From Parcubacteria group bacterium Gr01-1014_29 (GTDB taxonomy: Bacteria; Patescibacteriota; Minisyncoccia; Ryanbacterales; 2-02-FULL-48-12), in assembly GCA_007376195.1 (NCBI GenBank), contig VMFT01000003.1, positions 1 through 57,352 of the forward strand: a DNA stretch of 57,352 bases, given 5' to 3'. This document shows positions 1-57,352 of the stretch, one piece after another. Numbering within the stretch: position 1 is the stretch's first letter; each line of letters begins with the position of its first letter. The position numbers and the translations under genes were made by a program. The notes beneath the pieces were generated by a model. That model saw nothing but the letters and a program-made list of their open reading frames with translations. It was not told the origin of the DNA and searched no databases.

Positions 1-221
1 TTTCTTCAACAATATTGAACCAAAAGAAAATCCCACTGGGTGTGGGATTGTTGGGCGTGGGTACGTTTATCCACAGTTGTGGAGTTTCGTAATTCACAGT
101 AACTTTCTCATTTGAACTCATAAATCCCCCCTTTGTTATTTGATAGATTTATACCATACTATCAATAAAAAAGCAAGGCCCGCTAAATAACGAGCAAACA
201 CATATGCGTCGCGTTCCAATA

Positions 222-1469
222 TCAAAACGGATTTTTCGCGCCTCGAACTTCAAAGTGTACATGGCATCCGGTAGAGCGGCCGGTACTGCCCACCGCGCCA
301 ATTGCCTGGCCTTGCGTCACATATTGGCCGGACGTTACCCAGTTTGCGCTATTGTGCGCGTACAATGTCTGCGTGCCGTTTGCGTGCGTAATGACAATAT
401 AGTTTCCATACCCCCCGTTCCATCCATATCTCTTGGAAACAATCACAGTACCGGGCGCAGACGCATATATGGGCGCCCCGCACGAAGCTGCCAAATCAAC
501 ACCATTAAAGCCGTGCAACCCTTGGGAACGCGCACCGTTAACGGGGCGCACGTAATAGCCGCCTGCGTCTTTCAACAGTCCTGTATTTACCACACTGCGG
601 CTTCCGGAAAAACGCGTTGGCGATGGAACGGACAATTCACCATCAGGAATAATCACTTCATCACCAACCGCAAGCGCTGTGTCAGCTGATACATTGTTGA
701 ACGCGAGGATTTCCTCCAGATTGCCTTTATACTTTTTTGCGATAGATTCTAGCGTATCTCCCTTTTTAACGGTGTGCTTTATACCCGATACCGGCAGAAT
801 CACAAGCACATCTCCCGGCGCAATGAGGTTGCTGCGGCTGATGTCATTTGCCCACAAAATGGTCTCGACCGACACGCCGAACATCCGCGCGATAACTGAA
901 AGGTTGTCGCCTTCGCGGACGGTATAGAGCGTGATGCGGTCTGTTTTTATCACGTCATCAACGTCCGCAATGCTCCCCAAAGGACCGGTTATCGGCATAA
1001 GCGTATTGTTGTCCACAATCGCAAGCGCCGCGCCCCCTCGGGCGGCTTTTCCTGCCGCAACATTCACCGGCGCATCCAAAAGCGGCATGGTGTGAAGCGA
1101 TGTCAGCAAACTATTTTGAAGCTCAACTCCGCCGTTTTCGCCCGCCTCGGCGCCGAAGAGGGACCCGAGAAATGAAAACAGTCCCGCATTCGCCTGCATA
1201 GGCAGGAACATCAATGCAACAAGCGCCGTTACTGCAAAGAGAGCGGCTTTTTTAAGCACATACCGCGTAATGTGAAACGGGGACCGCGGCGGTGGGGGCG
1301 GTTGTAGTTTAGTACTAATAGAAGCAAATCTAATGGTAATGGAAGAACGGGAAACCCTTGTAAAATAAGGACTTTTTCTGCCACGCGGGGATATGTTACC
1401 AGCACATCCTATGGTAGCATGGGAGGATAGAGAGAGACAACCGGCTTTGTCCACAAGTATACATATCAA
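222..1469 (-). CDS. LysM-repeat / M23 family metallopeptidase (peptidoglycan hydrolase), membrane anchored
   Basis: Two LysM-like segments (YTVREGDNLSVIARMFGVSVETILWANDI; HTVKKGDTLESIAKKYKGNLEEILAFNNV) precede a C-terminal M23 core (YGNYIVITHANGTQTLYAH, GSTGRSTGCHVHFEVR). Start is uncertain: the ATG at 1469 leaves only 8 nt to divergent pcrA. An in-frame GTG near 1260, just before the hydrophobic anchor KKAALFAVTALVALMFL, is an alternative. Confidence 0.85.
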   Translation of the reverse strand: MICILVDKAGCLSLSSHATIGCAGNISPRGRKSPYFTRVSRSSITIRFASISTKLQPPPPPRSPFHITRYVLKKAALFAVTALVALMFLPMQANAGLFSFLGSLFGAEAGENGGVELQNSLLTSLHTMPLLDAPVNVAAGKAARGGAALAIVDNNTLMPITGPLGSIADVDDVIKTDRITLYTVREGDNLSVIARMFGVSVETILWANDISRSNLIAPGDVLVILPVSGIKHTVKKGDTLESIAKKYKGNLEEILAFNNVSADTALAVGDEVIIPDGELSVPSPTRFSGSRSVVNTGLLKDAGGYYVRPVNGARSQGLHGFNGVDLAASCGAPIYASAPGTVIVSKRYGWNGGYGNYIVITHANGTQTLYAHNSANWVTSGQYVTQGQAIGAVGSTGRSTGCHVHFEVRGAKNPF

Positions 1470-1477
1470 GAATTCAG

Positions 1478-3385
1478 ATGGCTGACATCCTAAAAAACCT
1501 CAACCCTGCGCAACGCGATGCCGTCACCACAACAAACGGCGCGCTGTTGGTAATTGCGGGGGCGGGTTCCGGCAAAACGCGCGTACTGGTACACCGCATT
1601 GCCTATCTTATCTCATCCGGCGCGCGTCCGGATCAAATACTTGCCGTTACATTCACCAACAAAGCGGCGGGGGAGATGAAAGAACGCGTCACAGGATTAC
1701 TTGATGGTACGCAAGGTATGCCATTTGTCTCCACCTTCCATGCGCTCGGCGTCTATCTTTTGCGAAGAGACGGACACCGCATCGGGATCCCTCGTTCATT
1801 TACCATTCTTGATGAAGACGATGCGCTCTCGGTGGTGCGGCGCATCATCAAAGAACGAGGGCTTGATCCCAAACAATTCCAGCCTGCCCGTGTGCGGCAC
1901 ATTGTTTCTTTTCTAAAAAATAAACCGTTTGCCGCGCCCTCAGCCAACGAGCAGGAGGAGGAACATGCATACCCGCGGGAAATCATGGAAATCGCCCTCT
2001 GCTATACTGAAGAGCTCGCGAGTGCGCGCGCGCTTGATTTTGACGACCTTCTCCTTCGCACTGTGGAACTTTTTCGCGCGCATCCGGACATCCTTGAAAA
2101 ATGGCAACACCAATGGCGCTACATCATGATTGACGAGTATCAAGACACCAACCGGATTCAATATCTCCTTTCAAAACTGCTTGCGGGGAAAACCGGCAAT
2201 ATTATGGTTGTCGGCGACGTTGACCAGGCAATTTACAGCTGGCGGGGAGCAGATTTCCGGAATATCCTTTTATTCGAGCGCGACTGGCCCAACACAAAAG
2301 TCATCACGCTTGAGCAAAACTACCGATCAACAAACGTCATTCTGGAAGCGGCAAATATGGTTATCCGGAAAAATAAGGAACGCAAGGAAAAGACCCTCTG
2401 GACTGACCGGCACGAAGGCCCGCCGCTCTCGCTTGCCGTTGCCCAAGACGAACGCCACGAAGCGCGCTTGGTAACAAAAGAAATACAATGCCTACAGCGC
2501 TCGGGCGAGAAGCTTCGTGAAATTGCCGTGCTCTATCGCACCAACGCGCAGTCCCGTGTTTTGGAAGAAGAATGTATGCGCCGCACTATTCCTTATCGTC
2601 TGGTGGGTGGTGTGCGGTTTTATGAGCGCCGAGAAATCAAAGATATTCTTGCCTACCTGCGGCTTGCCGCGAACACAAACGACCATGTAAGTCTCCGCCG
2701 CGTATTTAATACGCCGCCGCGCGGCATTGGAAGCGTCCTTGCGGAAAAATACTTCGCCGGAACATCGCTTTCCGAACGCGAACGAGGCCGTATTGAGCAG
2801 TTTTGGAACACAATCCGCCATTTAGAAACAATCTATCACGCGGACTCTCCCAGTAATCTGGTGCGATCCGTAATTGCAAAAAGCGGCTACGAAGACTACA
2901 TCCGCGACGGCACACCGGAAGGCGAAGACCGCTGGGCGAACATCCAAGAACTTCTTACCGTAACAAGTGTTCATGATGCCTCACCCCCGCCGCAGGGAAC
3001 CGACACTTTTTTGGAAGAAGCCGTACTGCTGTCAGACGCGGATTTGGTTGATAAGTCGGCTGATGCCGTTCATCTTATGACGATACATGCGGCAAAAGGG
3101 CTGGAGTTTGACAATGTATTTGTAACCGGTCTTGAAGAAGGCATATTTCCGCACAGCTTAAGCCTGCACGACCCGGCGCAAATGGAAGAAGAGCGCCGGC
3201 TTTGTTATGTTGCCTTAACGCGCGCCCGCACGCGTCTTTATATTAGTACCGCACAAACTCGCACCCTGTATGGCGAAATACTTTGGAACGAGCCGTCTCG
3301 ATTCCTTAAGGATATACCTGACCACCTGCTTGCCACGCACACAAAACTTCATGAGGATGAAGAAAATATTCTCCGCTACGAGTAA
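1478..3385 (+). CDS. pcrA: UvrD/PcrA-type ATP-dependent DNA helicase
   Basis: Walker A AGAGSGKTRVLVHRIAYL, DEYQDTN box, VGDVDQAIYSWRGA, and C-terminal LCYVALTRAR motif typical of superfamily 1A UvrD/Rep/PcrA helicases. Confidence 0.92.
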   Translation: MADILKNLNPAQRDAVTTTNGALLVIAGAGSGKTRVLVHRIAYLISSGARPDQILAVTFTNKAAGEMKERVTGLLDGTQGMPFVSTFHALGVYLLRRDGHRIGIPRSFTILDEDDALSVVRRIIKERGLDPKQFQPARVRHIVSFLKNKPFAAPSANEQEEEHAYPREIMEIALCYTEELASARALDFDDLLLRTVELFRAHPDILEKWQHQWRYIMIDEYQDTNRIQYLLSKLLAGKTGNIMVVGDVDQAIYSWRGADFRNILLFERDWPNTKVITLEQNYRSTNVILEAANMVIRKNKERKEKTLWTDRHEGPPLSLAVAQDERHEARLVTKEIQCLQRSGEKLREIAVLYRTNAQSRVLEEECMRRTIPYRLVGGVRFYERREIKDILAYLRLAANTNDHVSLRRVFNTPPRGIGSVLAEKYFAGTSLSERERGRIEQFWNTIRHLETIYHADSPSNLVRSVIAKSGYEDYIRDGTPEGEDRWANIQELLTVTSVHDASPPPQGTDTFLEEAVLLSDADLVDKSADAVHLMTIHAAKGLEFDNVFVTGLEEGIFPHSLSLHDPAQMEEERRLCYVALTRARTRLYISTAQTRTLYGEILWNEPSRFLKDIPDHLLATHTKLHEDEENILRYE

Positions 3386-3396
3386 AAATAATAATT

Positions 3397-4191
3397 ATGG
3401 GTAAACATCTCGGTCAACATTTTCTTACTTCTCCGGTAATTGCGCGGCGGATTGTTGATGTTGCCAACATCCTGCCGAATGATATTGTTTTGGAGGTAGG
3501 CCCGGGGAAGGGGATGCTGACACAGTTTTTGGTTGAGAAGGCAAAATTAGTGATTGCTGTAGAGAAAGACAAGCAACTTGTTCAGTATCTCCGAGAAAAA
3601 TTTAAAGATACGAAAAATCTTAAAATCGTATATGGTGATATCCTTAAAATCCCCCTTAATCCCCCTTTTTCAAAGGGGGAACTCCTCCCTTTGAAAAAGG
3701 GAGGTTGGGAGGGATTTTTTGATTCAAATTTCAAGATTGTTGCCAACTTACCATACTACATTACTTCGCATTTCTTACGGTTATTTCTGGAAACAAATGA
3801 GCTTCGCCCGCAATCCATGACGCTGATGGTTCAAAAAGAGGTTGCAGAGCGAATATGCGCAAAACCGCCGCATATGAACATGCTTGCACTCTCGGTGCAA
3901 ACATTTGGAGTGCCGAAAATCATCTTCAAGGTATCAAAAAACAACTTCGCGCCGCCGCCAGAAGTAGATTCAGCAGTTATTGCGATAGAAAACATATCAG
4001 ACGTCTTTTTTAAAAAGCACAACATTTCGCCGCAACAATTCTTCAAGCTCCCTAAAAAAGCCTTTTCCCAAAAGCGTAAAATGCTCCGCTCCTCTCTCAA
4101 ACTGACTAGACACCGAGTGTCTAGTCAGTTTGAGATGATACGGCCGCAGGAGTTGTCGTTGGAGGATTGGGCTTTTTTATGTCCGGATTAA
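3397..4191 (+). CDS. rsmA: 16S rRNA (adenine1518/1519-N6)-dimethyltransferase RsmA/KsgA, carrying an in-frame repeat insertion and a rebuilt 3' end
   Basis: GQHFL start motif, SAM site VLEVGPGKGMLT, VANLPYYITS motif. Residues IPLNPPFSKGELLPLKKGGWEGFF are encoded by palindromic repeat family A. The last 30 codons contain palindrome D and a duplicated C-terminal segment. Confidence 0.9.
   Translation: MGKHLGQHFLTSPVIARRIVDVANILPNDIVLEVGPGKGMLTQFLVEKAKLVIAVEKDKQLVQYLREKFKDTKNLKIVYGDILKIPLNPPFSKGELLPLKKGGWEGFFDSNFKIVANLPYYITSHFLRLFLETNELRPQSMTLMVQKEVAERICAKPPHMNMLALSVQTFGVPKIIFKVSKNNFAPPPEVDSAVIAIENISDVFFKKHNISPQQFFKLPKKAFSQKRKMLRSSLKLTRHRVSSQFEMIRPQELSLEDWAFLCPD
3646..3718. repeat. Palindromic repeat family A, copy 1 (inside rsmA, translated in frame)
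   Basis: AAAATCCCCCTTAATCCCCCTTTTTCAAAGGGGGA..TCCCTTTGAAAAAGGGAGGTTGGGAGGGATTTT. The imperfect inverted arms are related to copies at 11899, 15934 and 33585. Confidence 0.85.
4098..4132. repeat. Palindrome family D copy 1 (16 bp stem, CGA loop), inside the rsmA 3' coding region
   Basis: CAAACTGACTAGACAC-CGA-GTGTCTAGTCAGTTTG. Near-identical copies lie at 5027-5059 and 28339-28373. Confidence 0.9.
4141..4174 (+). repeat. Direct repeat (left copy) flanking the toxin-antitoxin-like cassette; encodes the RsmA C-terminus RPQELSLEDWAF
   Basis: CGGCCGCAGGAGTTGTCGTTGGAGGATTGGGCTT versus 4976-5009 CGGCCGCAGGAGCTGGCGCTGGAGGATTGGGCTT (31/34 by eye). Confidence 0.85.
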
Positions 4192-4685
4192 AGTAATATA
4201 CTGCCTTTTAGCTCCCGCGCGCGATCAGAAAAAAAAGCTTTTAATTCTTCGATTGAAACCGGCTGTATCATGCGAGGCAAACCCGCTATGCGGCGCGCTT
4301 TATTAGCAGAAACATCCGAGAAGCTGTCAATATGCACTTCGTTTATAATCGTTGGCGCCTCAAGCTGTGGAAACGGATATTTTGTAAATTCAATTTTTAA
4401 TGCACCGAATTCACCAAGAAATTCAAACATATTTCTGTCATAAAGCCGTTGAAAATGAACCGTATGGGCTTTAAGATACTGTTTTAACCGCTCTCCAAAT
4501 TCATGAAGAAAAACAATATCAGGCGCCTCGGGCGTAAAAAAATCCAGATCATCAGAAAGACGATGATAAAGATAATAAGCCGCGAGCGCGGTGCCTCCGC
4601 TTAGATAATATGACGATAAGCGCTGTTCATGCGCTATAAATGAAATAGCCGCTTTTTGCGGGTCCGTTAAAATTTCTTGTTCCAT
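4188..4685 (-). CDS. Nucleotidyltransferase AbiEii/AbiGii-like toxin family protein (short form)
   Basis: GGTALAAYYLYHRLSDDLDFF matches the GGTAL..HR.S.DLDF signature of the DUF1814/AbiEii nucleotidyltransferase family. At 165 aa it is shorter than typical members. Confidence 0.65.
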   Translation of the reverse strand: MEQEILTDPQKAAISFIAHEQRLSSYYLSGGTALAAYYLYHRLSDDLDFFTPEAPDIVFLHEFGERLKQYLKAHTVHFQRLYDRNMFEFLGEFGALKIEFTKYPFPQLEAPTIINEVHIDSFSDVSANKARRIAGLPRMIQPVSIEELKAFFSDRARELKGSILL

Positions 4686-4909
4686 ACAAGTAACTCAAGA
4701 AATGCGCGGCGGTCTTCAGGAATATGAAGCTTAGGCAAGTAATCTTGCAATGTTTTCCTGTTAAGTTTCTGGTTCCCTAGTCCATAGAGAATAAGCCGTT
4801 CCAAGTGCCATACCGGATCAGCTTGTTGCTGTTTTTGATATTCTTCTGTTGGATAATCCCAATTATGCATAGTTACAGCATACCATGCATATGTTAGTTT
4901 TGAAAACAT
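4667..4909 (-). CDS. Hypothetical small protein, upstream partner of the AbiEii-like gene (possible antitoxin)
   Basis: Overlaps the downstream gene by 19 nt (operon-like). I can name no motif. The start may be the internal MHNWDYP. Confidence 0.4.
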   Translation of the reverse strand: MFSKLTYAWYAVTMHNWDYPTEEYQKQQQADPVWHLERLILYGLGNQKLNRKTLQDYLPKLHIPEDRRAFLELLVWNKKF

Positions 4910-4975
4910 ACTGTTTCCATGTCGTCAATGCGTATACATTCGGAAGTCCGACTTCCGAATGTGTTAGCGACAAAG

Positions 4976-5009
4976 CGGCCGCAGGAGCTGGCGCTGGAGG
5001 ATTGGGCTT
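4976..5009 (+). repeat. Direct repeat (right copy); relic of an RsmA C-terminus (KRPQELALEDWASVAK-stop)
   Basis: Same 34 nt as 4141-4174 with 3 mismatches. It is followed by a stop codon and palindrome D copy 2. Confidence 0.85.
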
Positions 5010-5026
5010 CTGTAGCCAAATAATAA

Positions 5027-5059
5027 CAACTGACTAGACACCGAGTGTCTAGTCAGTTG
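5027..5059. repeat. Palindrome family D copy 2
   Basis: CAACTGACTAGACAC-CGA-GTGTCTAGTCAGTTG. Confidence 0.9.
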
Positions 5060-5145
5060 AATAGAAAATGATTATGAGCCTATCTCAAAAATAGTTCTTT
5101 TTATGACAGCTCGCACGCTGACGCCAAGCGAGCCGATAGGGGCTC

Positions 5146-6819
5146 ATGTTGTGTTATACAAGACTGGGAGTTTTTTTTCTTTTTCACTACCTGTACAATA
5201 CCTATGTGCTTTTTATATTTATATTTGTATCTGGTTTTTTCGCATACTTAGCGTATCCGCCAGCAAAACTTTCTGTTGCCGCTTTTTTCTTTCTCATTCC
5301 TTTGTTTTTATTCCTTCGATGCAAACTTGGAAAGAGAGAAACGTTCCTTGGAGGATTTGCGGCTGGAACGTTCTTTAGCGGTTTTGCTCTCCGCTGGCTA
5401 TTCTTTATGATTCCTGTTGACTGGCTTGGCCTTCCAGAAAGCATGACTGTTGTATGGCTCATGTTCTTTTGGGGAAGTATTGTGTGTATAATTGGCTGCT
5501 TCTGGGGACTATTTGCCATCTTCGCTCAAAAACACATCCAAAACATTCATTGGCATTCCTTTATCATAATTCCGTCGCTCTGGGTTCTTGCAGAATATCT
5601 TTGGACGCTAACCATAACTCTTTTTTGGAACGGTGGTGGTAGTATTCTTGGCGTTCATTGGCAGTACGGCGCAGTTGCAGATATGCTCGCCGCAATTCCA
5701 ATAATACTCCCTATTACGCGCCTTGGTGGACCATTTTTTGGGAGCTTTTTTGTCGTTTTTATAAACCTTACCCTCTTTCTTGCGCTGTGCACAATTCCAT
5801 CAATTTCACCGAACACCTCAAAAAAAACAGTTCGTCTTCTTGCTATAGCGCTTATTGCTATCATAACACTGTTGATTAGCGCTTACGCGCCATTTGTTTT
5901 TCAAAAAGAGTCGTCTACTCCGCTTCGTGTAGCGCTTGTACAAACATCTATACCGCCGTCACCATTTGGGAAAACACTCATGGACTCTACCACTTGGGAA
6001 CACTATCACACCGCAATACGAAACGCGGCCGCCGACAAGCCAGATGTTATTGTGCTTCCCGAAACAAGAGGCTTTTTTCACAAAGAGCCATTGGTGGCGC
6101 CATCTATTGCCAGCTCTCTTGGCGCACTTGCAGAGCATTCGCTGCTTATTATAGATTCGGGATTTGCTTCTGTTAACGGAGCTGCGCGCTTACAAACCTT
6201 TTATGTAGATGCCCGCGAAGGACCCGTAGCTGTATATTATAAAAACCTTCTGGTCCCCATCGGAGAACATCTGCCTACCATTATAAAACTGGTTGCCGCA
6301 ATCTTTCCTGAATCAACTGCTCCGCTCAACATGCTAGATACTGCTACGGGGAGAGAGCCGGCAAAACCCGCGCCTCACAGTGTTTCATGGAATGGCGTTT
6401 CATTTGGCACATTGGCCTGTTCCGGCATTTTTTCATCCATACTCTACCGAAATCTTGTCCGTGAGGGCGCGAACATCCTTATCAACAGCGCAAGTCATGC
6501 TGTATTTAGACAAAACAAACAATTATCAGCCCAAATAGAAGCAAAAGGCGCCGTGCAAGCGGCATCTCTCATGCGTCCGTTTCTGCAAACAGCAAACGGG
6601 GGGGCCTTATTTGTTATTGCAAAAGATGGCAGAAAAATAGTGTACAAAGAACCGATATCATCCGGATCTTTTTCTTACACTAGTATCGAAATCTCGCCCT
6701 CGTATATATCCACGCCTTTTAAGTGGTTTGGTAATTGGATTGTGTGGGCGAGCGCACTCATATATGGCGGTTATTTGTTATCCACACAAAAGCAACTCAT
6801 GAGAACGCGGGAATCATGA
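5146..6819 (+). CDS. lnt: Apolipoprotein N-acyltransferase-like protein (polytopic N-terminus + CN-hydrolase domain)
   Basis: About 7 N-terminal TM helices are followed by a nitrilase-superfamily domain. Its elements are VALVQTSIPP, DVIVLPET (Glu), YYKNLLVPIGEHLP (Lys, Lnt-like Y.K..LVPFGE) and FGTLACSGIF (Cys). Exact start uncertain. Confidence 0.7.
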   Translation: MLCYTRLGVFFLFHYLYNTYVLFIFIFVSGFFAYLAYPPAKLSVAAFFFLIPLFLFLRCKLGKRETFLGGFAAGTFFSGFALRWLFFMIPVDWLGLPESMTVVWLMFFWGSIVCIIGCFWGLFAIFAQKHIQNIHWHSFIIIPSLWVLAEYLWTLTITLFWNGGGSILGVHWQYGAVADMLAAIPIILPITRLGGPFFGSFFVVFINLTLFLALCTIPSISPNTSKKTVRLLAIALIAIITLLISAYAPFVFQKESSTPLRVALVQTSIPPSPFGKTLMDSTTWEHYHTAIRNAAADKPDVIVLPETRGFFHKEPLVAPSIASSLGALAEHSLLIIDSGFASVNGAARLQTFYVDAREGPVAVYYKNLLVPIGEHLPTIIKLVAAIFPESTAPLNMLDTATGREPAKPAPHSVSWNGVSFGTLACSGIFSSILYRNLVREGANILINSASHAVFRQNKQLSAQIEAKGAVQAASLMRPFLQTANGGALFVIAKDGRKIVYKEPISSGSFSYTSIEISPSYISTPFKWFGNWIVWASALIYGGYLLSTQKQLMRTRES

Positions 6820-6857
6820 TATAGTAAAGGCATTGTTAAGCAAGTAGCAGTACTGTT

Positions 6858-7832
6858 TTGCGGTACCTTCCCAGTAAAAAATTTTTAAGCGGTTTTTTGG
6901 CGATAGTAACAATCGCTAGTTTGTGGTTTTTGTATTCCCGCGGAATTAATGAAAATACGTCTCCCGCGCTTTCGCGTACTCCTGAAGAGGATGCCCGTCG
7001 CAAACAACTCGAAAGCATTACCAAGGACTCTGATAATGACGGCTTGCGGGACTGGGAAGAGGTGTTATGGAAAACCGACCCCGCAAACCCTGACACAGAC
7101 GCAGACGGGACAAAAGACGGCGATGAAACACTGATAAATCGCGACCCATTGCTTGCAGGACCTACTGATGTGTTACAACCCGCCCCCACCGCAACATCCT
7201 CTCCCGAAACCGCAACGACCAAGTTTTTTGACTCTATTACGCGAGAACTGGCAGAACGCTATGTCACGGGAACACTTTCCTCTGATACGAGTGATGTTCA
7301 AGAGTCGGCTGCGGCATATATTGCCACGGCGACTCTTGGGGAAGTTGACCTCTATACTATTGAAGATCTGCGCATTATGCAAAACCCGACGGATAAAGAA
7401 ATTAAGCAATATGTTTTGGACGCAAGCGATGCCATAAAAGAGGTCTTTGCCGCCACATTTCAAAATCAAGTTCTCGTTCTTGCTTTTGTGGACGAGGATG
7501 CAAAAAAACGGGATGAAACGCTGTGGCCTATTATTTATGCCTACGACGACGCTGAAAACGCATTGAAAGAAAAAAATGTACCACAACAATATGCCGCAGA
7601 CCATCTTTTGCTGATGAACGCCGTAAAGAAAGGAAAAGAATCTATTATTGCAATGCGGAGAATTGACATTGACCCCGTCCTTGCACTTGTTGGCATGAAT
7701 CAGTTTGCCGTAGCTACACGACAACTAGTAACCGCCATTCAAAACACCCAAACAACGCTTTCACGAAATGGTATAGCGTTCTCTGGTGACGAGCTTGCAA
7801 CGCTTATGAATAATGTGCGAATCAATCAGTAA
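6858..7832 (+). CDS. Membrane-anchored hypothetical protein with acidic Ca-binding-like DxDxDG motifs (first gene of T4SS-like locus)
   Basis: N-terminal TM FLSGFLAIVTIASLWFLY; DSDNDGLRDWEE and NPDTDADGTKDGDE resemble thrombospondin type 3-like repeats. Confidence 0.55.
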   Translation: MRYLPSKKFLSGFLAIVTIASLWFLYSRGINENTSPALSRTPEEDARRKQLESITKDSDNDGLRDWEEVLWKTDPANPDTDADGTKDGDETLINRDPLLAGPTDVLQPAPTATSSPETATTKFFDSITRELAERYVTGTLSSDTSDVQESAAAYIATATLGEVDLYTIEDLRIMQNPTDKEIKQYVLDASDAIKEVFAATFQNQVLVLAFVDEDAKKRDETLWPIIYAYDDAENALKEKNVPQQYAADHLLLMNAVKKGKESIIAMRRIDIDPVLALVGMNQFAVATRQLVTAIQNTQTTLSRNGIAFSGDELATLMNNVRINQ

Positions 7833-9151
7833 TGACTGCCTTTCACAAAAAAATAGCGGCTGTAGTTCTCATGTTCTTCATACTATGCGCATCGTCATAT
7901 GCGCCGTGGAGCGTTCCGCGCGCACAGGCACTCGCATCTGGATCGATTGTGATAGATATAGAACAATATATAAAGGAATACATTCTTGATATTTTGGCAA
8001 AAGCTTTTCTTAAAAGACTCGCGCGGCAAATGGTTAATGAAACAAAAGAATGGCTTCGATCGGGGGACGCGTTCCGCGGCGGGGAACCCCTTTTTATAAC
8101 AAACTTCAATCAATACCTCTTTGACGCCGCTGATGTCGCGGCAAACGACTTCCTTGCCGAATTGTTTGGGGCAAAAACGTGGAACGCGCTCTGCAGACCA
8201 TTTCGCCTGCCGGTAGGCTTGGGCTTAAGCCAGAGCTACGGGCGTGGCTTCGGGAGTTTTAGGTATAAAGCGCGCTGCAGTATAACGGATATCGTGGGCA
8301 ACTTGGAGAATTTTTACTACAATTTCCAAAATGGCGGCTGGCAAGCTTGGGTTGCCAGCAGCCGGTACGAAAACAACATCTTTGGCCTGCTTACGATTAC
8401 GCGGGAGGAATCGCGTGAGCGGGAGCGTCTTGCCGCAAGAGAAAATAGGTATGATTTCGAGACGGGTTCCGGCTTTATCGCAAGTCAAATTTGCGTAGAC
8501 AGCATAACTATTGAAATAGAAAGCGACGTGACAAACAAGGTTGAATCAACCAAAAAAATCTGCAACAGAACCCTTAAAGAAACAATCGGATCTGTGGTGA
8601 AATCAAACCTAGATAGCGAGTTTGCGCGGGATTGGCTGGGACTTGAAATCGCAGATGAATTTCAGGAAATTATTTTTGCGGCGATAGACGGTCTACTCTC
8701 CATGGCAATTCAAGGACCCGGCGGGTTGTACAGAAAGCGTCCTCATTTTAACGCGACCGAGAGCAGACCCGTATACAAACCGTTCAGCAAAAACCCTACT
8801 TCATGGCGTTGTGCGGTTGACCACGGCGGGGGGGGAGCGAGCGCAAGTGGCGGCGGAACTAACCCGGATGGAAGCACCACGGGCGGATCTGCAAGCGTTA
8901 ATATCAGAATCGTCGGTTTCGACGATTGTAAAGCCGGGCCAAGCGGTCCTTTGCCCTACGACATACCACCCGACCCATCTATTGATTCTCCCGGTGGATC
9001 ATTTACCCAATGCAACGACGGCATAGACAACGACGGCGATAGTCTCATTGATCTTGCCGATTCGGATTGCACAAATGCTTCGGATCCAACCGAGGGTGAC
9101 GAACCCCCACCCCCACCCCCACCTACCCCACCTACGCCGCCTGGTCCATAA
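7832..9151 (+). CDS. Secreted hypothetical protein, Cys/Asp-rich C-terminal module and poly-Pro tail
   Basis: Signal-like N-terminus; CNDGIDNDGDSLIDLADSDC followed by EPPPPPPPTPPTPPGP. The start overlaps the stop of the preceding gene (ATGA). Confidence 0.55.
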   Translation: MTAFHKKIAAVVLMFFILCASSYAPWSVPRAQALASGSIVIDIEQYIKEYILDILAKAFLKRLARQMVNETKEWLRSGDAFRGGEPLFITNFNQYLFDAADVAANDFLAELFGAKTWNALCRPFRLPVGLGLSQSYGRGFGSFRYKARCSITDIVGNLENFYYNFQNGGWQAWVASSRYENNIFGLLTITREESRERERLAARENRYDFETGSGFIASQICVDSITIEIESDVTNKVESTKKICNRTLKETIGSVVKSNLDSEFARDWLGLEIADEFQEIIFAAIDGLLSMAIQGPGGLYRKRPHFNATESRPVYKPFSKNPTSWRCAVDHGGGGASASGGGTNPDGSTTGGSASVNIRIVGFDDCKAGPSGPLPYDIPPDPSIDSPGGSFTQCNDGIDNDGDSLIDLADSDCTNASDPTEGDEPPPPPPPTPPTPPGP

Positions 9152-9163
9152 AAACAAACGAGA

Positions 9164-11413
9164 ATGCATAAACTTCTTATTTTAATCAGACAACATTTCC
9201 GAAACCCACTGCTTTTTCTGGCAGTGTTGGCTGTTGTGTTTGTTGCGGCGTTTTCTCCGATCTTTTCACAAAATGTTGACGCGCAGCCACCCCCAACACC
9301 GTCACCAAACACGACGTTTGCCTGCAACACTGCTACTGGATGTAGTACGAATAGGTTTGATACAAGCACCTGTGACAATCAGTGTTTATCAGATGAAACA
9401 TGTATACCATCAAACCAGTGTACAAGTGTCACCAATCCAACAAAGGAAGCGCTTGATGCTGCTGCGAGCGGTGTTGTAACCTGGGCAGTCGAAAAAGTCC
9501 TTGAAGGTATTGTCGAAATCCTGAAATTCATTAACTCCATGCTCGTTAAGCTTGTGGGTGTGTTTGCGCAATTGCTTGACGCGGCAATTGCTCTTTCACT
9601 AGCGGGTTTGGGCGGCATAGAGGCAATAACCATCGGCTGGACTATCACGCGCGATATTGCCAACATCTTCTTTATATTTATTCTTCTTATCATTGCCATC
9701 GCGACCATTTTGCGGCTTGAGCAATACGGCGCAAAACAGCTTTTGCCAAAACTTATCATTATTGCGCTCCTCATTAACTTCAGCTTAGTTATTGCCTTTG
9801 CTGTTGTGGATGCATCTAACGTTTTGGCGCTTGCGTTCATTGGAGAAATTTCTCCTGTGTCAGACAAAATAGCGACAGTTCTTCAAATCAGTAAAATAAA
9901 CACCAAAACTGAACCGCAAGCAGAACACACTGAAATAGACTGGCAATCTGTTACGTCAACAGGTTGGCCCGCAGGAATGGGAATCATCAACCAACCATTT
10001 ACCCTTGATGCTACAATCATAGCGAACGCACCTGTTCAAAACGTATTTAGCGAACAATCCACAGAATTCTTTTGGCAAGCGACAATTCTTATTCTGCTAC
10101 TCACACTTATATTCGTATTTATATCGCTTAGTGTGATGCTGTTAATTCGCAGTGTCGCCTTGATTATTATTTTTGTGCTCGCACCTCTTGGGTTTCTTGC
10201 CGCTATTTTGCCACAAACCCGCGGATATAGCACTCAATGGTGGCAAAAATTGTTTCATTGGGCGTTTTTCTTCCCGGCATCGGCTTTTATGATATACCTT
10301 GCCTTGCAATATGGCGCGCAGATGACACAAATATTCGGTAGCGGGACAGGAAGCCACGTTATAAACACGGGGGTATTATTCAATTACTTTGTCGTTGTGG
10401 CACTCCTCATCGGCTCGCTCATTGTGGCACGCCAAATGGGCATTGCGGGGGCGGCGGCGGCCATAGGCATCGGCGCGGGGCTTGCCCGCAGAGCACGAGG
10501 GTATGCGGGCAAAATGGGCCGCGGGGCCGCGTATTACGGGTATCGCGGGGTAACAGCCCTTCCACGAGCAGGCGCACGAGCGGCCGGCAGGGGAATTGGC
10601 GATTGGGCTGGACGGAAACTTGAAGGTACGGCAGGGACAATACCGATTCTTCGCGGGGGACTTTTGCGTATATCTGAAGCCCGTGAGAAAGCTCTGGCTG
10701 AGGAAATGAAGCGTATGGGCAATCTTTCGGCGCCAGCGCTTGCCAATTTCCAAGGGGGCCTTACGGGAATGAGCTATGAAGCAGGCATACGGACATTTGC
10801 CAAGTTGAGACCCGAAGATCAGCGCCGGTATGCGGACACTATGGGCAAAGACAAGTTTAACAAGTTCGCCGAGGTGGTAGGGCAGCAGCTTGGTGAGCCG
10901 GGCAAGAAACTCGCCGCCAAGGCAACGGGGGACGTGCACGAGGCAATGCGCATTTTGCACCGCAAGCAGTTTGGGGATATGGCGCATGAGCCTGCCGAGG
11001 GCGAGGCCGGGTATGACGCATACCAGCAACAGGCGCATGATTACCTTTCCGGTCTTACAACCAAGGAAATCGGCATGTTGAGTGTCAATACCGTACGGAC
11101 CAGTGATGCGCTCCGCGAATATATATTCAGAAATTCTGAAAACATGAAAGAAATGCTCACCAAACGAGAACACGTTCAAGCGTTTAGTGAGAACATTAAT
11201 GACCATTTGAACAAAAATATAACCCTCATGACTTTAGCCGGTGTCTCACGTAATGATCAAATTGCAAACGAAATAAAAGCAAAAGGCGGCCCCATTACGC
11301 TTGAGACTGCGTTCCGAAGCGGTATCGGGGTTAATGTAGTATTAAACCCAAGCAAAGTTCCCATCGGCACAAAACGCGGTATTGTAACAACCGTAACCGC
11401 GGAAGGAGAATAG
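9164..11413 (+). CDS. VirB6/TrbL-like polytopic membrane protein of T4SS-like locus
   Basis: Signal peptide, Cys-rich extracellular N-domain, then at least 6 hydrophobic helices and an Arg/Gly/Ala-rich cytoplasmic tail. This architecture and its position beside a VirB4 gene are typical of VirB6/TrbL/PrgH analogues. No sequence search was possible. Confidence 0.55.
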   Translation: MHKLLILIRQHFRNPLLFLAVLAVVFVAAFSPIFSQNVDAQPPPTPSPNTTFACNTATGCSTNRFDTSTCDNQCLSDETCIPSNQCTSVTNPTKEALDAAASGVVTWAVEKVLEGIVEILKFINSMLVKLVGVFAQLLDAAIALSLAGLGGIEAITIGWTITRDIANIFFIFILLIIAIATILRLEQYGAKQLLPKLIIIALLINFSLVIAFAVVDASNVLALAFIGEISPVSDKIATVLQISKINTKTEPQAEHTEIDWQSVTSTGWPAGMGIINQPFTLDATIIANAPVQNVFSEQSTEFFWQATILILLLTLIFVFISLSVMLLIRSVALIIIFVLAPLGFLAAILPQTRGYSTQWWQKLFHWAFFFPASAFMIYLALQYGAQMTQIFGSGTGSHVINTGVLFNYFVVVALLIGSLIVARQMGIAGAAAAIGIGAGLARRARGYAGKMGRGAAYYGYRGVTALPRAGARAAGRGIGDWAGRKLEGTAGTIPILRGGLLRISEAREKALAEEMKRMGNLSAPALANFQGGLTGMSYEAGIRTFAKLRPEDQRRYADTMGKDKFNKFAEVVGQQLGEPGKKLAAKATGDVHEAMRILHRKQFGDMAHEPAEGEAGYDAYQQQAHDYLSGLTTKEIGMLSVNTVRTSDALREYIFRNSENMKEMLTKREHVQAFSENINDHLNKNITLMTLAGVSRNDQIANEIKAKGGPITLETAFRSGIGVNVVLNPSKVPIGTKRGIVTTVTAEGE

Positions 11414-11417
11414 ATAT

Positions 11418-11508
11418 GACGCACCTTTCAAGAAAAATATTCTCCGATGGCCTTGAAATAACAGAAAATTGTCGGCCATATAGAACATTTTTTCCTGAAA
11501 GGTGCGTC
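11418..11508. repeat. 91 nt hairpin repeat family B, copy 1
   Basis: It is the reverse complement of 43318-43408 with 6 mismatches by eye, 4 of which are compensatory pairs in the terminal stem. Confidence 0.85.
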
Positions 11509-11538
11509 AAAGGAGTATGTAACTTAAATAACTAACCC

Positions 11539-12645
11539 ATGGACGACACAACAAACAAACAACCAAATGAGATATTCGACCGCCTTGAAAAACTCCCTCC
11601 GGAGTTAAAGGACGTTATGTTTTCAACCGTTACGGCCGAAAAGATGTTTGATATCGGCAAGCGGCACGGCCTTCTGGTGGACAAACTGGGCGACATGGCG
11701 CACGAAACCGGGCTTTTGATGCTTGGCGTAACACACCCTGATGAATTTATCGGCAACCTTGCTTCCCGACTTGAAGTAAACACACAAAAAGCAAACGCGA
11801 TAGCCGACGACATAAACCGCGAAATCTTTGCTCCCGTACGCGAACAGTTACGCGCAGTGTTTGGGGGAACTGCTGGTCAGGGAGAAACACCAACTAATAA
11901 AATCCCTCCCGGCCTCCCTTTTCCAAAGGGAGGAGAGAAATCAATTCCCCTTGAGAAATTAACTCCCCCTTTGGAAAAGGGGGTTATGGGGGATTTGCAA
12001 GGTACTAGCACCAAACCTGAAACAACTTTAGAAGACCTTGAGGCCGAGCTGGAGCACGCTCTTGCCGGACAAGGAGGTGGACAACCATTGAGTGTGGTTA
12101 AAAAACCAGCCAATCTAGGTTACAAAGGCGCTGATCCCTATCGCGAACAAGTTGAGGAGCATATGCCAAATGTACGAGGCGCACCCTATGTGCCGAGCAA
12201 AGAACAAGTAGTAAGTAGTACGTATCAAGGGAAAGAAGAGCCCAAGCCGATCAAAGAAATATCAATAGCAACACCGACACCAAAGTCGGTCGAGGAGCCG
12301 TCCGTGTTTTCGCCTCTATCGCCAAAACCCGCAGAGTCTGCAACAAAAGAACACGACACTCAAAAGGCATCAGGCTTCAAATTTCAAAATTCAACCTCCA
12401 GCAAAAACGATGAAGATGTATTAAAAGAAATCACAGGTGACACAAAAAACGGGTCGCTCCAAGCATTTCGCGGATTTAATATGAATAATAACCGATCGGT
12501 TGAGAACCCGCCGCGCTATGGATTTTCGAAACTGCCTCCGTACAGGGAAAATCCTACTGCAAAACCAACACCGGCAGAGCCAGTGGGAATGCCACAACCC
12601 ATTACTAAAAACCAGAACGATTCATACAGGGAAAAAATTGAGTAG
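11539..12645 (+). CDS. Hypothetical low-complexity protein (T4SS-like locus) containing a translated family A repeat
   Basis: ORF of 368 aa. Residues KIPPGLPFPKGGEKSIPLEKLTPPLEKGVMGDL are encoded by repeat copy 11899-11996. The C-terminal half is Pro/Lys/Ser rich. Confidence 0.5.
   Translation: MDDTTNKQPNEIFDRLEKLPPELKDVMFSTVTAEKMFDIGKRHGLLVDKLGDMAHETGLLMLGVTHPDEFIGNLASRLEVNTQKANAIADDINREIFAPVREQLRAVFGGTAGQGETPTNKIPPGLPFPKGGEKSIPLEKLTPPLEKGVMGDLQGTSTKPETTLEDLEAELEHALAGQGGGQPLSVVKKPANLGYKGADPYREQVEEHMPNVRGAPYVPSKEQVVSSTYQGKEEPKPIKEISIATPTPKSVEEPSVFSPLSPKPAESATKEHDTQKASGFKFQNSTSSKNDEDVLKEITGDTKNGSLQAFRGFNMNNNRSVENPPRYGFSKLPPYRENPTAKPTPAEPVGMPQPITKNQNDSYREKIE
11899..11996. repeat. Palindromic repeat family A, copy 2 (long variant, translated in frame)
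   Basis: AAAATCCCTCCCGGCCTCCCTTTTCCAAAGGGAGGA..(28 nt)..CTCCCCCTTTGGAAAAGGGGGTTATGGGGGATTT. Confidence 0.85.
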
Positions 12646-12852
12646 GTATGCAGCCCCACATCTTTTTTGCAAAACGAATCTATGTATGCTGAAACTTTAA
12701 AATTTACAACCAAATCATGGCAAAGCGCTTCGCCCATTAAGGGTTGCGCTATTCGCGCACGCGCTTTGCGAAGTATGCCATGGCAAAAAATAAGCGGGGC
12801 TGTCATTTTCGCAGCTATATTTTATTCGCTACGCTCTAAAATATAGGCGAAA

Positions 12853-13223
12853 ATGCAGCAGTTTCAAGTGCCGCAATTTATTGAGGTAGAAGACAAAATT
12901 TTTGGGCCGCTTACGACAAAGCAGTTCTTTTATCTTTTGGGCGGGGGGGGAACTCCGCGGCGTATATGTTGAAGCCGCGCTTGTATTTATGGCAAAAATC
13001 CAAAGAACGAAAGGAGGAGGCCCAAGAAGAAGACAAAAAAATCCGCACGGGGCTTATTATCCCGAAAGTTACGCAAAGCAAATTAAACGACTTGGCCTGG
13101 TCGCTTGATATTATGCAGAATGTCAGAAAAAAAGACGAGCGCGCGCCAACCACGGACACTTCGGGCGATTACAAAAACATCATCACAAGCGCGCGTGTAA
13201 GCGGAGGTGAAAACAGAAATTAA
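12853..13223 (+). pseudogene. PrgI/VirB3-like T4SS gene, frameshifted at a G8 run and lacking the usual TM segment
   Basis: Frame 1 gives MQQFQVPQFIEVEDKIFGPLTTKQFFYLLGGGG, then a stop at 12970. Frame 3 continues with PRLYLWQK...IPKVTQSKLNDLAWSLDI, the motifs I recall from PrgI-family proteins. The frames switch at GGGGGGGG 12943-12950. Confidence 0.55.
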
Positions 13224-13331
13224 ATCAGACTGCCAACTGAAAAAAGCAGTTGTGTTGTGTAAATGTGCCGAGCCAAGCTATCCACAATTCCGGTTACACC
13301 GGAATGTGTAGAGCTCGGCTAGTCACATTTT

Positions 13332-14009
13332 ATGGCAAAACCACTTCCCGCACAACAACTTGTTGAAGTTCAGGAAATACGCGACGGTGTGTTGCTATTG
13401 AAAGATGGGTCGCTTCGCGTTGTTTTGATTGCATCGTCCATCAACTTCGCGCTGAAATCGCAAGAAGAACAAGACGCTATAATTTTTCAATACCAAAACT
13501 ACCTTAATTCGCTTGATTTTTCCGTTGAGGCATTTGTGCAATCGCGCCATCTTAACATCGAGCCGTACCTTGAGGTGTTGCGGGAACGCCTCGGACGCGA
13601 ATTTAACGAGCTTATGAAAATACAGATTACCGAATACATAGACTTCGTAAAATCATTTGTGGAAAGCTCTCATATTATGGCGAAGGGCTTTTATGTGGTA
13701 GTGCCATTTACACCCCTGCGTCTGCCCCGGCAGGCAAGCATTCAAAGATCGGTCCTTAAGTTCCTGCCCGACTTGTCCGGCCGCACAAAAAAACAGGCAA
13801 AAGAAATGCGTGAACATGGTGTTACCCAGGAACGGTTTGAAGAATACAAAACCCAGTTATTTCAGCGCGTGGAAGTAACGCGCCAAGGCCTCGGACGCCT
13901 CGGGGTGCGCATTGTGCCGCTTAACACCGAAGAGCTGATAGAACTCTTTTACAGTTTGTACAATCCGGGGGAAATTGAAAAAGGGAAGATACCGGAAGTG
14001 GCAACATAA
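13332..14009 (+). CDS. VirB4/TrsE-type N-terminal domain protein (separate ORF)
   Basis: LVEVQEIRDGVLLLKDGSLRVVLIASSINFALKSQEEQDAIIFQYQNYLNSLDF resembles the N-terminal region of Gram-positive VirB4-like ATPases. It is in the same reading frame as the next ORF, 90 nt away. Confidence 0.6.
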   Translation: MAKPLPAQQLVEVQEIRDGVLLLKDGSLRVVLIASSINFALKSQEEQDAIIFQYQNYLNSLDFSVEAFVQSRHLNIEPYLEVLRERLGREFNELMKIQITEYIDFVKSFVESSHIMAKGFYVVVPFTPLRLPRQASIQRSVLKFLPDLSGRTKKQAKEMREHGVTQERFEEYKTQLFQRVEVTRQGLGRLGVRIVPLNTEELIELFYSLYNPGEIEKGKIPEVAT

Positions 14010-14016
14010 TAGCAAA

Positions 14017-14098
14017 TTAGGCTTTAGGCTCTAGGCTCTAGGTATTAGGAAATACACTTGAGACCTGAAGCCTAGCGCCTAAAAACTAGCGCCTAGCA
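14017..14098. repeat. Heptad-periodic inverted array (TTAGGCT x5 / CCTAGCG-type x5) filling the gap between the two VirB4 ORFs
   Basis: TTAGGCT TTAGGCT CTAGGCT CTAGGTA TTAGGAA - 12 nt - CCTGAAG CCTAGCG CCTAAAA ACTAGCG CCTAGCA, then CA ATG. Confidence 0.85.
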
Positions 14099-14099
14099 C

Positions 14100-15911
14100 A
14101 TGGCTTTCTTATCAAAACTATTTGGTAAAAAACAAGAAGATGGAGAAGGTATCCTTCCGATTTTTCCGCAAGATATTTACTCACACGGCGTTTTAGAACT
14201 GGAAGATGCCATCGCGCCCGCAGCGCTCCAGGTAAACCCATCAAACCTGCGCCTCGGAGAAAAATACACTCGTACACTGTATGTATACGCCTATCCGCGG
14301 TTTTTGGCGACAAGCTGGTTTGCGCCTATCATCAATCTCGATAAAGTGTTTGATATCTCAATTTATATTCATCCGGTTGACACAGCCCTAATTCTGCGCG
14401 ATCTTCGCAAGAAAGTTGCCGAGGTACAATCGCAGATTTCCATACGTGAAGAAAAAGGCCTCGTGCGCGATCCAGTGCTTGATACTGCTTACCAGGATCT
14501 TGAGGCTCTGCGCGACAAACTCCAACAGGCGCAGGAAAAACTCTTTAGCATTGGGCTGTACATCACGCTCTACGGAGACACAGAAAAAGAGCTTACAGAA
14601 ATCGAGACAGAAGTACGTTCTATTCTTGAAGCAAAACTAATCTACGCGAAGCCCGCGCTCTTCCAGCAGCGGGAAGGATTTACCAGCACCCTGCCGCTTC
14701 TGCTTGATAAGCTGGAAGTGCATACCTACATGAACTCGTCCCCGCTTTCAAGTGTGTTTCCGTTTGTATCATTTGACCTCACCTCAAACCGCGGCATACT
14801 CTATGGCATTAATCGCCACAACAACAGCCTTATTTTATTCGACCGCTTTACGCTCGAAAACTACAACACGGTTGTTTTCGCAAAAGCGGGCGCGGGCAAG
14901 TCGTATATGACAAAACTCGAAATCCTGCGTTCGCTTATGTTTGATACTGATGTAATTGTAATAGATCCGGAACGGGAATATGAGTATCTGGCCGAAACCG
15001 TTGGCGGCAGATTCTTTAATATTTCCATCAACTCACACCATCATTTAAATCCCTTTGATCTTCCTTTGCCGCACGAGGATGAGTCGCCCACGGACGTGCT
15101 GCGCTCAAATATCATCAATCTTATTGGCCTCTTCCGGTTGATACTCGGCGGACTCACGCCCGAAGAAGATTCCATCATGGACCGTGCCATTACCGAAGCG
15201 TACGCCGCAAAAGACATTACAGCAGAGGCAGATTTTACGCATATCTCCCCCCCCCTGCTTTCAGACCTGGAGCTGGTGCTCGCGAACATGCAGGGTGGCG
15301 AGACACTGGCATTGCGCCTTAGAAAATACACCGAAGGCACGTGGTCGGGGTTTCTGAACCAACCGACAAATATAAACATCGACAAGCACATGGTGGTATT
15401 CTCGCTGCGCGATATGGAAGAGGAACTTCGTCCCATTGGCATGTATATTGTTACGCATTATATCTGGAATGTTGTGCGGTCTGAACTCAAAAAGCGCATC
15501 CTTATAGTTGATGAGGCCTGGTGGCTGATGAAATCGGAAGATGGCGCATCGTTTCTTTTTGGTCTTACCAAACGCGCCCGCAAATATTTCTTAGGTGTTA
15601 CCACTATTACGCAAGATATCGGCGACTTTATGAACTCGCCCTACGGCAAGCCGATTATCACCAACTCGTCTATTCAGGTACTGTTGAAGCAATCTCCCGC
15701 CACAATTGATATAATGAAAGATGTGTTTAACCTCACCGACGAAGAAAAGTTTCTGCTTTTGGAGTCCGACGTGGGGGAGGGAATTTTCTTCGCGGGGTTG
15801 AAACACGTGGCCATAAAAGTTATCGCCTCCTACACCGAAGACCAGATTATTACATCCGACCCCGAGCAATTATTGGCGATTAAACGGGCGAAAGAAGAAT
15901 TTACACAGTAA
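14100..15911 (+). CDS. virB4: VirB4/TraC-type T4SS ATPase (CagE_TrbE_VirB-like domain + AAA_10-type ATPase)
   Basis: Walker A FAKAGAGKSYMTK, Walker B ILIVDEAWWLM, and YTRTLYVYAYPRFL plus DISIYIHPVD motifs typical of VirB4 middle domains. Confidence 0.85.
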   Translation: MAFLSKLFGKKQEDGEGILPIFPQDIYSHGVLELEDAIAPAALQVNPSNLRLGEKYTRTLYVYAYPRFLATSWFAPIINLDKVFDISIYIHPVDTALILRDLRKKVAEVQSQISIREEKGLVRDPVLDTAYQDLEALRDKLQQAQEKLFSIGLYITLYGDTEKELTEIETEVRSILEAKLIYAKPALFQQREGFTSTLPLLLDKLEVHTYMNSSPLSSVFPFVSFDLTSNRGILYGINRHNNSLILFDRFTLENYNTVVFAKAGAGKSYMTKLEILRSLMFDTDVIVIDPEREYEYLAETVGGRFFNISINSHHHLNPFDLPLPHEDESPTDVLRSNIINLIGLFRLILGGLTPEEDSIMDRAITEAYAAKDITAEADFTHISPPLLSDLELVLANMQGGETLALRLRKYTEGTWSGFLNQPTNINIDKHMVVFSLRDMEEELRPIGMYIVTHYIWNVVRSELKKRILIVDEAWWLMKSEDGASFLFGLTKRARKYFLGVTTITQDIGDFMNSPYGKPIITNSSIQVLLKQSPATIDIMKDVFNLTDEEKFLLLESDVGEGIFFAGLKHVAIKVIASYTEDQIITSDPEQLLAIKRAKEEFTQ

Positions 15912-16029
15912 TACTTTGAATTACGAAACTCCTAAAAATCCCCCTTCATCCCCCTTTTCCAAAGGGGGACATGCGCTCCTCCCTTTGGAAAAGGGAGGTT
16001 GGGAGGGATTTTGTAATTCAAAGAGTAAT
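15908..16029. mobile_element. MITE-like composite: 21 nt terminal inverted repeats enclosing a family A palindrome (copy 3, 15934-16012)
   Basis: Left TIR is GTAATACTTTGAATTACGAAA; its TAA is the virB4 stop. Right TIR is TTTTGTAATTCAAAGAGTAAT, ending 4 nt before the next ATG. The same TIR type bounds 43287-43452. Confidence 0.7.
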
Positions 16030-16033
16030 AAGT

Positions 16034-16564
16034 ATGCCTGAAGAAACAACCGAACAACAATACCAAGCCGAACTGTTGCGCGAGCGACAGCGTGAGCAGC
16101 AGATGAATATTGAAGAGGCGGAACGCGAAATGGAGCTTGCGGAAACGGAGGATCTTTCCCAAACCCAAGCCGCTGGACAAGCAAAAGCGCCTAGGAACAC
16201 ATTTCCTCTATCAGCCATTGCGGTAGGTCTTTGGTTGTTTCCCGCCGCAGCTTTGGATATGTTTGAGTTTTTTGGGCAGGTATTGGCCGCGATTCCGTTT
16301 ATCGGGTTGCCGCTCGCTGGGGCAAGCAGTATTGTTGGGGCAATTTTTAGTGGTATAATGGTTTTGATAGTCGGGTTCTGGCTTCTTATGAAAGGTGTAA
16401 CTCCTTTCTCACCGAGCGGCATCCGGATATTTCTTGTTTTGGGGGCAACCGCGTTTGGCAATGCCATTGTAAACTGGCTGCCGGCGTGGAGTGGATTCTT
16501 TTTGTGGCTTTTCTTTATGGCCCACGCGCGAGAAGCGCTTTTCTTAAATAAATTTAAAAAATGA
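16034..16564 (+). CDS. Hypothetical 4-TM membrane protein (T4SS-like locus)
   Basis: Acidic N-terminus followed by four hydrophobic helices. The start is moved to the ATG at 16034 because the upstream part of the ORF is repeat-derived. Confidence 0.55.
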   Translation: MPEETTEQQYQAELLRERQREQQMNIEEAEREMELAETEDLSQTQAAGQAKAPRNTFPLSAIAVGLWLFPAAALDMFEFFGQVLAAIPFIGLPLAGASSIVGAIFSGIMVLIVGFWLLMKGVTPFSPSGIRIFLVLGATAFGNAIVNWLPAWSGFFLWLFFMAHAREALFLNKFKK

Positions 16565-17583
16565 ATACCACACACAAAACTGGAAACAAAACACACTCGG
16601 TTGTTTTTACTATTTTGTTACACATCCTCGTTGTTATATTTTTTCTTGCCGGACTGCGCGTTTACGGACAAGTCAATGAACCGAAAATAGAATTTGTTTT
16701 GAATCCTACCTATCCGCATGCTTATGAATTCACCAGTGTCACGATACGTTCCTTTAGTTTTGATACCCAAAGCGCGCTATTTTCATGGTCAATTAATGGA
16801 AAACCTGCCAGTACTGGAAGAGGAGTAAAAAGTGCCAGTTTCACCACAGGCCCTCTAGGATCAAAAACCGCCGTTTCTGTAATTATTGTCCCTTTCGAAG
16901 GTATGAAGATAAAAAAAACCATTGACGTATATGCCTCAGACCTTGATATTCTCTGGACAGCATCATCATATACACCACCATTTTATAGAGGGAAATCATT
17001 GCCTACCCGAGGGTCTACCGTTACATTCGTCGCCTCGCCATTCTTTGAAAGCGCCCAAACAGGAAAAGAAACAGATTTCTTGTTTGAATGGAATGTTGAC
17101 GGAAAAGAAATGCGCCAACAATCCGGATACGGCGCTCGTGTGTTTTCTCTCAATATCGGAAGAAACTCAAACACAGAATATCGTATTCAAGCGCGAGTTA
17201 CCAACCCCGCAACAAACGCAACACAAACAAAAAGCTTTTCTTTACCTATATATGATCCCGCATTACTGTTTTACGAACTCCACCCACTGCAGGGTCCGCT
17301 CACCGGACGCGCCATTTCCGACCGACGTGCCATCGCGCCGGATAGTGAAATACAAGTGCTTGCGGTACCGTACTACGCATCACAACCCCCAGCAGCGCTT
17401 GATTTTGGGTGGAAGGTAGAAAACACTGATATCGCGCGGGGAGAAAAAGGAGAGCGCGCCGATGTGTTAACGTATCACGCCGAGCAGGGAAGCAGGGGGC
17501 AACAAATTGTTTCCCTTAGCATTTTGAATCCATTCAATATATTAGAACGCATACAAGAATCATTTCGCATATATGTGGAATAA
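16561..17583 (+). CDS. Membrane-anchored hypothetical protein with three internal beta-rich repeats
   Basis: N-terminal TM. The signature recurs three times: ALFSWSINGKPASTGRG / FLFEWNVDGKEMRQQSG / LDFGWKVENTDIARGEKG. There is a 4 nt overlap with the previous gene. Confidence 0.55.
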   Translation: MNTTHKTGNKTHSVVFTILLHILVVIFFLAGLRVYGQVNEPKIEFVLNPTYPHAYEFTSVTIRSFSFDTQSALFSWSINGKPASTGRGVKSASFTTGPLGSKTAVSVIIVPFEGMKIKKTIDVYASDLDILWTASSYTPPFYRGKSLPTRGSTVTFVASPFFESAQTGKETDFLFEWNVDGKEMRQQSGYGARVFSLNIGRNSNTEYRIQARVTNPATNATQTKSFSLPIYDPALLFYELHPLQGPLTGRAISDRRAIAPDSEIQVLAVPYYASQPPAALDFGWKVENTDIARGEKGERADVLTYHAEQGSRGQQIVSLSILNPFNILERIQESFRIYVE

Positions 17584-18097
17584 AAAACATTTTGCGCTGG
17601 CGCTGTTGCTCCTTATTGCTCTATGTGCGTTTGGAACGGCGGATGCCGCGCGTTACAACCTTCTTGCGCCGCTGCCGGGAGGAGACGCGTCGGTTGATGC
17701 GACATCGGGAGGATTTCAAACCTACATGGCACAGCTTTTCTGGTTTATTTTGTGGGGAGCAATCATACTCGCGCTTGTTATGTTTGTCATCGGGGGGGTG
17801 GAATATGTGGGGTCGGCCGGAAACACGAGCCTGCTTCAAGACGCGAAAGGACGCATCACAAACGCGCTGTTAGGCCTGGTTCTCGCGCTTGCCGCTTGGC
17901 TTATCTTATACACCATAAATCCTGATTTGGTAATTTTTGAACTACCCATTGAGCCGATTACACTGCCAATCAGTGGCAATCAAAAGGCTACCACTGACGG
18001 AGAACCGCCTCCAATACCACCGCCGCTACCACCGCCACCTAATACAGGAGGCCCCCAGCCACCACCACCTCCGCCTCCACCACCATTAGGTAATTAA
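17573..18097 (+). CDS. VirB2/TrbC-like T4SS pilin with Pro-rich C-terminal tail
   Basis: Signal peptide ending TADA. Two hydrophobic helices (LFWFILWGAIILALVMFVIGGVEYV; ALLGLVLALAAWLILYTINP) match the CPR-type T4SS pilin layout as I recall it. The tail is PPPIPPPLPPPPNTGGPQPPPPPPPPP. Confidence 0.65.
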   Translation: MWNKKHFALALLLLIALCAFGTADAARYNLLAPLPGGDASVDATSGGFQTYMAQLFWFILWGAIILALVMFVIGGVEYVGSAGNTSLLQDAKGRITNALLGLVLALAAWLILYTINPDLVIFELPIEPITLPISGNQKATTDGEPPPIPPPLPPPPNTGGPQPPPPPPPPPLGN

Positions 18098-18126
18098 ACC
18101 CAATCAGTACATAACACAACCCATAT

Positions 18127-19323
18127 ATGACCATTCGAGGCAGAGAAATTAAACGTTCGCATATTCTCATCGGCAGCGCCGTTCTTGTTGGTATTGCCAT
18201 TATATTGTTCTTTTTATTACGCGGAGGAGATACAACAGGTGGGAGTGCCGGAGAAGATGATGGTTCGTTCTTTGGGTTTCTCTTCGGCGGCTCTTCTGTG
18301 TCACCAAAACCTCTCGATAATACTGCCACCGGAGACGACACCGAACAACCGGAGCAATACTTGTTTCGGATAACAAACGAACCTGTGGCAGGCGCTACCA
18401 TCTCGTCCGACGGCACATCGTTGCGATATTTCAAAAAAACAACCGGTCATTTGTTTGAAAACTCGTTCACCGGAGACAAGGAACAACGTATCTCCAATAT
18501 AACTACTTTAGCTATTCTTAACGCTCAGTGGACCCCCTCAAAAGAATACGCAATCATCAGTTATTACACGAATGGCGCCGTGCGCCGCTTTTACTCCCAC
18601 TACAGCGGAACGTCCACCATAACATCCGCAGTTCTCCCAAATGATATTATTGACATCACCACATCAAAAACAGATGAAAAAATAGCCTATCTCGTCTCTT
18701 CCGGCGCCGAGACTATGTTGCTTACCGCGAATCCTGATAATACCGGCATCAAGAATGTTTTTTCAACACCCTTTCCTGACTTTGAGCTTTCCTGGCCGGT
18801 GACAAACCGCATCGGCCTCAAAACACGAAGCTCCGCATACGCGCCGAGTGTTCTCTATACTCTCAACCCTTCCACCAAACAGCTCACGCGCGTACTCGAC
18901 GAAAAAGAAGGTCTTGATGTATTGTGGTCGCCCGATGGCACTGGTTTTCTCTCTATGAAAACAAGCCGCGAAGGCACGAATGTGGCGCTTCGTGTGGTAT
19001 CCTTACAAGACAACACGGCAGTAGATTTTCCTTTTGTAACGCTTCCGGAAAAATGTGTCTGGGCGCCATCAAAAGAGCGGGTGCTCTATTGCGCTATTCC
19101 CCAACAAATTCCAAGCGGCACACATGTACCCGATGAGTGGTGGCAGGGAAGCGTGTCATTTGATGACGCCCTCTGGCGCATATATGTTGACACGGGTATA
19201 CGCCAACAACTTCTGTCGGCTTACCAGCTTGACGCAATCAACCTTTTTACAGACAAAGAAGAATCGTTTCTTTTCTTCTCAAACAAAAAAGACGGGCTCT
19301 TGTGGAGCCTCCGCCTTCGTTAG
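18127..19323 (+). CDS. Membrane-anchored hypothetical protein, TolB/WD40-like beta-propeller
   Basis: N-terminal TM, then repeated beta-strand-rich segments including VLWSPDGTGFLS. It is the last gene of the co-directional locus. Confidence 0.5.
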   Translation: MTIRGREIKRSHILIGSAVLVGIAIILFFLLRGGDTTGGSAGEDDGSFFGFLFGGSSVSPKPLDNTATGDDTEQPEQYLFRITNEPVAGATISSDGTSLRYFKKTTGHLFENSFTGDKEQRISNITTLAILNAQWTPSKEYAIISYYTNGAVRRFYSHYSGTSTITSAVLPNDIIDITTSKTDEKIAYLVSSGAETMLLTANPDNTGIKNVFSTPFPDFELSWPVTNRIGLKTRSSAYAPSVLYTLNPSTKQLTRVLDEKEGLDVLWSPDGTGFLSMKTSREGTNVALRVVSLQDNTAVDFPFVTLPEKCVWAPSKERVLYCAIPQQIPSGTHVPDEWWQGSVSFDDALWRIYVDTGIRQQLLSAYQLDAINLFTDKEESFLFFSNKKDGLLWSLRLR

Positions 19324-19417
19324 GCATTAGGCGCTAGGCTGTAGGCACTAGGAGTTAGAATTTAGAGAAAGAAAATTTTTTCTAAAGCCTAATGCCTAGT
19401 TTTCCTAGAGCCTAAAC
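19321..19417. repeat. Heptad-periodic inverted array (TAGGCNN x7 / CCTANNN x4) between convergent genes
   Basis: TAGGCAT TAGGCGC TAGGCTG TAGGCAC TAGGAGT TAGAATT TAGAGAA ... CCTAATG CCTAGTT .. CCTAGAG CCTAAAC. The first TAG is the stop of 18127..19323, and a CTA in the last units is the stop of jag. Confidence 0.85.
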
Positions 19418-19885
19418 AACTGGTTTTATCACCACCCTGCGATTTTCGCCTTCGCCAATGCTTTCTGTTGCCACATCAGGGTCGCCTGTCAGTGTTATGT
19501 GAACAATACGCCGCTCATACCCGCTCATCGGCTGCATAACAACTTCTTTCTTGAAATACCGCACGCGCTGGGCGCTCATGCGCGCACGCTCGCGGAGGTC
19601 CTCAACACACTTGCGCTGGTAGTCATTTACATCAATAACAAATGGTGAAAAGCCGCTTGTGTTTTTTTTCTCTATAATGCGCTTCAAAATAGTTTGAAGC
19701 GCGTATAAATGTTTGCCATTCTCCCCAATAAGCAGGTTGCTATCAGGTGTTCGTATGTGAAGACACGGCGTCTCTAATATCTCCGTTTCCTCAATAGACG
19801 CCTCAATACACATGAGTTGGAGTATCTTTTTTAGGGTAGTACACGCATCATTGAATGGTGTTTGTTGTTGTATTGGTTGGTTCAT
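19412..19885 (-). CDS. jag: Jag-like KH/R3H RNA-binding protein
   Basis: LIGENGKHLYALQTIL (KH-like) and GYERRIVHITL (R3H). It sits downstream of yidC, as in the conserved rnpA-yidC-jag cluster. Confidence 0.8.
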   Translation of the reverse strand: MNQPIQQQTPFNDACTTLKKILQLMCIEASIEETEILETPCLHIRTPDSNLLIGENGKHLYALQTILKRIIEKKNTSGFSPFVIDVNDYQRKCVEDLRERARMSAQRVRYFKKEVVMQPMSGYERRIVHITLTGDPDVATESIGEGENRRVVIKPVV

Positions 19886-20624
19886 ATGCCAATCTGACGT
19901 TCTCCGCTTTTTTACGCACTATCATTTCGTGAATGATAGCAAACAAATTCATTGTTGTCCAATACAAAGAAACGGCAGCGGAGAACTGAAGTCCGATGAA
20001 AAATATCAGTACCGGCATAACATAAACCATTTGCGTTGTCATTATGCGCGAAATATCCTGCGTTCCACCACTTTTTTCTGTGTTTTTCAAGGACGGAAGA
20101 GAAATTGGTACCGCGAGTTTCATTTGTAAAAACTGCGTAAGGGCGGCGGCAACCGCAAGCACAATACTTACTTCCATAAGATTTATAACACCAAGAAAAG
20201 TGGTGTGAAGGGAATCCGGCATGTGGATAAACGAGTACAGTTGCGCGCCGATATCAGCTGGCCCCACAAGAAACACCCGATAGAGAGCAATAAGAATAGG
20301 AAGCTGTACCAGAAGCATAAGACAGCCAGAAAGCGGATTTACACCGTGTTCTTTGTAAAGCATCATTATGCGGCGCGCCTGCTCTTCTTTGTTGTCTTTG
20401 TGATCATCCCGAATTTTCGCGATATGAGGCTCAAGAACGCGCATTTTTATCTGCGCTTTTATGGAATGATGCGTAAAAGGAAACAGCACGAGACGCACCA
20501 GTATTGTCAGAATAATGACCGCAAATCCGAGATCATGAAAGGGAAGAATGTTTGTAAGAAAAACAAGAGCGTTCAGGAGAGGACGAAAAAATATTTCATC
20601 GAAAATTGTTATAAAGAATGTCAT
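19848..20624 (-). CDS. yidC: Membrane protein insertase YidC (short form)
   Basis: Five-TM YidC/Oxa1 layout, position between yidD/rnpA and jag, and basic C-terminal tail. Confidence 0.88.
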   Translation of the reverse strand: MTFFITIFDEIFFRPLLNALVFLTNILPFHDLGFAVIILTILVRLVLFPFTHHSIKAQIKMRVLEPHIAKIRDDHKDNKEEQARRIMMLYKEHGVNPLSGCLMLLVQLPILIALYRVFLVGPADIGAQLYSFIHMPDSLHTTFLGVINLMEVSIVLAVAAALTQFLQMKLAVPISLPSLKNTEKSGGTQDISRIMTTQMVYVMPVLIFFIGLQFSAAVSLYWTTMNLFAIIHEMIVRKKAENVRLAYEPTNTTTNTIQ

Positions 20625-20848
20625 AGGGGGTCATATCCTCCCTCATGCCACGGATGGCACCGTCCGACACGTTTTATACCACAGCTCAAACCTTTGAAAA
20701 ACCCCCGCATCCGTAGAGCGTCTATTGTATATTCCGAACAAGATGGAAAAAACCGGCACGTACGCGCGCAGTTGGGAAAAAGAAAACCATGGTCAGGGGA
20801 TAAAAAAAATTGGTATGTACGAATGAGAAAAATACTTATTGGCACCAT
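20621..20848 (-). CDS. yidD: Membrane protein insertion efficiency factor YidD
   Basis: YQFFLSP....CRFFPSCSEYTIDAL...G..KG.....R..RCHPWHEGGYDP is the YidD signature. Confidence 0.9.
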   Translation of the reverse strand: MVPISIFLIRTYQFFLSPDHGFLFPNCARTCRFFPSCSEYTIDALRMRGFFKGLSCGIKRVGRCHPWHEGGYDPL

Positions 20849-20854
20849 ACAGAT

Positions 20855-21199
20855 TTATAATTTCAACATTCTTATTCTTTCAAACATCTGCCGCATATGC
20901 CCCTCAATCTCCTGATACCCCAGCTCTGTTGCCTCTGGATATGCCCATACCACACAATCATATCCTGAAAGAAGGGTAGGGAATATATGTTGTACAATAG
21001 CATATAATCGCCGCCGGATCTTGTTGCGAATCACCGCCTTTTTAGAAACCACTAACGATACCACAAACCCAAACCTATTATATGTCAAGTTATTTTCATT
21101 GCACATGATACGAAACGGGCCCGATCGGGCTTTTATACGCCCTTGAAATACAGCGTGGAAATCCCCTCGCAGAGAAAGACGATGTTTTTTTGGTAACAA
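20855..21199 (-). CDS. rnpA: Ribonuclease P protein component
   Basis: LPKKHRLSLRGDFHAVF N-terminus, basic composition, and position downstream of rpmH. Confidence 0.88.
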   Translation of the reverse strand: MLPKKHRLSLRGDFHAVFQGRIKARSGPFRIMCNENNLTYNRFGFVVSLVVSKKAVIRNKIRRRLYAIVQHIFPTLLSGYDCVVWAYPEATELGYQEIEGHMRQMFERIRMLKL

Positions 21200-21209
21200 G
21201 CGTTGTTAT

Positions 21210-21344
21210 TTACACTGTTAAGCGTTTCCTGCCTTTCTGGCGCCGGCGCAGAAGCACCGCGCGTCCGGCAGGGGTGCGCGAACGCACCAAAAACCCGTGT
21301 GTTCTCTTCCGTTTGCGTTTTTTCGGCTGATAGGTAACTGACAT
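21210..21344 (-). CDS. rpmH: 50S ribosomal protein L34
   Basis: [44 protein letters not shown]. The start is set to the internal ATG (44 aa). Confidence 0.92.
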
Positions 21345-21390
21345 ATACTTATAAATATCACAATACATACAACTATTCAATATACACACT

Positions 21391-21432
21391 TTATTCACAT
21401 AGTGTGCACAATGTGTGGTATTGTGTGGATAA
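21391..21432. promoter_or_regulatory. DnaA-box cluster in the rpmH-dnaA divergent intergenic region
   Basis: TGTGGATAA at about 21424-21432 is a perfect complement of TTATCCACA. TTATTCACA at 21391-21399 has one mismatch. Confidence 0.65.
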
Positions 21433-21467
21433 TTTTGTTCCTTGTGTAAATCTGATACAATAATTTC

Positions 21468-22826
21468 ATGACAAACGAAGAATTGTGGCAGATAGTGCTT
21501 AATGAGGTTGAACTTGCCGTATCACGGGCAAACTTCATTACGTGGTTTAAAAACACGTCAATAAATCGTACTGCCCCAGGAGTCGCGACAATCTGTGTTC
21601 CCAATGGGTTTACAAAAGAATGGCTGGAAAACAAGTATCACAAGCTGATAATGCGCGCCATTCGAACCAATTGCCCGGAAATCCGCAGTGTAGATTATGT
21701 CATATCCACATTACCGCAACCGTTTATCGTTGAAAAACAAAAAGAGCCGGAGTCGGTATTTCCTGAAGAACAACTGGAATTCCAAGAGTTTAGTATTGAT
21801 ACAGAAACAAACCTAAATCCACGATATGTATTTGATACATTTATTGTAGGGTCTTTTAACGAGCTGGCGTATGCCGCGGCACAATCAGTAGTTAAAAACA
21901 TAGCATCATTATATAACCCTCTCTTTATTTATGGCGGCGTTGGGCTTGGAAAAACACACCTTCTGCAGGCTATTGGCAACGCCATAAAACAATCCAACAC
22001 GAACCTACAGGTTCACTATGCCACATCCGAGCGTTTTACCAATGATCTCATAGCGGCGATCCAAAGCCATGAACCACAACGATTTAAAGACCGTTATCGT
22101 AGATTTGATGTCCTTATTATTGATGACATACAGTTTATAGCTGGAAAAACCCGCACACAGGAGGAATTTTTCCACACATTCAACACATTATACGAAAATA
22201 ACAAACAGGTTATCTTTTCTTCCGATCGTCCGCCAAAATCAATACCAGACTTAGAAGAACGTCTTCGTTCACGTTTTGAAGCAGGTCTTATAGCGGATAT
22301 CTCTCAACCGGATTACGAGACACGTTTGGCAATTTTACAGACTAAACTAGCCAGCAAAAAACATGAATTTCCTGTTGAAATATTGGAATATATCGCATCT
22401 GTTGTAGAAAAAAACATCCGGGAACTTGAAGGCGCGCTTAATATAGTATCGGCCCGCGCGCATATCCTGCATAAAATGCCTGATATGGAAGAAGTAAAAA
22501 CACTGATCGCACAAATAATATCAAAACCAAAATGGATTATCACCGCTTCAAAAATTATAAAGGAAGTTTGTTTGTTTTATGATATAAACGAGCGGCATCT
22601 TTTTGAGCGCAGTAGACGCCGTGAAATAGTAAAACCGCGCCAAATCGCAATGTACCTTCTCCGTGAAGATTTCCGCGGATCATTTCCTTATATTGGGCAA
22701 AAATTCGGGGGGCGCGACCATACAACCGCAATCCATGCATATGAAAAAATTGCAAAGAATATAAAGGTTGATAAAAAACTCATGGACGAAATACTTCTTC
22801 TACGCGACCGTATTTATGAGAATTAA
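21468..22826 (+). CDS. dnaA: Chromosomal replication initiator protein DnaA
   Basis: AAA+ Walker [17 protein letters not shown], box VII/sensor regions, and C-terminal DNA-binding HTH ([13 protein letters not shown]). Confidence 0.95.
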
Positions 22827-23068
22827 AAATAATCGGTGTATATCGTAGGTATAAGGATGGAATAACATGGTACTAAAAGGGGATATGACGCCGACTTACA
22901 AAAACAAGTACATCAATCCACACATATTCACCACTATTTTTCCAATATATATCAACAATAAGAGTGTCAAAAAACGATTAGCTGACAATAAAAACAACCG
23001 TTTATCCACATATCCACACATATTACTACTACTATAAATGTATTGTATATAAAATAATTATTGTAATA
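22827..23068. other. Probable oriC (dnaA-dnaN intergenic, AT-rich, DnaA boxes)
   Basis: TTATCCACA (23002-23010) is followed immediately by TATCCACAC. CAATCCACA lies at about 22914. AT-rich tracts lie nearby. Confidence 0.6.
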
Positions 23069-24169
23069 ATGAAATTTATCGTACTAAAAGAAAATTTATG
23101 TGAGGGAGTTCTGCTTGCGGAAAAAAGTACCGGAAAAAAAACCACACTTCCCATATTATCATCCATTCTGTGCTCCGCCCAGAATGGTAAAATACTACTT
23201 GTGGGCACTAATTTAGAAACAGCGGTTGAGGTGTGGGTGGGTGGCAAAATCGAACGCGAAGGTAGCATTGCGATTCCAGCGCGTGTGTTGAGTTCTTATA
23301 TATCTCTGGTGGGCGGTGATCAGATTACTCTCTCAAGCCGGGGAGAAAACCTTGAGGTATCTTCTGATAAAGGAAAAACTATCATTCGAGGCTGTTCCAC
23401 GAATGATTTTCCACTTGTTCCGCGTCAGGAAGAAATCAGTAGATTTACACTGCCTGCCGGATCTCTGCGTGACGCACTGCGTCGTGTGGTATTTGCGGTG
23501 TCGGTGTCGGATATACGACCCGAACTTGCCAGTATTTTCTTTTCCATTACACCAACAACCACCATCATAGCCGCTACTGATAGTTTTCGTCTTGCCGAGC
23601 AAAAAATACAAGGAACTTTTGGTGAAAAAGGATGGTCGCAAGTATTTTTGCTCCCCGCAAAAAGCGCTAACGATCTCGCGCGTCTCCTTGAGCGGGAAGA
23701 GGAGAACGTGCTCGTGTCTCTCGGTAAGGGGCAGATTGTGTTTTCCACAAAACGGTTTCGTCTCACATCACGTCTTACGGAAGGTTCTTTTCCAGATTAT
23801 AAACAGATTGTTCCGGCTGTATTTTGCACAGAGTTTAATTTGCCAAAAGATGTAATTATGGACACATTGCGTGTTACGGGATTGTTTGTAAGCAAGCTGC
23901 ATGATGTGATATTTCATGTGCAACCATCACAAAAGCGCGTTGAAGTTCGCTCAGCAAACGCTGATGTTGGGGAGAATATAGCCTCTCTGCCGGCGACAAT
24001 ACAAGGATCAGAATTACAAATTAGTTTTAATTACCGCTATATTATGGATGGACTTGGGCAGGTTGAGGGTGATGTTGTTTTTGGTTTTACTTCCGCCTCT
24101 GGTCCATTGATGATACGCACAAGGGATGATACTTCTTATTTCTATGTTGTTATGCCGATGAAAGTATGA
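23069..24169 (+). CDS. dnaN: DNA polymerase III beta sliding clamp
   Basis: 366 aa, three-domain clamp length, MKFIVLKENL start, immediately downstream of dnaA. Confidence 0.9.
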   Translation: MKFIVLKENLCEGVLLAEKSTGKKTTLPILSSILCSAQNGKILLVGTNLETAVEVWVGGKIEREGSIAIPARVLSSYISLVGGDQITLSSRGENLEVSSDKGKTIIRGCSTNDFPLVPRQEEISRFTLPAGSLRDALRRVVFAVSVSDIRPELASIFFSITPTTTIIAATDSFRLAEQKIQGTFGEKGWSQVFLLPAKSANDLARLLEREEENVLVSLGKGQIVFSTKRFRLTSRLTEGSFPDYKQIVPAVFCTEFNLPKDVIMDTLRVTGLFVSKLHDVIFHVQPSQKRVEVRSANADVGENIASLPATIQGSELQISFNYRYIMDGLGQVEGDVVFGFTSASGPLMIRTRDDTSYFYVVMPMKV

Positions 24170-26636
24170 TAGATACCTGCGCTTCTCCTACATTTTTCAC
24201 TTCATCATACACACGTACGGTTATATCTGCGGTTTTGGTTGCCGGTGCGAGTGAGTTGAGGTTTATTACAAACGATCTGTTTGATCCGGTGTTTGATCCC
24301 ACATACTCATCATTTAAAAAATAATCAATCTGTGATATTTGATAGGTGTTTTGGATAGAAAGAGTAACCGATACCAAGTTGTCTCTTCCAAACAACTCAT
24401 CGGGCTGGGGTTTTTGAATTGAAACACGCGGCTTGTTTTTTTCCGTGTGGACATCATCGTACTCTGTTGGAATTACAATATTTTCTTTGGAGAGTACTCC
24501 TTTTTCTTCTGCCCATGCGCGAACTCCAGTCTCCCAGTTTATAAATTGCGAATCATGCTCTGGATGTTCGGGAATGGGACCACGCGGATCGGTTTTGTCT
24601 ACCCAATATAAAATTGAGTGAATTTCAGGAATAATTTGGTTTTTTACCAGTTCCGGCGGTGTAAGGTCTGATGCGAGTTTTTTTGAAACAGAATCAATTG
24701 CGTATGTTCTACCCCCGCGCCATTCGCCGGTAAGAACTGGTTTTTTTGTGTCTGATGGTGTAGGCGGAGTAAATTGTTCTTGTGGAATATTTTGCAATAT
24801 CTGTTCCATAAAATCATGCCAAATAGGAGCAACAATAAAGCCGGCAACACGTTTTTCCATTGGTGTATTGTCGTTGTTTCCGGCCCAGACGCCAGCTGCC
24901 AAAGATGGTGTGTATCCAATGATCCACGCATCGCGATAGTTGTTCGTAGTACCGGTTTTGGCGGCTACTTCGCGTCCGGTTATGTTAAGGGCGGATTCAG
25001 ATCCAAACGCGGGCGCGCGCGCTGTGTTGTCAGAAAGTATATGAGAAATCATGCGCGCTATATTTTGATCAAGCGCCTGCTGTGGGCGAGGTGAGTGTTC
25101 CCACAACACATCGCCGTTATTTTTTTCAATGCGGAGAATCGCAATCGGTTCATTTCGCACACCGTCGTTCGCGAATACACCATATGCCGAAACCAGCTCC
25201 AATAACTGTACTTCACCACCTCCCAAGACAAGAGTAAGACCGTATTGGTTAGGGCCGGCAAGGGTGGTTATACCGAGGCGGCGCGCCATGTCGAGCGCTT
25301 CTCGTAAGCCAGTAAGATAGAGTACCTTTACGGCAGCTATATTTACTGATTGCGCAAGCGCCTCGCGAAACGTTATGGGGCCTCGAAATATATTGTCGTA
25401 GTTTTGTGGGCGATAACTATCCGCGCCGGCAGCCGCAAATTCTGTCTTAACGTCAAACACAATTGTCTCTGGTGTATATCCTTTTTCAAACGCGGCGGCA
25501 TATACCAACGGTTTGAAAGCAGAACCTGGTTGGCGGCGCGCGATGGCGACATTAAAATTACCTTCCCGGTCGCGGTCAAAATAATTGCGCGAACCGACCA
25601 TGGCGAGGATTTCTCCCGTCCGTGGATTTATTGCCACAAGCCCTGTGTTGCCGGCGTTGTAGTTTTTTTCTATGGTATCCGCGTATTTCGTAACTACTTC
25701 TTGGGCGCGCTGTTGGATAGACACATCAAGTGTTGTTTGTATGATGAGTCCTTGTTTTTGAATGAATTCCTCTCCGAACTGTTCGCGCAGTGTATCCATA
25801 ACATACATCACAAAGTGTGGCGCACGGATTCCTTGAGTGGCGGCCTGTAGGAACGCGACAGATTCTTCGCGCGCTGATGCAGCTTCCTCCGATGAAATAA
25901 ACTGTAATTCTTCCATACGTTTGAGTACTATGTTTTTGCGCAGTTCTAACTCGTCTACTTGTGTGCCGTAAGGAGAAAAATAAGATGGCGCTTTTGGGAG
26001 AGCGGCAAGATAGGCTGCCTCGGTGTGCGTTAGATCGCGCGCGCTTTTGCCAAAGAATGTTTGCGCGGCCGCTTCAATCCCATACGCGTTTGACCCATAG
26101 GGAATTTCATTAAGATACATGTTTAAAATCTCGTCTTTTGTGTACATACGCTCGATTTTTAAAGCAAGAATAGCCTCCTTGAGTTTGCGTGTTATAGTTT
26201 TTTCTCTGGTAAGGAGCGTGTTTTTTACCAGCTGCTGCGTAATGGTCGACCCTCCCTGCACTAAGAGGTGTCCCCGCATAAGGTCGTTTATAAAGGCGCG
26301 GATTATGGAAAAAACAGATATGCCAGGATGATTGTAGAAGTTACTATCTTCAATGGCGACGGTGGCGTTTTTTACGCTCCGTGGTATTTCTTCAAACGGG
26401 ATTACGGTGCGTTTTTCTTCGTTGTAAATTTCAAAAAGAAGTGTCTTGCCGGTGCGATCAAAGATTTTAGTGGACTCTACGACTTCCCGTTCTCGCAGTG
26501 TGTTTGGGTCTGGAATGGGGGTGATGAGCAAAAAAATACTAACCAGTGCCGTTACCGCAAGGGCGCCGAAAAACCCAAGTATAATCATCCACCAAATCAT
26601 ACGCCGCAGGAACGACGGTTTTTTCTTGACAATCAT
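24150..26636 (-). CDS. Class A penicillin-binding protein (PBP1A: glycosyltransferase + transpeptidase)
   Basis: GT51 motifs EDSNFYNHPG and GGSTITQQLVKN. Transpeptidase motifs SAFKP (SxxK), SVN and KTGTT. The start is given at the ATG (MIVKKK); the ORF extends to a GTG at 26651. Confidence 0.9.
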   Translation of the reverse strand: MIVKKKPSFLRRMIWWMIILGFFGALAVTALVSIFLLITPIPDPNTLREREVVESTKIFDRTGKTLLFEIYNEEKRTVIPFEEIPRSVKNATVAIEDSNFYNHPGISVFSIIRAFINDLMRGHLLVQGGSTITQQLVKNTLLTREKTITRKLKEAILALKIERMYTKDEILNMYLNEIPYGSNAYGIEAAAQTFFGKSARDLTHTEAAYLAALPKAPSYFSPYGTQVDELELRKNIVLKRMEELQFISSEEAASAREESVAFLQAATQGIRAPHFVMYVMDTLREQFGEEFIQKQGLIIQTTLDVSIQQRAQEVVTKYADTIEKNYNAGNTGLVAINPRTGEILAMVGSRNYFDRDREGNFNVAIARRQPGSAFKPLVYAAAFEKGYTPETIVFDVKTEFAAAGADSYRPQNYDNIFRGPITFREALAQSVNIAAVKVLYLTGLREALDMARRLGITTLAGPNQYGLTLVLGGGEVQLLELVSAYGVFANDGVRNEPIAILRIEKNNGDVLWEHSPRPQQALDQNIARMISHILSDNTARAPAFGSESALNITGREVAAKTGTTNNYRDAWIIGYTPSLAAGVWAGNNDNTPMEKRVAGFIVAPIWHDFMEQILQNIPQEQFTPPTPSDTKKPVLTGEWRGGRTYAIDSVSKKLASDLTPPELVKNQIIPEIHSILYWVDKTDPRGPIPEHPEHDSQFINWETGVRAWAEEKGVLSKENIVIPTEYDDVHTEKNKPRVSIQKPQPDELFGRDNLVSVTLSIQNTYQISQIDYFLNDEYVGSNTGSNRSFVINLNSLAPATKTADITVRVYDEVKNVGEAQVSIILSSA

Positions 26637-26695
26637 AGTAAGAATATACACTATATGTGTTTTCTAATCAACGGCATGCTATACTATGTAATGCT

Positions 26696-27892
26696 ATGGA
26701 AAAAATTGAAGAAATTCTTACCCGATCGGTTGACGCAGTCTATCCAAGTCGACAGGCGCTACGAATACTGCTCTCTTCAGGCAAGCAAATCAGGGTATAT
26801 GTGGGTATTGATCCCACGGCAGATTATGTGCATCTGGGACACTCCACCAACTACCTTGTCTTGGAGCGGCTTTGGCGCTTGGGCCACAAAATTATCGTTC
26901 TGGTGGGGGATTTTACTGCGATGATCGGCGATCCAAGCGACAAAACGTCTGCAAGAGCTCCTCTTACAAAAGAAGAGGTTACCAAAAATCTGCAATCTTT
27001 TAAAAAGCAGATCGGGAAAATTCTTAATTTTGAAGACACGGACAACCCCATTGATTTTTTGTTTAACAGTACATGGCTCTCAAAGTTGAGCTTCGAAAAG
27101 CTTATTGAACTTGCTTCAAATTTTACTGTTCAACAAATGCTTGAGCGAGACATGTTTGAGAGACGGGTGCAAGAACACAAACCGCTGTATGTGCACGAGT
27201 TTTTTTATCCGTTGTTGCAAGGGTATGATTCGGTTGCGCTTGAAGTTGATTTGGAGGTGGGCGGCACCGATCAGACATTTAACATGCTTGCGGGACGAAC
27301 CCTTGCGCGCCGATATCTCAACCGCGAAAAATATGTTCTTGCGACAACACTGTTGGTACATCCGGTGACGGGAGAGAAAATGATGAGTAAAAGTCTTGGT
27401 ACCGGCATTGGTCTTAATGAGTCGCCGGAAAACATGTTTGGTAAAACCATGGCGTTGCCCGATGAAGGTATTGTACAGATGTTTGTTGATTGCACACGCA
27501 TGCCTATGGATGAGATTAATAAAAAAAAGAGGCGCCTCGAATCAGGGGAAAATCCTCGGGATATTAAATTGGAACTGGCGCACGAAATTGTTACGATGTA
27601 TCATGGTCGCAAAGTCGCCGATGGAGCCCGCGCGCATTGGAAAAAAGTCTTTAGCGAGAAAAGGATACCCGAAACCATACCGGAGGTGGAGATTAATAAA
27701 GGGATGCTTCTTGTTGATGTGTTGGTTGCCAATGGATTGGCAAAATCAAAGACAGGAGCCCGGCGGCTTATTTCCCAAAAAGCAGTAGAGTTTGATGGCA
27801 CCGTGTTGTCAGACGCTTCTGTGGCGCTTACAAAAAATGGCGTGCTGCGAGTAGGAAAGAAAAAATTGGTGCGTCTGAAAATAAATAAATAA
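26696..27892 (+). CDS. tyrS: Tyrosine--tRNA ligase
   Basis: HLGH (HIGH) motif, KMMSKS (KMSKS), and a C-terminal S4-like domain. The start is set to MEKIEEIL. Confidence 0.88.
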   Translation: MEKIEEILTRSVDAVYPSRQALRILLSSGKQIRVYVGIDPTADYVHLGHSTNYLVLERLWRLGHKIIVLVGDFTAMIGDPSDKTSARAPLTKEEVTKNLQSFKKQIGKILNFEDTDNPIDFLFNSTWLSKLSFEKLIELASNFTVQQMLERDMFERRVQEHKPLYVHEFFYPLLQGYDSVALEVDLEVGGTDQTFNMLAGRTLARRYLNREKYVLATTLLVHPVTGEKMMSKSLGTGIGLNESPENMFGKTMALPDEGIVQMFVDCTRMPMDEINKKKRRLESGENPRDIKLELAHEIVTMYHGRKVADGARAHWKKVFSEKRIPETIPEVEINKGMLLVDVLVANGLAKSKTGARRLISQKAVEFDGTVLSDASVALTKNGVLRVGKKKLVRLKINK

Positions 27893-27980
27893 AAACAAGG
27901 GGTTACCACGATGTGTTTTGGATAACCCAAGTTTTTGCGAACTCAATGGATCAAGAGACCCTCCTGCGCCCCGAAAAGTA

Positions 27981-28022
27981 ATTTCCAAAATAACTATGCG
28001 GTCGCATAGTTATTTTGGAAAT
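27981..28022. repeat. Hairpin family C copy 1 (ATTTCCAAA...GCGGTCGC...TTTGGAAAT)
   Basis: ATTTCCAAAATAACTATGCG-GT-CGCATAGTTATTTTGGAAAT; a related copy lies at 49188-49229. Confidence 0.8.
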
Positions 28023-28056
28023 CATGCACGCGACACTTCTTTCACAAGCAGTTTAT

Positions 28057-28092
28057 AAAAACTCCCCCGATTTTACATCGGGGGAGTTTTTT
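28057..28092. terminator. Bidirectional intrinsic terminator
   Basis: AAAAACTCCCCCGA-TTTTACA-TCGGGGGAGTTTTTT: GC-rich stem with an A-run and a T-run on either side. Confidence 0.7.
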
Positions 28093-28338
28093 AGTCACAA
28101 AAGATTACTCTTCAGGAGTTTCTTCATCCTCATCTTCTTCATCTTCCTCTTCTTTTGTTTCGTTTTCCTCATTCAAAAAATCGTCCATATTTTCTATTAT
28201 GGTTTTACTCGATGCTTATGATTTATCCTTGGGGGGATGTATGCACCGAGCGGACCAGTAATACGACCTTTCAGGACTATTCCTGATAAATAGCAAATAA
28301 AAAAAAGAGAGTCAACCCCCCTTATTTTATTGCAATTA

Positions 28339-28373
28339 CCAACTGACTAGACACTCGGTGTCTAGTCACTTGG
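28339..28373. repeat. Palindrome family D copy 3, immediately downstream of ruvC
   Basis: CCAACTGACTAGACAC-TCG-GTGTCTAGTCACTTGG. The loop is inverted relative to copies 1 and 2, so orientation relative to the upstream gene is the same. Confidence 0.9.
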
Positions 28374-28380
28374 TGGAGGG

Positions 28381-28857
28381 TTACCTCCATTGTTTTGTGA
28401 AAGCCGCTGTAAGCGCAATGGCAAGGGCGTCAGCCGCGTCATCCGGGCTGGGAGGGCTGGTAAGGTGTAAGGTGCGCATTACCATGCGTTGTACCTGTAT
28501 TTTGTCAGCTTTTCCATATCCGCATACCACCAGTTTTACTTGTAATGGTGTGAATTCCTGTAATGGAATACCGCATTCTTCACTTAACAAGAAAAGTACA
28601 CCGCGGGTTTCAGCAACACGGAGCGCTGTTTTTGTGTTTTTTGCAAAAAATAATTGCTCCAGCACAAGAATGTTTGGCGACTCCTGTGCTATAATGTTTC
28701 GCAACTTGGTATAAATAACATGGAGGCGTTTGGCAGGAAGATCTGTTTTTTTTGTTTCAATACACCCCGCGGTAACATAAAAAAGAGACGAACCTTCTTT
28801 GCGGACAAGTCCGTATCCCACGCGACCATACCCGGGATCGATGCCTAATATAATCAT
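28381..28857 (-). CDS. ruvC: Crossover junction endodeoxyribonuclease RuvC
   Basis: MIILGIDPGYGRVGYGLV N-terminus with catalytic Asp; about 158 aa. Confidence 0.9.
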   Translation of the reverse strand: MIILGIDPGYGRVGYGLVRKEGSSLFYVTAGCIETKKTDLPAKRLHVIYTKLRNIIAQESPNILVLEQLFFAKNTKTALRVAETRGVLFLLSEECGIPLQEFTPLQVKLVVCGYGKADKIQVQRMVMRTLHLTSPPSPDDAADALAIALTAAFTKQWR

Positions 28858-28942
28858 AAATCAAAAATAAAAATGCAAAAATCACAATTTTTGAAATAGT
28901 ACAATGATTTGCTATAGCAAATCATTGTACTCTATAATAATT

Positions 28943-29491
28943 TTACACTTTGATATTTACATTTTGCATTGTGTTTGTGTACACCTCTTGTATGTCTTCA
29001 TGTTCTTCTAAAACTTCTGCCAGCTCGTCAATTTTCTTCCGTGTCTCATCGTCAACCGGTACTGTTGTTTTTGCTATCCATTCTTCTCCCTCTTTTACAA
29101 ATGCCCACAGCGCCCCTCCCGGGGCCATTTTTGCGCCATGAGTCTCGAGAACTGTTCGTATTTGGGCGAATGTCCGATTATTGTTGTCGGTACTGCCTTC
29201 AATAACAAGCGCCACTCCCCCGGGTCCGTATGCCTCATACGTAACGCGCATAAGTGTGTTTTCAGGAGATGTTGCTTTGGTGATGGCGCGATCAATGGTG
29301 TCTTTCGGCATGTTTACCGCCTGCGCGTTTTCTATCGCAGTGCGCAGTGTCGGATTGAGGCCGGGATCCTGACCTTTTTCACGCGCAGCAAGCGTTATAG
29401 CGTGCGAAAGTTGCGAAAAAGTCTTGCTGCGCTTTGCATCGGTTGCCCCTTTTTTGTGTTTAATTTGAGACCATTTTGAATGTCCTGACAT
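28943..29491 (-). CDS. YebC/PmpR family DNA-binding transcriptional regulator (short)
   Basis: MSGHSKWSQIKHKKGATDAKRSKTF...NMPKDTIDRAI is the YebC N-terminal signature. Confidence 0.88.
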   Translation of the reverse strand: MSGHSKWSQIKHKKGATDAKRSKTFSQLSHAITLAAREKGQDPGLNPTLRTAIENAQAVNMPKDTIDRAITKATSPENTLMRVTYEAYGPGGVALVIEGSTDNNNRTFAQIRTVLETHGAKMAPGGALWAFVKEGEEWIAKTTVPVDDETRKKIDELAEVLEEHEDIQEVYTNTMQNVNIKV

Positions 29492-29501
29492 AGATAAGGG
29501 A

Positions 29502-29529
29502 TTAGTAACTCGTAACTAGTAACTAGGGG
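29502..29529. repeat. Heptad-periodic array TTAGTAA CTCGTAA CTAGTAA CTAGGGG
   Basis: TAA recurs at 7 nt spacing. The array contains the stop codon of the PH-domain gene (minus strand). Confidence 0.7.
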
Positions 29530-30067
29530 ATTGAGTTGTTTGTTCTTCACTCTTCTTTTGTGCTTTTTGCGAATACTCCAAGATAAACCGTTTTGCCTCT
29601 TCTATCCGCGGTACGTCACGAACAAGAAAGCTTTTTTCTCCTGCAGTGTGGATTGTCATAGTACCGAAGTCAAGAAAGGTTGCTATCATGTTGGGAATCT
29701 CACTTGTTATATCTTGCACCCGTTCTAAAAGAAACTCGGATATTTCCCTATTAAACAAGCCACGCTGTTCGACATCAATAATACGCCGTGTGGTGACAAC
29801 CCACACATCGAGACGGTAGTTGATCCAGACAGCAAATGCCAATAGGAGGACAATAAGGGTATACAGAGAAAAAAGAAACCATGCCAACGGATCAAGGATC
29901 GATGGCGCCACAAATGCATACACGGCGTCTTTTACAAAAAACAGTATGGTACCGAACAAGATAATAAATACAATACCCGCAAGTTCACGCGCCAGCACAA
30001 ACCAGTGCCGATGAAGCACGAGAAGCACCTGTTCGTTTTCATTTAAATGGAGTGATTGAATGGGCAT
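29516..30067 (-). CDS. Bacterial PH-domain (YdbT/DUF304-like) membrane protein
   Basis: VLLVLHRHWFVLA start of a bPH_2-like domain, two TM helices, and a second beta-rich segment. Confidence 0.6.
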   Translation of the reverse strand: MPIQSLHLNENEQVLLVLHRHWFVLARELAGIVFIILFGTILFFVKDAVYAFVAPSILDPLAWFLFSLYTLIVLLLAFAVWINYRLDVWVVTTRRIIDVEQRGLFNREISEFLLERVQDITSEIPNMIATFLDFGTMTIHTAGEKSFLVRDVPRIEEAKRFILEYSQKAQKKSEEQTTQSPSY

Positions 30068-30068
30068 G

Positions 30069-30275
30069 TTACATTAAACTATCCCAAGGGACGCGGCTGA
30101 AAAGATACGCAGAAATGATTATGAGAATAAGAGAACTGGCAATAAACGGTGTCACAAAACTATGCATGGGATCTTCTCGAACCGCATACGCGCGTATGTG
30201 ATAGACCAATGCCGCCGAGAAGGCAGTATAACCGATTATGAATAGAAAATAGAGAATAAGAGCTATTGTAAACAT
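30069..30275 (-). CDS. Small 2-TM membrane protein
   Basis: Hydrophobic 68 aa ORF, 1 nt from the downstream gene. The ATG start is chosen over the upstream TTG. Confidence 0.4.
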   Translation of the reverse strand: MFTIALILYFLFIIGYTAFSAALVYHIRAYAVREDPMHSFVTPFIASSLILIIISAYLFSRVPWDSLM

Positions 30276-30372
30276 AAGTTCAAATGACAAAACTCAAATA
30301 CCAAATCAATACCAAATGCTTTAATGTCAAATATTTTTTGAGCTTTGGATTTTGACATTGTGGTTTACTATC

Positions 30373-31410
30373 TTAAAGTAGTGTTTCTTGCATAGTGGTT
30401 GGTAGCGGCAGCCCTAAATGTTCATAGGCGTGTGCGGTAACAACGCGTCCTCGCGGAGTTCGTTCAATGAACCCCAACTGCAAGAGGTACGGCTCATATA
30501 CTTCTTCAATAGTTTCAATTTCTTCAGATGTGGAGGCGGCAAGCGTTTGTACGCCGACTGGTCCACCGTTGTGTTTAAAAATAAGCGCTTCCAAAATGCG
30601 CCGGTCGCTTGGCTCAAGTCCCCGATTGTCAATTTCAAGAAGTTCAAGAGCATCGTGGGATCCATCTGCGGTTATAACGCCGTTGCCGCGCACATCCGCG
30701 TAGTCGCGGCAACGTTTTAGAAGCCGGTTTGCAACGCGGGGTGTCGCACGGCTGCGTAGCGCAAGCTCTGTGATCGCCACTGGCTCTATAGCAACATTCA
30801 AAATAGCGGCGGATCGCGCAATAATGCGTTCGATATCTTGCTGTGTATAAAAAGAAAGACGATAGGTACCTCCGGAAAACCGGGAACGCAAGGGTGATGA
30901 CAAAAGGGCAATCCGCGTAGTCGCGGCAAGTAGCGTAAAGGGGGGCAGATCAAGTTGGAGTATCCGGGCGGATGGCCCTTTCCCGATTATAATATCCAGC
31001 GAGCGCGATTCCATGGCGGGATACAAAATTTCTTCCACCAATTTGTTTAGTCGATGTATCTCATCAATAAAAAGAATATCTCCTGGTATTAGGTTGGTGA
31101 GTATGGAAGCAAGATCTCCCACACGTTCTATGGCAGGGCCTGATGTCACACGGATAGCCGCACCCATTTCTTTTGCAATAAGGTGCGCGAGTGTTGTCTT
31201 GCCAAGTCCCGCGGGGCCGTAAAACAAGATATGCTCCAACGGCTCATTTCTGCGCCGCGCCGCTTCCAGAGAAATTGCGAGATTTTTTTTGATGGCGTCT
31301 TGTCCAATATAATCATTCCATGTATGCGGACGCAGTGAGGCATCCAAGGTCTTATCTTCCCCCGGTTCTTTACGGCTTACTATGGAGATTTCTTCGGCAC
31401 CTTGCGTCAT
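30373..31410 (-). CDS. ruvB: Holliday junction branch migration ATPase RuvB
   Basis: Walker A GPAGLGKTTLAHLIAKEMG, Walker B LFIDEIHRL, and sensor and winged-helix regions. Confidence 0.95.
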   Translation of the reverse strand: MTQGAEEISIVSRKEPGEDKTLDASLRPHTWNDYIGQDAIKKNLAISLEAARRRNEPLEHILFYGPAGLGKTTLAHLIAKEMGAAIRVTSGPAIERVGDLASILTNLIPGDILFIDEIHRLNKLVEEILYPAMESRSLDIIIGKGPSARILQLDLPPFTLLAATTRIALLSSPLRSRFSGGTYRLSFYTQQDIERIIARSAAILNVAIEPVAITELALRSRATPRVANRLLKRCRDYADVRGNGVITADGSHDALELLEIDNRGLEPSDRRILEALIFKHNGGPVGVQTLAASTSEEIETIEEVYEPYLLQLGFIERTPRGRVVTAHAYEHLGLPLPTTMQETLL

Positions 31411-31446
31411 GGGAATAGTATACCATACATTTTAGGCTTCAGAGAT

Positions 31447-31615
31447 GTAATTACTCACACCTCTCACAAAAATATCACAAAAACCATGTTCAACAAGAAA
31501 ACACAAAAGTTTTTTCGAAAAGTCTGGCTGAGCGAAGCGAGGAGAACCGAGGACTTTTTGAAAAGAGCTTTTGTGTTTTCTTGTCCAATACAAAATCAAG
31601 TGTGAGCAGTTACTC
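31447..31615. repeat. Nested palindromic element (about 170 bp) upstream of ruvB
   Basis: Outer arms GTAATTACTCACAC / GTGTGAGCAGTTAC. A perfect 16 bp inner inverted repeat is CAAGAAAACACAAAAG (31494-31509) / CTTTTGTGTTTTCTTG (31568-31583). A further inner pair is CGAAAAGTC / GACTTTTTG. Confidence 0.75.
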
Positions 31616-31690
31616 AGAGATTGCTTGACAAACACCAAACAACCTGCTACCCTACCCAAGATTTAAGAAGTTTGTTTTTCTTGTATTCTT

Positions 31691-31853
31691 GTTCGTAGCC
31701 TCCAGGCAATTAAGGCCCCAAATCCTTATCTGGGCTTTTTCCCCGCGGGTACTTCGGTTCTCCGATGTAAATCGGAGGGTTACGGGGGTATTCCCGAGAA
31801 AAGTTCTAAGTCCTGTGTACCTATGCCAGGACAATTACCTGGAGGCTACGAGT
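31691..31853 (+). ncRNA. Candidate structured RNA of unknown class (four-helix junction closed by a 13-16 bp stem)
   Basis: Closing stem is CGTAGCCTCCAGG (31694-31706) / CCTGGAGGCTACG (31838-31850). Internal hairpins are GGCCC..GGGCT, CCCCG..CGGGG enclosing CTCCGAT-GTAA-ATCGGAG and a TTCG loop, and GTCCTG..CAGGAC. GNRA and UNCG loops appear only on the plus strand. A TTGACA hexamer lies at about 31625. Confidence 0.35.
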
Positions 31854-31861
31854 CGGAACGA

Positions 31862-33532
31862 TTATTCTCCCGTAACCCGCTCAACTTCTTCCCACGAGGT
31901 GATACCTGCGATGGTTTTTAATGCGCCGTCTTGATGCATGGTGAGCATCCCTTGTTTTTTTGCCGCTTCGCGCACTGCCGCCTCGGACGGCCGTTCTAAA
32001 ATCATGCCTTCAATCGCATCATCAATACGAAATACCTCAAATATGCCGACGCGCCCTTTGTAGCCGGTGTGATTGCATGCGTCACAACCAGTCGCGCGCC
32101 ATATTGTTGTTTTGGCAAGGGATGGTTTTATGTACGGCGCCGGTAAATCTTTCATGGTATCTTCAATGCGTTTTAATTCTTTGCCGGCAAGCGGATATTG
32201 TGCGCGGCATGTTGCGCATAGTTTGCGTACCAGACGCTGTGCCATGGCGGTATTGATTGCGGGGGCGATGATGTTGGGTTGTACCCCAAGGTCAATAAGG
32301 CGCGGGATAGTGCCGGGTGCGTTGTTGGTGTGGAGCGTAGAAAATACCAAATGCCCCGTAAGTGATGCGTGCATAGCGATTTCCGCCGTTTCTTTGTCGC
32401 GGATTTCTCCCACCAAAATTACATCGGGGTCTTGGCGCAAGATGGAACGAAGGCCGTTGGAGAAATCATATCCTTTGTCGTGGTCTACCTGTGTCTGGTT
32501 TATGCCTAAAAGATGATACTCAATCGGGTCTTCAATGGTTATGATATTGATGTCCGGAGAGTTGATGCGTTTGACAAACGCGTAGAGTGTTGTGGTTTTT
32601 CCTGATCCGGTGGGGCCGGTGGTGAGCAGCATGCCGTTGGGTTTTTTGAGCTCGTTCACCAAAAGATCAAACACCGGCTGCTGCATGCCGAGGTTTTCCA
32701 TTGAGAGCGCTATCATTTTCGGTGAAAGAATACGCATCACAATCGATTCCCCTTGCGGTCCGGGAAGGGTGGAGGTGCGTACCTCAATATCTTCCGTATT
32801 TGTGCGGATGGTAAAGCGGCCGTCCTGCGCCCGCTCGCGAATGTTTAGTTTGATGCCGGAGATCAGTTTTATGCGCGAAAGAAGCAGAGTATAAACTTGC
32901 GGAGAGAAAAACATAACGTCGTGCAACACACCGTCGAGTCGCAGACGCAGGCGGGTTTTTTTCTCTTCTGCTTCAATGTGGATGTCTGATGCATCCAAAG
33001 TGAGCGCGCCGCTCAGCGCAACTTCCAGCGTAAGTGATATTTGCCGTTCTTCCCCGCTTGCTATAAGAGGTTCCAAGGCATCACATAGTTGGTCGGTAGT
33101 GCGGATAACGGAGCTGGCAGAGACAACAGCTTTTGTTACAAGGGAAACAATGCCCTTAAGGACAGGTTTTGAATATGTTGCTTCTTTGTATTTATCCCAC
33201 GCTTTCTCAAGACTGTGGCGTGACACCATAAACACCTGCGGTTCGTACTGTTTATGTTTAAGATCTTCAAGAATGCCTTGGGCCTGCATTGAATTCGGGT
33301 TGCGGATGGCCACTTTTATTTTTTTACCCGCCGTCTGGATAACGGCAAGCTCGGCTTCGCGCGCTTGTGTTTCCAGAACGATAAGAACTGATGTGGTATC
33401 AATGCTTATCGTATCTAGGTTAAGATAGGGAAGGTTGTATTTTTTTGAAAGTACGCGCGCGAGCTCTTCTTCTTCTTCCAAATGTAATGTTTGAAGTTTC
33501 TCGTTTACTTTGTTTTCGTCGAATCGGACCAT
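31862..33532 (-). CDS. pilB: GspE/PilB family type II/IV secretion ATPase
   Basis: N-terminal T2SSE_N-like region, Walker A GPTGSGKTTTLYA, Asp box DPIEY, Walker B VILVGEIRD, and a tetracysteine motif (CATC...CDACNHTGYKGR). Confidence 0.88.
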   Translation of the reverse strand: MVRFDENKVNEKLQTLHLEEEEELARVLSKKYNLPYLNLDTISIDTTSVLIVLETQAREAELAVIQTAGKKIKVAIRNPNSMQAQGILEDLKHKQYEPQVFMVSRHSLEKAWDKYKEATYSKPVLKGIVSLVTKAVVSASSVIRTTDQLCDALEPLIASGEERQISLTLEVALSGALTLDASDIHIEAEEKKTRLRLRLDGVLHDVMFFSPQVYTLLLSRIKLISGIKLNIRERAQDGRFTIRTNTEDIEVRTSTLPGPQGESIVMRILSPKMIALSMENLGMQQPVFDLLVNELKKPNGMLLTTGPTGSGKTTTLYAFVKRINSPDINIITIEDPIEYHLLGINQTQVDHDKGYDFSNGLRSILRQDPDVILVGEIRDKETAEIAMHASLTGHLVFSTLHTNNAPGTIPRLIDLGVQPNIIAPAINTAMAQRLVRKLCATCRAQYPLAGKELKRIEDTMKDLPAPYIKPSLAKTTIWRATGCDACNHTGYKGRVGIFEVFRIDDAIEGMILERPSEAAVREAAKKQGMLTMHQDGALKTIAGITSWEEVERVTGE

Positions 33533-33570
33533 ATCGTGAGTGTATCATAATAGGGAACATCTGACATCTT

Positions 33571-33697
33571 TACTTTGAATTACGAAATCCCTCCCCCGCC
33601 CGCCTTGCTTCGCAACGCGAAGCGGGCAGGCAACCTCCCTTTTCCAAAGGGGGATGAAGGGGGATTTTTAGTGTCAGACATTCTCGTAAATCTTAAA
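33571..33697. repeat. TIR-like module + family A palindrome copy 4 (33585-33669) with a central GC hairpin
   Basis: TACTTTGAATTACGAAA, then AAATCCCTCCCCCGCCCGCC..GCTTCGC-AAC-GCGAAGC..CCTCCCTTTTCCAAAGGGGGATGAAGGGGGATTTTT. It is flanked by TCTGACA / TGTCAGA. A degenerate right end overlaps the stop of 33693..34571. Confidence 0.7.
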
Positions 33698-34571
33698 TCT
33701 GTTTAATCAACTTTCTCGCTTCCAGCTCCGCTTCACTAAAGTTCTCAAATGACCGCACTATAATCATATCGTCTTTTGCGGGGGTTTCGGCGGCATCGGC
33801 GAGTTTTGTCAGAGTATGCGGGTCGGTGCTTGAGAGGAGAATATGAACGTTTTTTGTAGTGTCTTTGGGGCTTTGCCACAACACGACGACGAGCAGCGGC
33901 AGTTTCATAAAACGCCGCATGCTGCGGATGAGAGCGGGTAAGATGGTATCAGACTGGTTTGTTTTCTGAAAATCTTCTTTGGGGAGGAATGCCCAAAATG
34001 TGTTCGTATCATCTTCCCTATAAGACCGGAGCAACGCGCGTCCTAAAAGTTTCATGGAGTCTAGGCTCCATAGATTGTCTGCTAGGGCGCCGATTGACGA
34101 AAGGTTTATTACAGCATCAGGATTTTTTAGCGGCGCTTCTGTTTTTATAATGCGCCGCAAGTCTTCTTCATTGGAAAATCCAAGCGCTATGATCATGTCG
34201 CTTGGCAGGTGGCGTTCTTCCATGGTAAACGCGTCTTTTGTGAGCTTATTGTGTGGGGAGAGAAATATTCGGAGCACCCCGTTTTCTTTTTCGTACCGGA
34301 GTTCATCAACCGGATGCGCGGATGTATCAAGCGCCAACGCGACTTCTTTCCGAGGACGCTCCTTTTTGAACATATGGCTCCAGCGATCTTGCAGATGGTC
34401 GGTTGCGTTAAGAAGCGAAGTTTTCTCACCCAGCCGTTCTTTGAGCGCGTGCGCGGCAAGGAGTTCGGCATCGCCGGCATCGGGTCCGAGAACAATGCCA
34501 ATACGTTCGCTTGTCTCGGCAAGCGTTAAAATCTTTAGAATATGCTCCATGTCTTTCATTTCCATAGCCAA
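33693..34571 (-). CDS. Degenerate DHH/DHHA1 (NrnA-like) family protein, probably non-catalytic
   Basis: Its length and layout resemble NrnA (IGIVLGPDAGDAELLAAHAL in place of H..PDGDAIGS; LLGRAL in the linker), but the DHH histidines are not evident. Confidence 0.4.
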   Translation of the reverse strand: MAMEMKDMEHILKILTLAETSERIGIVLGPDAGDAELLAAHALKERLGEKTSLLNATDHLQDRWSHMFKKERPRKEVALALDTSAHPVDELRYEKENGVLRIFLSPHNKLTKDAFTMEERHLPSDMIIALGFSNEEDLRRIIKTEAPLKNPDAVINLSSIGALADNLWSLDSMKLLGRALLRSYREDDTNTFWAFLPKEDFQKTNQSDTILPALIRSMRRFMKLPLLVVVLWQSPKDTTKNVHILLSSTDPHTLTKLADAAETPAKDDMIIVRSFENFSEAELEARKLIKQI

Positions 34572-34662
34572 TTCCTAGCACGCCATAGTGAAAGTGGAAA
34601 GCATTGACTTTTTATATTTTTTAGTGTATTATACACATCAAATTGCGAAAGGAGGCTCTTTT

Positions 34663-35409
34663 ATGAAAAGAGTAGTATGTATGCTTTTTGTTTGTTTGTT
34701 TTTGTTGACATCCAGTGTGGTGCTCGCACGTGATGGACACTACGACAGGCGCGGTGGTGGGCATGAACATGGTCGCGAGTTGCACCACGATGGTGGTCGC
34801 CATCACTATCGAGATAGTCACCACCACTACGATAATCGTCGTGAGTGGCACGGCGGTGGATGGCATGATTATGACCATGAGTGGCGAGACCATTACCGAG
34901 GCCATGATTACTATGGTTCTCCTCGGTATTATTCTCATTCTTATCCCATCGTGTGGGACGGCCGTGTGCCAATTATTAGCGACATCTTTGGTTGGCTCGA
35001 GTCAAGAGACTCGAATGATGCAGCAAAACAAATCGCGGCAATGAGCATTCATGCTGATGCAGTAAAAAATCCCAAGCCGGGTAGGGTAGACGTGAATTCT
35101 TCATGGGGCCGGTTTGGAACGGAGTGGTATGGAGACAATGGAGGCGAGGAATTCCTTCCGGAGGAACGAGAGGAACTGTCTCGAATAGTTTCTAGTGGTA
35201 ATGCGGCCGAACGCGCTTCCACTGCTGGTTATGAGGATAGCCGCAAGGAGTGCCAATCCGCCATTCGGTACGGCAAGGAAGAGCACCCTGTTCTCACAAG
35301 AGAAAGGTGGTCTCAACTGGTGCGTGAGCATCAAAAGAGACACTCTCCATCCTATCTTCGGAGTTTTAGGCAGGGATGGCGAGATGCCGGATGTAGTGGG
35401 TTTGAGTAA
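34663..35409 (+). CDS. Secreted His/Arg/Asp/Tyr-rich protein
   Basis: Strong SD AAAGGAGG 8 nt upstream of the ATG at 34663; signal peptide MKRVVCMLFVCLFLLTSSVVLA. This is followed by about 75 aa of RDGHYDRRGGGHEHGRELHHDGGRHHYRDSHHHYDNRREWHGGGWHDYDHEWRDHYRGHDYY. Confidence 0.65.
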   Translation: MKRVVCMLFVCLFLLTSSVVLARDGHYDRRGGGHEHGRELHHDGGRHHYRDSHHHYDNRREWHGGGWHDYDHEWRDHYRGHDYYGSPRYYSHSYPIVWDGRVPIISDIFGWLESRDSNDAAKQIAAMSIHADAVKNPKPGRVDVNSSWGRFGTEWYGDNGGEEFLPEEREELSRIVSSGNAAERASTAGYEDSRKECQSAIRYGKEEHPVLTRERWSQLVREHQKRHSPSYLRSFRQGWRDAGCSGFE

Positions 35410-35419
35410 GAAAGTAGCA

Positions 35420-35470
35420 CAGCAGAGAGAAGTTTCTACGGAAGCTCGCCTCTCTGCTGTTTTTTGTTTT
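35420..35470 (+). terminator. Rho-independent terminator after the His-rich protein gene
   Basis: CAGCAGAGAG ... CTCTCTGCTG followed by TTTTTTGTTTTTT. Confidence 0.7.
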
Positions 35471-35485
35471 TTATTTTTGAATCAA

Positions 35486-35529
35486 AATAGTGTACATCTT
35501 TTGACGATAGGAAAAAGATGTACACTATT
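35486..35529. promoter_or_regulatory. Perfect 17 bp inverted repeat (possible operator or second terminator) upstream of the ABC exporter gene
   Basis: AATAGTGTACATCTTTT - 10 nt - AAAAGATGTACACTATT. Confidence 0.4.
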
Positions 35530-35768
35530 CCAATAGATTTCTTTGAGGAATTGAGGAACTGGATTCCAAATCGGGTCGTGGATGAAAAATTGGCGGTTGA
35601 TTTTTTTGTAAACAAAATATAGGCTGAAGTTAGTTTTAGATGATTGGTATGGGCATAGAAAATGAAGACAAGTTTCTAGAAACGTCAAAAGAGCAAAGTA
35701 GTATGGATATATGAACGAACAAGAGCGGTTCGGCAAACTCGCTACCAATCTATTGTTGGAATAAAATT

Positions 35769-37556
35769 ATGACTCAAGAAACAAAACGTAATCCACTTCT
35801 CTTCCTTACAGAACGGATGTGGCACTATTCTGTCGGGAATCGTCGAATGGTCGTTTTGTATGCCCTGTTTTTTGTGATTGCAAATATCATCTGGTCGGCA
35901 GAGCCGCTGGTAGTGGGATTCTTTCTGAATGAATTACAAATGTACGATGCGGCTTCTTCGAACACAGGAAAAATCTTTTTACTTTTGAGCTTCTTTCTTC
36001 TTTTGGAGATCACCGGCTGGGTTTTCCATGGTCCGGCTCGAGTTATGGAAATGAAAAACGCTTTTCTCGTGCGAGCAAATTATAAAAAATATCTTCTCCA
36101 AGGTACGATGGCGCTTCCCATCGAGTGGCATGTTGACCATCACTCAGGAAATACGATCGATAAAATAGAGAAGGGAACTAGCGCTCTCTTTGGTTTCTCC
36201 GAAAACACCTTTCAGATCATTCAGGCTTTTACGATATTGATTGCGGGTATCGGGGCGCTCCTTTACTACGACAGTACTGCTGCTGCGATTGTTCTTGTAC
36301 TCTCAATTCCAACATTCTTCATTCTCGCCATTTTTGATAGGAAGCTAGTCCCGGGCTACAAGAAAGTAAATACCCTTGAAAACGAAATCTCTGCTAAAGT
36401 CTTCGATGTACTTAGCAATATTACGACTGTTGTAATTCTCCGTATCGAGTCCTTGGTGTTCTACTCTCTGAACGAAGCAATACAGAAGCCGCATGGACAG
36501 TTCACGACGAACTCAAAAGTGAATGAATATAAGTGGTTCTCTGCCGCGTTATTAGGGCGCCTCGCGGTCGTGATTGTAATTGGCGTCTACCTTGCAAAGC
36601 AACTTACGCTCGGGGGAGTACTGGTGGGCACCGTCTATATTCTCTATGGCTATGTGGATCGTATACGCGGCGTATTCTTCCAGTTTGCGTATCTCTATAA
36701 CGACATTATACGCCAGCGTGCATCGGTCGCGAACGCAGAAGAACTGTCCAAAGATTTCCGTGATTCCATTAACTCGAAACACAATCGTCTTCCAAAGGAC
36801 TGGAGGAGTCTGAAAATCGAAGATCTGTCGTTTTCGTACCATACGATTGACGAGGCAGATCTTCATATCACAGATGCCGAAATGGAAATAAAAAAAGGAG
36901 AACGGATCGCTCTTATTGGCGAGAGTGGTGGAGGTAAAAGCACGTTTTTAAAACTTGTTCGGGATCTCTATCATCCAAAATTGCTGACACTTTTGGTGGA
37001 CGGCGCAAAAATTTCTAAAGGGTTTGCCGCAATTAGCAACTCTATCTCGCTTGTGCCCCAGGACCCGGAGATATTTACAACCACAATTCGCGAAAATATA
37101 ACACTTGGTATCGACTACCCAGAGTCCCACATACAGGTATTTACCGACATGGCAGAGTTTACGGAAGTTATAAGGCGTCTTCCAAAGGGTATTGAGTCGT
37201 CGATTGTCGAGAAAGGAGTAAACTTGAGTGGAGGCGAAAAGCAGCGGCTTGCCTTGGCACGCGGACTTCTTGCCTCCGAGCATAAGGATATTATTCTTCT
37301 TGACGAGCCGACATCGAGCGTTGACTTTGGTAATGAACTTGAGATCTACAAAAATATATTCGAATCATTTCCCGATAAAACTCTTATCTCTTCAATCCAT
37401 CGTCTGCACCTTCTCTCATTGTTTGATAGCATATATCTTTTCCAGGGAGGACGTATTATTGCATCGGGTTCCTTTGACGACCTGAAAGAGCATTCGCCTG
37501 AATTTCAAACACTTTGGGAGCAGTATATCCATACGCGCGATGCGGCGGTAAATTAG
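35769..37556 (+). CDS. ABC transporter, fused permease/ATP-binding (MsbA/exporter type)
   Basis: Six-TM N-terminal domain; Walker A GESGGGKST, signature LSGGEKQRLALAR, Walker B IILLDEPTS. Confidence 0.9.
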   Translation: MTQETKRNPLLFLTERMWHYSVGNRRMVVLYALFFVIANIIWSAEPLVVGFFLNELQMYDAASSNTGKIFLLLSFFLLLEITGWVFHGPARVMEMKNAFLVRANYKKYLLQGTMALPIEWHVDHHSGNTIDKIEKGTSALFGFSENTFQIIQAFTILIAGIGALLYYDSTAAAIVLVLSIPTFFILAIFDRKLVPGYKKVNTLENEISAKVFDVLSNITTVVILRIESLVFYSLNEAIQKPHGQFTTNSKVNEYKWFSAALLGRLAVVIVIGVYLAKQLTLGGVLVGTVYILYGYVDRIRGVFFQFAYLYNDIIRQRASVANAEELSKDFRDSINSKHNRLPKDWRSLKIEDLSFSYHTIDEADLHITDAEMEIKKGERIALIGESGGGKSTFLKLVRDLYHPKLLTLLVDGAKISKGFAAISNSISLVPQDPEIFTTTIRENITLGIDYPESHIQVFTDMAEFTEVIRRLPKGIESSIVEKGVNLSGGEKQRLALARGLLASEHKDIILLDEPTSSVDFGNELEIYKNIFESFPDKTLISSIHRLHLLSLFDSIYLFQGGRIIASGSFDDLKEHSPEFQTLWEQYIHTRDAAVN

Positions 37557-37579
37557 GAAAAAATGAATTGATTGACTGC

Positions 37580-38035
37580 ATGGCAGTATTAAAAATTACA
37601 ACGTACTCGGCAAAAGAAACACAGAAAGTTGCCCGTTTACTCGCACGGGAGATTTTGCGTTCAGACATACAGCGTGATGGCGCGCTGGCGATTGCGCTCG
37701 AAGGCGATCTCGGCGGCGGCAAGACCACGTTCTCGCAGGGGTTTGCGAAAGGTCTTGGCATCCGCGAAAAAATTTTAAGCCCCACGTTTGTTATCATGAA
37801 AAGCTTCAGGTTTCATGCTTCAGGTTTCAGGAAATTTGTGCATATTGACGCCTATCGGCTTTCGGGTGCTAACGAGTTACGTCCGCTCGGCTGGAAGGAT
37901 ATACTACAAGATAAGAACGCGATCGTGCTTGTGGAGTGGGCAGACCGGGTGCGGCGAGCGCTGCCGAAGGGGTATGTCCGTATACAGTTTGAATTTGTGG
38001 ATAAAAAGACAAGGAAGATAAAAATTAATTCCTAA
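37580..38035 (+). CDS. tsaE: tRNA threonylcarbamoyladenosine biosynthesis protein TsaE
   Basis: LEGDLGGGKTTFSQGFAKGLG P-loop and HIDAYRL motif. The start is set to MAVLKITTY. It contains a heptad-repeat-encoded segment FRFHASGFRK. Confidence 0.85.
   Translation: MAVLKITTYSAKETQKVARLLAREILRSDIQRDGALAIALEGDLGGGKTTFSQGFAKGLGIREKILSPTFVIMKSFRFHASGFRKFVHIDAYRLSGANELRPLGWKDILQDKNAIVLVEWADRVRRALPKGYVRIQFEFVDKKTRKIKINS
37800..37832 (+). repeat. Heptad-periodic tract inside the tsaE coding sequence
   Basis: GCTTCAG GTTTCAT GCTTCAG GTTTCAG G, translated as SFRFHASGFR. Confidence 0.7.
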
Positions 38036-38042
38036 TTTATCT

Positions 38043-40643
38043 ATGAGTGTTGTTTCAAAAGAAAACAAAAAACAGAAAGTGTTGGTTCTTCTTGATACAC
38101 ACGCGCTTATCCATCGCGCGTTTCATGCCTTGCCGCCGCTCACAAGTCCGCAAGGCGAGCCGGTGGGCGCGGTGTATGGGGTCGCGAATATCGTGCTCAA
38201 GATTCTTAAGGATTTCAGTCCGGATTATATAGCGGCCGCGTTTGATCGTCCGGAGCCGACGTTTCGCCACAAAGTGTACAAAGAATACAAAGCTCAGCGG
38301 GCCCAAGCCCCGGATGACCTTATTGCCCAGTTTGATACCGTGCGCGCGTTATTTGAGGCGCTTGGCATACGAATATACGATAAACCCGGCTACGAGGCTG
38401 ATGACATTATCGGCACGCTTGCTGTCATGGCGGAGGCCGCGGACAAAAAACTGAAAATCATTATTGCGTCAGGCGACCTTGATACCACGCAGCTTGTGAA
38501 AGACGACCGTGTTGTGGTATTTACCATGCGCAAAGGCATTGCCGATACGGTGTTGTATGATGAAAACGAAGTGCGTAATCGTTTTGGGTTTAAGCCCGAG
38601 CTCCTACCGGACTTTAAGGGGTTGAAGGGCGATCCGTCCGACAATATAAAAGGCGTGCCGGGTGTTGGCGATAAAACAGCAACCACGCTCGTGCAGCGGT
38701 TTGGTTCTCTTGAACATATCTATACAGCGCTTGAGAAACGAGACGCATATCCTGACATATTCAAAGGAAAGCTGCCGGATGTTCTTTTGCGGCACAAGGA
38801 TGACGCGTTCTTCTCGCGCGATCTTGCGCGCATACGCACGGATGTTCTCATAGAGCTCCAAATGTCGGATGTCGCGTGGAACGGTATTCCAGACGCCGAG
38901 ATCGCCCGCGCGTTTCTGGAGCGCGTTGGGTTTACCAGTTTGGTATCGCGCCTCGCGCTTGCAAAAAAAAGCGGTGTTGATGTTGCGCAGGGGACCATGT
39001 TCGGCACAGATGAGACAAAAATCCCTACGGCGCATTTCTTTTCCGAAGCCGCGCTCTGCGATGTTGTTGCGTGGCGGTTTGACGATGAAGCGCGTGCCGC
39101 GCATATTACGGCCGGTGGCGATACATGCTGTGTGGCAGAGAAAGACATGGCAAAGTTTGGCGCGGATATTGCGCGATTGTTTGAAAAAAATGTTTTTCAT
39201 ATTTCATTCGGCGGCAAAGAAATTTTAAAACTGCTTTTGAATGCGGGTGTCGCATCCGCGCGCATGGATTTTGATGTGGGGATTGCTTCCTGGGTCCTTG
39301 ACCCCGCGACGCGCGACCCTGATAGTAAGGAGTTATTGCAGAACTACGCCGTTTCGGATGTTTCTCATCTGCGGGACGCGCTTGCAGAAGAGCTCAAAAA
39401 AAACAAGCTCGAACGAGTGTTTTTTGACATTGAGATGCCGCTTATGCCGGTGCTTGCCGGCATGGAACGCGCGGGAATTTTGCTTGATACAACTGTTCTT
39501 GCCGCGTGTTCCAAAAAACTCGCAAAACAATTACAAGAGCGCCAAGAGCGCATATATAGTCTTTCGGGAGCAGAGTTTAATATCAACTCACCCAAACAGC
39601 TGGGCGAACTATTGTTTGGCAAACTCGGCGTATCGTCCGCAGCAGTACGTAAGACCGGTGGCGGAGAACGTTCCACACGCGCCTCCGAGCTTGTAAAACT
39701 ACGGGGAGCGCATCCCGTTGTAGATGAGATTCTCGCCTATCGCGAAGAGATGAAACTAAAATCAACCTATGTGGATGCGTTGCCGCAACTGGTCGATGCG
39801 CGTACCGGACGTATTCATACGACATTTAACCAAACTGGAACAGTAACAGGCCGGCTTTCTTCGCAAACCCCGAATATGCAGAACATCCCGATACGGACGG
39901 CACGCGGGCAGGATATACGCCGCGCATTCGTTGCGGCGCCGGGTTATCGTTTTTTGTCATGCGATTATTCACAGATTGAGCTTCGTATTGCCGCATCGCT
40001 ATCTCAAGACGCACACATGATTCAGGCGTTTCAAAGCGGCAAAGATATTCATACGCTTACCGCATCGGCAGTAAACCACATACCGGAACACGAAGTAACC
40101 TCGTCTATGCGCAGAGGCGCAAAAGCCATAAATTTCGGTATTTTATATGGCATGGGTGCGGTAAGTTTAGCGGAGTCGCTGGGAATTTCGCGCAGGGAAG
40201 CTGATAGCTTCATACGCGCGTATTTTACTGAGTTTCCGCGCATAAAAGAATTTATGGAAACACTAAAGAGGCAGGCGGCGGAACGCGGATATGTGGAGAC
40301 ATTATTTGGCCGGCGGCGCTACTTTCGCGGTATGGAAAATCTTGGCTGGCAAGCGCGCCGCGAGGCCGAACGCATGGCTATCAACGCGCCCATACAAGGA
40401 TCGGACGCTGATATTGTAAAAGTTGCCATGGTGCGTCTGTGGCGCGCGCTTGCGGGGGATATTGAGCGGCAAGATGCGCGTTTGTTGTTGCAGGTGCATG
40501 ATGAGTTGCTGTTTGAAGTGCGCACAGAGTGCGTGCAACGCATAAAGCCGCGCATTATGGATATAATGGAACACGTCTGCATGCTTGCCGTGCCGCTTAC
40601 GGTTGCTGTGCGTGAAGGGCAAAACTGGCAGGACCTCGCGTAA
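38043..40643 (+). CDS. polA: DNA polymerase I
   Basis: 5'-nuclease N-terminus (VLLDTHALIHRAFHAL). Pol motifs are A DYSQIELRIAA, B RRGAKAINFGILYGMG and C QVHDELLFE. Confidence 0.95.
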   Translation: MSVVSKENKKQKVLVLLDTHALIHRAFHALPPLTSPQGEPVGAVYGVANIVLKILKDFSPDYIAAAFDRPEPTFRHKVYKEYKAQRAQAPDDLIAQFDTVRALFEALGIRIYDKPGYEADDIIGTLAVMAEAADKKLKIIIASGDLDTTQLVKDDRVVVFTMRKGIADTVLYDENEVRNRFGFKPELLPDFKGLKGDPSDNIKGVPGVGDKTATTLVQRFGSLEHIYTALEKRDAYPDIFKGKLPDVLLRHKDDAFFSRDLARIRTDVLIELQMSDVAWNGIPDAEIARAFLERVGFTSLVSRLALAKKSGVDVAQGTMFGTDETKIPTAHFFSEAALCDVVAWRFDDEARAAHITAGGDTCCVAEKDMAKFGADIARLFEKNVFHISFGGKEILKLLLNAGVASARMDFDVGIASWVLDPATRDPDSKELLQNYAVSDVSHLRDALAEELKKNKLERVFFDIEMPLMPVLAGMERAGILLDTTVLAACSKKLAKQLQERQERIYSLSGAEFNINSPKQLGELLFGKLGVSSAAVRKTGGGERSTRASELVKLRGAHPVVDEILAYREEMKLKSTYVDALPQLVDARTGRIHTTFNQTGTVTGRLSSQTPNMQNIPIRTARGQDIRRAFVAAPGYRFLSCDYSQIELRIAASLSQDAHMIQAFQSGKDIHTLTASAVNHIPEHEVTSSMRRGAKAINFGILYGMGAVSLAESLGISRREADSFIRAYFTEFPRIKEFMETLKRQAAERGYVETLFGRRRYFRGMENLGWQARREAERMAINAPIQGSDADIVKVAMVRLWRALAGDIERQDARLLLQVHDELLFEVRTECVQRIKPRIMDIMEHVCMLAVPLTVAVREGQNWQDLA

Positions 40644-40670
40644 AAATGAAAATAGATTATACTACATAAC

Positions 40671-41909
40671 GTGAACAGTTCTCAAAAAAATGGATCTGTA
40701 CAAAAAGCGCGCCCGGAGAAAAATCTGGGGCACGATGCAGGTTTTGAAGTAAAAGCCGTGCCGTTTGGCACATCGCTTTTTTCACGCATTTTTGTCTCGT
40801 CAGTTATTCTTGCGTTCGTGCCAGCTGCGCTTTTAGCTTATTTTATCATACGTGCCGCAACAAAACTTCTCACGCGCTATGCACGGCCGGACGTGGTGGC
40901 AGACGCATTAGCGGAAGTAGTAAGCAGTCAGTTGTTGATTGCCGGCGGGGGTATAGTTATACTGGCGGTTTTGTTTGCGTATGTTTGCGCTCGCAGCATC
41001 ACCCGTCCCATAGCCATGCTTATAGACGCTGTGCGGCATGTTGCCGCGGGGGACTTTTCGTTTAAGGTATCTATGAAACGCACCGACGAGATCGGTCAGC
41101 TCGCGCATTTTTTCAACGTAACAGTCGAGCGCTTTCGCGAAACGCAAGAGCGCGGGCTCGCGCTTTCACAGATAAAGTCCCAATTTGTTACGGTTGCCGC
41201 CCATCAGCTGCGTACCCCGCTTTCTGCTATGAAATGGATACTGCGACTGATGCTTGATGGTGATATGGGGGAGCTTACTGATAAGCAGAGCGAGTTCCTG
41301 CAGCAGGGATATCAGACAAACGAACGCATGATCCGTTTGGTAAACGATTTTTTGGATATCTCGCGCATAGAGGAGGGAAGATTTGGCTTTCACTTCAAAA
41401 AAATCCGTATTATTGATATTATACAAAAAGCTATTAAAGAGTGGTTGCCGCAGGCGGAACTGATCGGTGTAACGTTGGTGTTTGAATCAACAGCGCCGGC
41501 GGATCTTGAACTGATTGCCGATGAAGACCGTATCTATATGGTTATGGAGAATATCCTGGACAACGCGATACGGTATAATCACAAAGACGGTGATGTGCTA
41601 GTGTCGGCGGCCATAACAGGCGATGTTCTGGAGGTCAGAATTACGGATACGGGCATCGGTGTGCCGTTAGACGAGCAAGAGAAACTTTTTTCCCGTTTTT
41701 ACCGCGCTTCCAATGCTATCCGCCAGCAGACGGAAGGGTCTGGTCTCGGCCTTTTCATAACAAAAAATATCATTGGGCGGCACGGCGGAACTATCCGGTT
41801 TATGACTACTGAAAATAAGGGGACGACTGTGTTCTTTACATTACCAGTGAAGGAAGATTTTATCAAAAAACAAACGGCGTCAGAACAGATGTTTGTTGAT
41901 GCCGCATAA
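40671..41909 (+). CDS. Sensor histidine kinase (2 TM, HAMP, HisKA, HATPase_c)
   Basis: H-box VAAHQLRTPLSAM, N-box LDNAIRYN, G-boxes DTGIGV and GSGLGLFITKNI. Confidence 0.88.
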   Translation: MNSSQKNGSVQKARPEKNLGHDAGFEVKAVPFGTSLFSRIFVSSVILAFVPAALLAYFIIRAATKLLTRYARPDVVADALAEVVSSQLLIAGGGIVILAVLFAYVCARSITRPIAMLIDAVRHVAAGDFSFKVSMKRTDEIGQLAHFFNVTVERFRETQERGLALSQIKSQFVTVAAHQLRTPLSAMKWILRLMLDGDMGELTDKQSEFLQQGYQTNERMIRLVNDFLDISRIEEGRFGFHFKKIRIIDIIQKAIKEWLPQAELIGVTLVFESTAPADLELIADEDRIYMVMENILDNAIRYNHKDGDVLVSAAITGDVLEVRITDTGIGVPLDEQEKLFSRFYRASNAIRQQTEGSGLGLFITKNIIGRHGGTIRFMTTENKGTTVFFTLPVKEDFIKKQTASEQMFVDAA

Positions 41910-41919
41910 ATCTACTACC

Positions 41920-42363
41920 ATGGAAAACAGTTCAAACAATCAAACAGAAGGGTCGTTGCCAGTTGCGCGCGTGGTGGAAAACCGCGCCGTGCATCTGGTG
42001 GTTATAGAGGATGACAAGTTTTTGCGCGATCTTATTGTGCGTAAGCTTACCAAAGAAGGATTTGTTGTGACAGAGGCTCCAGATGGCGAGGCGGGGCTGA
42101 AAGCGATGCGCGAACATCTCCCTCAGTTGGTTCTTTTGGATATTTTACTGCCGGGCATGAGTGGATTTGACGTGTTGGAAGCGGTTCACAAGGACGAGAA
42201 AATTTCAAGCATACCAGTGGTGGTGTTGAGCAATTTGGGCCAGCAGGAGGACATTGAACGCGCGCATTCGCTCGGCGCCAAAGATTTTCTTATTAAGGCA
42301 AAACATACACCAGGCGAGATTGTGACGCGCGTAAAAGAAATCTTGCACGAACTGTACATGTAA
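41920..42363 (+). CDS. Response regulator, receiver domain only
   Basis: VVIEDD..., LVLLDILLPGMSGFDVL (phospho-acceptor Asp), and a conserved Lys in FLIKAKHTP. There is no output domain. Confidence 0.85.
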   Translation: MENSSNNQTEGSLPVARVVENRAVHLVVIEDDKFLRDLIVRKLTKEGFVVTEAPDGEAGLKAMREHLPQLVLLDILLPGMSGFDVLEAVHKDEKISSIPVVVLSNLGQQEDIERAHSLGAKDFLIKAKHTPGEIVTRVKEILHELYM

Positions 42364-42366
42364 ACC

Positions 42367-43290
42367 ATGATCTATCTTCTCTACGGCGAAGATTCCTACC
42401 GTAGCCGCAAAAAGGTCCGGGAGATAACGGATCATTTTTATCGTGTCTCGGGCGGTGCTGAGGGCGCGTATCGTGTTGCTCTTTCGGAGTGTCTGCTCAA
42501 AGACGTTGAGGCAACCGCCGGCACTGCTTCGTTGTTTCGGACAAAACGTTTTGTGTTGTTTGAAGAACCAAGCGCGGCATCCGCCGACATCGCGCAGTTT
42601 CTGGAAAAAAAACTCCCGTCGTATGCCACGTCAGATGATGTGTTTGTGTTTTGGGACCGCTCACCGGGGAAAGGCGCTGGAGAAGCGTTGTTGCGAAAAA
42701 TCGCGGATCATGCGGCAAAAACGCAGGAGTTTGGCCGCATGGCGCCGCGCGCCGTTGTAAAATTTTTTGATGAAGAAGCGCTTGCACGCGGTGTTGCGCT
42801 CTTGCCGCGCGAAAAACAAGAACTCATTGCCGAGGCCGCCGGAGATTCATGGCGGCTTGTACAGCTTATAGAAAAATACGCGTTAGGGATGAACAGGGAG
42901 CGACCGCGACATGAAGAGCTTCAGAATCGCACAGTCTTTTCCTTTACGGACGCGTGCGGACTCGGCAAGCGTCAGGAAGCATGGCTGCTGCTGCAGCGCA
43001 TGTTGCGGCATGGTTTTACGGCAGAGCGCTTGTTTTGGGCGCTTCTTGGACATATCCGCACACTTATCCGTGTGGGGTCTCTTGTCGAGAGCGGGGTTAG
43101 CGCCGCGGATGTGCCGCGCGCGGCCGGCGTGCATCCGTTTGTCGCCAAGAAAGCCATGACACAGGCCGCGCGGTTTTCGATACCGGAGCTTTCCCGTCTG
43201 TTTGGCACATTATCCCAGCTTGATTATGAAACAAAACAAAGCCGAGGGGACGTGACCCTCGGCTTGGAACGGATAGTATTATCTTTGTAA
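42367..43290 (+). CDS. holA: DNA polymerase III delta subunit
   Basis: MIYLLYGEDSYRSRKKV N-terminus and a length of about 307 aa typical of HolA. Sequence conservation is otherwise weak. Confidence 0.7.
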   Translation: MIYLLYGEDSYRSRKKVREITDHFYRVSGGAEGAYRVALSECLLKDVEATAGTASLFRTKRFVLFEEPSAASADIAQFLEKKLPSYATSDDVFVFWDRSPGKGAGEALLRKIADHAAKTQEFGRMAPRAVVKFFDEEALARGVALLPREKQELIAEAAGDSWRLVQLIEKYALGMNRERPRHEELQNRTVFSFTDACGLGKRQEAWLLLQRMLRHGFTAERLFWALLGHIRTLIRVGSLVESGVSAADVPRAAGVHPFVAKKAMTQAARFSIPELSRLFGTLSQLDYETKQSRGDVTLGLERIVLSL

Positions 43291-43452
43291 TTACTTTGAG
43301 TTACGAAATAATCCTTTTACGTACCTTTCAGGAAAAAATGTTCTATATGGCCGACAATTTTCTGCTATTTCAAGGCCATCGGAGAACATTTTTCTTGAAA
43401 GGTACGTAGGCATGCTTATAATACTACTTGTTTCGTAATTCACGGTAATTAC
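43287..43452. mobile_element. MITE-like composite: 22 nt TIRs enclosing hairpin family B copy 2 (43318-43408)
   Basis: Left TIR is GTAATTACTTTGAGTTACGAAA and right TIR is TTTCGTAATTCACGGTAATTAC. The TAA inside each outer GTAATTAC is the stop codon of holA (plus) and rpsT (minus) respectively. Confidence 0.75.
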
Positions 43453-43712
43453 TCTTTTGCAACGAGAAGTTTTGTAAGCCGCGACTTCTTGCGGGAAGCC
43501 GTATTTTTCTTTATTACACCGGTTTTCACTGCTTTATCAAGTTTCTGGTAGACACGGGGAAGCAGTGCTTTTGCTTCCGCGGATTTTCCGGCGGCTATAA
43601 GTTTACGCAAATCCTTTACGGCGTTACGTGCTTGCGTTATTTTTTTGACGTTCCGGACATGCCGCCGTTGGGATTGCCTGAAAGATTTTTTTGCTGATTG
43701 TGTGTTTGGCAT
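43449..43712 (-). CDS. rpsT: 30S ribosomal protein S20
   Basis: MPNTQSAKKSFRQSQRRHVRNVKK...; basic, helical, 87 aa. Confidence 0.92.
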   Translation of the reverse strand: MPNTQSAKKSFRQSQRRHVRNVKKITQARNAVKDLRKLIAAGKSAEAKALLPRVYQKLDKAVKTGVIKKNTASRKKSRLTKLLVAKE

Positions 43713-43783
43713 AACCATAATACACTAGCACATGTTTTTTTGAAGGGCAAGCGCATGAAAAACAATCAATCGACGCATAGCCC

Positions 43784-43874
43784 ATGATGAATTATGAATC
43801 AAGAATTATGAATTATGGGAAAAAAATACAAGGAAATTTCTTTGCATGATTCTTAATTCATACTTCATAATTCA
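43784..43874. repeat. Heptad-periodic inverted array (ATGAATT-type / TAATTCA-type) between uvrB and rpsT
   Basis: ATGAATT ATGAATC AAGAATT ATGAATT ATGGGAA ... TGATTCT TAATTCA TACTTCA TAATTCA. The last five codons and the stop of uvrB lie in the right arm. Confidence 0.8.
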
Positions 43875-45828
43875 ATTTTTTCAGCGCATCCCGCAGTTGA
43901 GCCGCTCGTTCAAAATCAAGCGCGGCGGCGGCTTCCAACATTTCAGCCTCCAGTTCTTTGGCAAGCTCTTGTTTTGAGCGCGGGGTTGCCGCGCCTTGCA
44001 CTTTCTTTCCCAGCGCGTCTTCTTTTGTCTCTTGGGCGAACCACGCGCGGATTTCTTTTTGAATGGGGCTGGGAACGATGCCATGCTCGTTGTTATATGC
44101 TTCTTGGATTTTCCGGCGGCGTTCGGTTGTGTCTATTGCTTCCTGCATGGATTTTGTTATGGAATCTGCGTACAGAATTACATGCCCGTGCATATGCCGT
44201 GCGGCGCGTCCCATGGTTTGAATCAACGTGATCGCGTTTCGTAAAAACCCTTCTTTGTCCGCGTCCAAAATGGCAACGAGTGAGACTTCCGGAATATCAA
44301 GCCCTTCCCGCAACAGGTTAATACCCACAAGCGCGTCGAATTCGCCTTTTCGCAAGCGTTGTAGCGTTTCCGTGCGTTCAAGTGTTTTTACTTCCGCGTG
44401 AATGTAGGCGGCTTTTATTCCTTCTTCCGAAAGATAATCAGCTATATCTTCGGCAAGGCGTTTTGTGATGGTAGTAACAAGAGTGCGTTCTCCGGCTGCT
44501 CTTCGCTTTTTAATTTCTTCCGCCACATCATGAATTTGGTTTTTGGTGGGGCGTATTTCAATATCAGGGTCTAGAAGCCCTGTGGGACGTACCAGCTGTT
44601 CAGACGCGGGACCGCTTGAAAGTTCAAACTGCCCAGGGGTTGCAGAAACATATACCACCTGCGGCACGCGGGTTTCGAATTCTTCAAACATGAGCGGACG
44701 GTTATCAAGCGCCGACGGGAGGCGAAATCCGTGTTCCACTAAGACCTGCTTCCGGGCGCGGTCTCCGTGATACATGCCGCGGATTTGTGGCACGGTCATG
44801 TGCGACTCGTCAATAAAAGTAAGAAAATCAGGGGGCCTGTCCTGCGTAGCTTTAGCGGAGTAGGAAAAATAATCAAGGAGTGTGGACGGAGGGTCGCCCG
44901 CGTTCCGAAATGAAATATGACGCGAATAGTTTTCAATGCCGGAGCAGTAGCCCGTGGTGCGGAGCATTTCCATGTCAAAACGCGTACGTTCGCGGAGGCG
45001 TTCGGCTTCCAAAACCTTGCCGCGTCCCTGCAGTGTTTCTACATATGCTTCCAATTCTTCCTCAATAGCGGGGATGGCTCGTTCCAGTTTTTCGTGCGGC
45101 ATAACGAAGTGTTTTGCGGGAAAGAGCGTAAGCTCGTGAGCTGTGCCGTTGTTTAGATGCTCAATTTCATTTCCAAAAAACTCAACGCGCGTTGTTTCCA
45201 TGCCGGTTGGCGAGACTATTTCTATCACTTCGCCTTTTATGCTGAATGTGCCCGCTTTCGCTTCCGTCCCGGTTCCACCGGGATTTCGTTCGTACTGCAA
45301 GGTTGCAAGCGCGCGGAGAAATTCGTTCTGCTTTATTTTTTCTCCCGCATGGATTTTTGTTGCCATGCCATGGTACTCCGCGGGGTTTCCAATGCCGTAG
45401 ATGCACGACACGGAGGCAACAATAATAGTATCTTGGCGCATGAGTATTGATTGCGTGGAGGCATGCCGCAAGCGGTCAATAAATTCGTTTATTTTGGCAT
45501 CCTTTTCAATATAGGTGTCGGTTTGCGGGATGTATGCTTCGGGCTGGTAGTAATCGTAGTAGGAGACAAAGTAATGCACCGCGTTGTCCGGAAAAAACTC
45601 TTTGAACTCCTGATATAATTGGGCGGCAAGGGTTTTATTATGCGAAATAACAAGTGTCGGTTTTTGCACGCGCTCAATCACATTTGCCATGGTGAACGTT
45701 TTCCCGCTGCCGGTTACGCCAATCAGCGTTTGCTCCGGCACGCCCGTTTTCACGCGCGCCGAAATCTCCTCGATGGCACGAGGTTGGTCACCGGTAGGTT
45801 GATATTGACTTTTGAGGGTGAATGGCAT
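43858..45828 (-). CDS. uvrB: Excinuclease ABC subunit B
   Basis: Walker A GVTGSGKTFTMANVI, helicase motifs, and a C-terminal UVR domain (AAALDFERAAQLRDAL). Confidence 0.95.
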   Translation of the reverse strand: MPFTLKSQYQPTGDQPRAIEEISARVKTGVPEQTLIGVTGSGKTFTMANVIERVQKPTLVISHNKTLAAQLYQEFKEFFPDNAVHYFVSYYDYYQPEAYIPQTDTYIEKDAKINEFIDRLRHASTQSILMRQDTIIVASVSCIYGIGNPAEYHGMATKIHAGEKIKQNEFLRALATLQYERNPGGTGTEAKAGTFSIKGEVIEIVSPTGMETTRVEFFGNEIEHLNNGTAHELTLFPAKHFVMPHEKLERAIPAIEEELEAYVETLQGRGKVLEAERLRERTRFDMEMLRTTGYCSGIENYSRHISFRNAGDPPSTLLDYFSYSAKATQDRPPDFLTFIDESHMTVPQIRGMYHGDRARKQVLVEHGFRLPSALDNRPLMFEEFETRVPQVVYVSATPGQFELSSGPASEQLVRPTGLLDPDIEIRPTKNQIHDVAEEIKKRRAAGERTLVTTITKRLAEDIADYLSEEGIKAAYIHAEVKTLERTETLQRLRKGEFDALVGINLLREGLDIPEVSLVAILDADKEGFLRNAITLIQTMGRAARHMHGHVILYADSITKSMQEAIDTTERRRKIQEAYNNEHGIVPSPIQKEIRAWFAQETKEDALGKKVQGAATPRSKQELAKELEAEMLEAAAALDFERAAQLRDALKKLNYEV

Positions 45829-45868
45829 ATGAATTACTCAAACAATTTAGTTGAAGGAGGTATGCTTT

Positions 45869-46213
45869 ATGTCGATGTCGGAATCTCGAATTGCTGCTAT
45901 TGCTGCTATTGCTGCTATTGTTAAAGATGTAGTTGCGATACAGGAGTGCTTAGACGGTGTTTCGGTGAGCGTAGTTGTGACAGATGGAGAGGTGGCGGTG
46001 CGGGTTGAAAAGGTTGAGATTTGTCATGTTGTGTGGGCACGGAATGGCGAACCTCTTGTTTTTACGAGGAATGTTCCCGAGCCGGTAGTATTATCTAAGG
46101 CATATGATTTTGTGTTGTTGGTGAAGGAAGAGATAGCAAAATATCTTTCTATGCGAGAGCAACACTATGAATCGTTGCTGAAGAAAAACAAAGAGTACTT
46201 GCAAGGCAGGTGA
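45869..46213 (+). CDS. Hypothetical protein with a 9 bp x3 tandem repeat near the N-terminus
   Basis: SD GAAGGAGG 8 nt upstream of the ATG at 45869. MSMSESRIAAIAAIAAIV... I recognise no family. Confidence 0.5.
   Translation: MSMSESRIAAIAAIAAIVKDVVAIQECLDGVSVSVVVTDGEVAVRVEKVEICHVVWARNGEPLVFTRNVPEPVVLSKAYDFVLLVKEEIAKYLSMREQHYESLLKKNKEYLQGR
45890..45920 (+). repeat. Perfect tandem repeat ATTGCTGCT x3 (+ATTG)
   Basis: Read directly. It encodes IAA-IAA-IAA in the ORF frame and CYC-CYC in another frame. Confidence 0.9.
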
Positions 46214-46244
46214 TGCAGTAATAGTTTTGGTAAAATTTGTGCCG

Positions 46245-46268
46245 AGCCGGCTTGCCCCGGCTTTTTTT
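46245..46268 (+). terminator. Rho-independent terminator
   Basis: AGCCGG-CTTGCC-CCGGCT followed by TTTTTT. Confidence 0.7.
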
Positions 46269-46300
46269 GTGCAACTTGGAAACCGGACGTCCAAGTTAAT

Positions 46301-46558
46301 TTACTGATACACATCCTTGCGGTGGCCGATGGTTGCAAAGAGCACTGTTTTGTGTTCAACAAATAAAAACAATACACGATAATTTCGTGTGATGCGAAAC
46401 GAGAATGTTTGAATGTTTCCCCGCAGTTTCTTTACATGTAAACGTGTGTCACGCCAGTTTGCTTTAAATAGTTGCTCTTGTGCACGGAAGCGTGTTTGTA
46501 CAACTTGAGGAAGTTTATGAAATTGTTTTACAAATTCACCGGCGTAAAGAACATTCAT
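46301..46558 (-). CDS. RelE/ParE family type II toxin
   Basis: 85 aa; the F..F.KLP......F......F......D.RLHVKKL.G....FSFRIT.NYRVLF pattern is typical of RelE/ParE-fold toxins. It overlaps the upstream gene by 4 nt. Confidence 0.75.
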   Translation of the reverse strand: MNVLYAGEFVKQFHKLPQVVQTRFRAQEQLFKANWRDTRLHVKKLRGNIQTFSFRITRNYRVLFLFVEHKTVLFATIGHRKDVYQ

Positions 46559-46788
46559 AGTCGAGCGTAGATACGCTTGTTTCGCCAGTCTTTGAGTGCT
46601 CGTTTGAGTGAGGCCGCAAGCGCGTGCGGGCGTTCGTATTCTTCAAGCGACTCTTCTGGAATTTCAGAAGACACCTCTGTAAGAACACGCCGTGAAAGCT
46701 CCGGGAGCGAAAGGCCGTAGCGGAGCGCCAATTGCTCCAGACGGTCTTTTTCTTGTTTCGGCAACTTGATTATTACTGTTGAAATCAT
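46555..46788 (-). CDS. Ribbon-helix-helix type antitoxin
   Basis: 77 aa; the N-terminal beta-strand/helix pattern IIKLPKQEKDRLEQLALRYGLSLPELSRRVL is typical of CopG/RHH antitoxins. It is translationally coupled to the toxin. Confidence 0.65.
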   Translation of the reverse strand: MISTVIIKLPKQEKDRLEQLALRYGLSLPELSRRVLTEVSSEIPEESLEEYERPHALAASLKRALKDWRNKRIYARL

Positions 46789-46862
46789 AGCCGTAGAGTA
46801 ACATATAAATGTTAGAATAACAACCGACTGGCTTTTTTATTTTCTTGCTACCTATTATACTA

Positions 46863-46897
46863 CCTAATGCCTAGAGCCTAATATCTAGCGCCTAACA
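46863..46897. repeat. Heptad-periodic array CCTAATG CCTAGAG CCTAATA TCTAGCG CCTAACA ending 1 nt before the ruvA ATG
   Basis: Read directly. The unit type matches the right arms at 14064-14098 and 19388-19417. Confidence 0.8.
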
Positions 46898-46898
46898 A

Positions 46899-47480
46899 AT
46901 GATTTCCTTACTTGAAGGCACCATTGAGTTCAATGGCGAACGGTTCGCTGTTATTAACGCGGGCGGGGTTGGCTATAAAGTGTTTTTTGCTCCGGAGACC
47001 ATGCGCAGTGTAGCCAAGATCGGCGAGCGCCACAAGGTCTGGACGCATCTTCACGTGCGCGAAAACGACATGGAGCTCTATGGATTTTTATCATACGCCG
47101 AGATGCAGTTTTTTGAAGTGCTCATAGGTGTCTCTGGTGTCGGTCCCAAATCGGCTCTTGGAATTTTGGGTGTTGCCCCGCTCGATATGTTAAAACGCGC
47201 TATAGCCGCGGGCGAGATGAACTATCTGACAAAAGTTTCAGGCATTGGGAAACGTATGGCGGAAAAAATTATTGTGGAACTCCGCGACAAACTTGGGGGC
47301 GCGCAAATGTCCGAAGGCGTTCGCGCCGAACTTACTGCCGATACGGATGTGCTTGATGCGCTGATTTCCATGGGGTATTCACAGCGCGAGGCGCGTGAAG
47401 CCGTAAGCCGCGTGCCTGCCGGTATATCGGGAACAAAAGAGCGCCTTAGTGAGGCGCTGAAAGGGTTGGGGAAAAGATAA
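46899..47480 (+). CDS. ruvA: Holliday junction DNA helicase RuvA
   Basis: MISLLEGTI start, OB fold, HhH motifs (GVSGVGPKSALGIL; VSGIGKRMAEKII), and C-terminal domain III. Confidence 0.92.
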   Translation: MISLLEGTIEFNGERFAVINAGGVGYKVFFAPETMRSVAKIGERHKVWTHLHVRENDMELYGFLSYAEMQFFEVLIGVSGVGPKSALGILGVAPLDMLKRAIAAGEMNYLTKVSGIGKRMAEKIIVELRDKLGGAQMSEGVRAELTADTDVLDALISMGYSQREAREAVSRVPAGISGTKERLSEALKGLGKR

Positions 47481-47483
47481 AAA

Positions 47484-48701
47484 ATGCTACAAAATTTGAG
47501 ACAACTTATTCCTCGGGGTGTTTTTATGTTCCTACAACCTCTCTATCATCGCTTTCTTGCTTTGCTGGCCGCCGTTGTATACCGATTTCCTTCGCGGCAG
47601 CTTACGATTATTGGGGTTACAGGCACCAACGGCAAATCCACGACAGTTGAGATGCTTGCCGAAATTATTGAAGAGGCGGGGTATCGTGTTGCATCGGTTT
47701 CTTCCATTCGCTTTCGCATGGTTGACCACGAAAAACCAAACGATCGCAAAATGACCATGCCCGGCCGGTTTTTTCTGCAAAAGTTTTTGCGGCAGGCAGT
47801 GAGCGCTGGCTGTACGCATGCGGTGCTGGAAGTTACTTCGGAAGGCATTAAACAATTTCGGCACGCGCATATAAAATTTGACGTAGCAGTAATTACCAAT
47901 ATTACACCCGAACATATTGAGTCGCACGGGTCATTTTCAGCATACCGCACGGCAAAAGCAGAACTATTTCGCGCCGCCCCCGTCCATGTGCTCAACAAAG
48001 ACGATCGAGAGTCCTATACGCATCTTTCTGGAATTCCCGCAGAAAAACGCTATGAATACGAATGGGCTCGGTTTCCGAAAGATCTCGAGCTACATTTGCC
48101 GGGTGATTTTAATCGGGCTAATGCACTGGCTGCTCTTACTGCCGCCAAAGCTATTGGTATTCCTTACGAAGTGAGCAAGCGCGTGCTCGAACGCATTGAT
48201 TATATTCCCGGGCGGCTTGAGGTTATTCAAACGCATCCTTTTGGCGTTGTGGTTGACTACGCGCATACGCCCGACGCTTTAGAGAAAGTGTATAAAGAGC
48301 TTTCCGCGCCGCGTCTTATTTGCGTGTTGGGTGCGGCGGGCGGCGGTAGAGACACATGGAAGCGTCCTGAGATGGGACGCATTGCCGAGGCATACTGCTC
48401 CGTGGTTATTCTTACCAATGAGGACCCGTATGACGAAAAGCCGGAAAAAATTATAGAAGAAATTTTTTCCGGCTTTTCGCAAATTCCAAATTCCAAATTC
48501 CAAATTCCAAACACAAGGAAGGTGATTGATAGGCGGGAAGCCATCCACGAGGCGCTTTCGCTTGCTAAAAAGGGTGACGTGGTTATTATTACCGGCAAGG
48601 GATGCGAATCGTGGATGATGGGGCCGGGCGGCTCGAAGATGCCTTGGGATGATAGGGAAGTGGTGCGAGAGGAAATTCAAAAGTTGAATCACGAAGAATG
48701 A
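47484..48701 (+). CDS. murE: MurE-type Mur ligase (UDP-N-acetylmuramoyl-tripeptide synthetase-like, no N-terminal domain)
   Basis: P-loop GVTGTNGKSTT, VVDYAHTPDALEKVY and TNEDPYDE motifs, GKGCE near the C-terminus. It contains a repeat-encoded QIPNSKFQIPNT. Confidence 0.75.
   Translation: MLQNLRQLIPRGVFMFLQPLYHRFLALLAAVVYRFPSRQLTIIGVTGTNGKSTTVEMLAEIIEEAGYRVASVSSIRFRMVDHEKPNDRKMTMPGRFFLQKFLRQAVSAGCTHAVLEVTSEGIKQFRHAHIKFDVAVITNITPEHIESHGSFSAYRTAKAELFRAAPVHVLNKDDRESYTHLSGIPAEKRYEYEWARFPKDLELHLPGDFNRANALAALTAAKAIGIPYEVSKRVLERIDYIPGRLEVIQTHPFGVVVDYAHTPDALEKVYKELSAPRLICVLGAAGGGRDTWKRPEMGRIAEAYCSVVILTNEDPYDEKPEKIIEEIFSGFSQIPNSKFQIPNTRKVIDRREAIHEALSLAKKGDVVIITGKGCESWMMGPGGSKMPWDDREVVREEIQKLNHEE
48478..48508 (+). 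repeat. Heptad tandem repeat CAAATTC x3 (+CAAACAC) inside the Mur ligase coding sequence
   Basis: Read directly. It is stop-free in all six frames. Confidence 0.85.
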
Positions 48702-48716
48702 ATTATGAATCATGCT
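48690..48716 (+). repeat. Heptad array TTGAATC ACGAAGA ATGAATT ATGAATC ATGCTAT spanning the murE stop and the next start
   Basis: The TGA stop of 47484..48701 and the ATG of 48705..49175 both come from ATGAATN units. Confidence 0.7.
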
Positions 48717-49175
48717 ATTTACGCAATACTTCACAATATCCGGAGTTTACACAACATTGGCTCCCTGTTCCGTACGGCAGATGCCGCGGGTGTAACAAAG
48801 ATATATCTTACGGGATATACTGCCTCTCCCATTGATAGGTTTGGCAAGGTGTGTAAAGAAATTGCAAAAACAGCACTCGGCGCTGAACGCACGGTTCCAT
48901 GGGAAGCGAAAAAACGTGTCGGTTCTCTTCTTATATCTTTGCGTAAAAATGGTGTTTACTGCATCGGCCTTGAGCAAGATGCGCGGGCAGTTGACTACCG
49001 GCGCGTAAAGGTAAAGTGCCCGTTCGCGTTGGTTGTTGGCAATGAAGTGTCAGGACTTTCGAAGTCCGTTTTGGAGAAATGTGATACTATTGCAGAAATA
49101 CCGATGCGCGGCACAAAAGAATCATTGAATGTTTCCGTCGCGTTCGGTGTTGCACTGTTTCAATTTATCAAATGA
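48705..49175 (+). CDS. SpoU/TrmH family RNA 2'-O-methyltransferase
   Basis: HNIGSLFRTADAAGV, LVVGNEVSGLS and IPMRGTKESLNVSVAFGVALF are the three SPOUT motifs. Confidence 0.85.
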   Translation: MNHAIYAILHNIRSLHNIGSLFRTADAAGVTKIYLTGYTASPIDRFGKVCKEIAKTALGAERTVPWEAKKRVGSLLISLRKNGVYCIGLEQDARAVDYRRVKVKCPFALVVGNEVSGLSKSVLEKCDTIAEIPMRGTKESLNVSVAFGVALFQFIK

Positions 49176-49187
49176 TAGAATAGAGCG

Positions 49188-49229
49188 ATTTCCAAATATA
49201 CCACGCGGTCGCGTGTATTTCTTGGAAAT
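49188..49229. repeat. Hairpin family C copy 2
   Basis: ATTTCCAAATATACCACGCG-GT-CGCGTGTATTTCTTGGAAAT. Confidence 0.75.
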
Positions 49230-49269
49230 AGTAATTAATAGTTTTTGAACGATTTCTAAGAGTAAGAGA

Positions 49270-49764
49270 ATGAAAAGCAGTAACACAACAGGTCTCGTGG
49301 TAGGAAAATTTGCACCCTTTCATTCGGGACATCACCATTTGTTAGCATGCGCCTATGCATCAATGGATAAATTGGTGGTTATGTTGTATGACGCGCCAGA
49401 TTGCACAAATGTGCCGCTTGTCGTACGCGCTCATTGGATTCATGCGGCGTTTGGGCGCGCAGTTGTTATTGAAGGACATAACCCACCGCCGCGCGGCGTA
49501 TGGAATGAATATACCATGCGTCAGCACGAAGACTTTGTCAAAAAACTTGTTGGGTTGCATGATATCACTCATGTGTATTCCGGAGAGGCGTATGGAGAGC
49601 GCTTAGCTCTAGCGCTCGGCGCGGAGCATGTGCTGGTAGAAAAAATATTCGGCGAGCTGCCGTTATCGGCTACTTCATTGCGACGCAACCCCATGCTATA
49701 CCAGCAATATGTACAAGAGAATGTGTATGGTGATTTGGTAAAGTACGGGGACACTACATTATAG
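49270..49764 (+). CDS. Cytidylyltransferase-fold adenylyltransferase (NadR/NMNAT-like)
   Basis: GLVVGKFAPFHSGHHHLL matches the GKF.P.H.GH nucleotidyltransferase motif of NadR-type NMN adenylyltransferases. Confidence 0.65.
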   Translation: MKSSNTTGLVVGKFAPFHSGHHHLLACAYASMDKLVVMLYDAPDCTNVPLVVRAHWIHAAFGRAVVIEGHNPPPRGVWNEYTMRQHEDFVKKLVGLHDITHVYSGEAYGERLALALGAEHVLVEKIFGELPLSATSLRRNPMLYQQYVQENVYGDLVKYGDTTL

Positions 49765-49810
49765 ATATGGCTCGTTTTATGTTTCATTGTTTTATGTTAT
49801 AACGAAGTTT

Positions 49811-50386
49811 ATGCAGAACGAGTTGGTATTCGACATAGAAACAAAAAAATCGTTTCAGGAAGTCGGTGGCAAGTACAATATGCATTTATTGGGCGTATCG
49901 GTGGTAGGCATATACAACTACGCGGACGAGTCGTTTCGCTGTTACGAGGAGAAAGATTTCCTTGAGCTGGAAGAATTGCTGCGTACCGGTCCGCGCTTAA
50001 TCGGTTTTAACAGCAAACATTTTGATGTGCCGGTGTTACAGCCGCACATTCGTGTGCCGCTTGCGTCGTTGCCGCACCTTGATCTCATGGAAGACATTGA
50101 GAACTATTTGGGGTTTCGCGTGTCGCTTGATAATCTTGCAAAATCAAATCTTGGCGTCCAAAAAAGCGCGCATGGCCTGCAAGCTATTCAATGGTGGCAG
50201 GAAGGGAATATGGATGCTATTAAAAAATACTGTCTGGACGATGTACGCATTACGCGCGATTTATACGAACACGGCAAGAAACAGGGGCATGTGCTCGCTG
50301 AGACGCGCTCAGATCCAAAGGTAGACGTGCCGGTAACATGGCAGGTGCCGGTTGAGTCGCTTGCGGCACAGGCGTCATTATTTTAA
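49811..50386 (+). CDS. DEDD-type 3'-5' exonuclease (RNase H-like fold, PolB-exonuclease-related)
   Basis: ELVFDIET (ExoI), GFNSKHFDVPVL (ExoII) and YCLDDVRITRDLY (ExoIII). The start is set to MQNELVF. Confidence 0.65.
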   Translation: MQNELVFDIETKKSFQEVGGKYNMHLLGVSVVGIYNYADESFRCYEEKDFLELEELLRTGPRLIGFNSKHFDVPVLQPHIRVPLASLPHLDLMEDIENYLGFRVSLDNLAKSNLGVQKSAHGLQAIQWWQEGNMDAIKKYCLDDVRITRDLYEHGKKQGHVLAETRSDPKVDVPVTWQVPVESLAAQASLF

Positions 50387-50387
50387 T

Positions 50388-50864
50388 ATGCATATATTTT
50401 CAGACATAAGCGGGAAACAATATTGTCTTTCGGACATTGTTGAGCGCGCGCGCTTGTTTATAGCTGCCAAACCGAGTGAACGGTATGAGATTATCGTTGG
50501 TTCCGATTCGCATCCGGCCCAAACAGTGCAGTTTGTTACAGCTGTTACGGTGCGTCGCATCGGCAACGGCGGGATTTATTTTTGGACGCGTTCAAACCCC
50601 GAACAGTGCCACACGCTCCGCGACCGGATTTACCGCGAAACCATGTGTTCTATTACGCTTGCCCAGGAGCTCAGAGGCAGGCTTAAAGAAACGCTGGGAG
50701 ACGAGTTTTTCTGGAACGACCAGGTGCATATAGATGTTGGTGAACGAGGAGCGACGCGCGATCTTATCCCCGGCGTGGTAGGTATGGTGCGCGGGTTTGG
50801 GTTTGAGGCGGTTATCAAGCCCTATGCGTTCGGCGCCTGCACGGTGGCGGATAGGCACACGTAA
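50388..50864 (+). CDS. YkuK/DUF458 family RNase H-like protein
   Basis: YEIIVGSDSH....VQFVTAVTVRRIGNGGIYFW...LRDRIYRET..S matches my recollection of the YkuK family core. The ATG lies 1 nt after the previous stop. Confidence 0.6.
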   Translation: MHIFSDISGKQYCLSDIVERARLFIAAKPSERYEIIVGSDSHPAQTVQFVTAVTVRRIGNGGIYFWTRSNPEQCHTLRDRIYRETMCSITLAQELRGRLKETLGDEFFWNDQVHIDVGERGATRDLIPGVVGMVRGFGFEAVIKPYAFGACTVADRHT

Positions 50865-50883
50865 ATTTTTGCTTGCACAAAAA

Positions 50884-50977
50884 TTTGAGTATTTAGTAAT
50901 TAGTATTTAGTACTTAAGGCTAGGTAGAATTATAATACTTGAAGCAAAAATTTATCCCTAAGTACTAATTACTCAAA
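50884..50977. repeat. Heptad-periodic inverted repeat (TTAGTAN units) upstream of the four-helix-bundle gene
   Basis: Left arm is TTTGAGTATTTAGTAATTAGTATTTAGTACTTAAGG and right arm is CCCTAAGTACTAATTACTCAAA. TAG/TAA recur at 7 nt spacing at 50894, 50901, 50908 and 50915. Confidence 0.8.
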
Positions 50978-50992
50978 CTCACACTAATTACC

Positions 50993-51340
50993 ATGTTTGA
51001 TTTTGAAAACTTAAAGGTGTACCACGACGCAAAGGAGCTTAACAAGAAAATTTTGTGTTTTGTGAAAGACAATAAACACATTGACTCGTATCTCCGCGAC
51101 CAATTGCGCAGAGCTTCCATAAGTATGGTTATCAATATCGCAGAAGGAAGTGGTAAATTTTCAAAAGCTGACAAAAGAAATTTCTATACGATCTCTAGGG
51201 GTTCTGTGTATGAATGTGTTTCTATTTTTGATATCATTCATGATGAGCAACAGGTAAGCAATGAAGAGTATAAAAATTTCTATCAGCGATACGAAACAAT
51301 CTCCAAAATGCTACTCGGGTTAATTAACTCTCAAAAATAA
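50993..51340 (+). CDS. Four-helix-bundle protein (23S rRNA intervening-sequence protein / Avd-like family)
   Basis: FENLKVYHDAKEL...LRDQLRRASISMVINIAEGSGKFSKADKRNFYTISRGSVYEC is the family signature (TIGR02436-type, by recall). Confidence 0.8.
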   Translation: MFDFENLKVYHDAKELNKKILCFVKDNKHIDSYLRDQLRRASISMVINIAEGSGKFSKADKRNFYTISRGSVYECVSIFDIIHDEQQVSNEEYKNFYQRYETISKMLLGLINSQK

Positions 51341-51389
51341 AACCACGAAGATTCCTTTTTATTTTTGTTTTACTATGCTGTTCCTGTTC

Positions 51390-51462
51390 GGACGGTTAGC
51401 TCAATTGGCAGAGCACTTCGTTTACACCGAAGGGGTTGCAGGTTCAAGTCCTGCACCGTCCA
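51390..51462 (+). tRNA. tRNA-Val (anticodon UAC)
   Basis: Manual cloverleaf: acceptor GGACGGT/ACCGTCC, D arm GCTC-AATTGGCA-GAGC, anticodon arm CTTCG-TTTACAC-CGAAG, and T arm GCAGG-TTCAAGT-CCTGC. CCA is not encoded. Confidence 0.92.
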
Positions 51463-51586
51463 CTTTGTGCGGGACACCGGGCAGGCCGGTAGTTCGAATC
51501 TCTCAGGGTGCACAAAATTTCTAACGGGGTAGAATATACAGAAGTTATTCACACCAAACAGTATTCAAGGCAGGATATAAAGGGCT

Positions 51587-54500
51587 ATGCTTAAAAATAA
51601 GGTCTATTATAATTTTATGTATCATATAAATCACATGAAAAAGTTTGCAAAGTACGTTTTCCTTGCCGCGGGCATTGCGGCATTTATAATGGTCGTAGCA
51701 CTAAATGTAGGCACTCCTTCAGTTGCCCAAGCCGCGGCGGCATGGCAACCACTGACAGTAGATGGCAAATTCCAGACGGCTATTCACGTGGTTCCGCCTA
51801 CTGATGAAAATCCTTTGCATGCGACTATCTACGGGATTGGCACCGATAACAGTATTAGCAACGGAAATGCGGTTAAAAAATGGAGGAACACCGGAGCTAC
51901 GATAGATCAAGGCGCGTCTGAGACATTCTCCACATCAGGAAATTATAAAGGGAGCTTAGTTCTTGCCAAAGATGGATCCTACACTCGTCCCGGTTTTATC
52001 ACGGGTGTAAATAAGTACTTTTACAGCATCGGTCTTGATAACAGCGTCTATCGGTGGCGCGATGGACAGGGATTTGATCTCTATGCGCCTAATGGATCGC
52101 TGAAAAAGATATATATGCCTGATGATAATACTATTTACGGCATCGGTTATAATGAAGATTTTATTTGGAAATGGACACCGGCAGGGGGATGGAAGAGAAT
52201 TACGAACGGCCCCGTAAAGGATAGTTTTCATGTTATTTCTGAAAACGATATCTACGCGATTGGTTTAGATAACCAAATTTATCGCTGGACTGGCACGCCG
52301 TTTTATCAAGGTACGGGAGGAAGTTTTGCGAAAGTGAACCCAGACACACATCCGTTTTCACTTAAACATAAAATTCATTACGCAAATGGAAACATATACG
52401 GCATCGGGTTAGACAATAGGATTTGGAAATGGGATACCTCAAAAAATAATACTCCCTCTGCTGCTTCCTCTCCCGTCACTGACTGCTGCATTAAAGACGA
52501 TTTCCACTTTATCTCGGAGAACGATATCTATGGGATTGGATTAGATAACAATGTTTGGCATTGGAGCGGGACAGGTGGAGGCGAGGTAGGATTATATTCC
52601 GGATTTTATAATTTCCCGGTAAGATTTTTTAACGAGTCAGTTGTACCACGTGAGCAAATGACAAAAGTTACTGACGCCCAGTATGTAAGTCTTAAGAAAA
52701 TGCATAATAGTAATGCACCCTATGTATTTACTAGAATTGAGTATGGTCCCTCCGTATATGGAGCAACTATGCCTAATGGAATCAAATTGGGTGACGCCGC
52801 CTTTCCAGGACTAAATGGTGGTCACCCACGTTGGGAGGTTATGGCGCATGAGCAAGGGCATAATTTTTTTGGCGGCACGAGTCCGTGGTATAACACACTC
52901 GCAGTACCAGGGCCTTTTTTGCAGGAGAGCTTAGCTGTCTTGAGTGCCTTCTATACATATCATAATATTATTGAGAATTTACCGGCCTTTAATATCACTA
53001 GTGGAACGGCTAGTAGTCTAAATTATGATTTTACCAGTGGAAGAAATTATCAAAGAAGTCAACATGATCTTTACATCTCACAGGGCAAAAATTTTGACGA
53101 CCAAGTTACTTTGACCAGTCAGGCGCTTGATTACAAAATGATAGTCTATGGAGAAACATACGGTTGGCAGAATTATACGAAATTAACTAAAGCATTTGAG
53201 AGCGGAGTTGCAAGTCAGTTTACGTTTCAAAACGATGGCGTCTCCGCCACCGAAAGAAGCACCTATATTGTTGCGGCTCTCGGGGCTACATTCAATAGAG
53301 ATTTTAGAAATGAATTTCTCGCGTTGAACTTCCCGGTAGACAATACTCTTTATAATGAAATCTATAATAAATTGGTAGTTGTTATGGGGGGCTACACGCT
53401 CAATGTCACTAAATCAGGAACCGGTAGCGGAACCGTAATCTTTCCCGTGGGCATCAATTGCGGATCGGATTGCTTCGAAAGCTACGCAGCCGGTGCCCCT
53501 GTCACGCTCACCGCGCAAGCCACAGCCGGCTCAACCTTTACCGGATGGAGCGGGGATTGTTCGAGTGTCAATTTGGTTACCGGAACCTGCCAGCTCACTA
53601 TGAGCGCGGCAAAGAGTGTGAAGGCGACATTCGATCTCACAGGAGGCACCCCACCTCCCGCTCCTTGGGCTGAAGTTCCGGGGAGTGGATTGACCCTTGA
53701 TAGCCCTGCCGCACTTTGGTATTCGAATAGAAATGAAGGAAGTTTGTTTGTTAGAGGAACTGACGATTTGGTCTATGTTAATCATTCCTCTGGAGGCAAC
53801 TTCATTTCCTGGAATTCCCTCCCTGATAAAAAAACCTTAAGCCAGCCCGGAGTGGTAGTGGATAGTGACGGCATCAGACATATTTTTATACAAGGAAAAG
53901 ACGACAATAAGATTTATACTTTGGGTTCCAGTGGAACATGGATTGAGGTCCCGGGAGGAGGATCAACCCCAAGCGGCCCGGAAGCCGTACGGGAAGGAAC
54001 TAAAATTCATCTCTTTATTCGCGGAACAAACGATAAGGTGTATATGAATACTAGAGATAATGATTCCTGGCAGAACGAATGGACCGAAATTCCCGGAGGT
54101 AAACTTATTGCAAGCAGTCCTTCCGCGGTGGTGACTTCCAACCAGCTTAACGTCTTTGTTAGAGGCACTGATGATAAAATTTATCTAAATACCAAGAGTG
54201 CCAACGACTGGGAAGGATGGAGCGAGCTGAAAAGTGGGGGATCAACTTTAAGTCAACCGACTGTCGTCGTAGCTGGAACAGGTGTAAAAGTCTATGTGCG
54301 CGGCACCGATAACAAAGTCTATTCTACATCAGGCATAATTAGCAGTACTAATAAATCATTCACTGAATGGAGTGTTGTGTCTCCGGATGCGGCAGTAACC
54401 GGAAGCGGGCCCGAAACAATCGTGGATGCTTCAGGCAATATCCTTATTTTTATTCGCGGGTTGAATAATAAGATTTACAGGCAAACAATCGCGGTGGGAG

Positions 54501-56152
54501 GAGCCTTCGCCCCCTCCCTTATATATTCAAAAATCATTAATGGTCCAAGCGAACCAAACTTTAACGTTAATGAAGATATTCATGGAAAAGCGGAAAATGC
54601 TGGACCAAATAGCAAGTTGTGTTCTCAAGTCCTAGTGCACCCCACCCTTAATTGCGGAGGGTCTGGTCAACCGGCTTGCGCAGACGCATGTGCTGGCGAT
54701 CCCTTGGCTTCCGTTGGCACGAATCCTCCTTGGAAGAGAATGATTGATTTGGTGCAATGGAATGGTACGGATTCTAGCCGAGGTAACACAGGATATAGCA
54801 CAAACTCATGGCGCGGACTTACAAAAGCGGCAGATTTTTACCCTTCTATTGTTGCTCCCGGGCTAAAGCTTAAAATTCATCTCTATGATCCAGACCAACC
54901 GGTAGTTGCAAACAGAAGGACTAGCGCTGATGTTGAATACAAAATCGGAGGCACCACCGGCGGCAGTCTTACCACTCAATATAGTTCTTCTGCCGCGAAT
55001 GTCCCGCCTGGTTTTGCGGTGCCGTTTAATCTTTTTACTCCGGCGAAAGAGCTTCTGGTAGGCGGTTCTCGTTCTTCCACGGGCATTACCGCAACGGCGG
55101 GCGCGTCTACACAGGATCCCGTGACCTATGTCTATCACAAGGGATACATATTGCGTAATAATCAATGGCAACAGATTACTTTTACTTCTTCCGGCACGCC
55201 GCTTATTTCTAACTTCTGGTATGCGGGCACTGTCCAAGCTTCTATTCCTCTTACATCCGCAGAACTTTCTCAAAGTATCCATGTTATTGCCTATACATGC
55301 GCATATGTAAACGGCCAATGGAAATGCGGGTGTAAAGATGCGGCCTGTGCTACGAATTATTGGCAGCTACAGACGTTTCGTCCGACGGGTGGCGGAGGCG
55401 GTGGCGGAGGTGGTGGTGGAGGTGGTAATGCCACTCTCCGCATCGCTCCTTCAGAGATAAATTCATACTATAGGTGGGCGACGTCAGGCGGTTCTTATGA
55501 AGAAGCTTCCTACACATACGCGCTTTACGATCCCGACGGGTCTGGGCCACAACCAGAGCGAAAGTTGTTTAATAGTGAAGTCGTCTGGACGCCAGGAGAC
55601 CCGCACCTAAATCTACCGAATCAGCCAGTACGTCCAGGCGAATGGCTAGCGTATGCTGGTACTCTTCAGAGCGGTAATTTAGTAGTAGAAAATCAACAAC
55701 CGTATACGACAACTATCACCGCTAATGCCAAAGGCCTCACCGCCAGCATTGACTTTAAAATGAATGTTGGCCGCAGGCCGGGTAGCGAACGCGCCTGGTT
55801 CTGGGTGTCTTCCCCGGGAAAACTTTTTAGCGGATTGCCGTATGTTCCTTATGATAACGACGCCCCAGTCGGCTCTAGAGATGCCCACTTCGAAATGACC
55901 GTGAAGGTAGGAGAAACGAAGACATATCCAATTAACGTAGCCACTGGTTTCGGGGATAATCTAGAGCCACTTTCAGGGATAACCAATCTACTAGGGTTAA
56001 ACTTCGTATGCAACTACGCAGGATCCGGAAGTATCAGTTGCGATGACCGATACGGAATAACGGGCGTTGTGCCGGGGATAACCTACATCCAACACCCCGG
56101 GACTCTTAGTGACAGCGCTTTATCACTCACCAGAGTTACGGTAACCCAATAA
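51587..56152 (+). CDS. Giant secreted multidomain protein: tectonin-like propeller, HExxH metallopeptidase-like module, InlB B-repeat-like domain, DUF346/PLL-like propeller, large Cys-containing C-terminal region
   Basis: Signal/anchor MKKFAKYVFLAAGIAAFIMVVAL. Six IYGIGLDN.IW.W-type repeats (about 51740-52610). HEQGH at 52847-52861. GTGSGTV..GINCGSDC..TGWSGDC module (about 53393-53637). Six F[VI]RGTDDK[IV]Y-type repeats (about 53668-54490). Gly13 linker at 55388-55426. The start could be 51635. Confidence 0.8.
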   Translation: MLKNKVYYNFMYHINHMKKFAKYVFLAAGIAAFIMVVALNVGTPSVAQAAAAWQPLTVDGKFQTAIHVVPPTDENPLHATIYGIGTDNSISNGNAVKKWRNTGATIDQGASETFSTSGNYKGSLVLAKDGSYTRPGFITGVNKYFYSIGLDNSVYRWRDGQGFDLYAPNGSLKKIYMPDDNTIYGIGYNEDFIWKWTPAGGWKRITNGPVKDSFHVISENDIYAIGLDNQIYRWTGTPFYQGTGGSFAKVNPDTHPFSLKHKIHYANGNIYGIGLDNRIWKWDTSKNNTPSAASSPVTDCCIKDDFHFISENDIYGIGLDNNVWHWSGTGGGEVGLYSGFYNFPVRFFNESVVPREQMTKVTDAQYVSLKKMHNSNAPYVFTRIEYGPSVYGATMPNGIKLGDAAFPGLNGGHPRWEVMAHEQGHNFFGGTSPWYNTLAVPGPFLQESLAVLSAFYTYHNIIENLPAFNITSGTASSLNYDFTSGRNYQRSQHDLYISQGKNFDDQVTLTSQALDYKMIVYGETYGWQNYTKLTKAFESGVASQFTFQNDGVSATERSTYIVAALGATFNRDFRNEFLALNFPVDNTLYNEIYNKLVVVMGGYTLNVTKSGTGSGTVIFPVGINCGSDCFESYAAGAPVTLTAQATAGSTFTGWSGDCSSVNLVTGTCQLTMSAAKSVKATFDLTGGTPPPAPWAEVPGSGLTLDSPAALWYSNRNEGSLFVRGTDDLVYVNHSSGGNFISWNSLPDKKTLSQPGVVVDSDGIRHIFIQGKDDNKIYTLGSSGTWIEVPGGGSTPSGPEAVREGTKIHLFIRGTNDKVYMNTRDNDSWQNEWTEIPGGKLIASSPSAVVTSNQLNVFVRGTDDKIYLNTKSANDWEGWSELKSGGSTLSQPTVVVAGTGVKVYVRGTDNKVYSTSGIISSTNKSFTEWSVVSPDAAVTGSGPETIVDASGNILIFIRGLNNKIYRQTIAVGGAFAPSLIYSKIINGPSEPNFNVNEDIHGKAENAGPNSKLCSQVLVHPTLNCGGSGQPACADACAGDPLASVGTNPPWKRMIDLVQWNGTDSSRGNTGYSTNSWRGLTKAADFYPSIVAPGLKLKIHLYDPDQPVVANRRTSADVEYKIGGTTGGSLTTQYSSSAANVPPGFAVPFNLFTPAKELLVGGSRSSTGITATAGASTQDPVTYVYHKGYILRNNQWQQITFTSSGTPLISNFWYAGTVQASIPLTSAELSQSIHVIAYTCAYVNGQWKCGCKDAACATNYWQLQTFRPTGGGGGGGGGGGGGNATLRIAPSEINSYYRWATSGGSYEEASYTYALYDPDGSGPQPERKLFNSEVVWTPGDPHLNLPNQPVRPGEWLAYAGTLQSGNLVVENQQPYTTTITANAKGLTASIDFKMNVGRRPGSERAWFWVSSPGKLFSGLPYVPYDNDAPVGSRDAHFEMTVKVGETKTYPINVATGFGDNLEPLSGITNLLGLNFVCNYAGSGSISCDDRYGITGVVPGITYIQHPGTLSDSALSLTRVTVTQ

Positions 56153-56226
56153 AGTCGGACTTTACCCAGCCCCCGCAATCGCGGGGTGGGTTTTTGAATC
56201 TCTTGCGGGAACATGGTTTTGCAGCT

Positions 56227-57102
56227 ATGATAGGCGATATGGACGAGCGCGAACAAAAAATTCAAAAACTCAAAGAATATTTTGAAAAACGCGAGGATGC
56301 GGTGATGGCATTTTTGTTTGGGTCGCAGGCGGAAGATCGGGCTCACGCGAGTTCTGATTGGGATATTGCCGTGTACATCGCATCAAAAGACAAGCGTGTA
56401 GAGTGGGAAGAGCACGCAAAAGAATATCCTCAAGAACAAAAAATATGGAGCGATTGTGTTGATATATTAAAAACGGATCATGTGGACATTGTGATATTAA
56501 ATCGCGCGCCGGTGAATATCGCGGATGCCGCCATTTCCGGGGTTCCTCTTGCGGTAAAAGATCGGGGGTTATTTCTTCAATTTATGTTGATCGTGACAAA
56601 AGCCGCGGAGGAGTATTACGAATTTTCAAAAGATTATTATGACATATTTATGCGTTCTGCTTCTCTGATAAAAAAAGACGCGGATCGCTTAAGAAACATT
56701 GTTGAATTTATTGAAGCACAGCGAACGCTTTACCCGTCATTTCTCGTTCTTTCTCAAAAAGAATACGAAAACAATCTTATCATGCGAGGCGCGGTAGAGC
56801 GGTGGCTGGAAAATCTCATGAATGGCGTTATTGATATTGCAAAAATTGTTTTGGCAAGCAAGCGCGTGCCAAATCCTTACGGCTACGCAAACACAGTAGA
56901 GAGAGCGATGGATATTCTTGCTTTGCCAAAAGAGACTATCGCGCAATACGAAAAATGGGTGAAGCTGCGCAATGAATTAGCTCACGAATATCTTGACATA
57001 AAATGGAGAAAATTAACTGATTTTATTAATGTGAGCGAACCGCATATTCAGTCCCTTATTGCCGCAACGCGTGATTTTCTTAACAAAGAAGAAACAGAAT
57101 AA
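56227..57102 (+). CDS. Fused minimal nucleotidyltransferase (MNT) - HEPN (DUF86) protein
   Basis: N-terminal FLFGSQAEDRAHASSDWDIAVYI (GS...D.D NTase motif). C-terminal RNELAHEY (R-x4-H HEPN motif) within a DUF86-like helical domain. The ORF is open from 56194 (TTG). Confidence 0.75.
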   Translation: MIGDMDEREQKIQKLKEYFEKREDAVMAFLFGSQAEDRAHASSDWDIAVYIASKDKRVEWEEHAKEYPQEQKIWSDCVDILKTDHVDIVILNRAPVNIADAAISGVPLAVKDRGLFLQFMLIVTKAAEEYYEFSKDYYDIFMRSASLIKKDADRLRNIVEFIEAQRTLYPSFLVLSQKEYENNLIMRGAVERWLENLMNGVIDIAKIVLASKRVPNPYGYANTVERAMDILALPKETIAQYEKWVKLRNELAHEYLDIKWRKLTDFINVSEPHIQSLIAATRDFLNKEETE

Positions 57103-57119
57103 TCAAAGCCACACTGCAA

Positions 57120-57352
57120 ATGTTTTACATATTAAGTTTGATTTTGACGTTAGGTTTTATCTTTTCGGCTGTAAGCGGAACTAATTTAATGGGCAGTTTA
57201 TGGGATCAAATAACCCAAAAGATAAGCGGATTTGCTTTTCTAAAGACGCAAAATGAAACAGTAATAGACAACCTGAATTCACAGTATAATTTGTTAGATA
57301 AATTCTTTTCTGACACAGCGCTTGATCTGCTTCAAAATGAAGATATTCCCGC
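57120..57352 (+). CDS. Partial CDS (5' end), hypothetical membrane-anchored protein
   Basis: ATG followed by a hydrophobic MFYILSLILTLGFIFSAV, open to the end of the window. Confidence 0.35.
   Translation, partial: MFYILSLILTLGFIFSAVSGTNLMGSLWDQITQKISGFAFLKTQNETVIDNLNSQYNLLDKFFSDTALDLLQNEDIP

Follow-up and report, generated by a model that had tools for sequence, protein, structure and literature searches.

The rsmA (ksgA) gene of this Parcubacteria group bacterium contains a palindromic repeat in frame within its coding sequence, and further copies of the same repeat, here called family A, lie elsewhere in the window, i.e. the whole 57-kb stretch of DNA that was analysed (57,352 nt). This raises the questions of what kind of repeat it is, how it came to lie inside a conserved methyltransferase gene, and what has held it constant there.

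A palindrome in frame within rsmA

The rsmA locus contains the following features:

3397..4191, + strand, rsmA/ksgA, 264 aa, catalytic motifs intact
3646..3718, + strand, family-A copy 1, a two-unit imperfect palindrome in frame in rsmA
4100..4130, + strand, family-B palindrome, AACTGACTAGACAC-CGA-GTGTCTAGTCAGTT, in frame in rsmA (KLTRHRVSSQF)
4940..5026, + strand, stranded ancestral rsmA C-terminus, SEVRLPNVLATKRPQELALEDWASVAK followed by two stops, downstream of an inserted cassette
5028..5058, second family-B palindrome, after the stranded rsmA C-terminus

The initial annotation had described a palindrome of roughly 72 nt in frame in rsmA, between the SAM-binding region and the NLPY motif. 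The sequence and the ORF context bore out the palindrome, its position and its frame, and only the length had to be corrected, to 73 nt. Copy 1 reads AAAATCCCCCTTAATCCCCCTTTTTCAAAGGGGGA-ACTC-CTCCCTTTGAAAAAGGGAGGTTGGGAGGGATTTT (window positions 3646-3718), with arms at 3646-3677 and 3687-3718 that are 84% complementary, and it is flanked by an A-tract on one side and a T-tract on the other. The RNA fold of the element reached -48.7 kcal/mol (z = -5.4), a value matched by 0 of 200 dinucleotide shuffles, and the chance expectation for a 35-nt half with up to three mismatches was 0.00. Copy 1 is codon-aligned, and two of its six reading frames are open, one of them being the frame of rsmA. The element would be translated within RsmA as about 25 residues, giving the peptide KIPLNPPFSKGELLPLKKGGWEGFF at residues 84-108, between motif III (GDIL) and motif IV (KIVANLPYY). 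A gathering-threshold Rfam scan of the window returned tRNA only and no family-A match, the only matches in a permissive Rfam scan of the element were generic long hairpins of the miRNA-precursor type, all far below threshold and taken as noise, and a terminator scan of the window left family A unflagged. Pfam and NCBIfam profile searches with the copy 1 peptide gave no match, and literature string searches with the DNA core and the peptide signatures matched no paper.

The rsmA product matched Pfam RrnaAD at 2e-51 and TIGR00755 (ksgA) with 210 bits against a cutoff of 171, an equivalog-level match, and the SAM-binding and NLPY motifs and the KsgA fold were all present. An AF2 model (mean pLDDT 87.6, pTM 0.86) aligned to solved KsgA structures in Foldseek with TM values of 0.76-0.81. 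The core was modelled confidently and pLDDT was low at residues ~85-105, so that this segment is predicted, at low confidence, to loop out from the surface of a KsgA fold that is itself intact, in line with the surface loop that had been expected. To call the gene essential was an overstatement, as rsmA is conserved but belongs to the ribosome-biogenesis genes with lower conservation in CPR (PMC12641178). The loop between motifs III and IV is 29 aa long in this RsmA compared to a median of 14 aa among 118 Parcubacteria RsmA proteins. In the alignment of these orthologues the peptide was missing from 115 of the 118, with P0002 and P0003 as the only sharers, and no homologous peptide appeared in repeat-free orthologues. 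Because of this absence, copy 1 is, as judged from the alignment, an insertion and not ancestral coding sequence, as the initial annotation had proposed.

Near the other end of the gene, the family-B palindrome at 4100-4130 occupies a variable linker ahead of the last RsmA helix (alignment columns ~317-331), and pLDDT falls to ~64 at this segment. The stranded rsmA C-terminus was identified via translation and comparison with orthologue C-termini. The terminator scan flagged the second family-B palindrome at 5027-5059.

Family-A units and their relation to known repeat classes

The 57-kb window holds four family-A copies, two in frame in genes and two intergenic. The additional copies, the host gene of copy 2 and the two units of copy 1 are as follows:

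11539..12645, + strand, host gene of copy 2, conserved, function unassigned, in a T4SS-like cluster
11899..11996, - strand, family-A copy 2, in reverse orientation, with a 28-nt insert at its centre
15935..16012, + strand, family-A copy 3, intergenic, 93-94% identical to copy 1
33585..33669, - strand, family-A copy 4, intergenic, in reverse orientation
3648..3681, - strand, left unit of copy 1, class-II triplex-type, (T)TCCCCCTTT-gaa-AAAGGGGGA-tta-AGGGGGATT
3684..3716, + strand, right unit of copy 1, CCTCCCTTT-gaa-AAAGGGAGG-ttg-GGAGGGATT

A second in-frame copy in ORF 11539-12645 and intergenic copies at 15934 and 33585 had been reported before, and all three proved real, the intergenic ones at 15935-16012 and 33585-33669. 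Copy 2 shares its element-relative frame with copy 1 (KIPPGLPFPKGGE), and its peptide, NKIPPGLPFPKGGE...PPLEKGVMGD, lies in a variable linker of the host protein; its DNA fold had a z of -4.05. The N-terminal ~110 aa of this protein are near-invariant compared to the syntenic orthologues in L121 and L206, copy 2 is absent from both of these orthologues, and a Pfam search of the product gave no match. Copy 3 (DNA fold -34 kcal/mol, z = -6.9) sits in the apex of a surrounding hairpin formed by CTTTGAATTAC (15914-15924) and GTAATTCAAAG (16013-16023). Such nesting of elements at hairpin apexes suggests that apexes may be insertion targets. In copy 4 one unit is intact (33635-33666), and the inner hairpin of the other unit has been swapped for a GC-rich hairpin.

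The 73-nt element consists of two inverted ~33-nt units, each laid out as a pyrimidine arm, a loop, a purine arm, a loop and a mirror purine arm (9-3-9-3-9), a feature that had escaped the initial annotation. Units were scanned for with ITxF-like criteria, i.e. pyrimidine-purine-purine blocks in which the third block runs antiparallel to the second, in mirror register (class II; triads G.G-C, A.A-T and T.A-T; stems of 8-15 nt, one mismatch allowed; loops of 1-6 nt). All seven intact units in the window passed, with stems of 8-10 nt and loops of 1-6 nt, and ten stem-9 motifs were found in the window compared to none in five shuffles. In the right unit of copy 1, the 9-nt stems match perfectly in both the Watson-Crick and the third-strand register. 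Among units from sampled loci, compensatory hairpin variants were CCCCC/GGGGG (197 units), CTCCC/GGGAG (18), CCCTC/GAGGG (15) and CCTCC/GGAGG (4). The third segment mirrored the second in 26 informative units and was a direct copy in one, with the proviso that these represent four variant types and that the copies are not independent. The element is thereby, in its structure, a member of the published class of intrastrand triplex motifs, PIT elements and BoxC, where triplex denotes a property of the sequence, as the ViennaRNA folds cover duplex pairing only.

The published motifs of this class are PIT elements (Hoyne et al. 2000), BoxC and TM_ECO (Holder et al. 2015) (PMC4666352). Family A shares their geometry of a 9-nt C-rich arm, a loop of 3-6 nt and a 9-nt G-rich arm, and the continuation by a 3-nt loop and a second 9-nt G-rich arm in mirror register. 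Also shared are the occurrence as single units or inverted 'palindromic' pairs, high conservation and over-representation, the lack of an associated transposase, and a local sequence instability in which partial deletions leave a hairpin in place. The arm sequences differ, being CCCCCTTT/AAAGGGGG/GGGGGATT in family A and CCCTCNCCC/GGGNGAGGG in TM_ECO, and family A departs from the TM_ECO/BoxC consensus CCCTCNCCC-N3-6-GGGNGAGGG-N3-GGGNGAGGG. A blastn search of the element against 5,426 E. coli genomes gave no match, and the element is therefore not of the BoxC sequence family. TM_ECO in E. coli is described as 'always intergenic' and not associated with mobile elements, and its triplex formed in vitro but was undetected in vivo (PMC4666352). 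In contrast, family A lies in frame inside genes, and its host range extends far beyond Proteobacteria, to plasmids and viral contigs.

The initial annotation had likened the repeat to Rickettsia palindromic elements (RPEs), an analogy that is fair for the behaviour, since both have in-frame and intergenic copies. RPEs (Ogata et al. 2000) are Rickettsia-specific and 105-146 bp long (reviewed in PMC2229807), and some carry a CGTC tag (PMC3733652). Both kinds of palindrome fold as a long stem-loop and occur as fusions to conserved enzymes, at surface positions that permit an insert, and the enzyme apparently keeps its function. Family A differs in its length of 73 nt, its two triplex-type units, its spread over many phyla and its Parcubacteria host; the sequence is considered unrelated to RPEs, set apart by host, length and the absence of a Pfam or NCBIfam match to the peptide. 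NCBIfam probably includes the TIGRFAM models of RPE domains. Intragenic small palindromes are documented well beyond Rickettsia (PMC3733652, PMC2229807). REP, BIME and REPIN sequences, which form GTAG- and CGTC-tagged superfamilies (PMC3733652, PMC3116915), resemble family A in having 20-40-nt hairpin units, mostly paired as inverted dimers, in many cases heterodimers, with two arrangements, and in being mainly extragenic with documented intragenic copies. However, neither tag was found at the ends of eight aligned family-A copies, family A has an extra mirror-repeat third arm, no RAYT gene adjoined family-A copies in loci of ~8 kb, and REP families are usually species- or genus-specific whereas family-A copies from different phyla are almost identical. 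MITEs with in-frame fusions (the 107-bp form of Correia, ERIC and YPAL; PMC2229807) are likewise small, non-autonomous and open in frame, but typically longer (about 100-200 bp). The eight aligned copies showed no direct flanking repeat that could be a target-site duplication, and some flanks were inverted complements.

Distribution of the family and the rsmA insertion site

Sequences of family A were found in more than 118 stretches from many phyla, on seven Acinetobacter plasmids and in 34 IMG/VR stretches (viral contigs), and the repeat is thus not specific to this lineage. The same heterodimer, with 51 invariant columns, occurred in Parcubacteria, Thermodesulfobacteriota, proteobacterial MAGs and a closed plasmid. 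The distribution was patchy, with the family absent from the close relatives L121, L203, L206 and L210 and from 844 kb of other Patescibacteria rsmA loci. A scan of GTDB genomes for close RsmA loci gave a best match of 53% identity, and these loci served only as a repeat-negative control. The literature held no description of such elements for Patescibacteria, in agreement with the initial annotation. The family may be non-autonomous and spread horizontally, where mobility is read from the distribution because no transposase, target-site duplication or pair of empty and filled sites was found. A link to the Y1 transposase genes beside rsmA in L121 and L207 found no support in the loci covered: these genes are flanked by an unrelated hairpin, none lies near a family-A unit, and tblastn found no Y1 homologues in the ~8-kb neighbourhoods of unit-bearing loci.

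Copies also lie inside other genes. An AcrB-family gene elsewhere shows homology on both sides of its element, and further intragenic copies were found in an RlpA-like DPBB-SPOR linker, a multihaem cytochrome and the tails of Mu-like portal proteins. By a naive stop-to-stop census 37% of the copies were coding compared to 83% of random positions; as this census over-calls coding in GC-rich genomes, the figures were used as a depletion signal only and followed by Pfam checks. A protein-database search with the doubled peptide yielded 16 candidates, all of them short ORFs called on repeat copies, and is no census, as it missed RsmA itself. Selection for coding competence was not supported, since two-unit elements have one to three of six frames open with no consistent pattern.

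The rsmA position itself is variable. Sister rsmA alleles carry unrelated palindromes or heptamer hairpins at the codon position of copy 1, and many Parcubacteria have some hairpin or repeat at exactly this position. The alleles appear mosaic around the motif III-IV loop, with L203 and L210 being 99.2% identical upstream of the loop and 82.8% identical downstream, in short-read metagenome contigs where strain chimeras are possible. The instability of structure-prone DNA may be the cause of this hotspot.

Origin and maintenance of the rsmA copy

Three independent assemblies, namely the window, JGI L119 and ENA L120, carry the family-A insertion in rsmA, with junctions identical to the base and in the same orientation, and these copies are, on alignment, one orthologous event. 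The exact junction had no match in the JGI metagenome collection scanned, which also lacks the JGI contig L119. Between the window and L119 the element was 92% identical at the nucleotide level and 96% at third positions, compared to 72% and 50% for the rsmA core. The conserved island spans 3637-3725, and differences were confined to loops and spacers. Because the stems are invariant while the synonymous sites of rsmA are near saturation, the comparison shows, at the level of aligned sequences, that the arms are maintained as nucleic acid, and the earlier view of a merely tolerated repeat is too weak. As retrieval of the close orthologues relied on intact proteins, disrupted alleles would be missed.

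We consider it probable that a horizontally spread repeat of the triplex class was inserted in the RsmA loop and is read through, with its arms held constant. One copy would have entered the motif III-IV loop DNA in an ancestor of this Parcubacteria lineage, the landing site probably being the apex of an older hairpin made of heptamer repeats. The gene would have survived with the frame of the element open and read through as ~25 Pro/Gly/Lys-rich residues, which would form a flexible surface excursion and leave the methyltransferase core unchanged. In-situ constraint or gene conversion from other copies may have kept the arms constant as loops and spacers drifted, and the element seems to be decaying in one relative. 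The structure-prone DNA would then promote rapid turnover and recombination at this codon position.

The invariance of the stems could instead reflect a function in situ rather than selfish maintenance. The foldback would then be a nucleic-acid element selected in place, which pauses transcription or translation, affects mRNA stability or serves as a hotspot of rsmA variation. We regard this as unlikely, although the invariant stems in a gene near synonymous saturation, the hairpins and repeats at the same codon position in many Parcubacteria, and the strong hairpin between an A-tract and a T-tract all speak for it. The copy in L120 is decaying, L203, L206 and L210 have an intact rsmA without the element, and a hairpin is missing altogether from the site in orthologues with a short loop, L205 and L206 among them. 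Moreover, the family is scattered through unrelated genes and intergenic sites, and in E. coli PIT motifs showed neither promoter nor terminator activity (cited in PMC4666352).

Three separate insertions, each specific to this one target in the window, L119 and L120, would also account for an element that is 92% identical between the window and L119 when the flanks are 72% identical, at a site that repeatedly gains different elements; the positions at hairpin apexes hint at structural targeting. Such a coincidence seems improbable to us given the base-identical junctions and the single orientation in all three. Loops, spacers and centre have also diverged about as much as the flanks, and the degraded state of the L120 copy implies age.

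A protein-level innovation, in which the loop gives RsmA a new function such as a contact with the unusual CPR ribosome, would explain why the frame was preserved in three lineages despite indels of 6 and 30 nt. It is very hard to reconcile with the conservation of stems rather than residues, as the peptide of L120 is rearranged and just 56% identical, with the lack of structure that AF2 gives to the segment, and with the same peptide motif in unrelated proteins. That no real insertion took place, and that the segment is ancestral low-complexity coding sequence or an artefact of the kind that repeats can cause in metagenome assembly, is scarcely credible for an insertion found in three independent assemblies, with an intact ORF inside a 57-kb window and 115 of 118 orthologues without the peptide.

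The preferred reading, a horizontally spread repeat inserted once into the RsmA loop, can be extended to a wider model that we put forward only tentatively. The units would form one pan-bacterial mobile family, in which the three-arm, triplex-capable architecture is selected as a recognition or integration intermediate, insertion occurs at hairpin apexes, including those in coding sequence, and the rsmA motif III-IV loop is a recurrent landing pad.

Repeats of the intrastrand triplex-motif class are numerous, and their function and spread are still a puzzle 25 years after the first description. In family A, changes in one hairpin arm are matched in the other and in the mirror third arm, which speaks for maintenance of the three-arm architecture as such. 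The near-identity of copies from CPR, Desulfobacterota, Proteobacteria, plasmids and phage contigs argues for horizontal mobility. A class that is normally intergenic can thus also live inside working genes, and in-frame copies in conserved genes provide orthologous copies that can be compared with synonymous sites, a comparison which shows that it is as DNA or RNA that the arms are kept constant. As regards CPR, the locus is a case of repeats colonising coding sequence in genomes that are very compact, and it adds a mosaic, hypervariable site within a ribosome-biogenesis gene. If the landing-pad reading is true, the rsmA loop would be a site of repeated exchange of structured DNA elements and of recombination between alleles, rather than a single accident that was tolerated.

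Family-A copies and their host genes

Family A, a two-unit palindrome of 73 nt, occurs in four copies in the 57 kb of the window.

Family-A copies in the window
3646-3718: copy 1, in frame in rsmA (ORF 3397-4191)
11899-11996, reverse orientation: copy 2, in frame in ORF 11539-12645, with a 28-nt central insert
15935-16012: copy 3, intergenic, 93-94% identity to copy 1
33585-33669, reverse orientation: copy 4, intergenic, one inner hairpin replaced

Copy 1 is an imperfect palindrome with arms of 32 nt that are 84% complementary, and its RNA fold (-48.7 kcal/mol, z = -5.4) was matched by 0 of 200 dinucleotide shuffles. It is codon-aligned in rsmA (3646 - 3397 = 249, divisible by 3) and codes for KIPLNPPFSKGELLPLKKGGWEGFF between motif III (GDIL) and motif IV (KIVANLPYY). 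Copy 2 shares the element-relative frame of copy 1 (11899 - 11539 = 360, divisible by 3). What the initial annotation stated as fact was confirmed throughout, namely the palindrome, its frame, the second in-frame copy and the two intergenic copies.

ORF 3397-4191 is RsmA/KsgA: it matched Pfam (2e-51) and NCBIfam TIGR00755 (210 bits, cutoff 171) and aligned to solved structures of KsgA. The same annotation had called rsmA essential, a label that is not justified, as PMC12641178 places the gene in a group of ribosome-biogenesis factors with lower conservation in CPR. Judged by the names of its relatives, the window belongs to Patescibacteria/Parcubacteria. When 31 close orthologues were aligned, no part of RsmA varied more than the segment from DIL to KIVANLPYY. 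A confident AlphaFold2 model made with this alignment (mean pLDDT 87.6, pTM 0.86) superposed on crystal and cryo-EM structures of KsgA with TM scores of 0.76-0.81 and had low confidence only at residues ~85-105, which correspond to family A, and ~225-250. Among 118 retrieved RsmA proteins the median loop length was 14 aa (mode 12), compared to 29 aa in the window, and besides the window the family-A peptide was present only in the two closest relatives, P0002 and P0003. The proposal that the segment was inserted, rather than being ancestral coding sequence, stood up when a homologous peptide was looked for in repeat-free orthologues and none was found. Copy 1 is an insertion in a permissive loop of RsmA. 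ORF 11539-12645 is also a genuine conserved gene; over its N-terminal ~110 residues it hardly differs from the syntenic genes in two other fetched loci, L121 and L206, and the copy-2 peptide lies within a variable linker and is absent from both orthologues.

A second, unrelated palindrome, family B (AACTGACTAGACAC-CGA-GTGTCTAGTCAGTT, 14-bp arms), was found at 4100-4130, 5028-5058 and 28341-28371. The first copy is in frame in rsmA (KLTRHRVSSQF), in a variable linker before the last helix, and thus one gene carries two unrelated palindromes. It lies upstream of a replacement C-terminus (MIRPQELSLEDWAFLCPD, then a stop) that forms the present end of rsmA, and the second copy lies just past the stranded remnant of the ancestral end, with a terminator-like score on the - strand (5027-5059).

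Features at the 3′ end of rsmA
4131-5026, - strand: two-gene cassette inserted in the 3′ end of rsmA
4188-4685, - strand: AbiEii-like nucleotidyltransferase, cassette gene
4667-4909, - strand: 80-aa ORF, cassette gene
4940-5026: stranded ancestral C-terminus of rsmA (SEVRLPNVLATKRPQELALEDWASVAK, then two stops)

A third repeat family of ~100 nt, itself a long imperfect palindrome (ACGCACCTTTCAAGAAAAA...TTTTTTCCTGAAAGGTGCGT), has two intergenic copies in opposite orientation (11419-11518 and 43308-43407, 94% complementary), and a 1521-aa ORF at 51587-56152 contains several internal repeat families.

Unit architecture and distribution

Each half of the palindrome is a unit of ~33 nt with a small hairpin, a short spacer and a second purine run, for example CCTCCCTTT-gaa-AAAGGGAGG-ttg-GGAGGGATT. 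Across 249 units sampled from the loci fetched in this analysis, compensatory variants maintain the hairpin.

Hairpin arm pairs among the 249 units
CCCCC/GGGGG: 197 units
CTCCC/GGGAG: 18 units
CCCTC/GAGGG: 15 units
CCTCC/GGAGG: 4 units

When the purine arm was asymmetric, the third segment mirrored this arm in 26 units and repeated it directly in 1, and four types of mirror variant were seen (GAGGGG to GGGGAG, GGGAGA to AGAGGG, GGAGGG to GGGAGG and GGGAGG to GGAGGG). Duplex pairing needs no such relation, either within a unit or between paired units; a mirror image is the register needed by an antiparallel purine-motif third strand. The published triplex motif TM_ECO has the same layout, with three 9-nt stems, one C-rich and then two G-rich, separated by loops of 3-6 nt and 3 nt in that order, and was reported in 3610 copies in 262 proteobacterial genomes (PMC4666352). 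It forms a triplex in vitro, with none detected in vivo, is without promoter or terminator activity and is at times found as inverted 'palindromic' pairs (PMC4666352). With the ITxF limits as published (stems of 8 nt or more, no more than 1 mismatch, loops of 1-6 nt), a formal scan accepted 7 of 7 intact window units, and stem-9 motifs numbered 10 in the window compared to 0 in five shuffles. The window family shares the structure of the PIT/BoxC/TM_ECO class but has different arms, and 5,426 E. coli genomes gave no match to it; it is therefore a separate sequence family in that structural class.

An exact-match scan with the half-unit pattern gave more than 118 stretches. The matches listed included Gamma-, Beta- and Deltaproteobacteria (Lysobacter, Luteimonas, Pseudoxanthomonas, Iodobacter, Thiothrix and Methylotuvimicrobium among the genera), with isolates and one complete chromosome, as well as Nitrospirota, Chloroflexota, Acidobacteriota, Omnitrophota and other phyla. 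Family A was also present between genes on seven Acinetobacter plasmids, in both pair arrangements, and in 34 IMG/VR stretches. The heterodimer in rsmA, a C5/G5 unit with a CCTCCC/GGGAGG unit, recurred in a Thermodesulfobacteriota MAG, two proteobacterial MAGs and a closed Acinetobacter plasmid with 51 invariant columns, and only loops, spacers and centre varied. No family-A copy was found in the close relatives L121, L203, L206 and L210 or in 844 kb of other Patescibacteria rsmA loci. This patchiness, together with the near-identity across phyla, speaks for horizontal spread. Mis-binning may affect some MAG contigs, but it does not account for the copies on the closed plasmid, on the complete chromosome and on the long contigs.

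In three loci the unit forms part of longer tandem repeats with near-identical flanks, with periods of ~275 nt in a Nitrospirales chromosome (L023 5214-6281), ~168 nt in a Pseudoxanthomonas isolate (L104 670-1038) and ~228 nt in a Lysobacter isolate (L116 969-1911).

Outside CPR, units were depleted from long open stretches (37% in stretches of at least 150 codons vs 83% for random positions). Pfam checks on the longest ORFs spanning units gave real in-gene cases. An AcrB-family transporter (Pfam match over residues 1-1055) carries a two-unit element in the TM6-TM7 cytoplasmic linker, where homology to solved RND pumps ends at about residue 503 and restarts at 552. Units also lie in the DPBB-SPOR linker of an RlpA-like protein and between haem-binding domains of a multihaem cytochrome. 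On four IMG/VR viral contigs (L213, L234, L230 and L216) a single unit is in frame in Mu-like portal proteins, in their C-terminal tail. Nearly the same peptide, RFAKSPLAPLFQRGEDY, occurs in the L213 and L234 portals and in unit-spanning ORFs, putative genes, of L211 and L219. Of the six frames of a two-unit element only 1-3 were open, without a consistent pattern, so in-frame survival looks like a filter, not an adaptation.

Conservation and turnover at the rsmA loop

The two closest orthologue loci, L119 (encoding P0002) and L120 (encoding P0003), carry the same element with the same junctions and orientation as the window.

Identity between the window and L119
Element: 92% nucleotide, 96% third-position
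rsmA core: 72% nucleotide, 50% third-position

The core was 76% identical in amino acids and is thus under ordinary purifying selection. A sliding window delimited the conserved island at 3637-3725, and all differences in the element were in a hairpin loop, a spacer or the centre (a 6-nt indel), with none in the stems. The L120 element is decaying (75% identity); a GC-rich hairpin is nested in the loop of one inner hairpin and the other is replaced, with the reading frame and a foldback both retained. Length differences among the orthologues were all multiples of three, which fits translation but is weak evidence, as these orthologues were retrieved as intact proteins. From these comparisons, the rsmA copy appears to be old, orthologous and conserved as nucleic acid.

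Sister alleles differ in content at the same rsmA codon position.

Contents of the loop position in sister loci
L121, L210: different palindrome, TGTCAT.CC...GGAATGACA
L203, L204: opposed TTGAAAC/GTTTCAA heptamer hairpins
L205, L206: plain tandem heptamers
L207: GC mini-hairpin

L203 and L210 were 99.2% identical upstream of the loop vs 82.8% downstream, L120 and L210 were 94.9% identical downstream, and all three have unrelated inserts. Read from short-read metagenome contigs, the alleles appear mosaic around the loop, and the loop appears to be a hotspot. Repeats are also nested. An outer 11-bp hairpin carries copy 3 at its apex, the rsmA copy is flanked by remnants of heptamers (CTTAAAA ... 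ATTCAAATTTCAAG) matching the hairpin arms of L203, family-A hairpins in L120 and in copy 4 have GC hairpins in their apical loops, and the 28-nt insert is at the centre of copy 2. This nesting and turnover fits the local instability linked to TM_ECO, including deletions that retain a hairpin (PMC4666352).

The small GC-rich hairpins have UUCG-type loops (GGATCCGCCTTCGGCGG) and are located in apical loops of larger hairpins at L120 628-660, in the L207 rsmA loop and at window 33596-33633. Peptide traces of this kind (DPPSAEK, DPPLADK, KPPSGGF and NPPVGGQ) were seen in the RsmA loop of P0045, P0052 and P0086 from other Parcubacteria. Heptamer repeats in this clade are both intergenic and inside coding sequence, for example as 'FKFQ' peptides in RsmA and ORF 11539-12645; those in the rsmA loops of L203-L206 are TTGAAAC/GTTTCAA, TTTTCAA and GTTACGA, and the window has hairpins or arrays of TTAGGCT and TGAATTA type at 14017-14111, 19327-19358, 43788-43874 and 46858-46910.

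Origin of the rsmA copy and relation to known repeats

Four steps make up the best-supported account. A triplex-motif pair, non-autonomous and spreading horizontally, would have landed in DNA for a surface loop that is permissive, probably at the apex of a hairpin; the gene would have survived because one open frame of the element matched its own; the insert would be read as a flexible loop of RsmA; and the arms would then have been kept constant at the nucleic-acid level, by constraint or gene conversion, at a site that remains unstable. The main rival is a nucleic-acid function in situ, for example in pausing, in mRNA stability or as a selected hotspot, which the invariant stems favor, but the decay in L120 and the short alleles without a hairpin weaken it. 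Independent site-specific insertions are possible, although the junctions are base-identical and the loops have diverged. A protein-level function of the extra loop is unlikely, as conservation tracks stems and not residues.

No mobilising enzyme was found for family A. A Y1 (IS200/RAYT-type) gene of 229 aa lies between the UvrD/PcrA helicase gene and rsmA in L121 (9363-10052) and L207 (1205-1894), a gap of 11 nt in the window. This transposase was rejected as mobiliser because both genes are flanked, on both sides and in direct orientation, by the hairpin GCGTCTTGCGATGACGC, which is unrelated to family A.

The initial annotation likened the insertion to Rickettsia palindromic elements (RPE). 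In its behavior family A does resemble RPEs, intragenic REPs and in-frame MITEs, each of them documented (PMC2229807; PMC3733652), but it is a member of none: it has neither the GTAG nor the CGTC tag of REPs, it is without the target-site duplication of MITEs, and both size and host misfit RPEs. By structure family A belongs to the PIT/TM class, as a separate sequence family, but it has in-gene copies, and so breaks the rule reported for that class, which in E. coli is 'always located intergenically' (PMC4666352). A literature search gave no description of the family-A sequence, its peptide or such repeats in Patescibacteria. The in-frame behavior and the repeat class are each already known; what is new is their combination, together with evidence for three-way covariation, the near-identity of family A across phyla and the hotspot in rsmA suggested by the sister alleles.

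Follow-up and report, generated by a model that had tools for sequence, protein, structure and literature searches.

A T4SS gene cluster lying among the replication genes of a Parcubacterium raises the question of whether it is part of a conjugative element or a machine of the cell itself. In the stretch of DNA analysed here (the window, 57,352 nucleotides), the cluster occupies positions 6858-19323, with all genes on the same strand, ksgA on one side and jag-yidC-rnpA-dnaA-dnaN on the other. The eleven same-strand ORFs with short or overlapping junctions listed in a sequence-only reading of this DNA are all present, on the + strand at 6858-7832, 7832-9151, 9164-11413, 11539-12645, 12966-13223, 13332-14009, 14100-15911, 15971-16564, 16561-17583, 17573-18097 and 18127-19323. 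Their junctions are, in order, a 1-nt overlap at 7832, gaps of 12, 125, ~207/320, 108, 90 and 59 nt, overlaps of 4 and 11 nt and a 29-nt gap; strong hairpin elements lie within the two longest intergenic gaps. The dnaA gene (21468-22826) is located 2.1 kb past the last cluster gene, in line with the earlier placement about 2 kb from dnaA among core genes, and the cumulative GC skew minimum falls at 20-24 kb of the window.

Profile HMM searches, which the sequence-only reading had proposed, support homologues of VirB2, VirB3 (PrgI), VirB4 and VirB6 in the cluster. The VirB4 ATPase (14100..15911, +; 603 aa), assigned by NCBIfam, Pfam and motifs, is of the monoderm (MPF-FATA-like) type: it matches NCBIfam NF045971 conju_CD1110 over profile positions 185-733 with 363 bits, above the equivalog cutoff of 325, as well as Pfam P-loop_TraG (1e-23), and the Walker A GAGKSY and Walker B IVDEAWW motifs by which it had first been recognised are legible. 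Weaker matches of this protein include CedB (8.9e-10). The preceding gene (13332..14009, +) encodes a 225-aa TrsD-type protein that, according to its profiles, is homologous to the N-terminal domain of VirB4 and stands alone (NCBIfam TrsD, 6.7e-5; CD1110 VirB4 profile, positions 2-62). VirB4 models were matched by 32/32 of its orthologues and TrsD by 29/32; trsD is present in 79/80 of the related loci described below, with a median identity of 52%. This ORF had previously been left unnamed. The VirB6/TrbL-like polytopic membrane protein (9164..11413, +), of the extended type, combines an N-terminal Cys-rich exo-segment, ~6-8 hydrophobic segments and a C-terminal hydrophilic domain of ~300 aa. 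Its own Pfam TrbL score of 25.4 bits is 0.5 bit short of the gathering score (25.9); TrbL was matched in 11/40 orthologues (best 3.5e-10) and the orthologue profile aligns with R388 TrwI/VirB6 (7o3v_F, E=0.004) across the TM domain, which bears out the VirB6/TrbL-like character proposed for this 749 aa protein. The VirB2-like T4SS pilin (17573..18097, +), earlier described as VirB2/TrbC-like with a poly-Pro tail, is recovered as such by Pfam T4SS_pilin PF18895 (30.5 bits, gathering score 26.6). The protein combines a signal peptide with a pair of hydrophobic helices (the hydrophobic segments being 7-25, 55-73 and 95-113) and a legible C-terminal Pro-rich tail; it is found in 59 of 80 loci, with tail lengths varying from 106 to 408 aa.

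The VirB3 component is disrupted. Orthologue comparison places prgI/virB3 at 12853-13223 (+), directly upstream of trsD: the N-terminal 33 codons (12853-12951) are followed by a stop at 12970-12972, and the C-terminal ~64 codons lie in a different frame, in the ORF 12966-13223. Compared with a related locus (L001), 133 nt are missing beside a G-run (12941-12950), a deletion that takes away the two membrane helices and puts the remainder out of frame. The orthologue present in 71/80 loci is a two-TM protein of 134-195 aa, for which Pfam PrgI PF12666 was matched in 36/36 cases (45.2 bits for L001, gathering score 27). The PrgI/VirB3 family seen by the sequence-only reading thus holds, but its N-terminus-only description gives way to a gene split by deletion and frameshift. 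The prgI-trsD junction contains an extra ~190 nt with a strong hairpin just 5′ of the trsD start codon (13261..13331, +; dG -42 kcal/mol, z -5.8), missing from L001, where prgI abuts trsD; this hairpin occurs once in the window and matched no Rfam family. L002, the closest relative, has a contig break in a tandem repeat at this same spot.

Either the sequence is wrong at this point or the population carries a defective copy. That the T4SS is inactive or decaying here, the deletion being real and no working machine being built, is possible, if doubtful. The ten other genes of the cluster are intact and, set against L001, normal in length, and the 33 retained prgI codons specify a protein 100% identical to that of L001 despite many synonymous DNA differences, which points to selection acting until very recently. 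The deletion breakpoint also adjoins a G homopolymer, a typical site of assembly or sequencing errors. Decay is favoured by the loss of both helices together with the frame, by the additional nucleotides and hairpin before trsD and by the break of the L002 contig at the same spot. We note that prgI, disrupted here, is essential in the Saccharibacterium Southlakia epibionticum, a point against the core-machine reading given below.

The six accessory genes probably belong to the same machine, as conserved synteny and predicted export suggest. All six had been reported to match no nameable family; this stands for o2, o4 and o8, but o1 proves to be a TSP3 protein and o9 and o11 could be named by profile, in agreement with their descriptions as a Ca-binding-like anchored protein, a protein with three beta-rich repeats and a TM plus beta-propeller protein, respectively. 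Pfam, profile and AF2 analyses indicate that o1 (6858..7832, +) is N-terminally anchored and carries TSP3 repeats of the calcium-binding kind at aa ~55-100, followed by a helical bundle in its C-terminal part; its TTG start at 6858 is backed by a conserved N-terminal LPSKK motif. It matches Pfam TSP3_bac with 25.3 bits (gathering score 25) and, at the profile level, the Bap Ca-binding region (2e-8), and some of the 356 members of its family are titled ‘thrombospondin type 3 repeat-containing protein [Patescibacteria]’. Its AF2 model is helical (pLDDT 82) and retrieved only generic 4-helix-bundle matches (E of at least 0.4), and no VirB5, in a Foldseek search of the PDB; o1 is at the same position in 36 of 80 loci. 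The sequence features of o2 (7832..9151, +) are those of a secreted protein, with a hydrophobic N-terminus, conserved cysteines, an acidic double-disulfide motif (weak match to NCBIfam acid_disulf_rpt, 31.6 bits for a cutoff of 41) and a poly-Pro tail. It is kept in 41 of 80 loci, with C-terminal CHB_HEX_C/Fn3_assoc domains in relatives; its profile had no match in the PDB and its AF2 model (pLDDT 51) is unusable.

Orthologue comparison of o4 (11539..12645, +; 54 of 80 loci) delineates a cytoplasmic protein whose conservation is limited to an N-terminal domain of ~110 aa, followed by a Pro-rich disordered tail; the protein also has DPYRE motifs, it has no Pfam or PDB match and no TM segment, and a palindromic repeat element encodes its residues ~119-152. 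The virB6-o4 spacer contains a ~95-nt hairpin element (11419..11518, strand unassigned; inverted repeat I1, 94% complementary; dG -40.6 kcal/mol and z -7.7 on folding), with a second copy at 43308-43407. From its hydrophobicity and position, o8 (15971..16564, +) is a small membrane protein of polytopic type whose N-terminus is acidic and whose hydrophobic segments lie at aa 77-139; judged from orthologues, the probable start of this 197-aa ORF is Met22 (16034). Roughly half of the related loci have a comparable, fast-diverging ORF separating virB4 from o9; PrgI was matched by 0/37 of these ORFs, and one weak TraL match was obtained. Profiles identify o9 (16561..17583, +; 72 of 80 loci) as N-terminally anchored or exported, with Ig-like (PKD/BiPBP_C-like) domains repeated three times in tandem and a conserved Trp in each repeat: its profile matches the T4 Hoc Ig domains (2.5e-4), and BiPBP_C was detected in 11/51 orthologues and PKD-like domains in several. 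Finally, o11 (18127..19323, +; 61 of 80 loci) carries an N-terminal TM anchor and a TolB-like PD40 beta-propeller (TolB structures, 4e-10 to 6e-9; PD40 in 14/53 orthologues).

Synteny was examined in the best 80 of 328 VirB4 relatives in GTDB species genomes (VirB4 identity 68-87%). The order UvrD-KsgA-o1-o2-VirB6-o4-PrgI-TrsD-VirB4-(o8)-o9-pilin-o11-Jag-YidC-RnpA-DnaA-DnaN-PBP recurs in these ~80 species-level genomes, all of them CPR/Parcubacteria-type MAGs. In the same loci, median identity is 70% for VirB4, 51% for DnaA and 35% for DnaN, the relative conservation of VirB4 being inflated by the choice of loci on VirB4 similarity. Among the scanned ORFs of at least 110 aa in the 57 kb window, there is no relaxase, VirD4/TcpA, VirB11, VirB8/9/10 or lytic transglycosylase, as the sequence-only reading had concluded, and profile and structure comparisons demonstrated no VirB1, VirB5 or VirB8 analogue in the cluster. 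Since gene order is conserved in ~80 genomes and no relaxase, coupling protein or VirB11 was found in the window, the T4SS cluster is a core machine passed on by vertical inheritance rather than a mobile element; the earlier opinion that the locus is not conjugative, and the synteny comparison proposed with it, are both borne out.

An ICE or plasmid that inserted near the origin and lost its relaxase and coupling protein, leaving the locus as a conjugative relic, could account for the closest families of VirB4, PrgI and TrsD, which are those of Gram-positive conjugative elements, and for the AbiEii toxin-antitoxin fragment and repeat elements at the left edge. This origin is hardly credible and already contradicted by the synteny: gene order and core-gene flanks are the same in ~80 species-level genomes, the conservation of VirB4 equals or exceeds that of DnaA, neither an integrase nor a relaxase nor a tRNA boundary was found in the window, and the AbiEii/Lnt segment is an insertion specific to it, outside the conserved block.

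As a whole, the cluster is best explained, and very probably so, as a T4SS core machine for host contact in an episymbiont, not for conjugation. From family roles in characterised T4SSs and Tn-seq in a Saccharibacterium, VirB4/TrsD would dock via VirB3 to a platform of VirB6 in the cytoplasmic membrane, and this platform would drive a VirB2-like pilus or conduit to assemble across the wall. The extracellular part may be formed or anchored by the exported 3xIg, TolB-like propeller, calcium-binding TSP3 and Cys-rich proteins, and the machine could let the episymbiont exchange macromolecules with its host cell upon contact, either exporting effectors or taking in host material. The disrupted prgI, the VirB6 score just short of the Pfam gathering score, the patchy presence of o8 and the failure to demonstrate a VirB1, VirB5 or VirB8 analogue speak against this reading. 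An inward-working T4SS like H. pylori ComB or archaeal Ced, importing the host's DNA or other macromolecules to supply a cell unable to make nucleotides, is favoured in PMC12102498 and would suit the absence of relaxase and T4CP around the locus, the CedB match and the need for host-derived building blocks implied by the lifestyle of this genome. We consider it unlikely: the cluster yielded no component with a DNA-binding or nuclease function, transport direction cannot be read from sequence, and in S. epibionticum DNA uptake relies on ComEC, the authors leaning to protein export or another role for the T4SS (PMC10633639). It is more improbable still that the VirB2-type pilus is purely an adhesion organelle for host attachment, without substrate transfer. 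The constraint on VirB4 and VirB6 is very strong, beyond the known needs of a pilus alone, the genome also encodes the type IV pilus ATPase PilB, and the type IV pilus is the established adhesion system in Saccharibacteria (PMC10633639); the conserved pilin with its variable, Pro-rich tail, the adhesin-like domains of accessory proteins (Ig, TSP3; CHB_HEX_C in relatives) and the lack of a T4CP in the window would fit such an organelle.

Compared with other systems, the host-contact machine proposed here shares VirB2-, VirB3-, VirB4- and VirB6-type parts with Agrobacterium VirB and R388 Trw (MPF-T), including the alignment of VirB6 with TrwI, but is without VirB1, VirB5, VirB7-VirB11, VirD4 and the outer-membrane core complex. 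H. pylori ComB, Bordetella Ptl and archaeal Ced (T4CP-less or import systems) also have VirB4-type ATPases (CedB in Ced) and a non-conjugative purpose; no specific homology extends past VirB4, and accessory sets and envelopes differ. The Gram-positive MPF-FATA systems (pCF10 Prg/Pcf, pGO1/pSK41 Trs, C. difficile CTn elements) have in common with it a CD1110-family VirB4, PrgI, TrsD, a VirB6 homologue and a monoderm envelope. They differ from the present locus, which is chromosomal, origin-proximal and vertically inherited, has a VirB2-like pilin that they do not have, and shows no relaxase or T4CP in the window and no VirB1-type hydrolase or VirB8-like protein.

The locus is an origin-proximal, relaxase-free T4SS cluster that constitutes a core trait of ultra-small Patescibacteria, real and already described in 2023-2025 (Wang et al., 2023, Cell; Quinonero-Coronel et al., 2025, Microb Genom; a 2025 FEMS review; PMC10633639, PMC12102498, PMC12857230). 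Its composition had been called ‘essentially undescribed’, which these publications contradict: they cover VirB4, TrsD, PrgI, VirB6 and VirB2-like pilins, with no relaxase. In S. epibionticum, a T4SS with the core order VirB6-PrgI-TrsD-like-VirB4 near dnaA is essential for epibiotic growth (PMC10633639), and a phylum-wide survey found the T4SS of Paceibacteria origin-proximal, with ksgA, rnpA, rpmH, dnaA and dnaN (PMC12102498). The Saccharibacterial cluster is equipped with six pilins and two VirB6-like proteins, and it also contains lysozyme and peptidase genes as well as one for an NTF2-like (VirB8-like) protein. The Paceibacteria cluster studied here has one pilin, no lysozyme or peptidase hydrolases and a prgI disrupted in this assembly, and contains instead the 3xIg protein, the TolB-like propeller, the TSP3 protein, the Cys-rich secreted protein, o4 and o8. 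It resembles the published Patescibacteria-clade T4SS (in S. epibionticum, SEML1_0005-0019) in its monoderm-type VirB4 and adjacent TrsD-like protein, PrgI/VirB3, the extended VirB6, the VirB2-like pilin, the core order VirB6-PrgI-TrsD-VirB4 in a cluster without relaxase or T4CP, and the proximity to dnaA/dnaN and, in Paceibacteria, also to ksgA, rnpA and rpmH.

The eleven ORFs that the sequence-only reading had listed on the plus strand between positions 6858 and 19323 are present exactly as described, in the order o1, o2, virB6, o4, prgI, trsD, virB4, o8, o9, the pilin gene and o11 (o1, o2, o4, o8, o9 and o11 being the six ORFs that this reading could not assign). Their junctions are tight, with overlaps of 1 nt at 7832, 4 nt at 16561 and 11 nt at 17573, and the remaining inter-ORF gaps measure 12-125 nt, the stretch around 12645-13332 excepted. 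The T4SS feature is real, correctly delineated and already known: judged from its sequence, the cluster is a Patescibacteria T4SS, a system that has already been published. The upstream flank is formed by the core genes uvrD (1478-3385) and ksgA (3397-4191). The downstream flank contains jag/khpB (19412-19885) and yidC (19848-20624), both on the minus strand, a small ORF at the position of rnpA between yidC and dnaA, dnaA (21468-22826), dnaN (23069-24169) and then a class A PBP. With dnaA 2.1 kb past the last cluster gene and core genes on both sides, the proposed location about 2 kb from dnaA holds. The minimum of the cumulative GC skew, at 20-24 kb, is consistent with an origin adjoining dnaA, 2.1 kb from the cluster end.

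Several other genes of the window deserve mention. A protein with LysM and peptidase M23 domains is encoded divergently upstream of uvrD (222-1469, minus strand), 5.4 kb from the cluster, and this neighbour is also present at two related loci, L042 and L078. Since VirB1-like candidates of Patescibacteria often have M23 and LysM domains (Quinonero-Coronel et al., 2025; PMC12102498), it could be a cell-wall hydrolase serving the T4SS. A PilB/T2SSE-type ATPase of a type IV pilus or competence system is encoded at 31862-33532 (minus strand), and a presumed surface protein of 1521 aa, containing an InlB B-repeat domain, at 51587-56152 (plus strand). The YebC/TACO1-family protein (28943-29491, minus strand) has only 182 aa and matches its second Pfam domain in two separate stretches, which suggests that it is internally shortened.

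The ATPase call made for VirB4 was confirmed by profile searches. The 603-aa protein, in which the Walker A motif GAGKSY and the Walker B motif IVDEAWW are directly readable, scores 363 bits against NCBIfam NF045971 (CD1110 family of VirB4-like conjugal ATPases; equivalog cutoff 325) and 1e-23 against Pfam P-loop_TraG. These matches relate it to the MPF-FATA (monoderm) type, as predicted for the T4SS of the Patescibacteria clade. The NF045971 match begins only at profile position 185. Directly before virB4, an ORF of 225 aa that had been left unnamed (13332-14009) covers VirB4 profile positions 2-62 and matches the TrsD/TraD family. The match of this single sequence is weak (22.8 bits); among its orthologues, 32/32 match VirB4 models and 29/32 match TrsD. 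The ORF corresponds to the N-terminal part of VirB4 that is absent from the 603-aa protein, and provides the TrsD gene beside virB4.

The VirB6/TrbL-like assignment of the 749-aa protein also stands. Its own match to Pfam TrbL (25.4 bits) falls below the gathering score of 25.9, TrbL is matched by 11 of 40 orthologues (best 3.5e-10), and the orthologue profile aligns over the membrane domain, with E=0.004, to TrwI, which is the VirB6 component in the cryo-EM structure of R388. It is an extended form, with a hydrophilic C-terminal domain of about 300 aa. The VirB2-like pilin (174 aa) matches Pfam T4SS_pilin (PF18895) with 30.5 bits, above the gathering score of 26.6, and has a signal peptide, two hydrophobic helices and the poly-Pro tail reported earlier, which can be read in the sequence.

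The PrgI/VirB3 gene (12853-13223), directly upstream of trsD, is found where it is expected near virB4 and is disrupted in this assembly. An 85-aa ORF (12966-13223) that first looked doubtful corresponds to a gene conserved in 71 of 80 related loci, whose products have 134-195 aa, two membrane helices and the N-terminus MQQFQVPQFIEVEDKIFGPLT. All 36 scanned orthologues match PrgI (PF12666) at E<=0.01, the protein of the related locus L001 reaching 45.2 bits (gathering score 27). The window copy keeps the first 33 codons (12853-12951), identical in protein to L001, followed by a G-run, a change of frame and the C-terminal 64 or so codons. By DNA alignment with L001, exactly 133 nt are missing, so that both membrane helices are lost. 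Thus, the "PrgI/VirB3-like N-terminus" of the sequence-only reading was right as to the family and is literally a truncated gene, split and lacking 133 nt. The break may be an assembly artefact or may make this copy a pseudogene. That it is an artefact or a very recent event is argued by the flanking codons, which differ from L001 only synonymously, by the intactness of all remaining cluster genes and by the position of the breakpoint at a homopolymer. Neither an exact-protein look-up of VirB4 nor a scan of JGI metagenomes with an exact 42-mer turned up a second assembly of this genome.

The prgI-trsD junction is itself unusual in this lineage. About 190 nt (13139-13331) separate the conserved end of prgI from the start of trsD, a segment missing in L001, where the two genes abut. 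It gives the prgI remnant 28 unrelated codons and ends in a strong hairpin just before trsD (13261-13331, z -5.8). At the same position, the contig of the closest relative, L002, stops in a (GAGTTAC)n tandem repeat.

Other repeats are scattered over the window. A palindromic family of about 90-110 nt, with the pattern AAAATCCCCCTT..CCCCCTTTTCCAAAGGGGGA / CTCCTCCCTTTGGAAAAGGGAGG..GGGATTTT, occurs at 3641-3728, 11894-11992, 15914-16023 and 33632-33678; a search of the 80 related loci for the exact pattern gave no match. Coding sequences contain two of the copies, both in frame, which is reminiscent of the ORF-inserting palindromic elements of Rickettsia; another copy lies between virB4 and o8. 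The peptide IPLNPPFSKGELLPLKKGGWEGF, encoded by the ksgA copy, falls in a loop that orthologues have in a form shorter by 12-14 aa; the o4 copy encodes KIPPGLPFPKGGEKSIPLEKLTPPLEKGVMGD, in a disordered region. A near-perfect hairpin element of about 95 nt (dG -40.6 kcal/mol, z -7.7) is present in two copies that are 94% complementary, one filling the virB6-o4 spacer (11419-11518) and one following holA (43308-43407). An Rfam search of the whole window returned only tRNA and no family for the hairpins, which are therefore not known RNA families. Short TAGGC-type repeats (e.g., TTAGGCTTTAGGCTCTAGGCTCTAGG) occupy the trsD-virB4 spacer (14017-14091), the spacer past the last T4SS gene (19318-19358) and one other intergenic site (46858-46895). 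Between ksgA and o1, a fragment of an AbiEii-like toxin gene (4188-4685, minus strand) lies together with a small ORF within 4093-5065. A 31-nt palindrome stands in identical form on either side of this segment (4100-4130 and 5028-5058) and recurs at 28341-28371. The segment is also bordered by a 67-nt direct repeat (4113-4179 and 4948-5014) in which the ksgA 3' end is duplicated.

We confirmed 328 relatives of VirB4 among GTDB species representatives and examined the genomic context of the best 80, which share 68-87% identity. Every one of these 80 is from a CPR MAG, under the labels Parcubacteria/Paceibacteria, Giovannoni-, Kaiser-, Sung-, Campbell-, Terry-, Niyogi- or Tagabacteria. The synteny with relatives, one of the points on which the sequence-only reading had made its claim depend, proved to be complete: the order UvrD-KsgA-o1-o2-VirB6-o4-PrgI-TrsD-VirB4-(o8)-o9-pilin-o11-Jag-YidC-RnpA-DnaA-DnaN-PBP, core flanks included, recurs throughout, in about 80 genomes. 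The window departs from this order only in the AbiEii fragment and an Lnt-like gene (5146-6819), which both lie between ksgA and o1; the AbiEii segment and the Lnt-like gene form a window-specific insertion that separates ksgA from the T4SS block. At the same loci, VirB4 is better conserved (median identity 70%) than DnaA (51%), UvrD (46%), YidC (43%) or DnaN (35%), a comparison to be read with caution as the loci were ranked by VirB4 similarity.

A conjugative T4SS or ICE would carry a relaxase and a type IV coupling protein. The Pfam scan of window ORFs gave neither of these and no VirB11, as the sequence-only reading had maintained. The boundaries of a mobile element are likewise missing: the scanned ORFs include no integrase, the single tRNA lies at a distance of 32 kb, and the cluster keeps its core flanks in about 80 genomes. 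An MPF-T VirB/VirD4 system fares no better, the VirB7-VirB10 core complex, VirB11, VirB5 and VirB1 all being without matches. Judged on the 57-kb window and on 10 kb to either side in the relatives, the cluster has no linked relaxase and occupies a chromosomal site near dnaA, dnaN, rnpA and ksgA, as is typical of the Patescibacteria clade. The earlier view that this is not a conjugative element is thus borne out, and since the gene order recurs and the scanned window ORFs include no relaxase, coupling protein, VirB11 or integrase, the cluster is a vertically inherited core trait and not a mobile element.

Across about 80 genomes, the accessory genes equal the VirB core in their degree of synteny. 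Domains could be assigned in o9, o11 and o1, three of the six ORFs described as matching no nameable family. The o11 protein (398 aa) is a predicted membrane-anchored TolB-like PD40 propeller; its profile matches TolB structures (about 1e-9), and 14 of 53 orthologues contain a PD40 match. The o9 protein (340 aa) is predicted to be anchored and to contain three Ig-like repeats, its profile matching T4 Hoc (2.5e-4) as well as BiPBP_C and PKD-like domains; these Ig/PKD-like profile and Pfam matches rule out a VirB8/TcpC-like NTF2 repeat protein. The o1 protein (324 aa) contains TSP3 calcium-binding repeats followed by a helical bundle (Pfam TSP3 at the gathering score; Bap 2e-8). Its AF2 model is confident (pLDDT 82) and matched only generic four-helix bundles (E>=0.4), so that it does not resemble VirB5 and gives no support to a VirB5-like role of the helical domain. 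In the database, o1 (P0096) has 303 aa and starts inside the membrane anchor; the LPSKK motif kept at the N-terminus of the orthologues supports a TTG start at 6858. The o2 protein (439 aa) is secreted and has conserved cysteines; its relatives often end in carbohydrate-binding-type CHB_HEX_C/Fn3_assoc domains. Homologue searches gave only 23 sequences, and its AF2 model (pLDDT 51) was unusable. The o4 protein (368 aa) has a conserved N-terminal domain of about 110 aa and a disordered tail; Pfam and PDB searches gave no signal and detected no relatives of known function. Finally, o8 (197 aa) encodes a small polytopic membrane protein, very divergent; only about half of the relatives have such a gene at this position. 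Encoded downstream of virB4, it was considered as the VirB3/PrgI homologue and rejected, since 0/37 orthologues match PrgI, with only one weak TraL match and no PDB match; PrgI is in fact encoded by the broken gene that precedes trsD.

VirB4, TrsD and o4 are predicted to be cytoplasmic, VirB6, PrgI and o8 to reside in the membrane, and o1, o2, o9, the pilin and o11 to be anchored or exported. From gene content, order, conservation and this predicted topology, we infer a mechanism in which VirB4/TrsD would dock on a VirB6 platform through PrgI, as in characterised T4SSs, and this assembly would drive the building of a pilus or conduit of VirB2-like type. The part that spans the wall and contacts the host would be formed or anchored by the exported proteins, among which the 3xIg, TolB-like propeller and TSP3 plus helical-bundle proteins are natural candidates. 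The system may then serve contact-dependent exchange with the host (effector export or import of host material) and not conjugation. A bolder reading, possible but in our judgement somewhat improbable, is that o1, o2, o9, o11, o4 and o8 are true structural subunits which, with the single long-tailed pilin, would form a Paceibacteria-specific extracellular module replacing VirB1/5/8/9/10 and mediating both docking to the host cell and import. This would represent a structurally distinct T4SS architecture, so far characterised in no organism.

The structural reading of the locus agrees with the published Patescibacteria T4SS, and the claim of an essentially undescribed composition is outdated. 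An essential T4SS adjoining dnaA was described in Southlakia epibionticum (Wang et al., 2023; PMC10633639); it is similar to the conjugative systems of Gram-positive bacteria, its pilins are essential and it has no recognisable coupling or relaxase proteins. The Patescibacteria T4SS is the only one shown to be essential for growth of its carrier bacterium, the requirement for host-dependent (epibiotic) growth having been established by Tn-seq in S. epibionticum only (PMC10633639). The phylum survey of Quinonero-Coronel et al. (2025; PMC12102498) reported VirB4, TrsD, PrgI/VirB3, VirB6 and VirB2-like pilins, relaxases almost always absent, and locations near dnaA, dnaN, rnpA, ksgA and rpmH in Paceibacteria and other classes, and proposed a non-conjugative role, possibly import. 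A 2025 FEMS review (PMC12857230) lists the same system as a newcomer to the T4SS superfamily. The window leaves this published picture unchanged and contributes a clear instance of how the system is arranged in Paceibacteria, with a list of its accessory genes; its remaining interest lies in these conserved accessory genes and in the disruption of prgI in this assembly. The core order VirB6-PrgI-TrsD-VirB4 is common to this cluster and to S. epibionticum, where the published tables give a VirB6-like protein, PrgI, a TrsD-like protein and VirB4 (PMC10633639). In contrast, the Paceibacteria cluster has one pilin versus six in the Saccharibacterial prototype, has no lysozyme, peptidase genes or NTF2-like protein, and carries an accessory set of its own, consisting of the 3xIg protein, the TolB-like propeller, the TSP3 protein, the Cys-rich protein, o4 and o8.

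Follow-up and report, generated by a model that had tools for sequence, protein, structure and literature searches.

BIMEs and pneumococcal BOX elements are mosaic intergenic repeats made of a few kinds of palindromic module and often lie at gene ends, as do the repeats described here; unlike the latter, however, neither has, to our knowledge, terminal inverted repeats matching those of a DDE transposon, or target-site duplications. Intrastrand triplex-motif repeats (BoxC, PIT and TM_ECO) are highly abundant and usually intergenic, and in E. coli they are reported without association to mobile elements (Holder et al. 2015, PMC4666352). Closer to the present case is a MITE of the Cardinium endosymbiont of Oedothorax gibbosus, which derives from ISCca4 (IS982 family) and is presumed to be moved in trans; it is short, gene-less and present in many copies, and its inverted repeats closely resemble those of the IS982-family element (PMC9769881). 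For the IS982 family itself, Fayad, Kallassy Awad & Mahillon 2020 (PMC7335449) give the end signature 5'-AC(N)6T(N)5TT. An IS982-derived MITE is a known kind of element, of which no description for the phylum Patescibacteria was found in the literature.

In the 57-kb window (i.e. the whole stretch of DNA that was analysed, 57,352 nt), the motif TTTCGTAATTCAAAGT occurs six times compared to 0.33 expected (17-mer, at most 3 mismatches), and none of 100 dinucleotide-preserving shuffles gave six occurrences. The elements that carry it comprise two intact copies, one decayed and one cut. The first (112 bp, 15913..16024, family A core) lies between the arms ACTTTGAATTACGAAA (15913-15928) and TTTTGTAATTCAAAGA (16009-16024), which enclose a double hairpin (A-left at ~15933-15969, A-right at ~15976-16012), and is flanked by the direct repeat GTAAT at 15908..15912 and 16025..16029. 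The left GTAAT holds the terminal TAA (15909-15911) of the virB4 ORF (14100-15911), and the right one leaves a gap of 4 nt to the start codon of the next gene (ATG, 16034). The second (154 bp, 43293..43446, family B core) has the arms ACTTTGAGTTACGAAA (43293-43308) and TTTCGTAATTCACGGT (43431-43446), between which a 100-nt family B foldback (~43308-43407) is followed by a 24-nt subterminal stretch; its flanking repeat is AATT (43289..43292 and 43447..43450), overlapping the holA stop (TAA, 43288-43290) on the left and, on the right, the stop of rpsT (TAA, complement of 43449-43451), a minus-strand gene at 43449-43718 identified by Pfam (PF01649, 6.6e-24). The arm pairs of these two elements are near-identical, their cores are unrelated, and neither contains an ORF. 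The third, recognised by repeat alignment in the opposite orientation at 33572..33672, is a decayed copy of the arm-plus-A type, which has kept a single arm (33572-33587), lacks the other, and shows an internal deletion between the two A hairpins; a 36-nt GC hairpin (33595-33630) is nested in it. Finally, the window start cuts a further element, whose right end (1..100, plus strand) carries the arm TTTCGTAATTCACAGT at 85-100. This layout, including the stop codon within GTAAT and the distance of 4 nt to the ATG (counting the duplication), bears out what the first-pass annotation had noticed, except that the arms measure 16-17 nt instead of the 21-22 nt given there: this is the conserved length, and the outer GTAAT or AATT is target-site duplication outside the element.

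It is very likely that these elements (15913-16024, 43293-43446, the decayed 33572-33672 and the end at 1-100) are MITEs with IS982-family terminal inverted repeats, and that the 16-17-nt arms (5'-ACTTTGAATTACGAAA) are those of a ~1-kb IS982-family clade spread through Patescibacteria. A transposase was sought in the 57-kb window by tblastn and none was found there, but public Patescibacteria genomes do contain one with matching ends. In 16 of 31 transposase loci TTTCGTAATTCAAAGT is present at both ends (at most 3 mismatches permitted, at most 2 observed), and these copies span 979-1078 bp and have duplications of their own. Another 11 loci have just one of the two arms; if the contig continues beyond the armless end, the second arm may have decayed. 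The products of two full-length copies, L177:1346-2352 (286 aa) and L114:4210-5196 (266 aa), both have NF033520 (IS982 transposase) as best NCBIfam match, the former at 139.2 bits (E 1.7e-40) versus a cut-off of 130 and the latter, at 103.6 bits, under that cut-off, while Pfam finds DDE_Tnp_1_3 in both. These parents resemble the family as described in PMC7335449 in their size of ~1 kb, their single DDE transposase ORF (266-286 aa, the L177 protein passing the IS982 model cut-off), inverted repeats beginning with 5'-AC, and short direct repeats of variable length. When compared to the signature given there, the arm agrees at 5'-AC and T9 but has AA at positions 15-16, where the family logo has TT. 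The present clade also differs in being Patescibacterial, no such hosts being named in the consulted passages of that review, and in having a 16-17-nt end that is almost invariant over many candidate phyla.

The cut element at the window start provides a further connection. Window 67-101 best matches the right ends of copies that carry a transposase, and contigs of high depth (893 and 970 nt, in runs X2 and X3) stop at the arm of window 1-100, so that by sequence comparison 1..100 probably belongs to an IS982-type insertion sequence of full length, of which it would be the end. Run X1, from the source sample, also has a high-depth contig ending at this arm, as well as several contigs of 0.5-1.0 kb in which stretches of ~50-125 nt share 80-88% identity with the transposase gene of L208. 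A DDE transposase supplied in trans would bind both arms and insert the intervening DNA, the cores being passengers between the arms.

The flanks of the elements carry the corresponding footprints, from which we infer transposition. A flanking direct repeat of at least 4 nt is present in 67 of 100 elements versus 17.5 (maximum 26) in shuffled pairings, and 39 of those 67 are not AATT, with 29 different sequences versus 3.6 in the controls. Duplications are 4-5 bp long and variable in sequence, AATT being the commonest, although its share among the collected loci is inflated because the 19-mer pattern used for collection demanded AAT just outside one arm. As these flanks show, the targets of insertion are short and rich in A/T, AATT being the most frequent, and 4-5 bp of them are duplicated. 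Exact empty sites for both intact elements were found in close relatives from other groundwater metagenomes, which are 89-94% identical to the window, i.e. in strains other than its own. In a contig of run X4 (~94% identical) position 15911 is joined to the next gene as virB4 TAA, 9 nt and ATG, and only a few nt separate the virB4 stop from the next ATG in six genomes (L003, L005, L006, L009, L011 and L012). At holA/rpsT (43287-43454), relatives are represented by contigs of X4 and X6 in which precisely 158 nt are missing and nothing is inserted, a length equal to the element plus its duplication (154 + 4). At the locus of the third element, a relative has a spacer of 95 nt of different sequence, which gives no clean empty site. 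The Logan contigs that supply part of these comparisons are informative on presence, not on absence.

The proposal that the elements donate stop codons and replace gene ends does not hold. The same stops are already present in element-free relatives, whose holA/rpsT junction GTAATTAC holds both of them, so the stops of virB4, holA and rpsT are the host's own and lie within the duplicated target (GTAAT, and AATT within GTAATTAC). Across the phylum, 18 of 172 element ends lie within 9 nt of a stop codon that closes an open frame at least 80 codons long, compared to 1.4% of random positions; since such stops mostly begin 5-6 nt outside the element, they fall in the duplication. The exact fit between stop and start results from a preference for A/T-rich, AATT-like targets together with selection against insertions inside genes. 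AATT-like targets cluster at TAA stops and in the A/T-rich start regions of these compact genomes, and intragenic insertions are lost, leaving survivors between stop and start or between two convergent stops. Ordinary transposon biology therefore suffices for palindromes fitted base-exact between stop and start, and annotators need no donated stops.

The motif is very widespread. A 19-mer search returned 118 stretches or more, and almost all of these belong to Patescibacteria records, which represent many lineages; ~9 matches would be expected by chance according to our own rough estimate. Public Patescibacteria genomes contain ~86 gene-less paired elements of 76-331 bp with at least 35 unrelated core clusters. 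The Cardinium MITE, in contrast, forms a single lineage-specific family (~240 bp) in which sequence of the parental IS is retained (PMC9769881), whereas the cores here consist of hairpin repeats that bear no relation to the interior of the IS, carried phylum-wide on the same ends. The first-pass view of non-autonomous mobile elements with one end pair around unrelated cores is supported, all three checks proposed there having a positive outcome: the spread of the motif, the duplications and empty sites, and a transposase with matching ends. Its interchangeable modules stand in so far as the ends carry many different cores; arms plus A and arms plus B each behave as one unit of transposition, and of both there are additional copies in the source sample. 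Indeed, copies of both with different flanks are found in contigs of X1, X2 and X4, and contigs of X1 and X2 with arm and A-left begin exactly at 15913/15914.

Core A appears to be an inverted pair of units of the triplex-motif type (Y-R-R block), which are very abundant without arms too. By inspection of A-left and A-right, each half consists of pyrimidine-purine-purine blocks, CCTCCCTTT-GG-AAAAGGGAGG-TT-GGGAGGG compared to the triplex consensus CCCTCNCCC-N3-6-GGGNGAGGG-N3-GGGNGAGGG (PMC4666352), a likeness in block layout only. As with triplex motifs, the units reach high abundance and mostly lie between genes; the difference is that here two units are inverted between transposon ends and would move as a MITE. 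Core B is, by its predicted structure, a 100-nt foldback that travels mostly with these arms. An element can also have smaller hairpins nested in it, as the third copy does with its 36-nt GC hairpin.

How the composites arose is a separate matter, and one explanation with not quite even chances is that independently mobile small hairpin repeats (the triplex-motif units A-left and A-right, the GC hairpin of 36 nt, possibly also B) would insert into minimal arm-arm MITEs that already existed, the arms being a generic vehicle for their spread. A-left and A-right have sharp boundaries of their own, diverse flanks, and very different and very large depths in four metagenomes. They also occur without arms inside two ORFs: an A pair, found by repeat family match, lies in frame within rsmA (3397-4191) at 3646..3718 on the plus strand, with a right-arm vestige TTGATTCAAA beside it (3719-3728), and two diverged A-type units, 28 nt apart, lie in frame within ORF 11539-12645 at 11899..12002, also on the plus strand. 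A search for a contig of a relative that spans the rsmA insert returned none. The GC hairpin is absent from another X1 copy of the same MITE, which skips 33595-33630, and stands alone in contigs of X5/X6. Moreover, minimal arm-arm elements of 30-63 bp are present in L133, L163, L117 and L164, and A-type units lie between the same arms in L144 (in a different order), L155 and L182. On the other hand, no MITE identical to the first element minus A was found, so that an A insertion event was not caught, and B occurs almost exclusively with arms, as is also seen in the copies in X1/X4 outside the window, which are mostly flanked by an IS982-type arm. Also against it is the finding of Holder et al. 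that triplex motifs of E. coli are not linked to mobile elements (PMC4666352).

It is very improbable that the elements are host regulatory devices under selection (i.e. bidirectional terminators, mRNA-stabilising stem-loops or operon punctuation), with the arm as a protein- or RNase-binding site. Such a role would fit their location exactly at gene boundaries, the AAAGAG that the right arm of the first element places 8-13 nt ahead of the ATG, and the predicted folds, both intact elements forming long foldbacks with z about -7.8 (for the first, one foldback of -34 kcal/mol, z -7.8). It does not fit the variable duplication sequences, the exact empty sites with intact gene junctions in close relatives, the patchy presence among relatives (none in L001 and L002, 7 copies per 12 kb in L050), or the fact that the same arms flank a transposase gene; furthermore, a simple scan of 15700-16200 gave no promoter-like site, and no terminator-like site within the element. 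Rfam at gathering thresholds matched tRNA-Val only and not the motif, so no known RNA family accounts for it. Secondary host use of the elements is possible. As the arm often lies just before an ATG, a promoter, ribosome-binding site or leaderless-start signal was considered as well, and rejected because the outside sequence differs per copy and duplications are present.

A hairpin-recognising system, either REP/BIME with a RAYT (IS200/IS605-type) transposase or Xer modules with dif-like sites, is extremely unlikely: the mosaic of palindromic units is BIME-like and GTAATT-N6-AATTAC (43436-43453) resembles a small dyad, but this dyad is unconserved among copies, of which only the 16-17-nt arm is conserved, and the arms constitute genuine terminal inverted repeats, namely those of a DDE (IS982) element, and come with target duplications, which neither REP/RAYT nor Xer systems are known to produce. 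REP/BIME repeats are imperfect palindromes of 20-40 nt that are not known to have such ends or duplications and are linked to an IS200-like Y1 transposase, whereas the enzyme linked to the present repeats is a DDE transposase. A Xer/dif-like dyad (unconserved across copies) and IS200/IS605 targeting of TTAC (the linked enzyme being a DDE transposase) were also discarded individually, as was an IS630/mariner-type TA duplication, since the observed duplications are 4-5 bp.

Returning to IS982-type MITEs, genome-reduced CPR bacteria harbour an IS982/MITE system that looks active and whose end is conserved throughout the phylum. Its repeats disrupt assemblies, and the conserved end is a ready marker of strain-level insertion polymorphism in groundwater communities. 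That units of the triplex-motif type ride within a MITE is new, if minor, information on how such repeats can spread. A bolder extension, which we regard as unlikely, would be that one near-invariant IS982-type end pair serves across Patescibacteria as a shared vehicle for small structured repeats, among them triplex-motif units, tiny GC hairpins and long foldbacks, its AATT/TAA preference planting hairpins at operon junctions, where some would be co-opted as transcript punctuation or translated in frame (rsmA). If true, it would be the first link of triplex-motif repeats to transposition machinery.

Two minor observations may be added. Repeat comparison revealed a second family B copy at 11419..11518, inverted and 94% like 43308-43407, at which only subterminal and inner-arm remnants are left, on the ATG side; a relative has TAG, 20 nt and ATG at this locus. 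The stretch GTAACTTAAATAACTAAC (11520-11537) was tried as a decayed outer arm and rejected, being mostly host sequence according to the relative's native spacer TTAATTAACAAATACAAC, so that the inner-arm and subterminal remnants alone stay credible. Lastly, matches to the motif across genomes frequently lie ~120-140 nt from contig ends.

The elements in the window form a real MITE family, of a kind already known, and in reading them as mobile the first-pass annotation was right, given their target-site duplications, their empty sites and the terminal arms that they share with IS982 transposase elements. The host is a CPR bacterium of Parcubacteria/Paceibacteria type, and every feature previously described is present in the sequence. 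Element 1 (15913-16024) has arms ACTTTGAATTACGAAA (15913-15928) and TTTTGTAATTCAAAGA (16009-16024) flanking a family A double hairpin, and lies between the gene for a VirB4-like ATPase (virB4, 14100-15911; stop TAA at 15909-15911, within GTAAT) and the next ATG at 16034. The arms of element 2, ACTTTGAGTTACGAAA (43293-43308) and TTTCGTAATTCACGGT (43431-43446), flank a 100-nt family B foldback that is unrelated to family A, between holA (DNA polymerase III delta subunit, 42367-43290) and rpsT (ribosomal protein S20, 43449-43718, minus strand). Both elements are long end-to-end foldbacks (z about -7.8). Element 3 (33572-33672), beside PilB (31862-33532, minus strand), consists of a left arm and an A-type core, and a single arm with no pair in the window is found at 85-100. 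With up to three mismatches, the arm 17-mer occurs six times in the window versus 0.33 expected, a number attained in 0 of 100 shuffles.

The arm is widespread in Patescibacteria. Among 80 VirB4 loci from public genomes of this group, a contig of a distant relative, a Campbellbacteria genome (L050), carries it seven times within 12 kb, enclosing yet another unrelated core, and no copy is present in L001 or L002, the two nearest relatives (VirB4 identity 84-87%). When 185,579 species genomes were scanned with TTTCGTAATTCAWAGTAAT, at least 118 stretches matched, with about 9 chance matches estimated; among the matches listed nearly all are from Patescibacteria, in many lineages (Paceibacteria, Uhr-, Kuenen-, Magasanik-, Falkow-, Moran-, Staskawicz- and Taylorbacteria), and for many the contig stops 120-140 nt away, as repeats that break assemblies would cause. 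Inward of the motif the sequence is identical within one genome and different between genomes, while outward it differs in every copy; the motif therefore marks a repeat's border. When inverted copies among the matches listed were paired, at least 86 short elements of 76-331 bp emerged, plus a few about 1 kb long; the cores of the short ones form at least 35 unrelated clusters, so that one kind of end carries many passengers. Some elements of only 30-63 bp are hardly more than two IS982-type arms (L133:4161-4190, L163:2366-2414, L117:3231-3287 and L164:3988-4050), and it is possible that these are 'empty vehicles' for the nesting of other hairpins.

With element bounds taken as ACTTTG...CAAAGT, direct repeats of 4-5 bp flank elements 1 (GTAAT) and 2 (AATT). 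Target-site duplications, a check proposed earlier, are general: a repeat of at least 4 nt is present at 67 of 100 elements, versus 17.5 (maximum 26) with randomly paired left and right flanks. The favoured target is A-A-T-T-(A/T)-A, in which the share of AATT is inflated, as the scan pattern required AAT outside one arm; 39 repeats are not AATT (e.g. AATAT, CAATA, ACTATA, AAGTT, TCTTA and ATCAG), in 29 different sequences, versus 3.6 in the control.

Empty sites, likewise sought in relatives, were found for both elements. In six genomes (L003, L005, L006, L009, L011 and L012) only a few nt separate the virB4 stop from the next ATG, and L001 and L002 have other, unrelated palindromic elements there. 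A 2177-nt contig of metagenome run X4, which comes from another groundwater study, matches the window at about 94% identity and continues from 15911 to the next gene without element 1, reading ATAATAGAT then ATGCCTGAA (i.e. TAA, 9 nt and ATG). At holA/rpsT, a 2743-nt X4 contig and a contig from run X6 omit exactly 158 nt with zero letters between, corresponding to the 154-bp element plus a 4-bp duplication, from which the empty site follows as TCTTT-GTAATTAC-TCTTTT. Its 8-bp palindrome GTAATTAC contains both TAA stops, that of holA and that of rpsT, one per strand, and once the element has inserted into AATT, each of the two duplicated copies preserves the stop of one gene. Since the stops already exist in the empty sites, they are host sequence, and the earlier proposal that the elements donate stop codons and have replaced gene ends is wrong. 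The pattern is a general one: in the collected genomes, an open frame of at least 80 codons stops within 9 nt of 18 of 172 element ends (from the motif matches listed), versus 1.4% of random positions, and 13 of these 18 stops begin 5-6 nt outside the element, i.e. within the duplication.

Two of the 1-kb elements with these ends contain one ORF each, of 286 aa (L177:1346-2352) and 266 aa (L114:4210-5196). The two proteins share 53% identity, and in NCBIfam both match NF033520, IS982 transposase, best (139.2 bits for L177 and 103.6 bits for L114, the latter below the cut-off of 130), and Pfam assigns both to DDE_Tnp_1_3. A search with the two transposases gave 31 loci, of which 16 have both arms, bounding an IS of 979-1078 bp, and 11 have the arm at one end only, several of these on contigs that stop before the other end. 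IS982-family elements are well described (PMC7335449); according to that review, their ends start with 5'-AC and have T at position 9 and TT at positions 15-16, of which the arm shares the first two but has AA at positions 15-16. Cardinium has a published example of a MITE derived from an IS982 element (PMC9769881), and literature searches for either kind of element in Patescibacteria found no paper.

The 57-kb window itself contains no transposase. It begins within a repeat (1-100) that ends on the right like full-length IS982-type copies, and a complete IS probably lies directly to its left: the best matches of 67-101 are right ends of full-length IS copies, and contigs of 893 and 970 nt in runs X2 and X3, both more deeply covered than the window's genome is in those runs, terminate at the 85-100 arm. 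In X1, the run with the best match to the window, several contigs of 0.5-1.0 kb match the transposase gene of L208 over about 50-125 nt at 80-88% identity, and one has a depth of 15.8, like the window's genome. A partner transposase is certainly present in the community, and its presence in the window's own genome is plausible.

The modular appearance noted earlier has two sources: a single pair of ends serves many passengers, and smaller hairpin repeats are nested inside. The two units of core A, A-left and A-right, have their own sharp boundaries and diverse flanks in four metagenomes, at very large and very unequal depths (6500-8000 versus 450 in X6, with a flanking depth of 0-2), and are independent, very abundant repeats. 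In each, one pyrimidine block is followed by two purine blocks, as in the intrastrand triplex motifs BoxC/PIT/TM_ECO (Holder et al., PMC4666352), a likeness of block layout alone. Arms and A core together nevertheless behave as a transposing unit: contigs from X1 and X2 have the arm and A-left with other flanks, similarity beginning exactly at 15913/15914. Element 3 aligns as a decayed copy of this family in opposite orientation, in which a 36-nt GC-rich hairpin (CCCGCCCGCCTTGCTTCGCAACGCGAAGCGGGCAGG, 33595-33630) is nested; another copy of this MITE in X1 lacks the hairpin, direct evidence for nesting as the way in which composites grow. Near-identical copies of the hairpin occur alone in X5 and X6 contigs, and it looks like a tiny repeat, mobile on its own.

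Almost all other B copies in X1 and X4 have an IS982-type arm 11-25 nt away. The copy at 11419-11518, next to the VirB6/TrbL-like gene (9164-11413), is armless, with inner-arm and subterminal remnants only; in a close relative this place reads TAG, 20 nt and ATG, against which the copy is an insertion. Family A units also lie in frame within rsmA (3397-4191; units at 3646-3718) and ORF 11539-12645 (11899-12002), and the rsmA copy may derive from an arm-bearing MITE, as it is followed by a right-arm vestige (TTGATTCAAA, 3719-3728).

Other repeats are present as well. The 31-nt perfect palindrome AACTGACTAGACACCGAGTGTCTAGTCAGTT has three copies (4100-4130, 5028-5058 and 28341-28371), two of which flank a minus-strand two-gene insert after rsmA. 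Heptamer TTAGGCT/CTAGGC arrays form inverted arms at 14017-14111, 19327-19358 and 46858-46910, one of them occupying the 90-nt gap between two VirB4-like ORFs (13332-14009 and 14100-15911). UvrB is encoded at 43858-45828 (minus strand), and a palindromic element with arms built from GAATTATGAATTATGGGAAAA lies at 43788-43874; its relative in L002, the closest public genome, lies between virB4 and the next gene (L002:2715-2880), so that this junction has been colonised independently by different elements.

Follow-up and report, generated by a model that had tools for sequence, protein, structure and literature searches.

Two convergent genes of Parcubacteria group bacterium Gr01-1014_29 are separated, at positions 19321–19417 of the 57,352-nt stretch of DNA analysed here (the window), by seven-nucleotide units that begin with the stop codon TAG and are followed by units of the complementary type. 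An earlier, sequence-only reading took this spacer for a natural array placing stop codons in all three frames of both strands. The locus raises the question of whether such heptamers exist to close reading frames or belong to a class of element in which the stops are incidental.

Results

A heptamer-armed palindrome fills the spacer between two convergent genes

The element and its surroundings comprise the following features.

18127–19323, plus strand: 398-aa gene without Pfam match, convergent with jag
19285–19309, minus strand: small GC-rich hairpin GGCTCCACAAGAGCC followed by a T-run (consensus match only)
19321–19369, plus strand: left arm of seven heptamers, TAGGCAT TAGGCGC TAGGCTG TAGGCAC TAGGAGT TAGAATT TAGAGAA
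19370–19382, no strand: apex/loop region AGAAAATTTTTTC of the minimum-free-energy structure
19383–19417, plus strand: right arm of inverted GCCTA-type units, TAAAGCC TAATGCC TAGTTTTCC TAGAGCC TAAAC
19412–19885, minus strand: jag/KhpB-like gene with R3H and KH domains

The units, the loop and the inverted GCCTA arm were present as first described, and both flanking genes end inside them: the stop codon of gene 18127–19323 is the first TAG of the array (19321–19323), and that of jag, on the minus strand, is the reverse complement of the CTA at 19412–19414 in the last unit. The whole spacer between the two genes is the imperfect palindrome 19321–19417. In its left arm TAG is intact in 7/7 units, while the G at position four is retained in 5/7 and the C at position five in 4/7, these other core positions degrading toward the apex, and TRF counts 4.6 strict copies in what are seven degenerate units. 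The segment 19315–19425 folds with −40.5 kcal/mol (z −4.8 for the plus and −5.0 for the minus strand), the innermost helix of the minimum-free-energy structure being UUUAGAGAAA/UUUUUCUAAA. Gene 18127–19323 closes a T4SS-like cluster whose synteny is kept in the related loci L212–L215, and the small hairpin inside its 3′ end (19285–19309) resembles an intrinsic terminator, making it a candidate terminator for jag.

Across the window, the lag-7 autocorrelation check gave an intergenic self-match of 0.2895 compared with 0.2631 ± 0.0062 for dinucleotide shuffles (z 4.24), with further multiples of seven raised as well (lag 14, z 4.64; lag 21, z 3.02). Intergenic lags 5, 6, 8, 9 and 10 showed no enrichment (z < 0.9), and the lag-7 signal was absent from the coding DNA of the window. 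Period 7 was the commonest period reported by TRF for the window (15 of 53 rows), with 12 arrays of at least three copies against at most three at any other period, and TAGGCNNTAGGC occurred 12 times with up to one mismatch, where 2.1 occurrences were expected. Period 7 dominates the tandem repeats of the CPR loci in the same way (21 arrays; next period 11) and is not dominant at the non-CPR loci. Because independent assemblies (Logan SRR8863434 and ENA ERZ27284376) carry identical arrays, the arrays are not assembly artefacts; no copy-number variation was found among three assemblies, which possibly sample one population. An Rfam search of the window yielded one tRNA only, with no rRNA and no match at the arrays.

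Related hairpins and single arrays recur in the window

Recurrence had been proposed at six more sites. All of them exist, but those at 29502, 46863 and 48690 are single arrays with neither an inverted partner nor a significant fold.

14017–14098, plus strand: TAGGC-type hairpin with arms at ~14017–14051 and ~14064–14098 and loop at ~14052–14063; fold z −4.8
29502–29529, plus strand: single TAGTAAC array ending 10 nt before the start of yebC (28943–29491, minus strand)
43784–43874, plus strand: ATGAATT/AATTCAT hairpin between uvrB and rpsT
46863–46897, plus strand: single array of GCCTA-type units (period 7/14) whose end lies 1 nt short of the ruvA start codon
48480–48511, plus strand: perfect CAAATTC array of 4.6 copies, in frame within murE, in a variable loop, encoding SQIPNSKFQIPN
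48685–48716, plus strand: single TGAATnA array at the murE/spoU junction
49774–49798, plus strand: weak GTTTTAT array covering the spacer and start codon of gene 49787–50386
50884–50977, plus strand: TAGTAnn hairpin, 15 nt upstream of the S23p gene; fold z −3.6
50993–51340, plus strand: S23p (PF05635) gene, E 4e-26, PDB relative 2GSC (XCC0516)

The hairpin at 14017–14098 occupies the spacer between the TraC-like (13332–14009) and VirB4-like (14100–15911) genes and stops 1 nt short of the ATG. At 43784–43874 the right arm contains the last codons and the stop of uvrB (43858–45828, minus strand), with rpsT (43449–43718, minus strand) as the other neighbour. The single arrays are placed similarly: that at 48685–48716 extends from the final five codons of murE, across its TGA and the 3 nt between the genes, to the spoU start codon, and that at 29502–29529 holds the stop of gene 29516–30067 (minus strand). 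Compared unit for unit, the array at 46863–46897 and the right arm of the 14017 hairpin are 83% identical. ORF 47484–48701 is MurE and not, as might be supposed, a RuvB lengthened by a stop-free array; the repeat at 48480–48511 forms an in-frame loop segment of it.

The predicted pairing of the arms as a bulged hairpin held at four sites, which fold into long structures with z between −3.2 and −5.0 (besides 19321, −4.8 for 14010–14105, −4.2 and −3.2 for 43780–43880, and −3.6 for 50880–50985), the stems measuring ~30–40 nt per arm; a long stem-loop formed by terminal inverted repeats is also a feature of rRNA intervening sequences (IVS). Within the arrays a core of 4–5 nt is kept and the spacer is variable. 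Neither the arrays nor their period can be put down to chance; the arms pair, and the arrays span from stop codon to start codon.

All-frame stops are a by-product of the arrays

We compared stop-bearing units with expectation over all TRF period-7 arrays of at least three copies, a set unselected for stops. Counting either strand, 10 of 11 units in the window bear a stop compared with 8.8 when unit letters are permuted, 26 of 29 compared with 25.1 in CPR relatives, and 34 of 43 compared with 34.2 at all other loci, so that a design for stops in all frames, as first proposed, does not emerge from the units. Dinucleotide-shuffled sites of ~90 nt already have 5.8 of 6 frames closed. In more than 120 metagenomic TAGGCnn arrays, 36 of 41 core mismatches fall on the TAG positions and 5 on the GC positions, which argues that TAG is not the protected part. 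Two clean arrays, at 48480 and 35458, are stop-free on both strands, and since the former lies within murE, the 7-nt process also works where stops are forbidden. The all-frame stops are a by-product, arising because the period is not a multiple of three and from base composition and the palindrome.

Selection of heptamers to close frames and insulate neighbours from read-through is hardly credible in the light of these counts. It would fit the gene stops found inside arrays (5 of 51, among them those of both convergent genes at 19321), the persistence of TAG there while the remaining core decays, and the seven sites first listed, at which 103 stops were counted (dinucleotide shuffles, 92.4) and 39 of 42 frames are closed (shuffles, 35.0), a modest excess at sites that had been picked for their stops. 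Against it, the unbiased set has no excess of stop-bearing units, shuffled spacers close their frames regardless, one stop-free array is translated, and no part of the metagenomic cores is less conserved than TAG. A gene stop inside an array, moreover, results from any stop-bearing array abutting an ORF (PMC4679880).

The element belongs to a known class of heptanucleotide repeats

The statement that no such class has been described proved wrong, since all-frame stops in TAACTGA repeats, heptamer excess, inverted pairs and STRR hairpins have all been published. Forward TAACTGA heptamers place stops in all three frames (MacGregor 2015, PMC4679880); these repeats extend over upstream stop codons, and most of them finish 1 nt short of a start codon. 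They occur in Beggiatoaceae, Cyanobacteria and Bacteroidetes and are nearly always direct, with one indirect repeat reported, and CspB binds heptamer repeats with one protein per unit (PMC4679880). Xanthomonas heptamers form 70–75 inverted pairs, most of them transcribed (PMC4692102), STRR repeats have been presented as hairpins (PMC2670836), and long heptanucleotide repeats go back to Mazel 1990 and Mrazek 2007, as cited in PMC4692102 and PMC4679880. The heptanucleotide excess has been unexplained since 2007 and the cyanobacterial STRR since 1990.

The element at 19321–19417 is a member of this prokaryotic heptanucleotide repeat class (SSR/STRR-type, including inverted pairs): it consists of head-to-tail 7-nt units in at least three copies, and period 7 is over-represented and intergenic. 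Like the STRR and the Xanthomonas and Nostoc GGGAATC/GGGGAYT repeats, the window arrays have tandem 7-nt units, mostly in 3–8 copies, lie between genes at many loci per genome, frequently form convergent (inverted) pairs capable of stem-loops, and keep the type of site while length and sequence vary between relatives. In contrast to that class, the host here is a CPR bacterium (Parcubacteria), the units are TAGGCnn, ATGAATn and TAGTAnn, and the arrays are degenerate, with a core and a variable spacer, where the classical ones are near-perfect. The window shares with TAACTGA repeats the forward all-frame stops, the overlap with upstream stops and a scarcity of SD motifs (SD-like motifs precede 8 of 51 genes), and two arrays likewise end 1 nt before a start codon (14098, ATG at 14100; 46897, ATG at 46899). 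TAACTGA is a single unit in direct repeats, whereas the window holds several unit families, mainly as inverted pairs.

None of the published units STRR1 CCCCAGT, STRR2 TTGGTCA, STRR3 CAACAGT, GGGAATC or GGGGATT is tandem in the window, and TAACTGA occurs there as five single copies without a tandem. A cyanobacterial origin was rejected: HIP1 is absent from the window, and the relatives of DnaA, MurE and Jag are Patescibacteria. Searchable papers make no mention of heptamer repeats in CPR, and as far as could be found the CPR (Parcubacteria) host is new.

Heptamer arrays accompany S23p genes and resemble rRNA intervening sequences

A further comparison is that with the IVS. Heptamer arrays, mostly as inverted pairs, flank S23p genes at L155, L201, L173, L100, L020 and L214, and all 14 isolate-plasmid S23p genes examined have arrays on both sides, again mostly inverted heptamer pairs. 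The exceptions among these plasmids concern period (8-nt arrays in Picosynechococcus L218 and Gemmatirosa L223), orientation (direct in at least one, Pseudanabaena L219) and strength (weak in Calothrix L216); one of the 14, Azospirillum L222, is a true 23S IVS. The S23p flanks have a lag-7 self-match of 0.477 compared with 0.257 in controls and ~0.33 at lags 6 and 8, and a local lag-7 score of at least 8 was reached in a flank of 15 of 20 independent S23p genes. Flank duplex energies gave z ≤ −2 in 16 of 22 cases against a crude, mononucleotide null. This survey is small and includes loci picked for their TAGGC arrays. The sampled lineages with array-bracketed S23p comprise cyanobacteria, Bacteroidota, Alpha- and Gammaproteobacteria, CPR and uncultured high-GC bacteria, and in two lineage cases, one of them Gemmatimonadota, the array period is 8 nt. 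In Xanthomonas XCC0516, the S23p of PDB 2GSC, a GGGAATC array overlaps the start codon.

In the Coxiella IVS, strain-variable GACAGAT heptamers stand directly before the S23p ATG, and RNase III cuts the IVS stem in vitro (PMC4990558). This single Coxiella case is the only instance of a general link between S23p and heptamers that we found in the literature. Like the window hairpins, the IVSs of Coxiella burnetii, Leptospira and Azospirillum have terminal inverted repeats and a long imperfect stem; their arms are tandem heptamers (GACAGAT in Coxiella, CAGAGGA/CGGAGGA in Azospirillum), the ORF start codon abuts the array, and copy number varies between strains in Coxiella. Tandem heptamers in arms beside an S23p ORF were found in L222, in 13 other plasmid cases and in six metagenomic or MAG cases. 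Short forms without an ORF are known in rRNA, and the ATGAATT hairpins of the window have a homologous cassette that bears one.

Unlike these IVSs, the window elements lie in mRNA spacers between protein-coding genes and not in 23S helix 9, 25 or 45 or in 16S rRNA. The loop at 19321–19417 is only ~13 nt and holds no S23p ORF; this element resembles the ORF-bearing cassettes (L155, L201, L173, L100) by its unit only, and no irregularities linking its TAGGC hairpin to an ORF-bearing copy are shared. An ORF-bearing homologue was found for the ATGAATT family only (L214), and the window's own S23p gene (50993–51340) has no arms on its two sides but a complete hairpin upstream.

Orthologous sites in relatives

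In every relative examined, the orthologous jag spacer holds a hairpin of unrelated sequence or another heptamer unit: ATGAAnC heptamers in L212 and AAATKCA heptamers in L214, where the window has TAGGCnn, a short plain hairpin in L213 and a perfect 15-bp palindrome in L215. The TAG stop of gene 18127–19323 sits at the same place in L213 (...CTCCGCCTGAAGTAGGTGT). The site is explicable without a mobile element, by slippage growth in situ of an ancestral terminator-type hairpin. L082 and L088 carry other heptamer hairpins (z −2.9 to −7.0), and L084 and L086 have none around murE; the hairpin at 50884–50977 is kept at the orthologous site L082 13455–13581, with one compensatory pair.

The TraC-like/VirB4 junction presents three states, being 2–14 nt long in L213 and L212, occupied by an S23p cassette in L214, and occupied by the ORF-less TAGGC hairpin in the window. 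The arms of this L214 cassette are 94% identical over 34–36 nt to 43784–43874, ORF start and stop codons included, and 94% identical to an ORF-less hairpin at L088 12243–12278; another L214 hairpin, without an ORF (4880–4965), shares 96% identity over 27 nt of its left arm with the array at 48685–48716. The genomes sharing these arms have Jag proteins only 57% and MurE proteins only 75% identical. As judged from these identities, one hairpin family of the window (ATGAATT) is homologous to S23p cassette arms. Among genomes we counted 9 duplicate unit classes against 2.0 ± 1.3 under the null, three of them hairpin partners, and near-neighbour classes were not enriched (22 against 32); on its own, such sharing of unit classes is only weak evidence. 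In metagenomes, whatever their GC content, TAGGCnn arrays abound.

These comparisons bear on the suggestion that the arrays might be MITE arms. It gains real support from the ATGAATT-armed hairpins, a single family scattered across genomes, some copies having the S23p ORF and others lacking it. None of the ~51 ORFs scanned in the window, 57 kb of the genome, is a transposase, RAYT (PF01797), RT or RHH, and the ORF-bearing relative of the ATGAATT hairpins encodes S23p, not a transposase. Like MITEs and REP/BIME, the window elements are short dispersed intergenic palindromes, sometimes derived from a longer ORF-bearing element, that may form RNA hairpins at gene ends. They appear to differ in having no target-site duplication or conserved termini, have no transposase or RAYT in the window, and possess 7-periodic, copy-specific arms that vary widely between copies, as inverted repeats recognised by a transposase do not. 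Comparison of the 14017 junction with the empty sites of L212 and L213 reveals no target-site duplication, and the uvrB–rpsT spacer is too divergent for such a reading. The TAGGC copies share the unit and some irregular units only, whereas the ATGAATT arms are 94–96% identical between genomes.

Discussion

We moderately favour a reading of 19321–19417 as an ORF-less, IVS-like heptamer-armed stem-loop within the known heptanucleotide repeat class. Heptamer-armed stem-loops would be the same kind of element as rRNA IVSs, with full-length copies carrying an S23p ORF in the loop and copies like 19321–19417 being miniature or solo forms that lack it. Transcribed spacers would be where they arise or to which they spread; 7-nt slippage would then alter them rapidly, the arms staying roughly balanced. 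As RNA, stems of at least 30 bp would present the type of substrate that RNase III excises from rRNA IVSs, and would therefore serve as processing or 3′-end structures; by this analogy, 19321–19417 probably acts as an RNase III-type RNA structure.

The strongest competitor, a distinctly less probable one, regards the arrays as plain microsatellites, in which 7-nt slippage expands tolerant spacers and enlarges existing terminator hairpins symmetrically, without an IVS link or added function; the bias to 7-nt units would follow the polymerase-footprint idea (Mrazek 2007). Slippage covers the different units or plain hairpins of the orthologous jag spacer, the close relatives that lack arrays, the perfect in-frame array within murE and the abundance of TAGGCnn in metagenomes of every GC content, and with TAG at the same position in L213 the sequence around that stop could have provided the seed of the unit. 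It leaves unexplained why S23p genes lie between heptamer arrays in many phyla, why arms with shared irregular units are 94–96% identical between genomes as divergent as these, and why the TraC-like/VirB4 junction is empty, ORF-bearing or ORF-less, and conserved cores with variable 2-nt spacers are not expected from neutral decay. That the hairpin is a bidirectional intrinsic terminator, halting transcription from both convergent genes with heptamers as mere material, appears improbable. Its position, its strong fold on both strands and the presence of a hairpin at the jag spacer in all five relatives suit this role, but neither strand has a U-tract after the heptamer stems, another small GC hairpin, this one with a T-run, lies just beyond for jag (19285–19309), terminator-like matches are not enriched over shuffles, and other heptamer hairpins stand within co-directional operons, abutting the next start codon.

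More improbable still, though a shade less so than selection for stops, are heptads that serve as binding sites, with a 5-nt core every 7 nt recognised by a DNA or RNA binder such as an omega-type RHH repressor/centromere protein, a Csp/S1-type single-strand binder or S23p itself. A kept core with variable spacer would suit such sites, three units make 21 bp or two helical turns, CspB binds one protein per heptamer unit (PMC4679880), and S23p, a toroidal pentamer, is always beside such arrays. One binder per unit is implausible, however, because the 57 kb contain at least six unit sequences unrelated to one another; in addition, no RHH or other candidate gene adjoins the arrays, the omega consensus WATCACW is never tandem in the window, and gene ends harbour the arrays no less often than promoters do. 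A promoter scan of the window showed no enrichment.

Returning to the IVS-like reading, a wider version of it can be put forward tentatively, and we would rather doubt than assert it: bacterial heptamer arrays would largely be the arms of one widespread, IVS-like selfish cassette family with S23p in the loop. Such cassettes would enter transcribed sites tolerant of RNA cutting, such as rRNA hairpin loops, operon spacers and cas gene gaps, and would be removed or processed in RNA by RNase III, leaving many ORF-less miniatures like 19321–19417. S23p, a four-helix bundle, would have the task of generating, maintaining or mobilising the 7-periodic arms.

In the form first given, the finding of stop arrays is an ordinary one, heptamers, inverted pairs and all-frame stops having been published already. 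The prominence of heptamer repeats in CPR (Parcubacteria), where they fill entire intergenic spacers from stop codon to start codon, adds to this picture. If the S23p link held genome-wide, it would join the 7-nt excess in prokaryotes, the nature of the STRR and the role of IVS and S23p, three old puzzles that would become testable in Nostoc or Xanthomonas.

Heptamer arrays and hairpins in the window

The element at 19321–19417 consists of two inverted arms of seven-nucleotide units, which are separated by an A/T-rich apex and reach into both flanking genes:

19321–19369, left arm: TAGGCAT TAGGCGC TAGGCTG TAGGCAC TAGGAGT TAGAATT TAGAGAA
19383–19417, right arm, inverted units: TAAAGCC TAATGCC TAGTTTTCC TAGAGCC TAAAC
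18127–19323, ORF; its stop is the first TAG of the array
19412–19885, minus strand, jag/KhpB-like gene with R3H and KH domains; its stop is the complement of the CTA at 19412–19414

The sequence-only reading had described the array and both gene stops accurately, and the arms can indeed pair as a bulged hairpin, the fold being significant against dinucleotide shuffles. Likewise, 14017, 43784 and 50884 yielded long bulged hairpins. For all four, fold energies lay 3.2–5.0 SD under those of dinucleotide shuffles (both strands, where tested); unit counts of arm pairs are 7/~5, 5/5 and 4.4/4.3. Arrays are present at all six further sites for which the same design had been claimed, but those at 29502, 46863 and 48690 are single arrays with no inverted partner and no significant fold.

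Using a crude gene map (91% coding) to delimit intergenic DNA, we obtained an intergenic lag-7 self-match of 0.2895 versus 0.2631 ± 0.0062 in shuffles (z 4.2), the enrichment on which the earlier reading depended. Lags 14 and 21 gave z 4.6 and 3.0, lags 5, 6, 8, 9 and 10 were null, and the coding DNA of the window showed no signal at lag 7. Tandem repeats in the window also have 7 as their most frequent period (12 arrays of three or more copies versus at most 3 for any other period). Together with the presence of identical arrays in independent assemblies, the intergenic enrichment indicates that the periodicity is real, and the observation of heptamer arrays is confirmed. Among the loci compared, period 7 dominated the tandem repeats of CPR (21 arrays versus 11 for the next period) and was not dominant in the non-CPR loci.

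Stop codons in the arrays

The arrays had been read as a stop-rich design. For all TRF period-7 arrays of three or more copies, the sites picked for that reading and the rest alike, we scored whether the consensus unit in tandem carries a stop on either strand, with all permutations of the unit's own letters as the null.

Stop-bearing heptamer units
Window: observed 10/11, expected 8.8
CPR relatives: observed 26/29, expected 25.1
All other loci: observed 34/43, expected 34.2

The proposed design was not borne out, as unit stops match the permuted-letter expectation and dinucleotide-shuffled sites of ~90 nt already close 5.8 of 6 frames. The seven listed sites, a set chosen for its stops, contain 103 stops versus 92.4 in dinucleotide shuffles, with 39/42 frames closed versus 35.0. 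Two clean period-7 arrays lack any stop; one of the two, a perfect CAAATTC array (×4.6; 48480–48511), is translated in frame within murE as SQIPNSKFQIPN, in a loop that varies among homologues. The murE of L088, a relative syntenic around this gene, encodes a degenerate counterpart, NSNFQITN.

A metagenome scan for TAGGCNN ×4 matched at least 120 contigs, with GC contents of 0.32 to 0.71 among the matches listed. Counting internal units only, those that the search pattern left free to vary, the matches listed had 36 core mismatches in the T/A/G of TAG and 5 in GC; the TAG triplet is not the conserved part of the core. Gene stops do fall inside arrays (5/51), as must happen wherever an array that carries stops adjoins an ORF. 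We therefore regard the stops as very probably a by-product.

Relation to published heptamer repeats

The view that no such class had been described did not survive the literature, where heptamer repeats are published with their all-frame-stop property included; the idea of a new insulator class with stops in all frames is unsupported and was anticipated in print (PMC4679880). As cited in PMC4679880 and PMC4692102, Mrazek et al. (2007) reported that, in most prokaryotic genomes, no type of long simple-sequence repeat is as abundant as the heptanucleotide one, and put forward a slippage bias linked to the polymerase footprint; PMC4692102 dates the description of Calothrix STRRs (cyanobacterial heptanucleotide tandem repeats) to 1990. 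In filamentous cyanobacteria, intergenic STRR hairpins of 7-bp period are common, with suggested roles in transcript stability, translational coupling or termination (PMC2670836). Xanthomonas carries 70–75 convergent pairs of GGGAATC arrays, 83% of them in the same gene context between species with variable length, and most are transcribed (PMC4692102). TAACTGA repeats, which in forward orientation place stops in all three frames, extend over the stop codons of upstream genes; in the largest class, 1 nt separates the repeat from a start codon that mostly lacks a Shine-Dalgarno sequence (PMC4679880). Similarly, a gap of 1 nt lies between window arrays and the ATGs at 14100 and 46899, the start codons at 48705 and 49787 lie within arrays, and SD-like motifs precede only 8/51 window genes, so that initiation is probably SD-independent. 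The class is thus already described, and we assign 19321–19417 to it with high confidence. Our literature search found no paper on heptamer repeats of this class in CPR bacteria; what is new is the CPR host and the units.

Orthologous spacers in relatives

The window covers the replication-origin region (rnpA-yidC-jag, then dnaA-dnaN), adjoining a T4SS-like cluster:

6858–19323, T4SS-like cluster
9164–11413, TrbL/VirB6-like gene
13332–14009, TraC-like gene
14100–15911, VirB4-like gene
17573–18097, pilin-like gene

The order of this cluster, jag-yidC-rnpA and dnaA-dnaN is kept in four Parcubacteria contigs (L212–L215). An A/T-rich 18-nt tandem repeat, AAATTATTGTATATAAAA ×3.3, lies between dnaA and dnaN (23036–23096) and could be an origin unwinding element. 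HIP1 is absent from the window, so that a cyanobacterial origin is rejected. The best relatives of DnaA are Patescibacteria MAGs at no more than 54% identity; MurE (47484–48701) is 73–78% identical to Parcubacteria and Ryanbacteria proteins, and the best Jag matches reach at most 65%.

In the same four contigs, synteny also holds for the spacer that separates jag from the end of the T4SS-like cluster, and a hairpin is present in 5/5 cases, never with the same sequence:

Window, TAGGCnn heptamers
L212, ATGAAnC heptamers
L214, AAATKCA heptamers
L213, short plain hairpin
L215, perfect 15-bp palindrome

The conserved feature is thus a stem-loop between convergent genes, the heptamer version being lineage-specific. 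As the TAG stop of gene 18127–19323 occupies the same codon position in L213 (...CTCCGCCTGAAGTAGGTGT), the sequence around the stop codon may have been the seed of the TAGGCnn unit.

Around murE, dense heptamer hairpins occur in L082 (CTGAAAC/AGGTTTC, AAAGTGC/AACTTTG, AAGTAAA/TTTACTT; z down to −7.0) and some in L088; they are absent from L084/85 and L086/87. One hairpin is conserved between orthologous positions (window 50865–50992, L082 13455–13581), with one compensatory pair. Around this hairpin, which lies upstream of the S23p gene, a short direct repeat covaries, being GCAAAAATTT twice in the window (50865–50884, 50945–50960) and GTGGAAATTTT twice in L082 (13455–13478, 13535–13550); its first copy belongs to a small additional hairpin. 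Between uvrB and ruvA, direct neighbours in L086 and L088, the window has an insertion with a ParE-like toxin gene and a probable small antitoxin ORF (46301–46558, 46559–46860), and the GCCTA array at 46863 sits at its edge.

S23p genes flanked by heptamer arrays

The 14017–14098 TAGGC hairpin lies between the TraC-like and VirB4-like genes, a junction that varies among relatives: 2 nt in L213, 14 nt in L212 and, in L214, a 128-aa gene of PF05635 (S23p, the protein of 23S rRNA intervening sequences, IVS) between GAATTAT-type and AATTCAT-type units. The window's own S23p gene (50993–51340) has a TAGTAnn hairpin 15 nt upstream. Tblastn and HMM searches of the collected loci found five further S23p genes, each flanked left and right by heptamer arrays that mostly form inverted pairs; in L155, TAGGCRG ×6 precedes the ORF and CTGCCTA ×5 follows it. 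The cassettes are:

L214, 11603–12053
L155, 900–1404
L201, 8400–8960
L173, 8340–8760
L100, 600–1250
L020, 12700–13150
L216–L229, plasmid loci

A tblastn search of 72,556 plasmids returned 28 records, mainly from Nostoc, Calothrix, Trichormus and Anabaena, the classical STRR organisms. Arrays were visible on both sides in 14/14 genes examined (14/28 records), most as inverted heptamer pairs, such as TCAGGAG ×8/CTCCTGA in Nostoc punctiforme, TAGGGAG ×8/TCCCTAC ×4 in N. edaphicum and ACAGGTG/TGTCACC in Anabaena 90. Among these 14, one, from Azospirillum, is a true 23S rRNA IVS; the arrays of at least one (Pseudanabaena, L219) are direct instead of inverted, those of two repeat every 8 nt (Picosynechococcus L218, Gemmatirosa L223) and those of Calothrix PCC 7716 are weak. 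Lag-7 self-match in the pooled 70-nt S23p flanks was 0.477; lags 6 and 8 gave 0.33, and control segments 0.257. Under uniform scoring, 15/20 independent S23p genes reached a lag-7 local score of 8 or more in a flank (3–5 for lags 6 and 8). Heptamer arms accompany S23p genes in several phyla, and it is this association that merits pursuit.

The S23p-bearing IVS of Coxiella burnetii has a terminal stem of 28 bp, cleaved in vitro by RNase III; the S23p ATG is directly preceded by two or three tandem GACAGAT units, depending on the strain, and the 5' cut falls at the first of these (PMC4990558). For the window's S23p protein, the relative in the PDB is Xanthomonas XCC0516 (entry 2GSC), and GGGAATC repeat #15 overlaps the start codon of the XCC0516 gene (supplementary table, PMC4692102).

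Cyanobacterial plasmid cassettes often sit between operon genes (cas10-cmr3, cas6-cas4 twice, two RNR subunits). The L173 cassette (S23p 8363–8725) lies within a long ORF (7317–9890) whose flanks resemble an N6 DNA methyltransferase (...NLHGIDIDPRAVQIA...); here an IVS-like element may have inserted into a gene that encodes a protein.

Origin of the element

The window's ATGAATT hairpin at 43784–43874 matches the arms of the L214 cassette at 94% over 34 nt, and an ORF-less hairpin of L088 (12243–12278), from the same MAG as L214, matches the window hairpin at 94% over 36 nt, its right arm closely resembling the 3' arm of the cassette. All three have an irregular third unit and flanking TTCCC in common; the shared stretch includes the last codons and TAA of the L214 S23p ORF, and the other arm includes its start, ATGG..AAAAAA. 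The single array at 48685 matches the left arm of an ORF-less L214 hairpin (4880–4965) at 96% over 27 nt. Arm identities of 94–96%, despite protein identities of only 75% (MurE) and 57% (Jag) between these genomes, show that ATGAATT-armed elements form one dispersed family, with and without the S23p ORF. For the TAGGC family, including 19321, the case is slimmer, consisting of resemblance to S23p cassettes at the unit level, an 83% match, unit by unit, of the 14017 right arm to the 46863 array, and the varying states of the 14017 junction. The fallback of MITE-like arms was partly right.

The element at 19321–19417 is a 7-periodic palindrome that fills a transcribed spacer with incidental stops, at a site whose hairpin is conserved and whose sequence is not. 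We consider it probable that it is an ORF-less, IVS-like stem-loop evolving by slippage in 7-nt steps while its arms stay roughly equal in length, and that as RNA it would form a stem of at least 30 bp of the type cut by RNase III in rRNA IVSs. Such a stem would define or protect the 3' ends of both convergent messages. Kinship with the IVS/S23p cassettes is an even call, and its being an RNase III substrate, by analogy with those IVSs, is a tentative suggestion. The main rival, plain in-situ slippage on an ancestral terminator hairpin, unrelated to IVS elements, fits the jag spacer well; however, it leaves unexplained the S23p-heptamer association, the three-state 14017 junction and the homology of ORF-less and ORF-bearing ATGAATT copies, and we judge it rather unlikely.

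A second dispersed element of ~60 nt, AAAATCCCCCTTnATCCCCCTTTTyCAAAGGGGGA...CTCCTCCCTTTGrAAAAGG, is also present:

3640–3700, copy
15930–15990, copy
33615–33696, minus strand, copy
11920–11990, partial copy

ATCCCCCTT occurs 6 times in the window versus 0.37 expected, and one copy of the element lies within a ksgA-like ORF (3397–4191).
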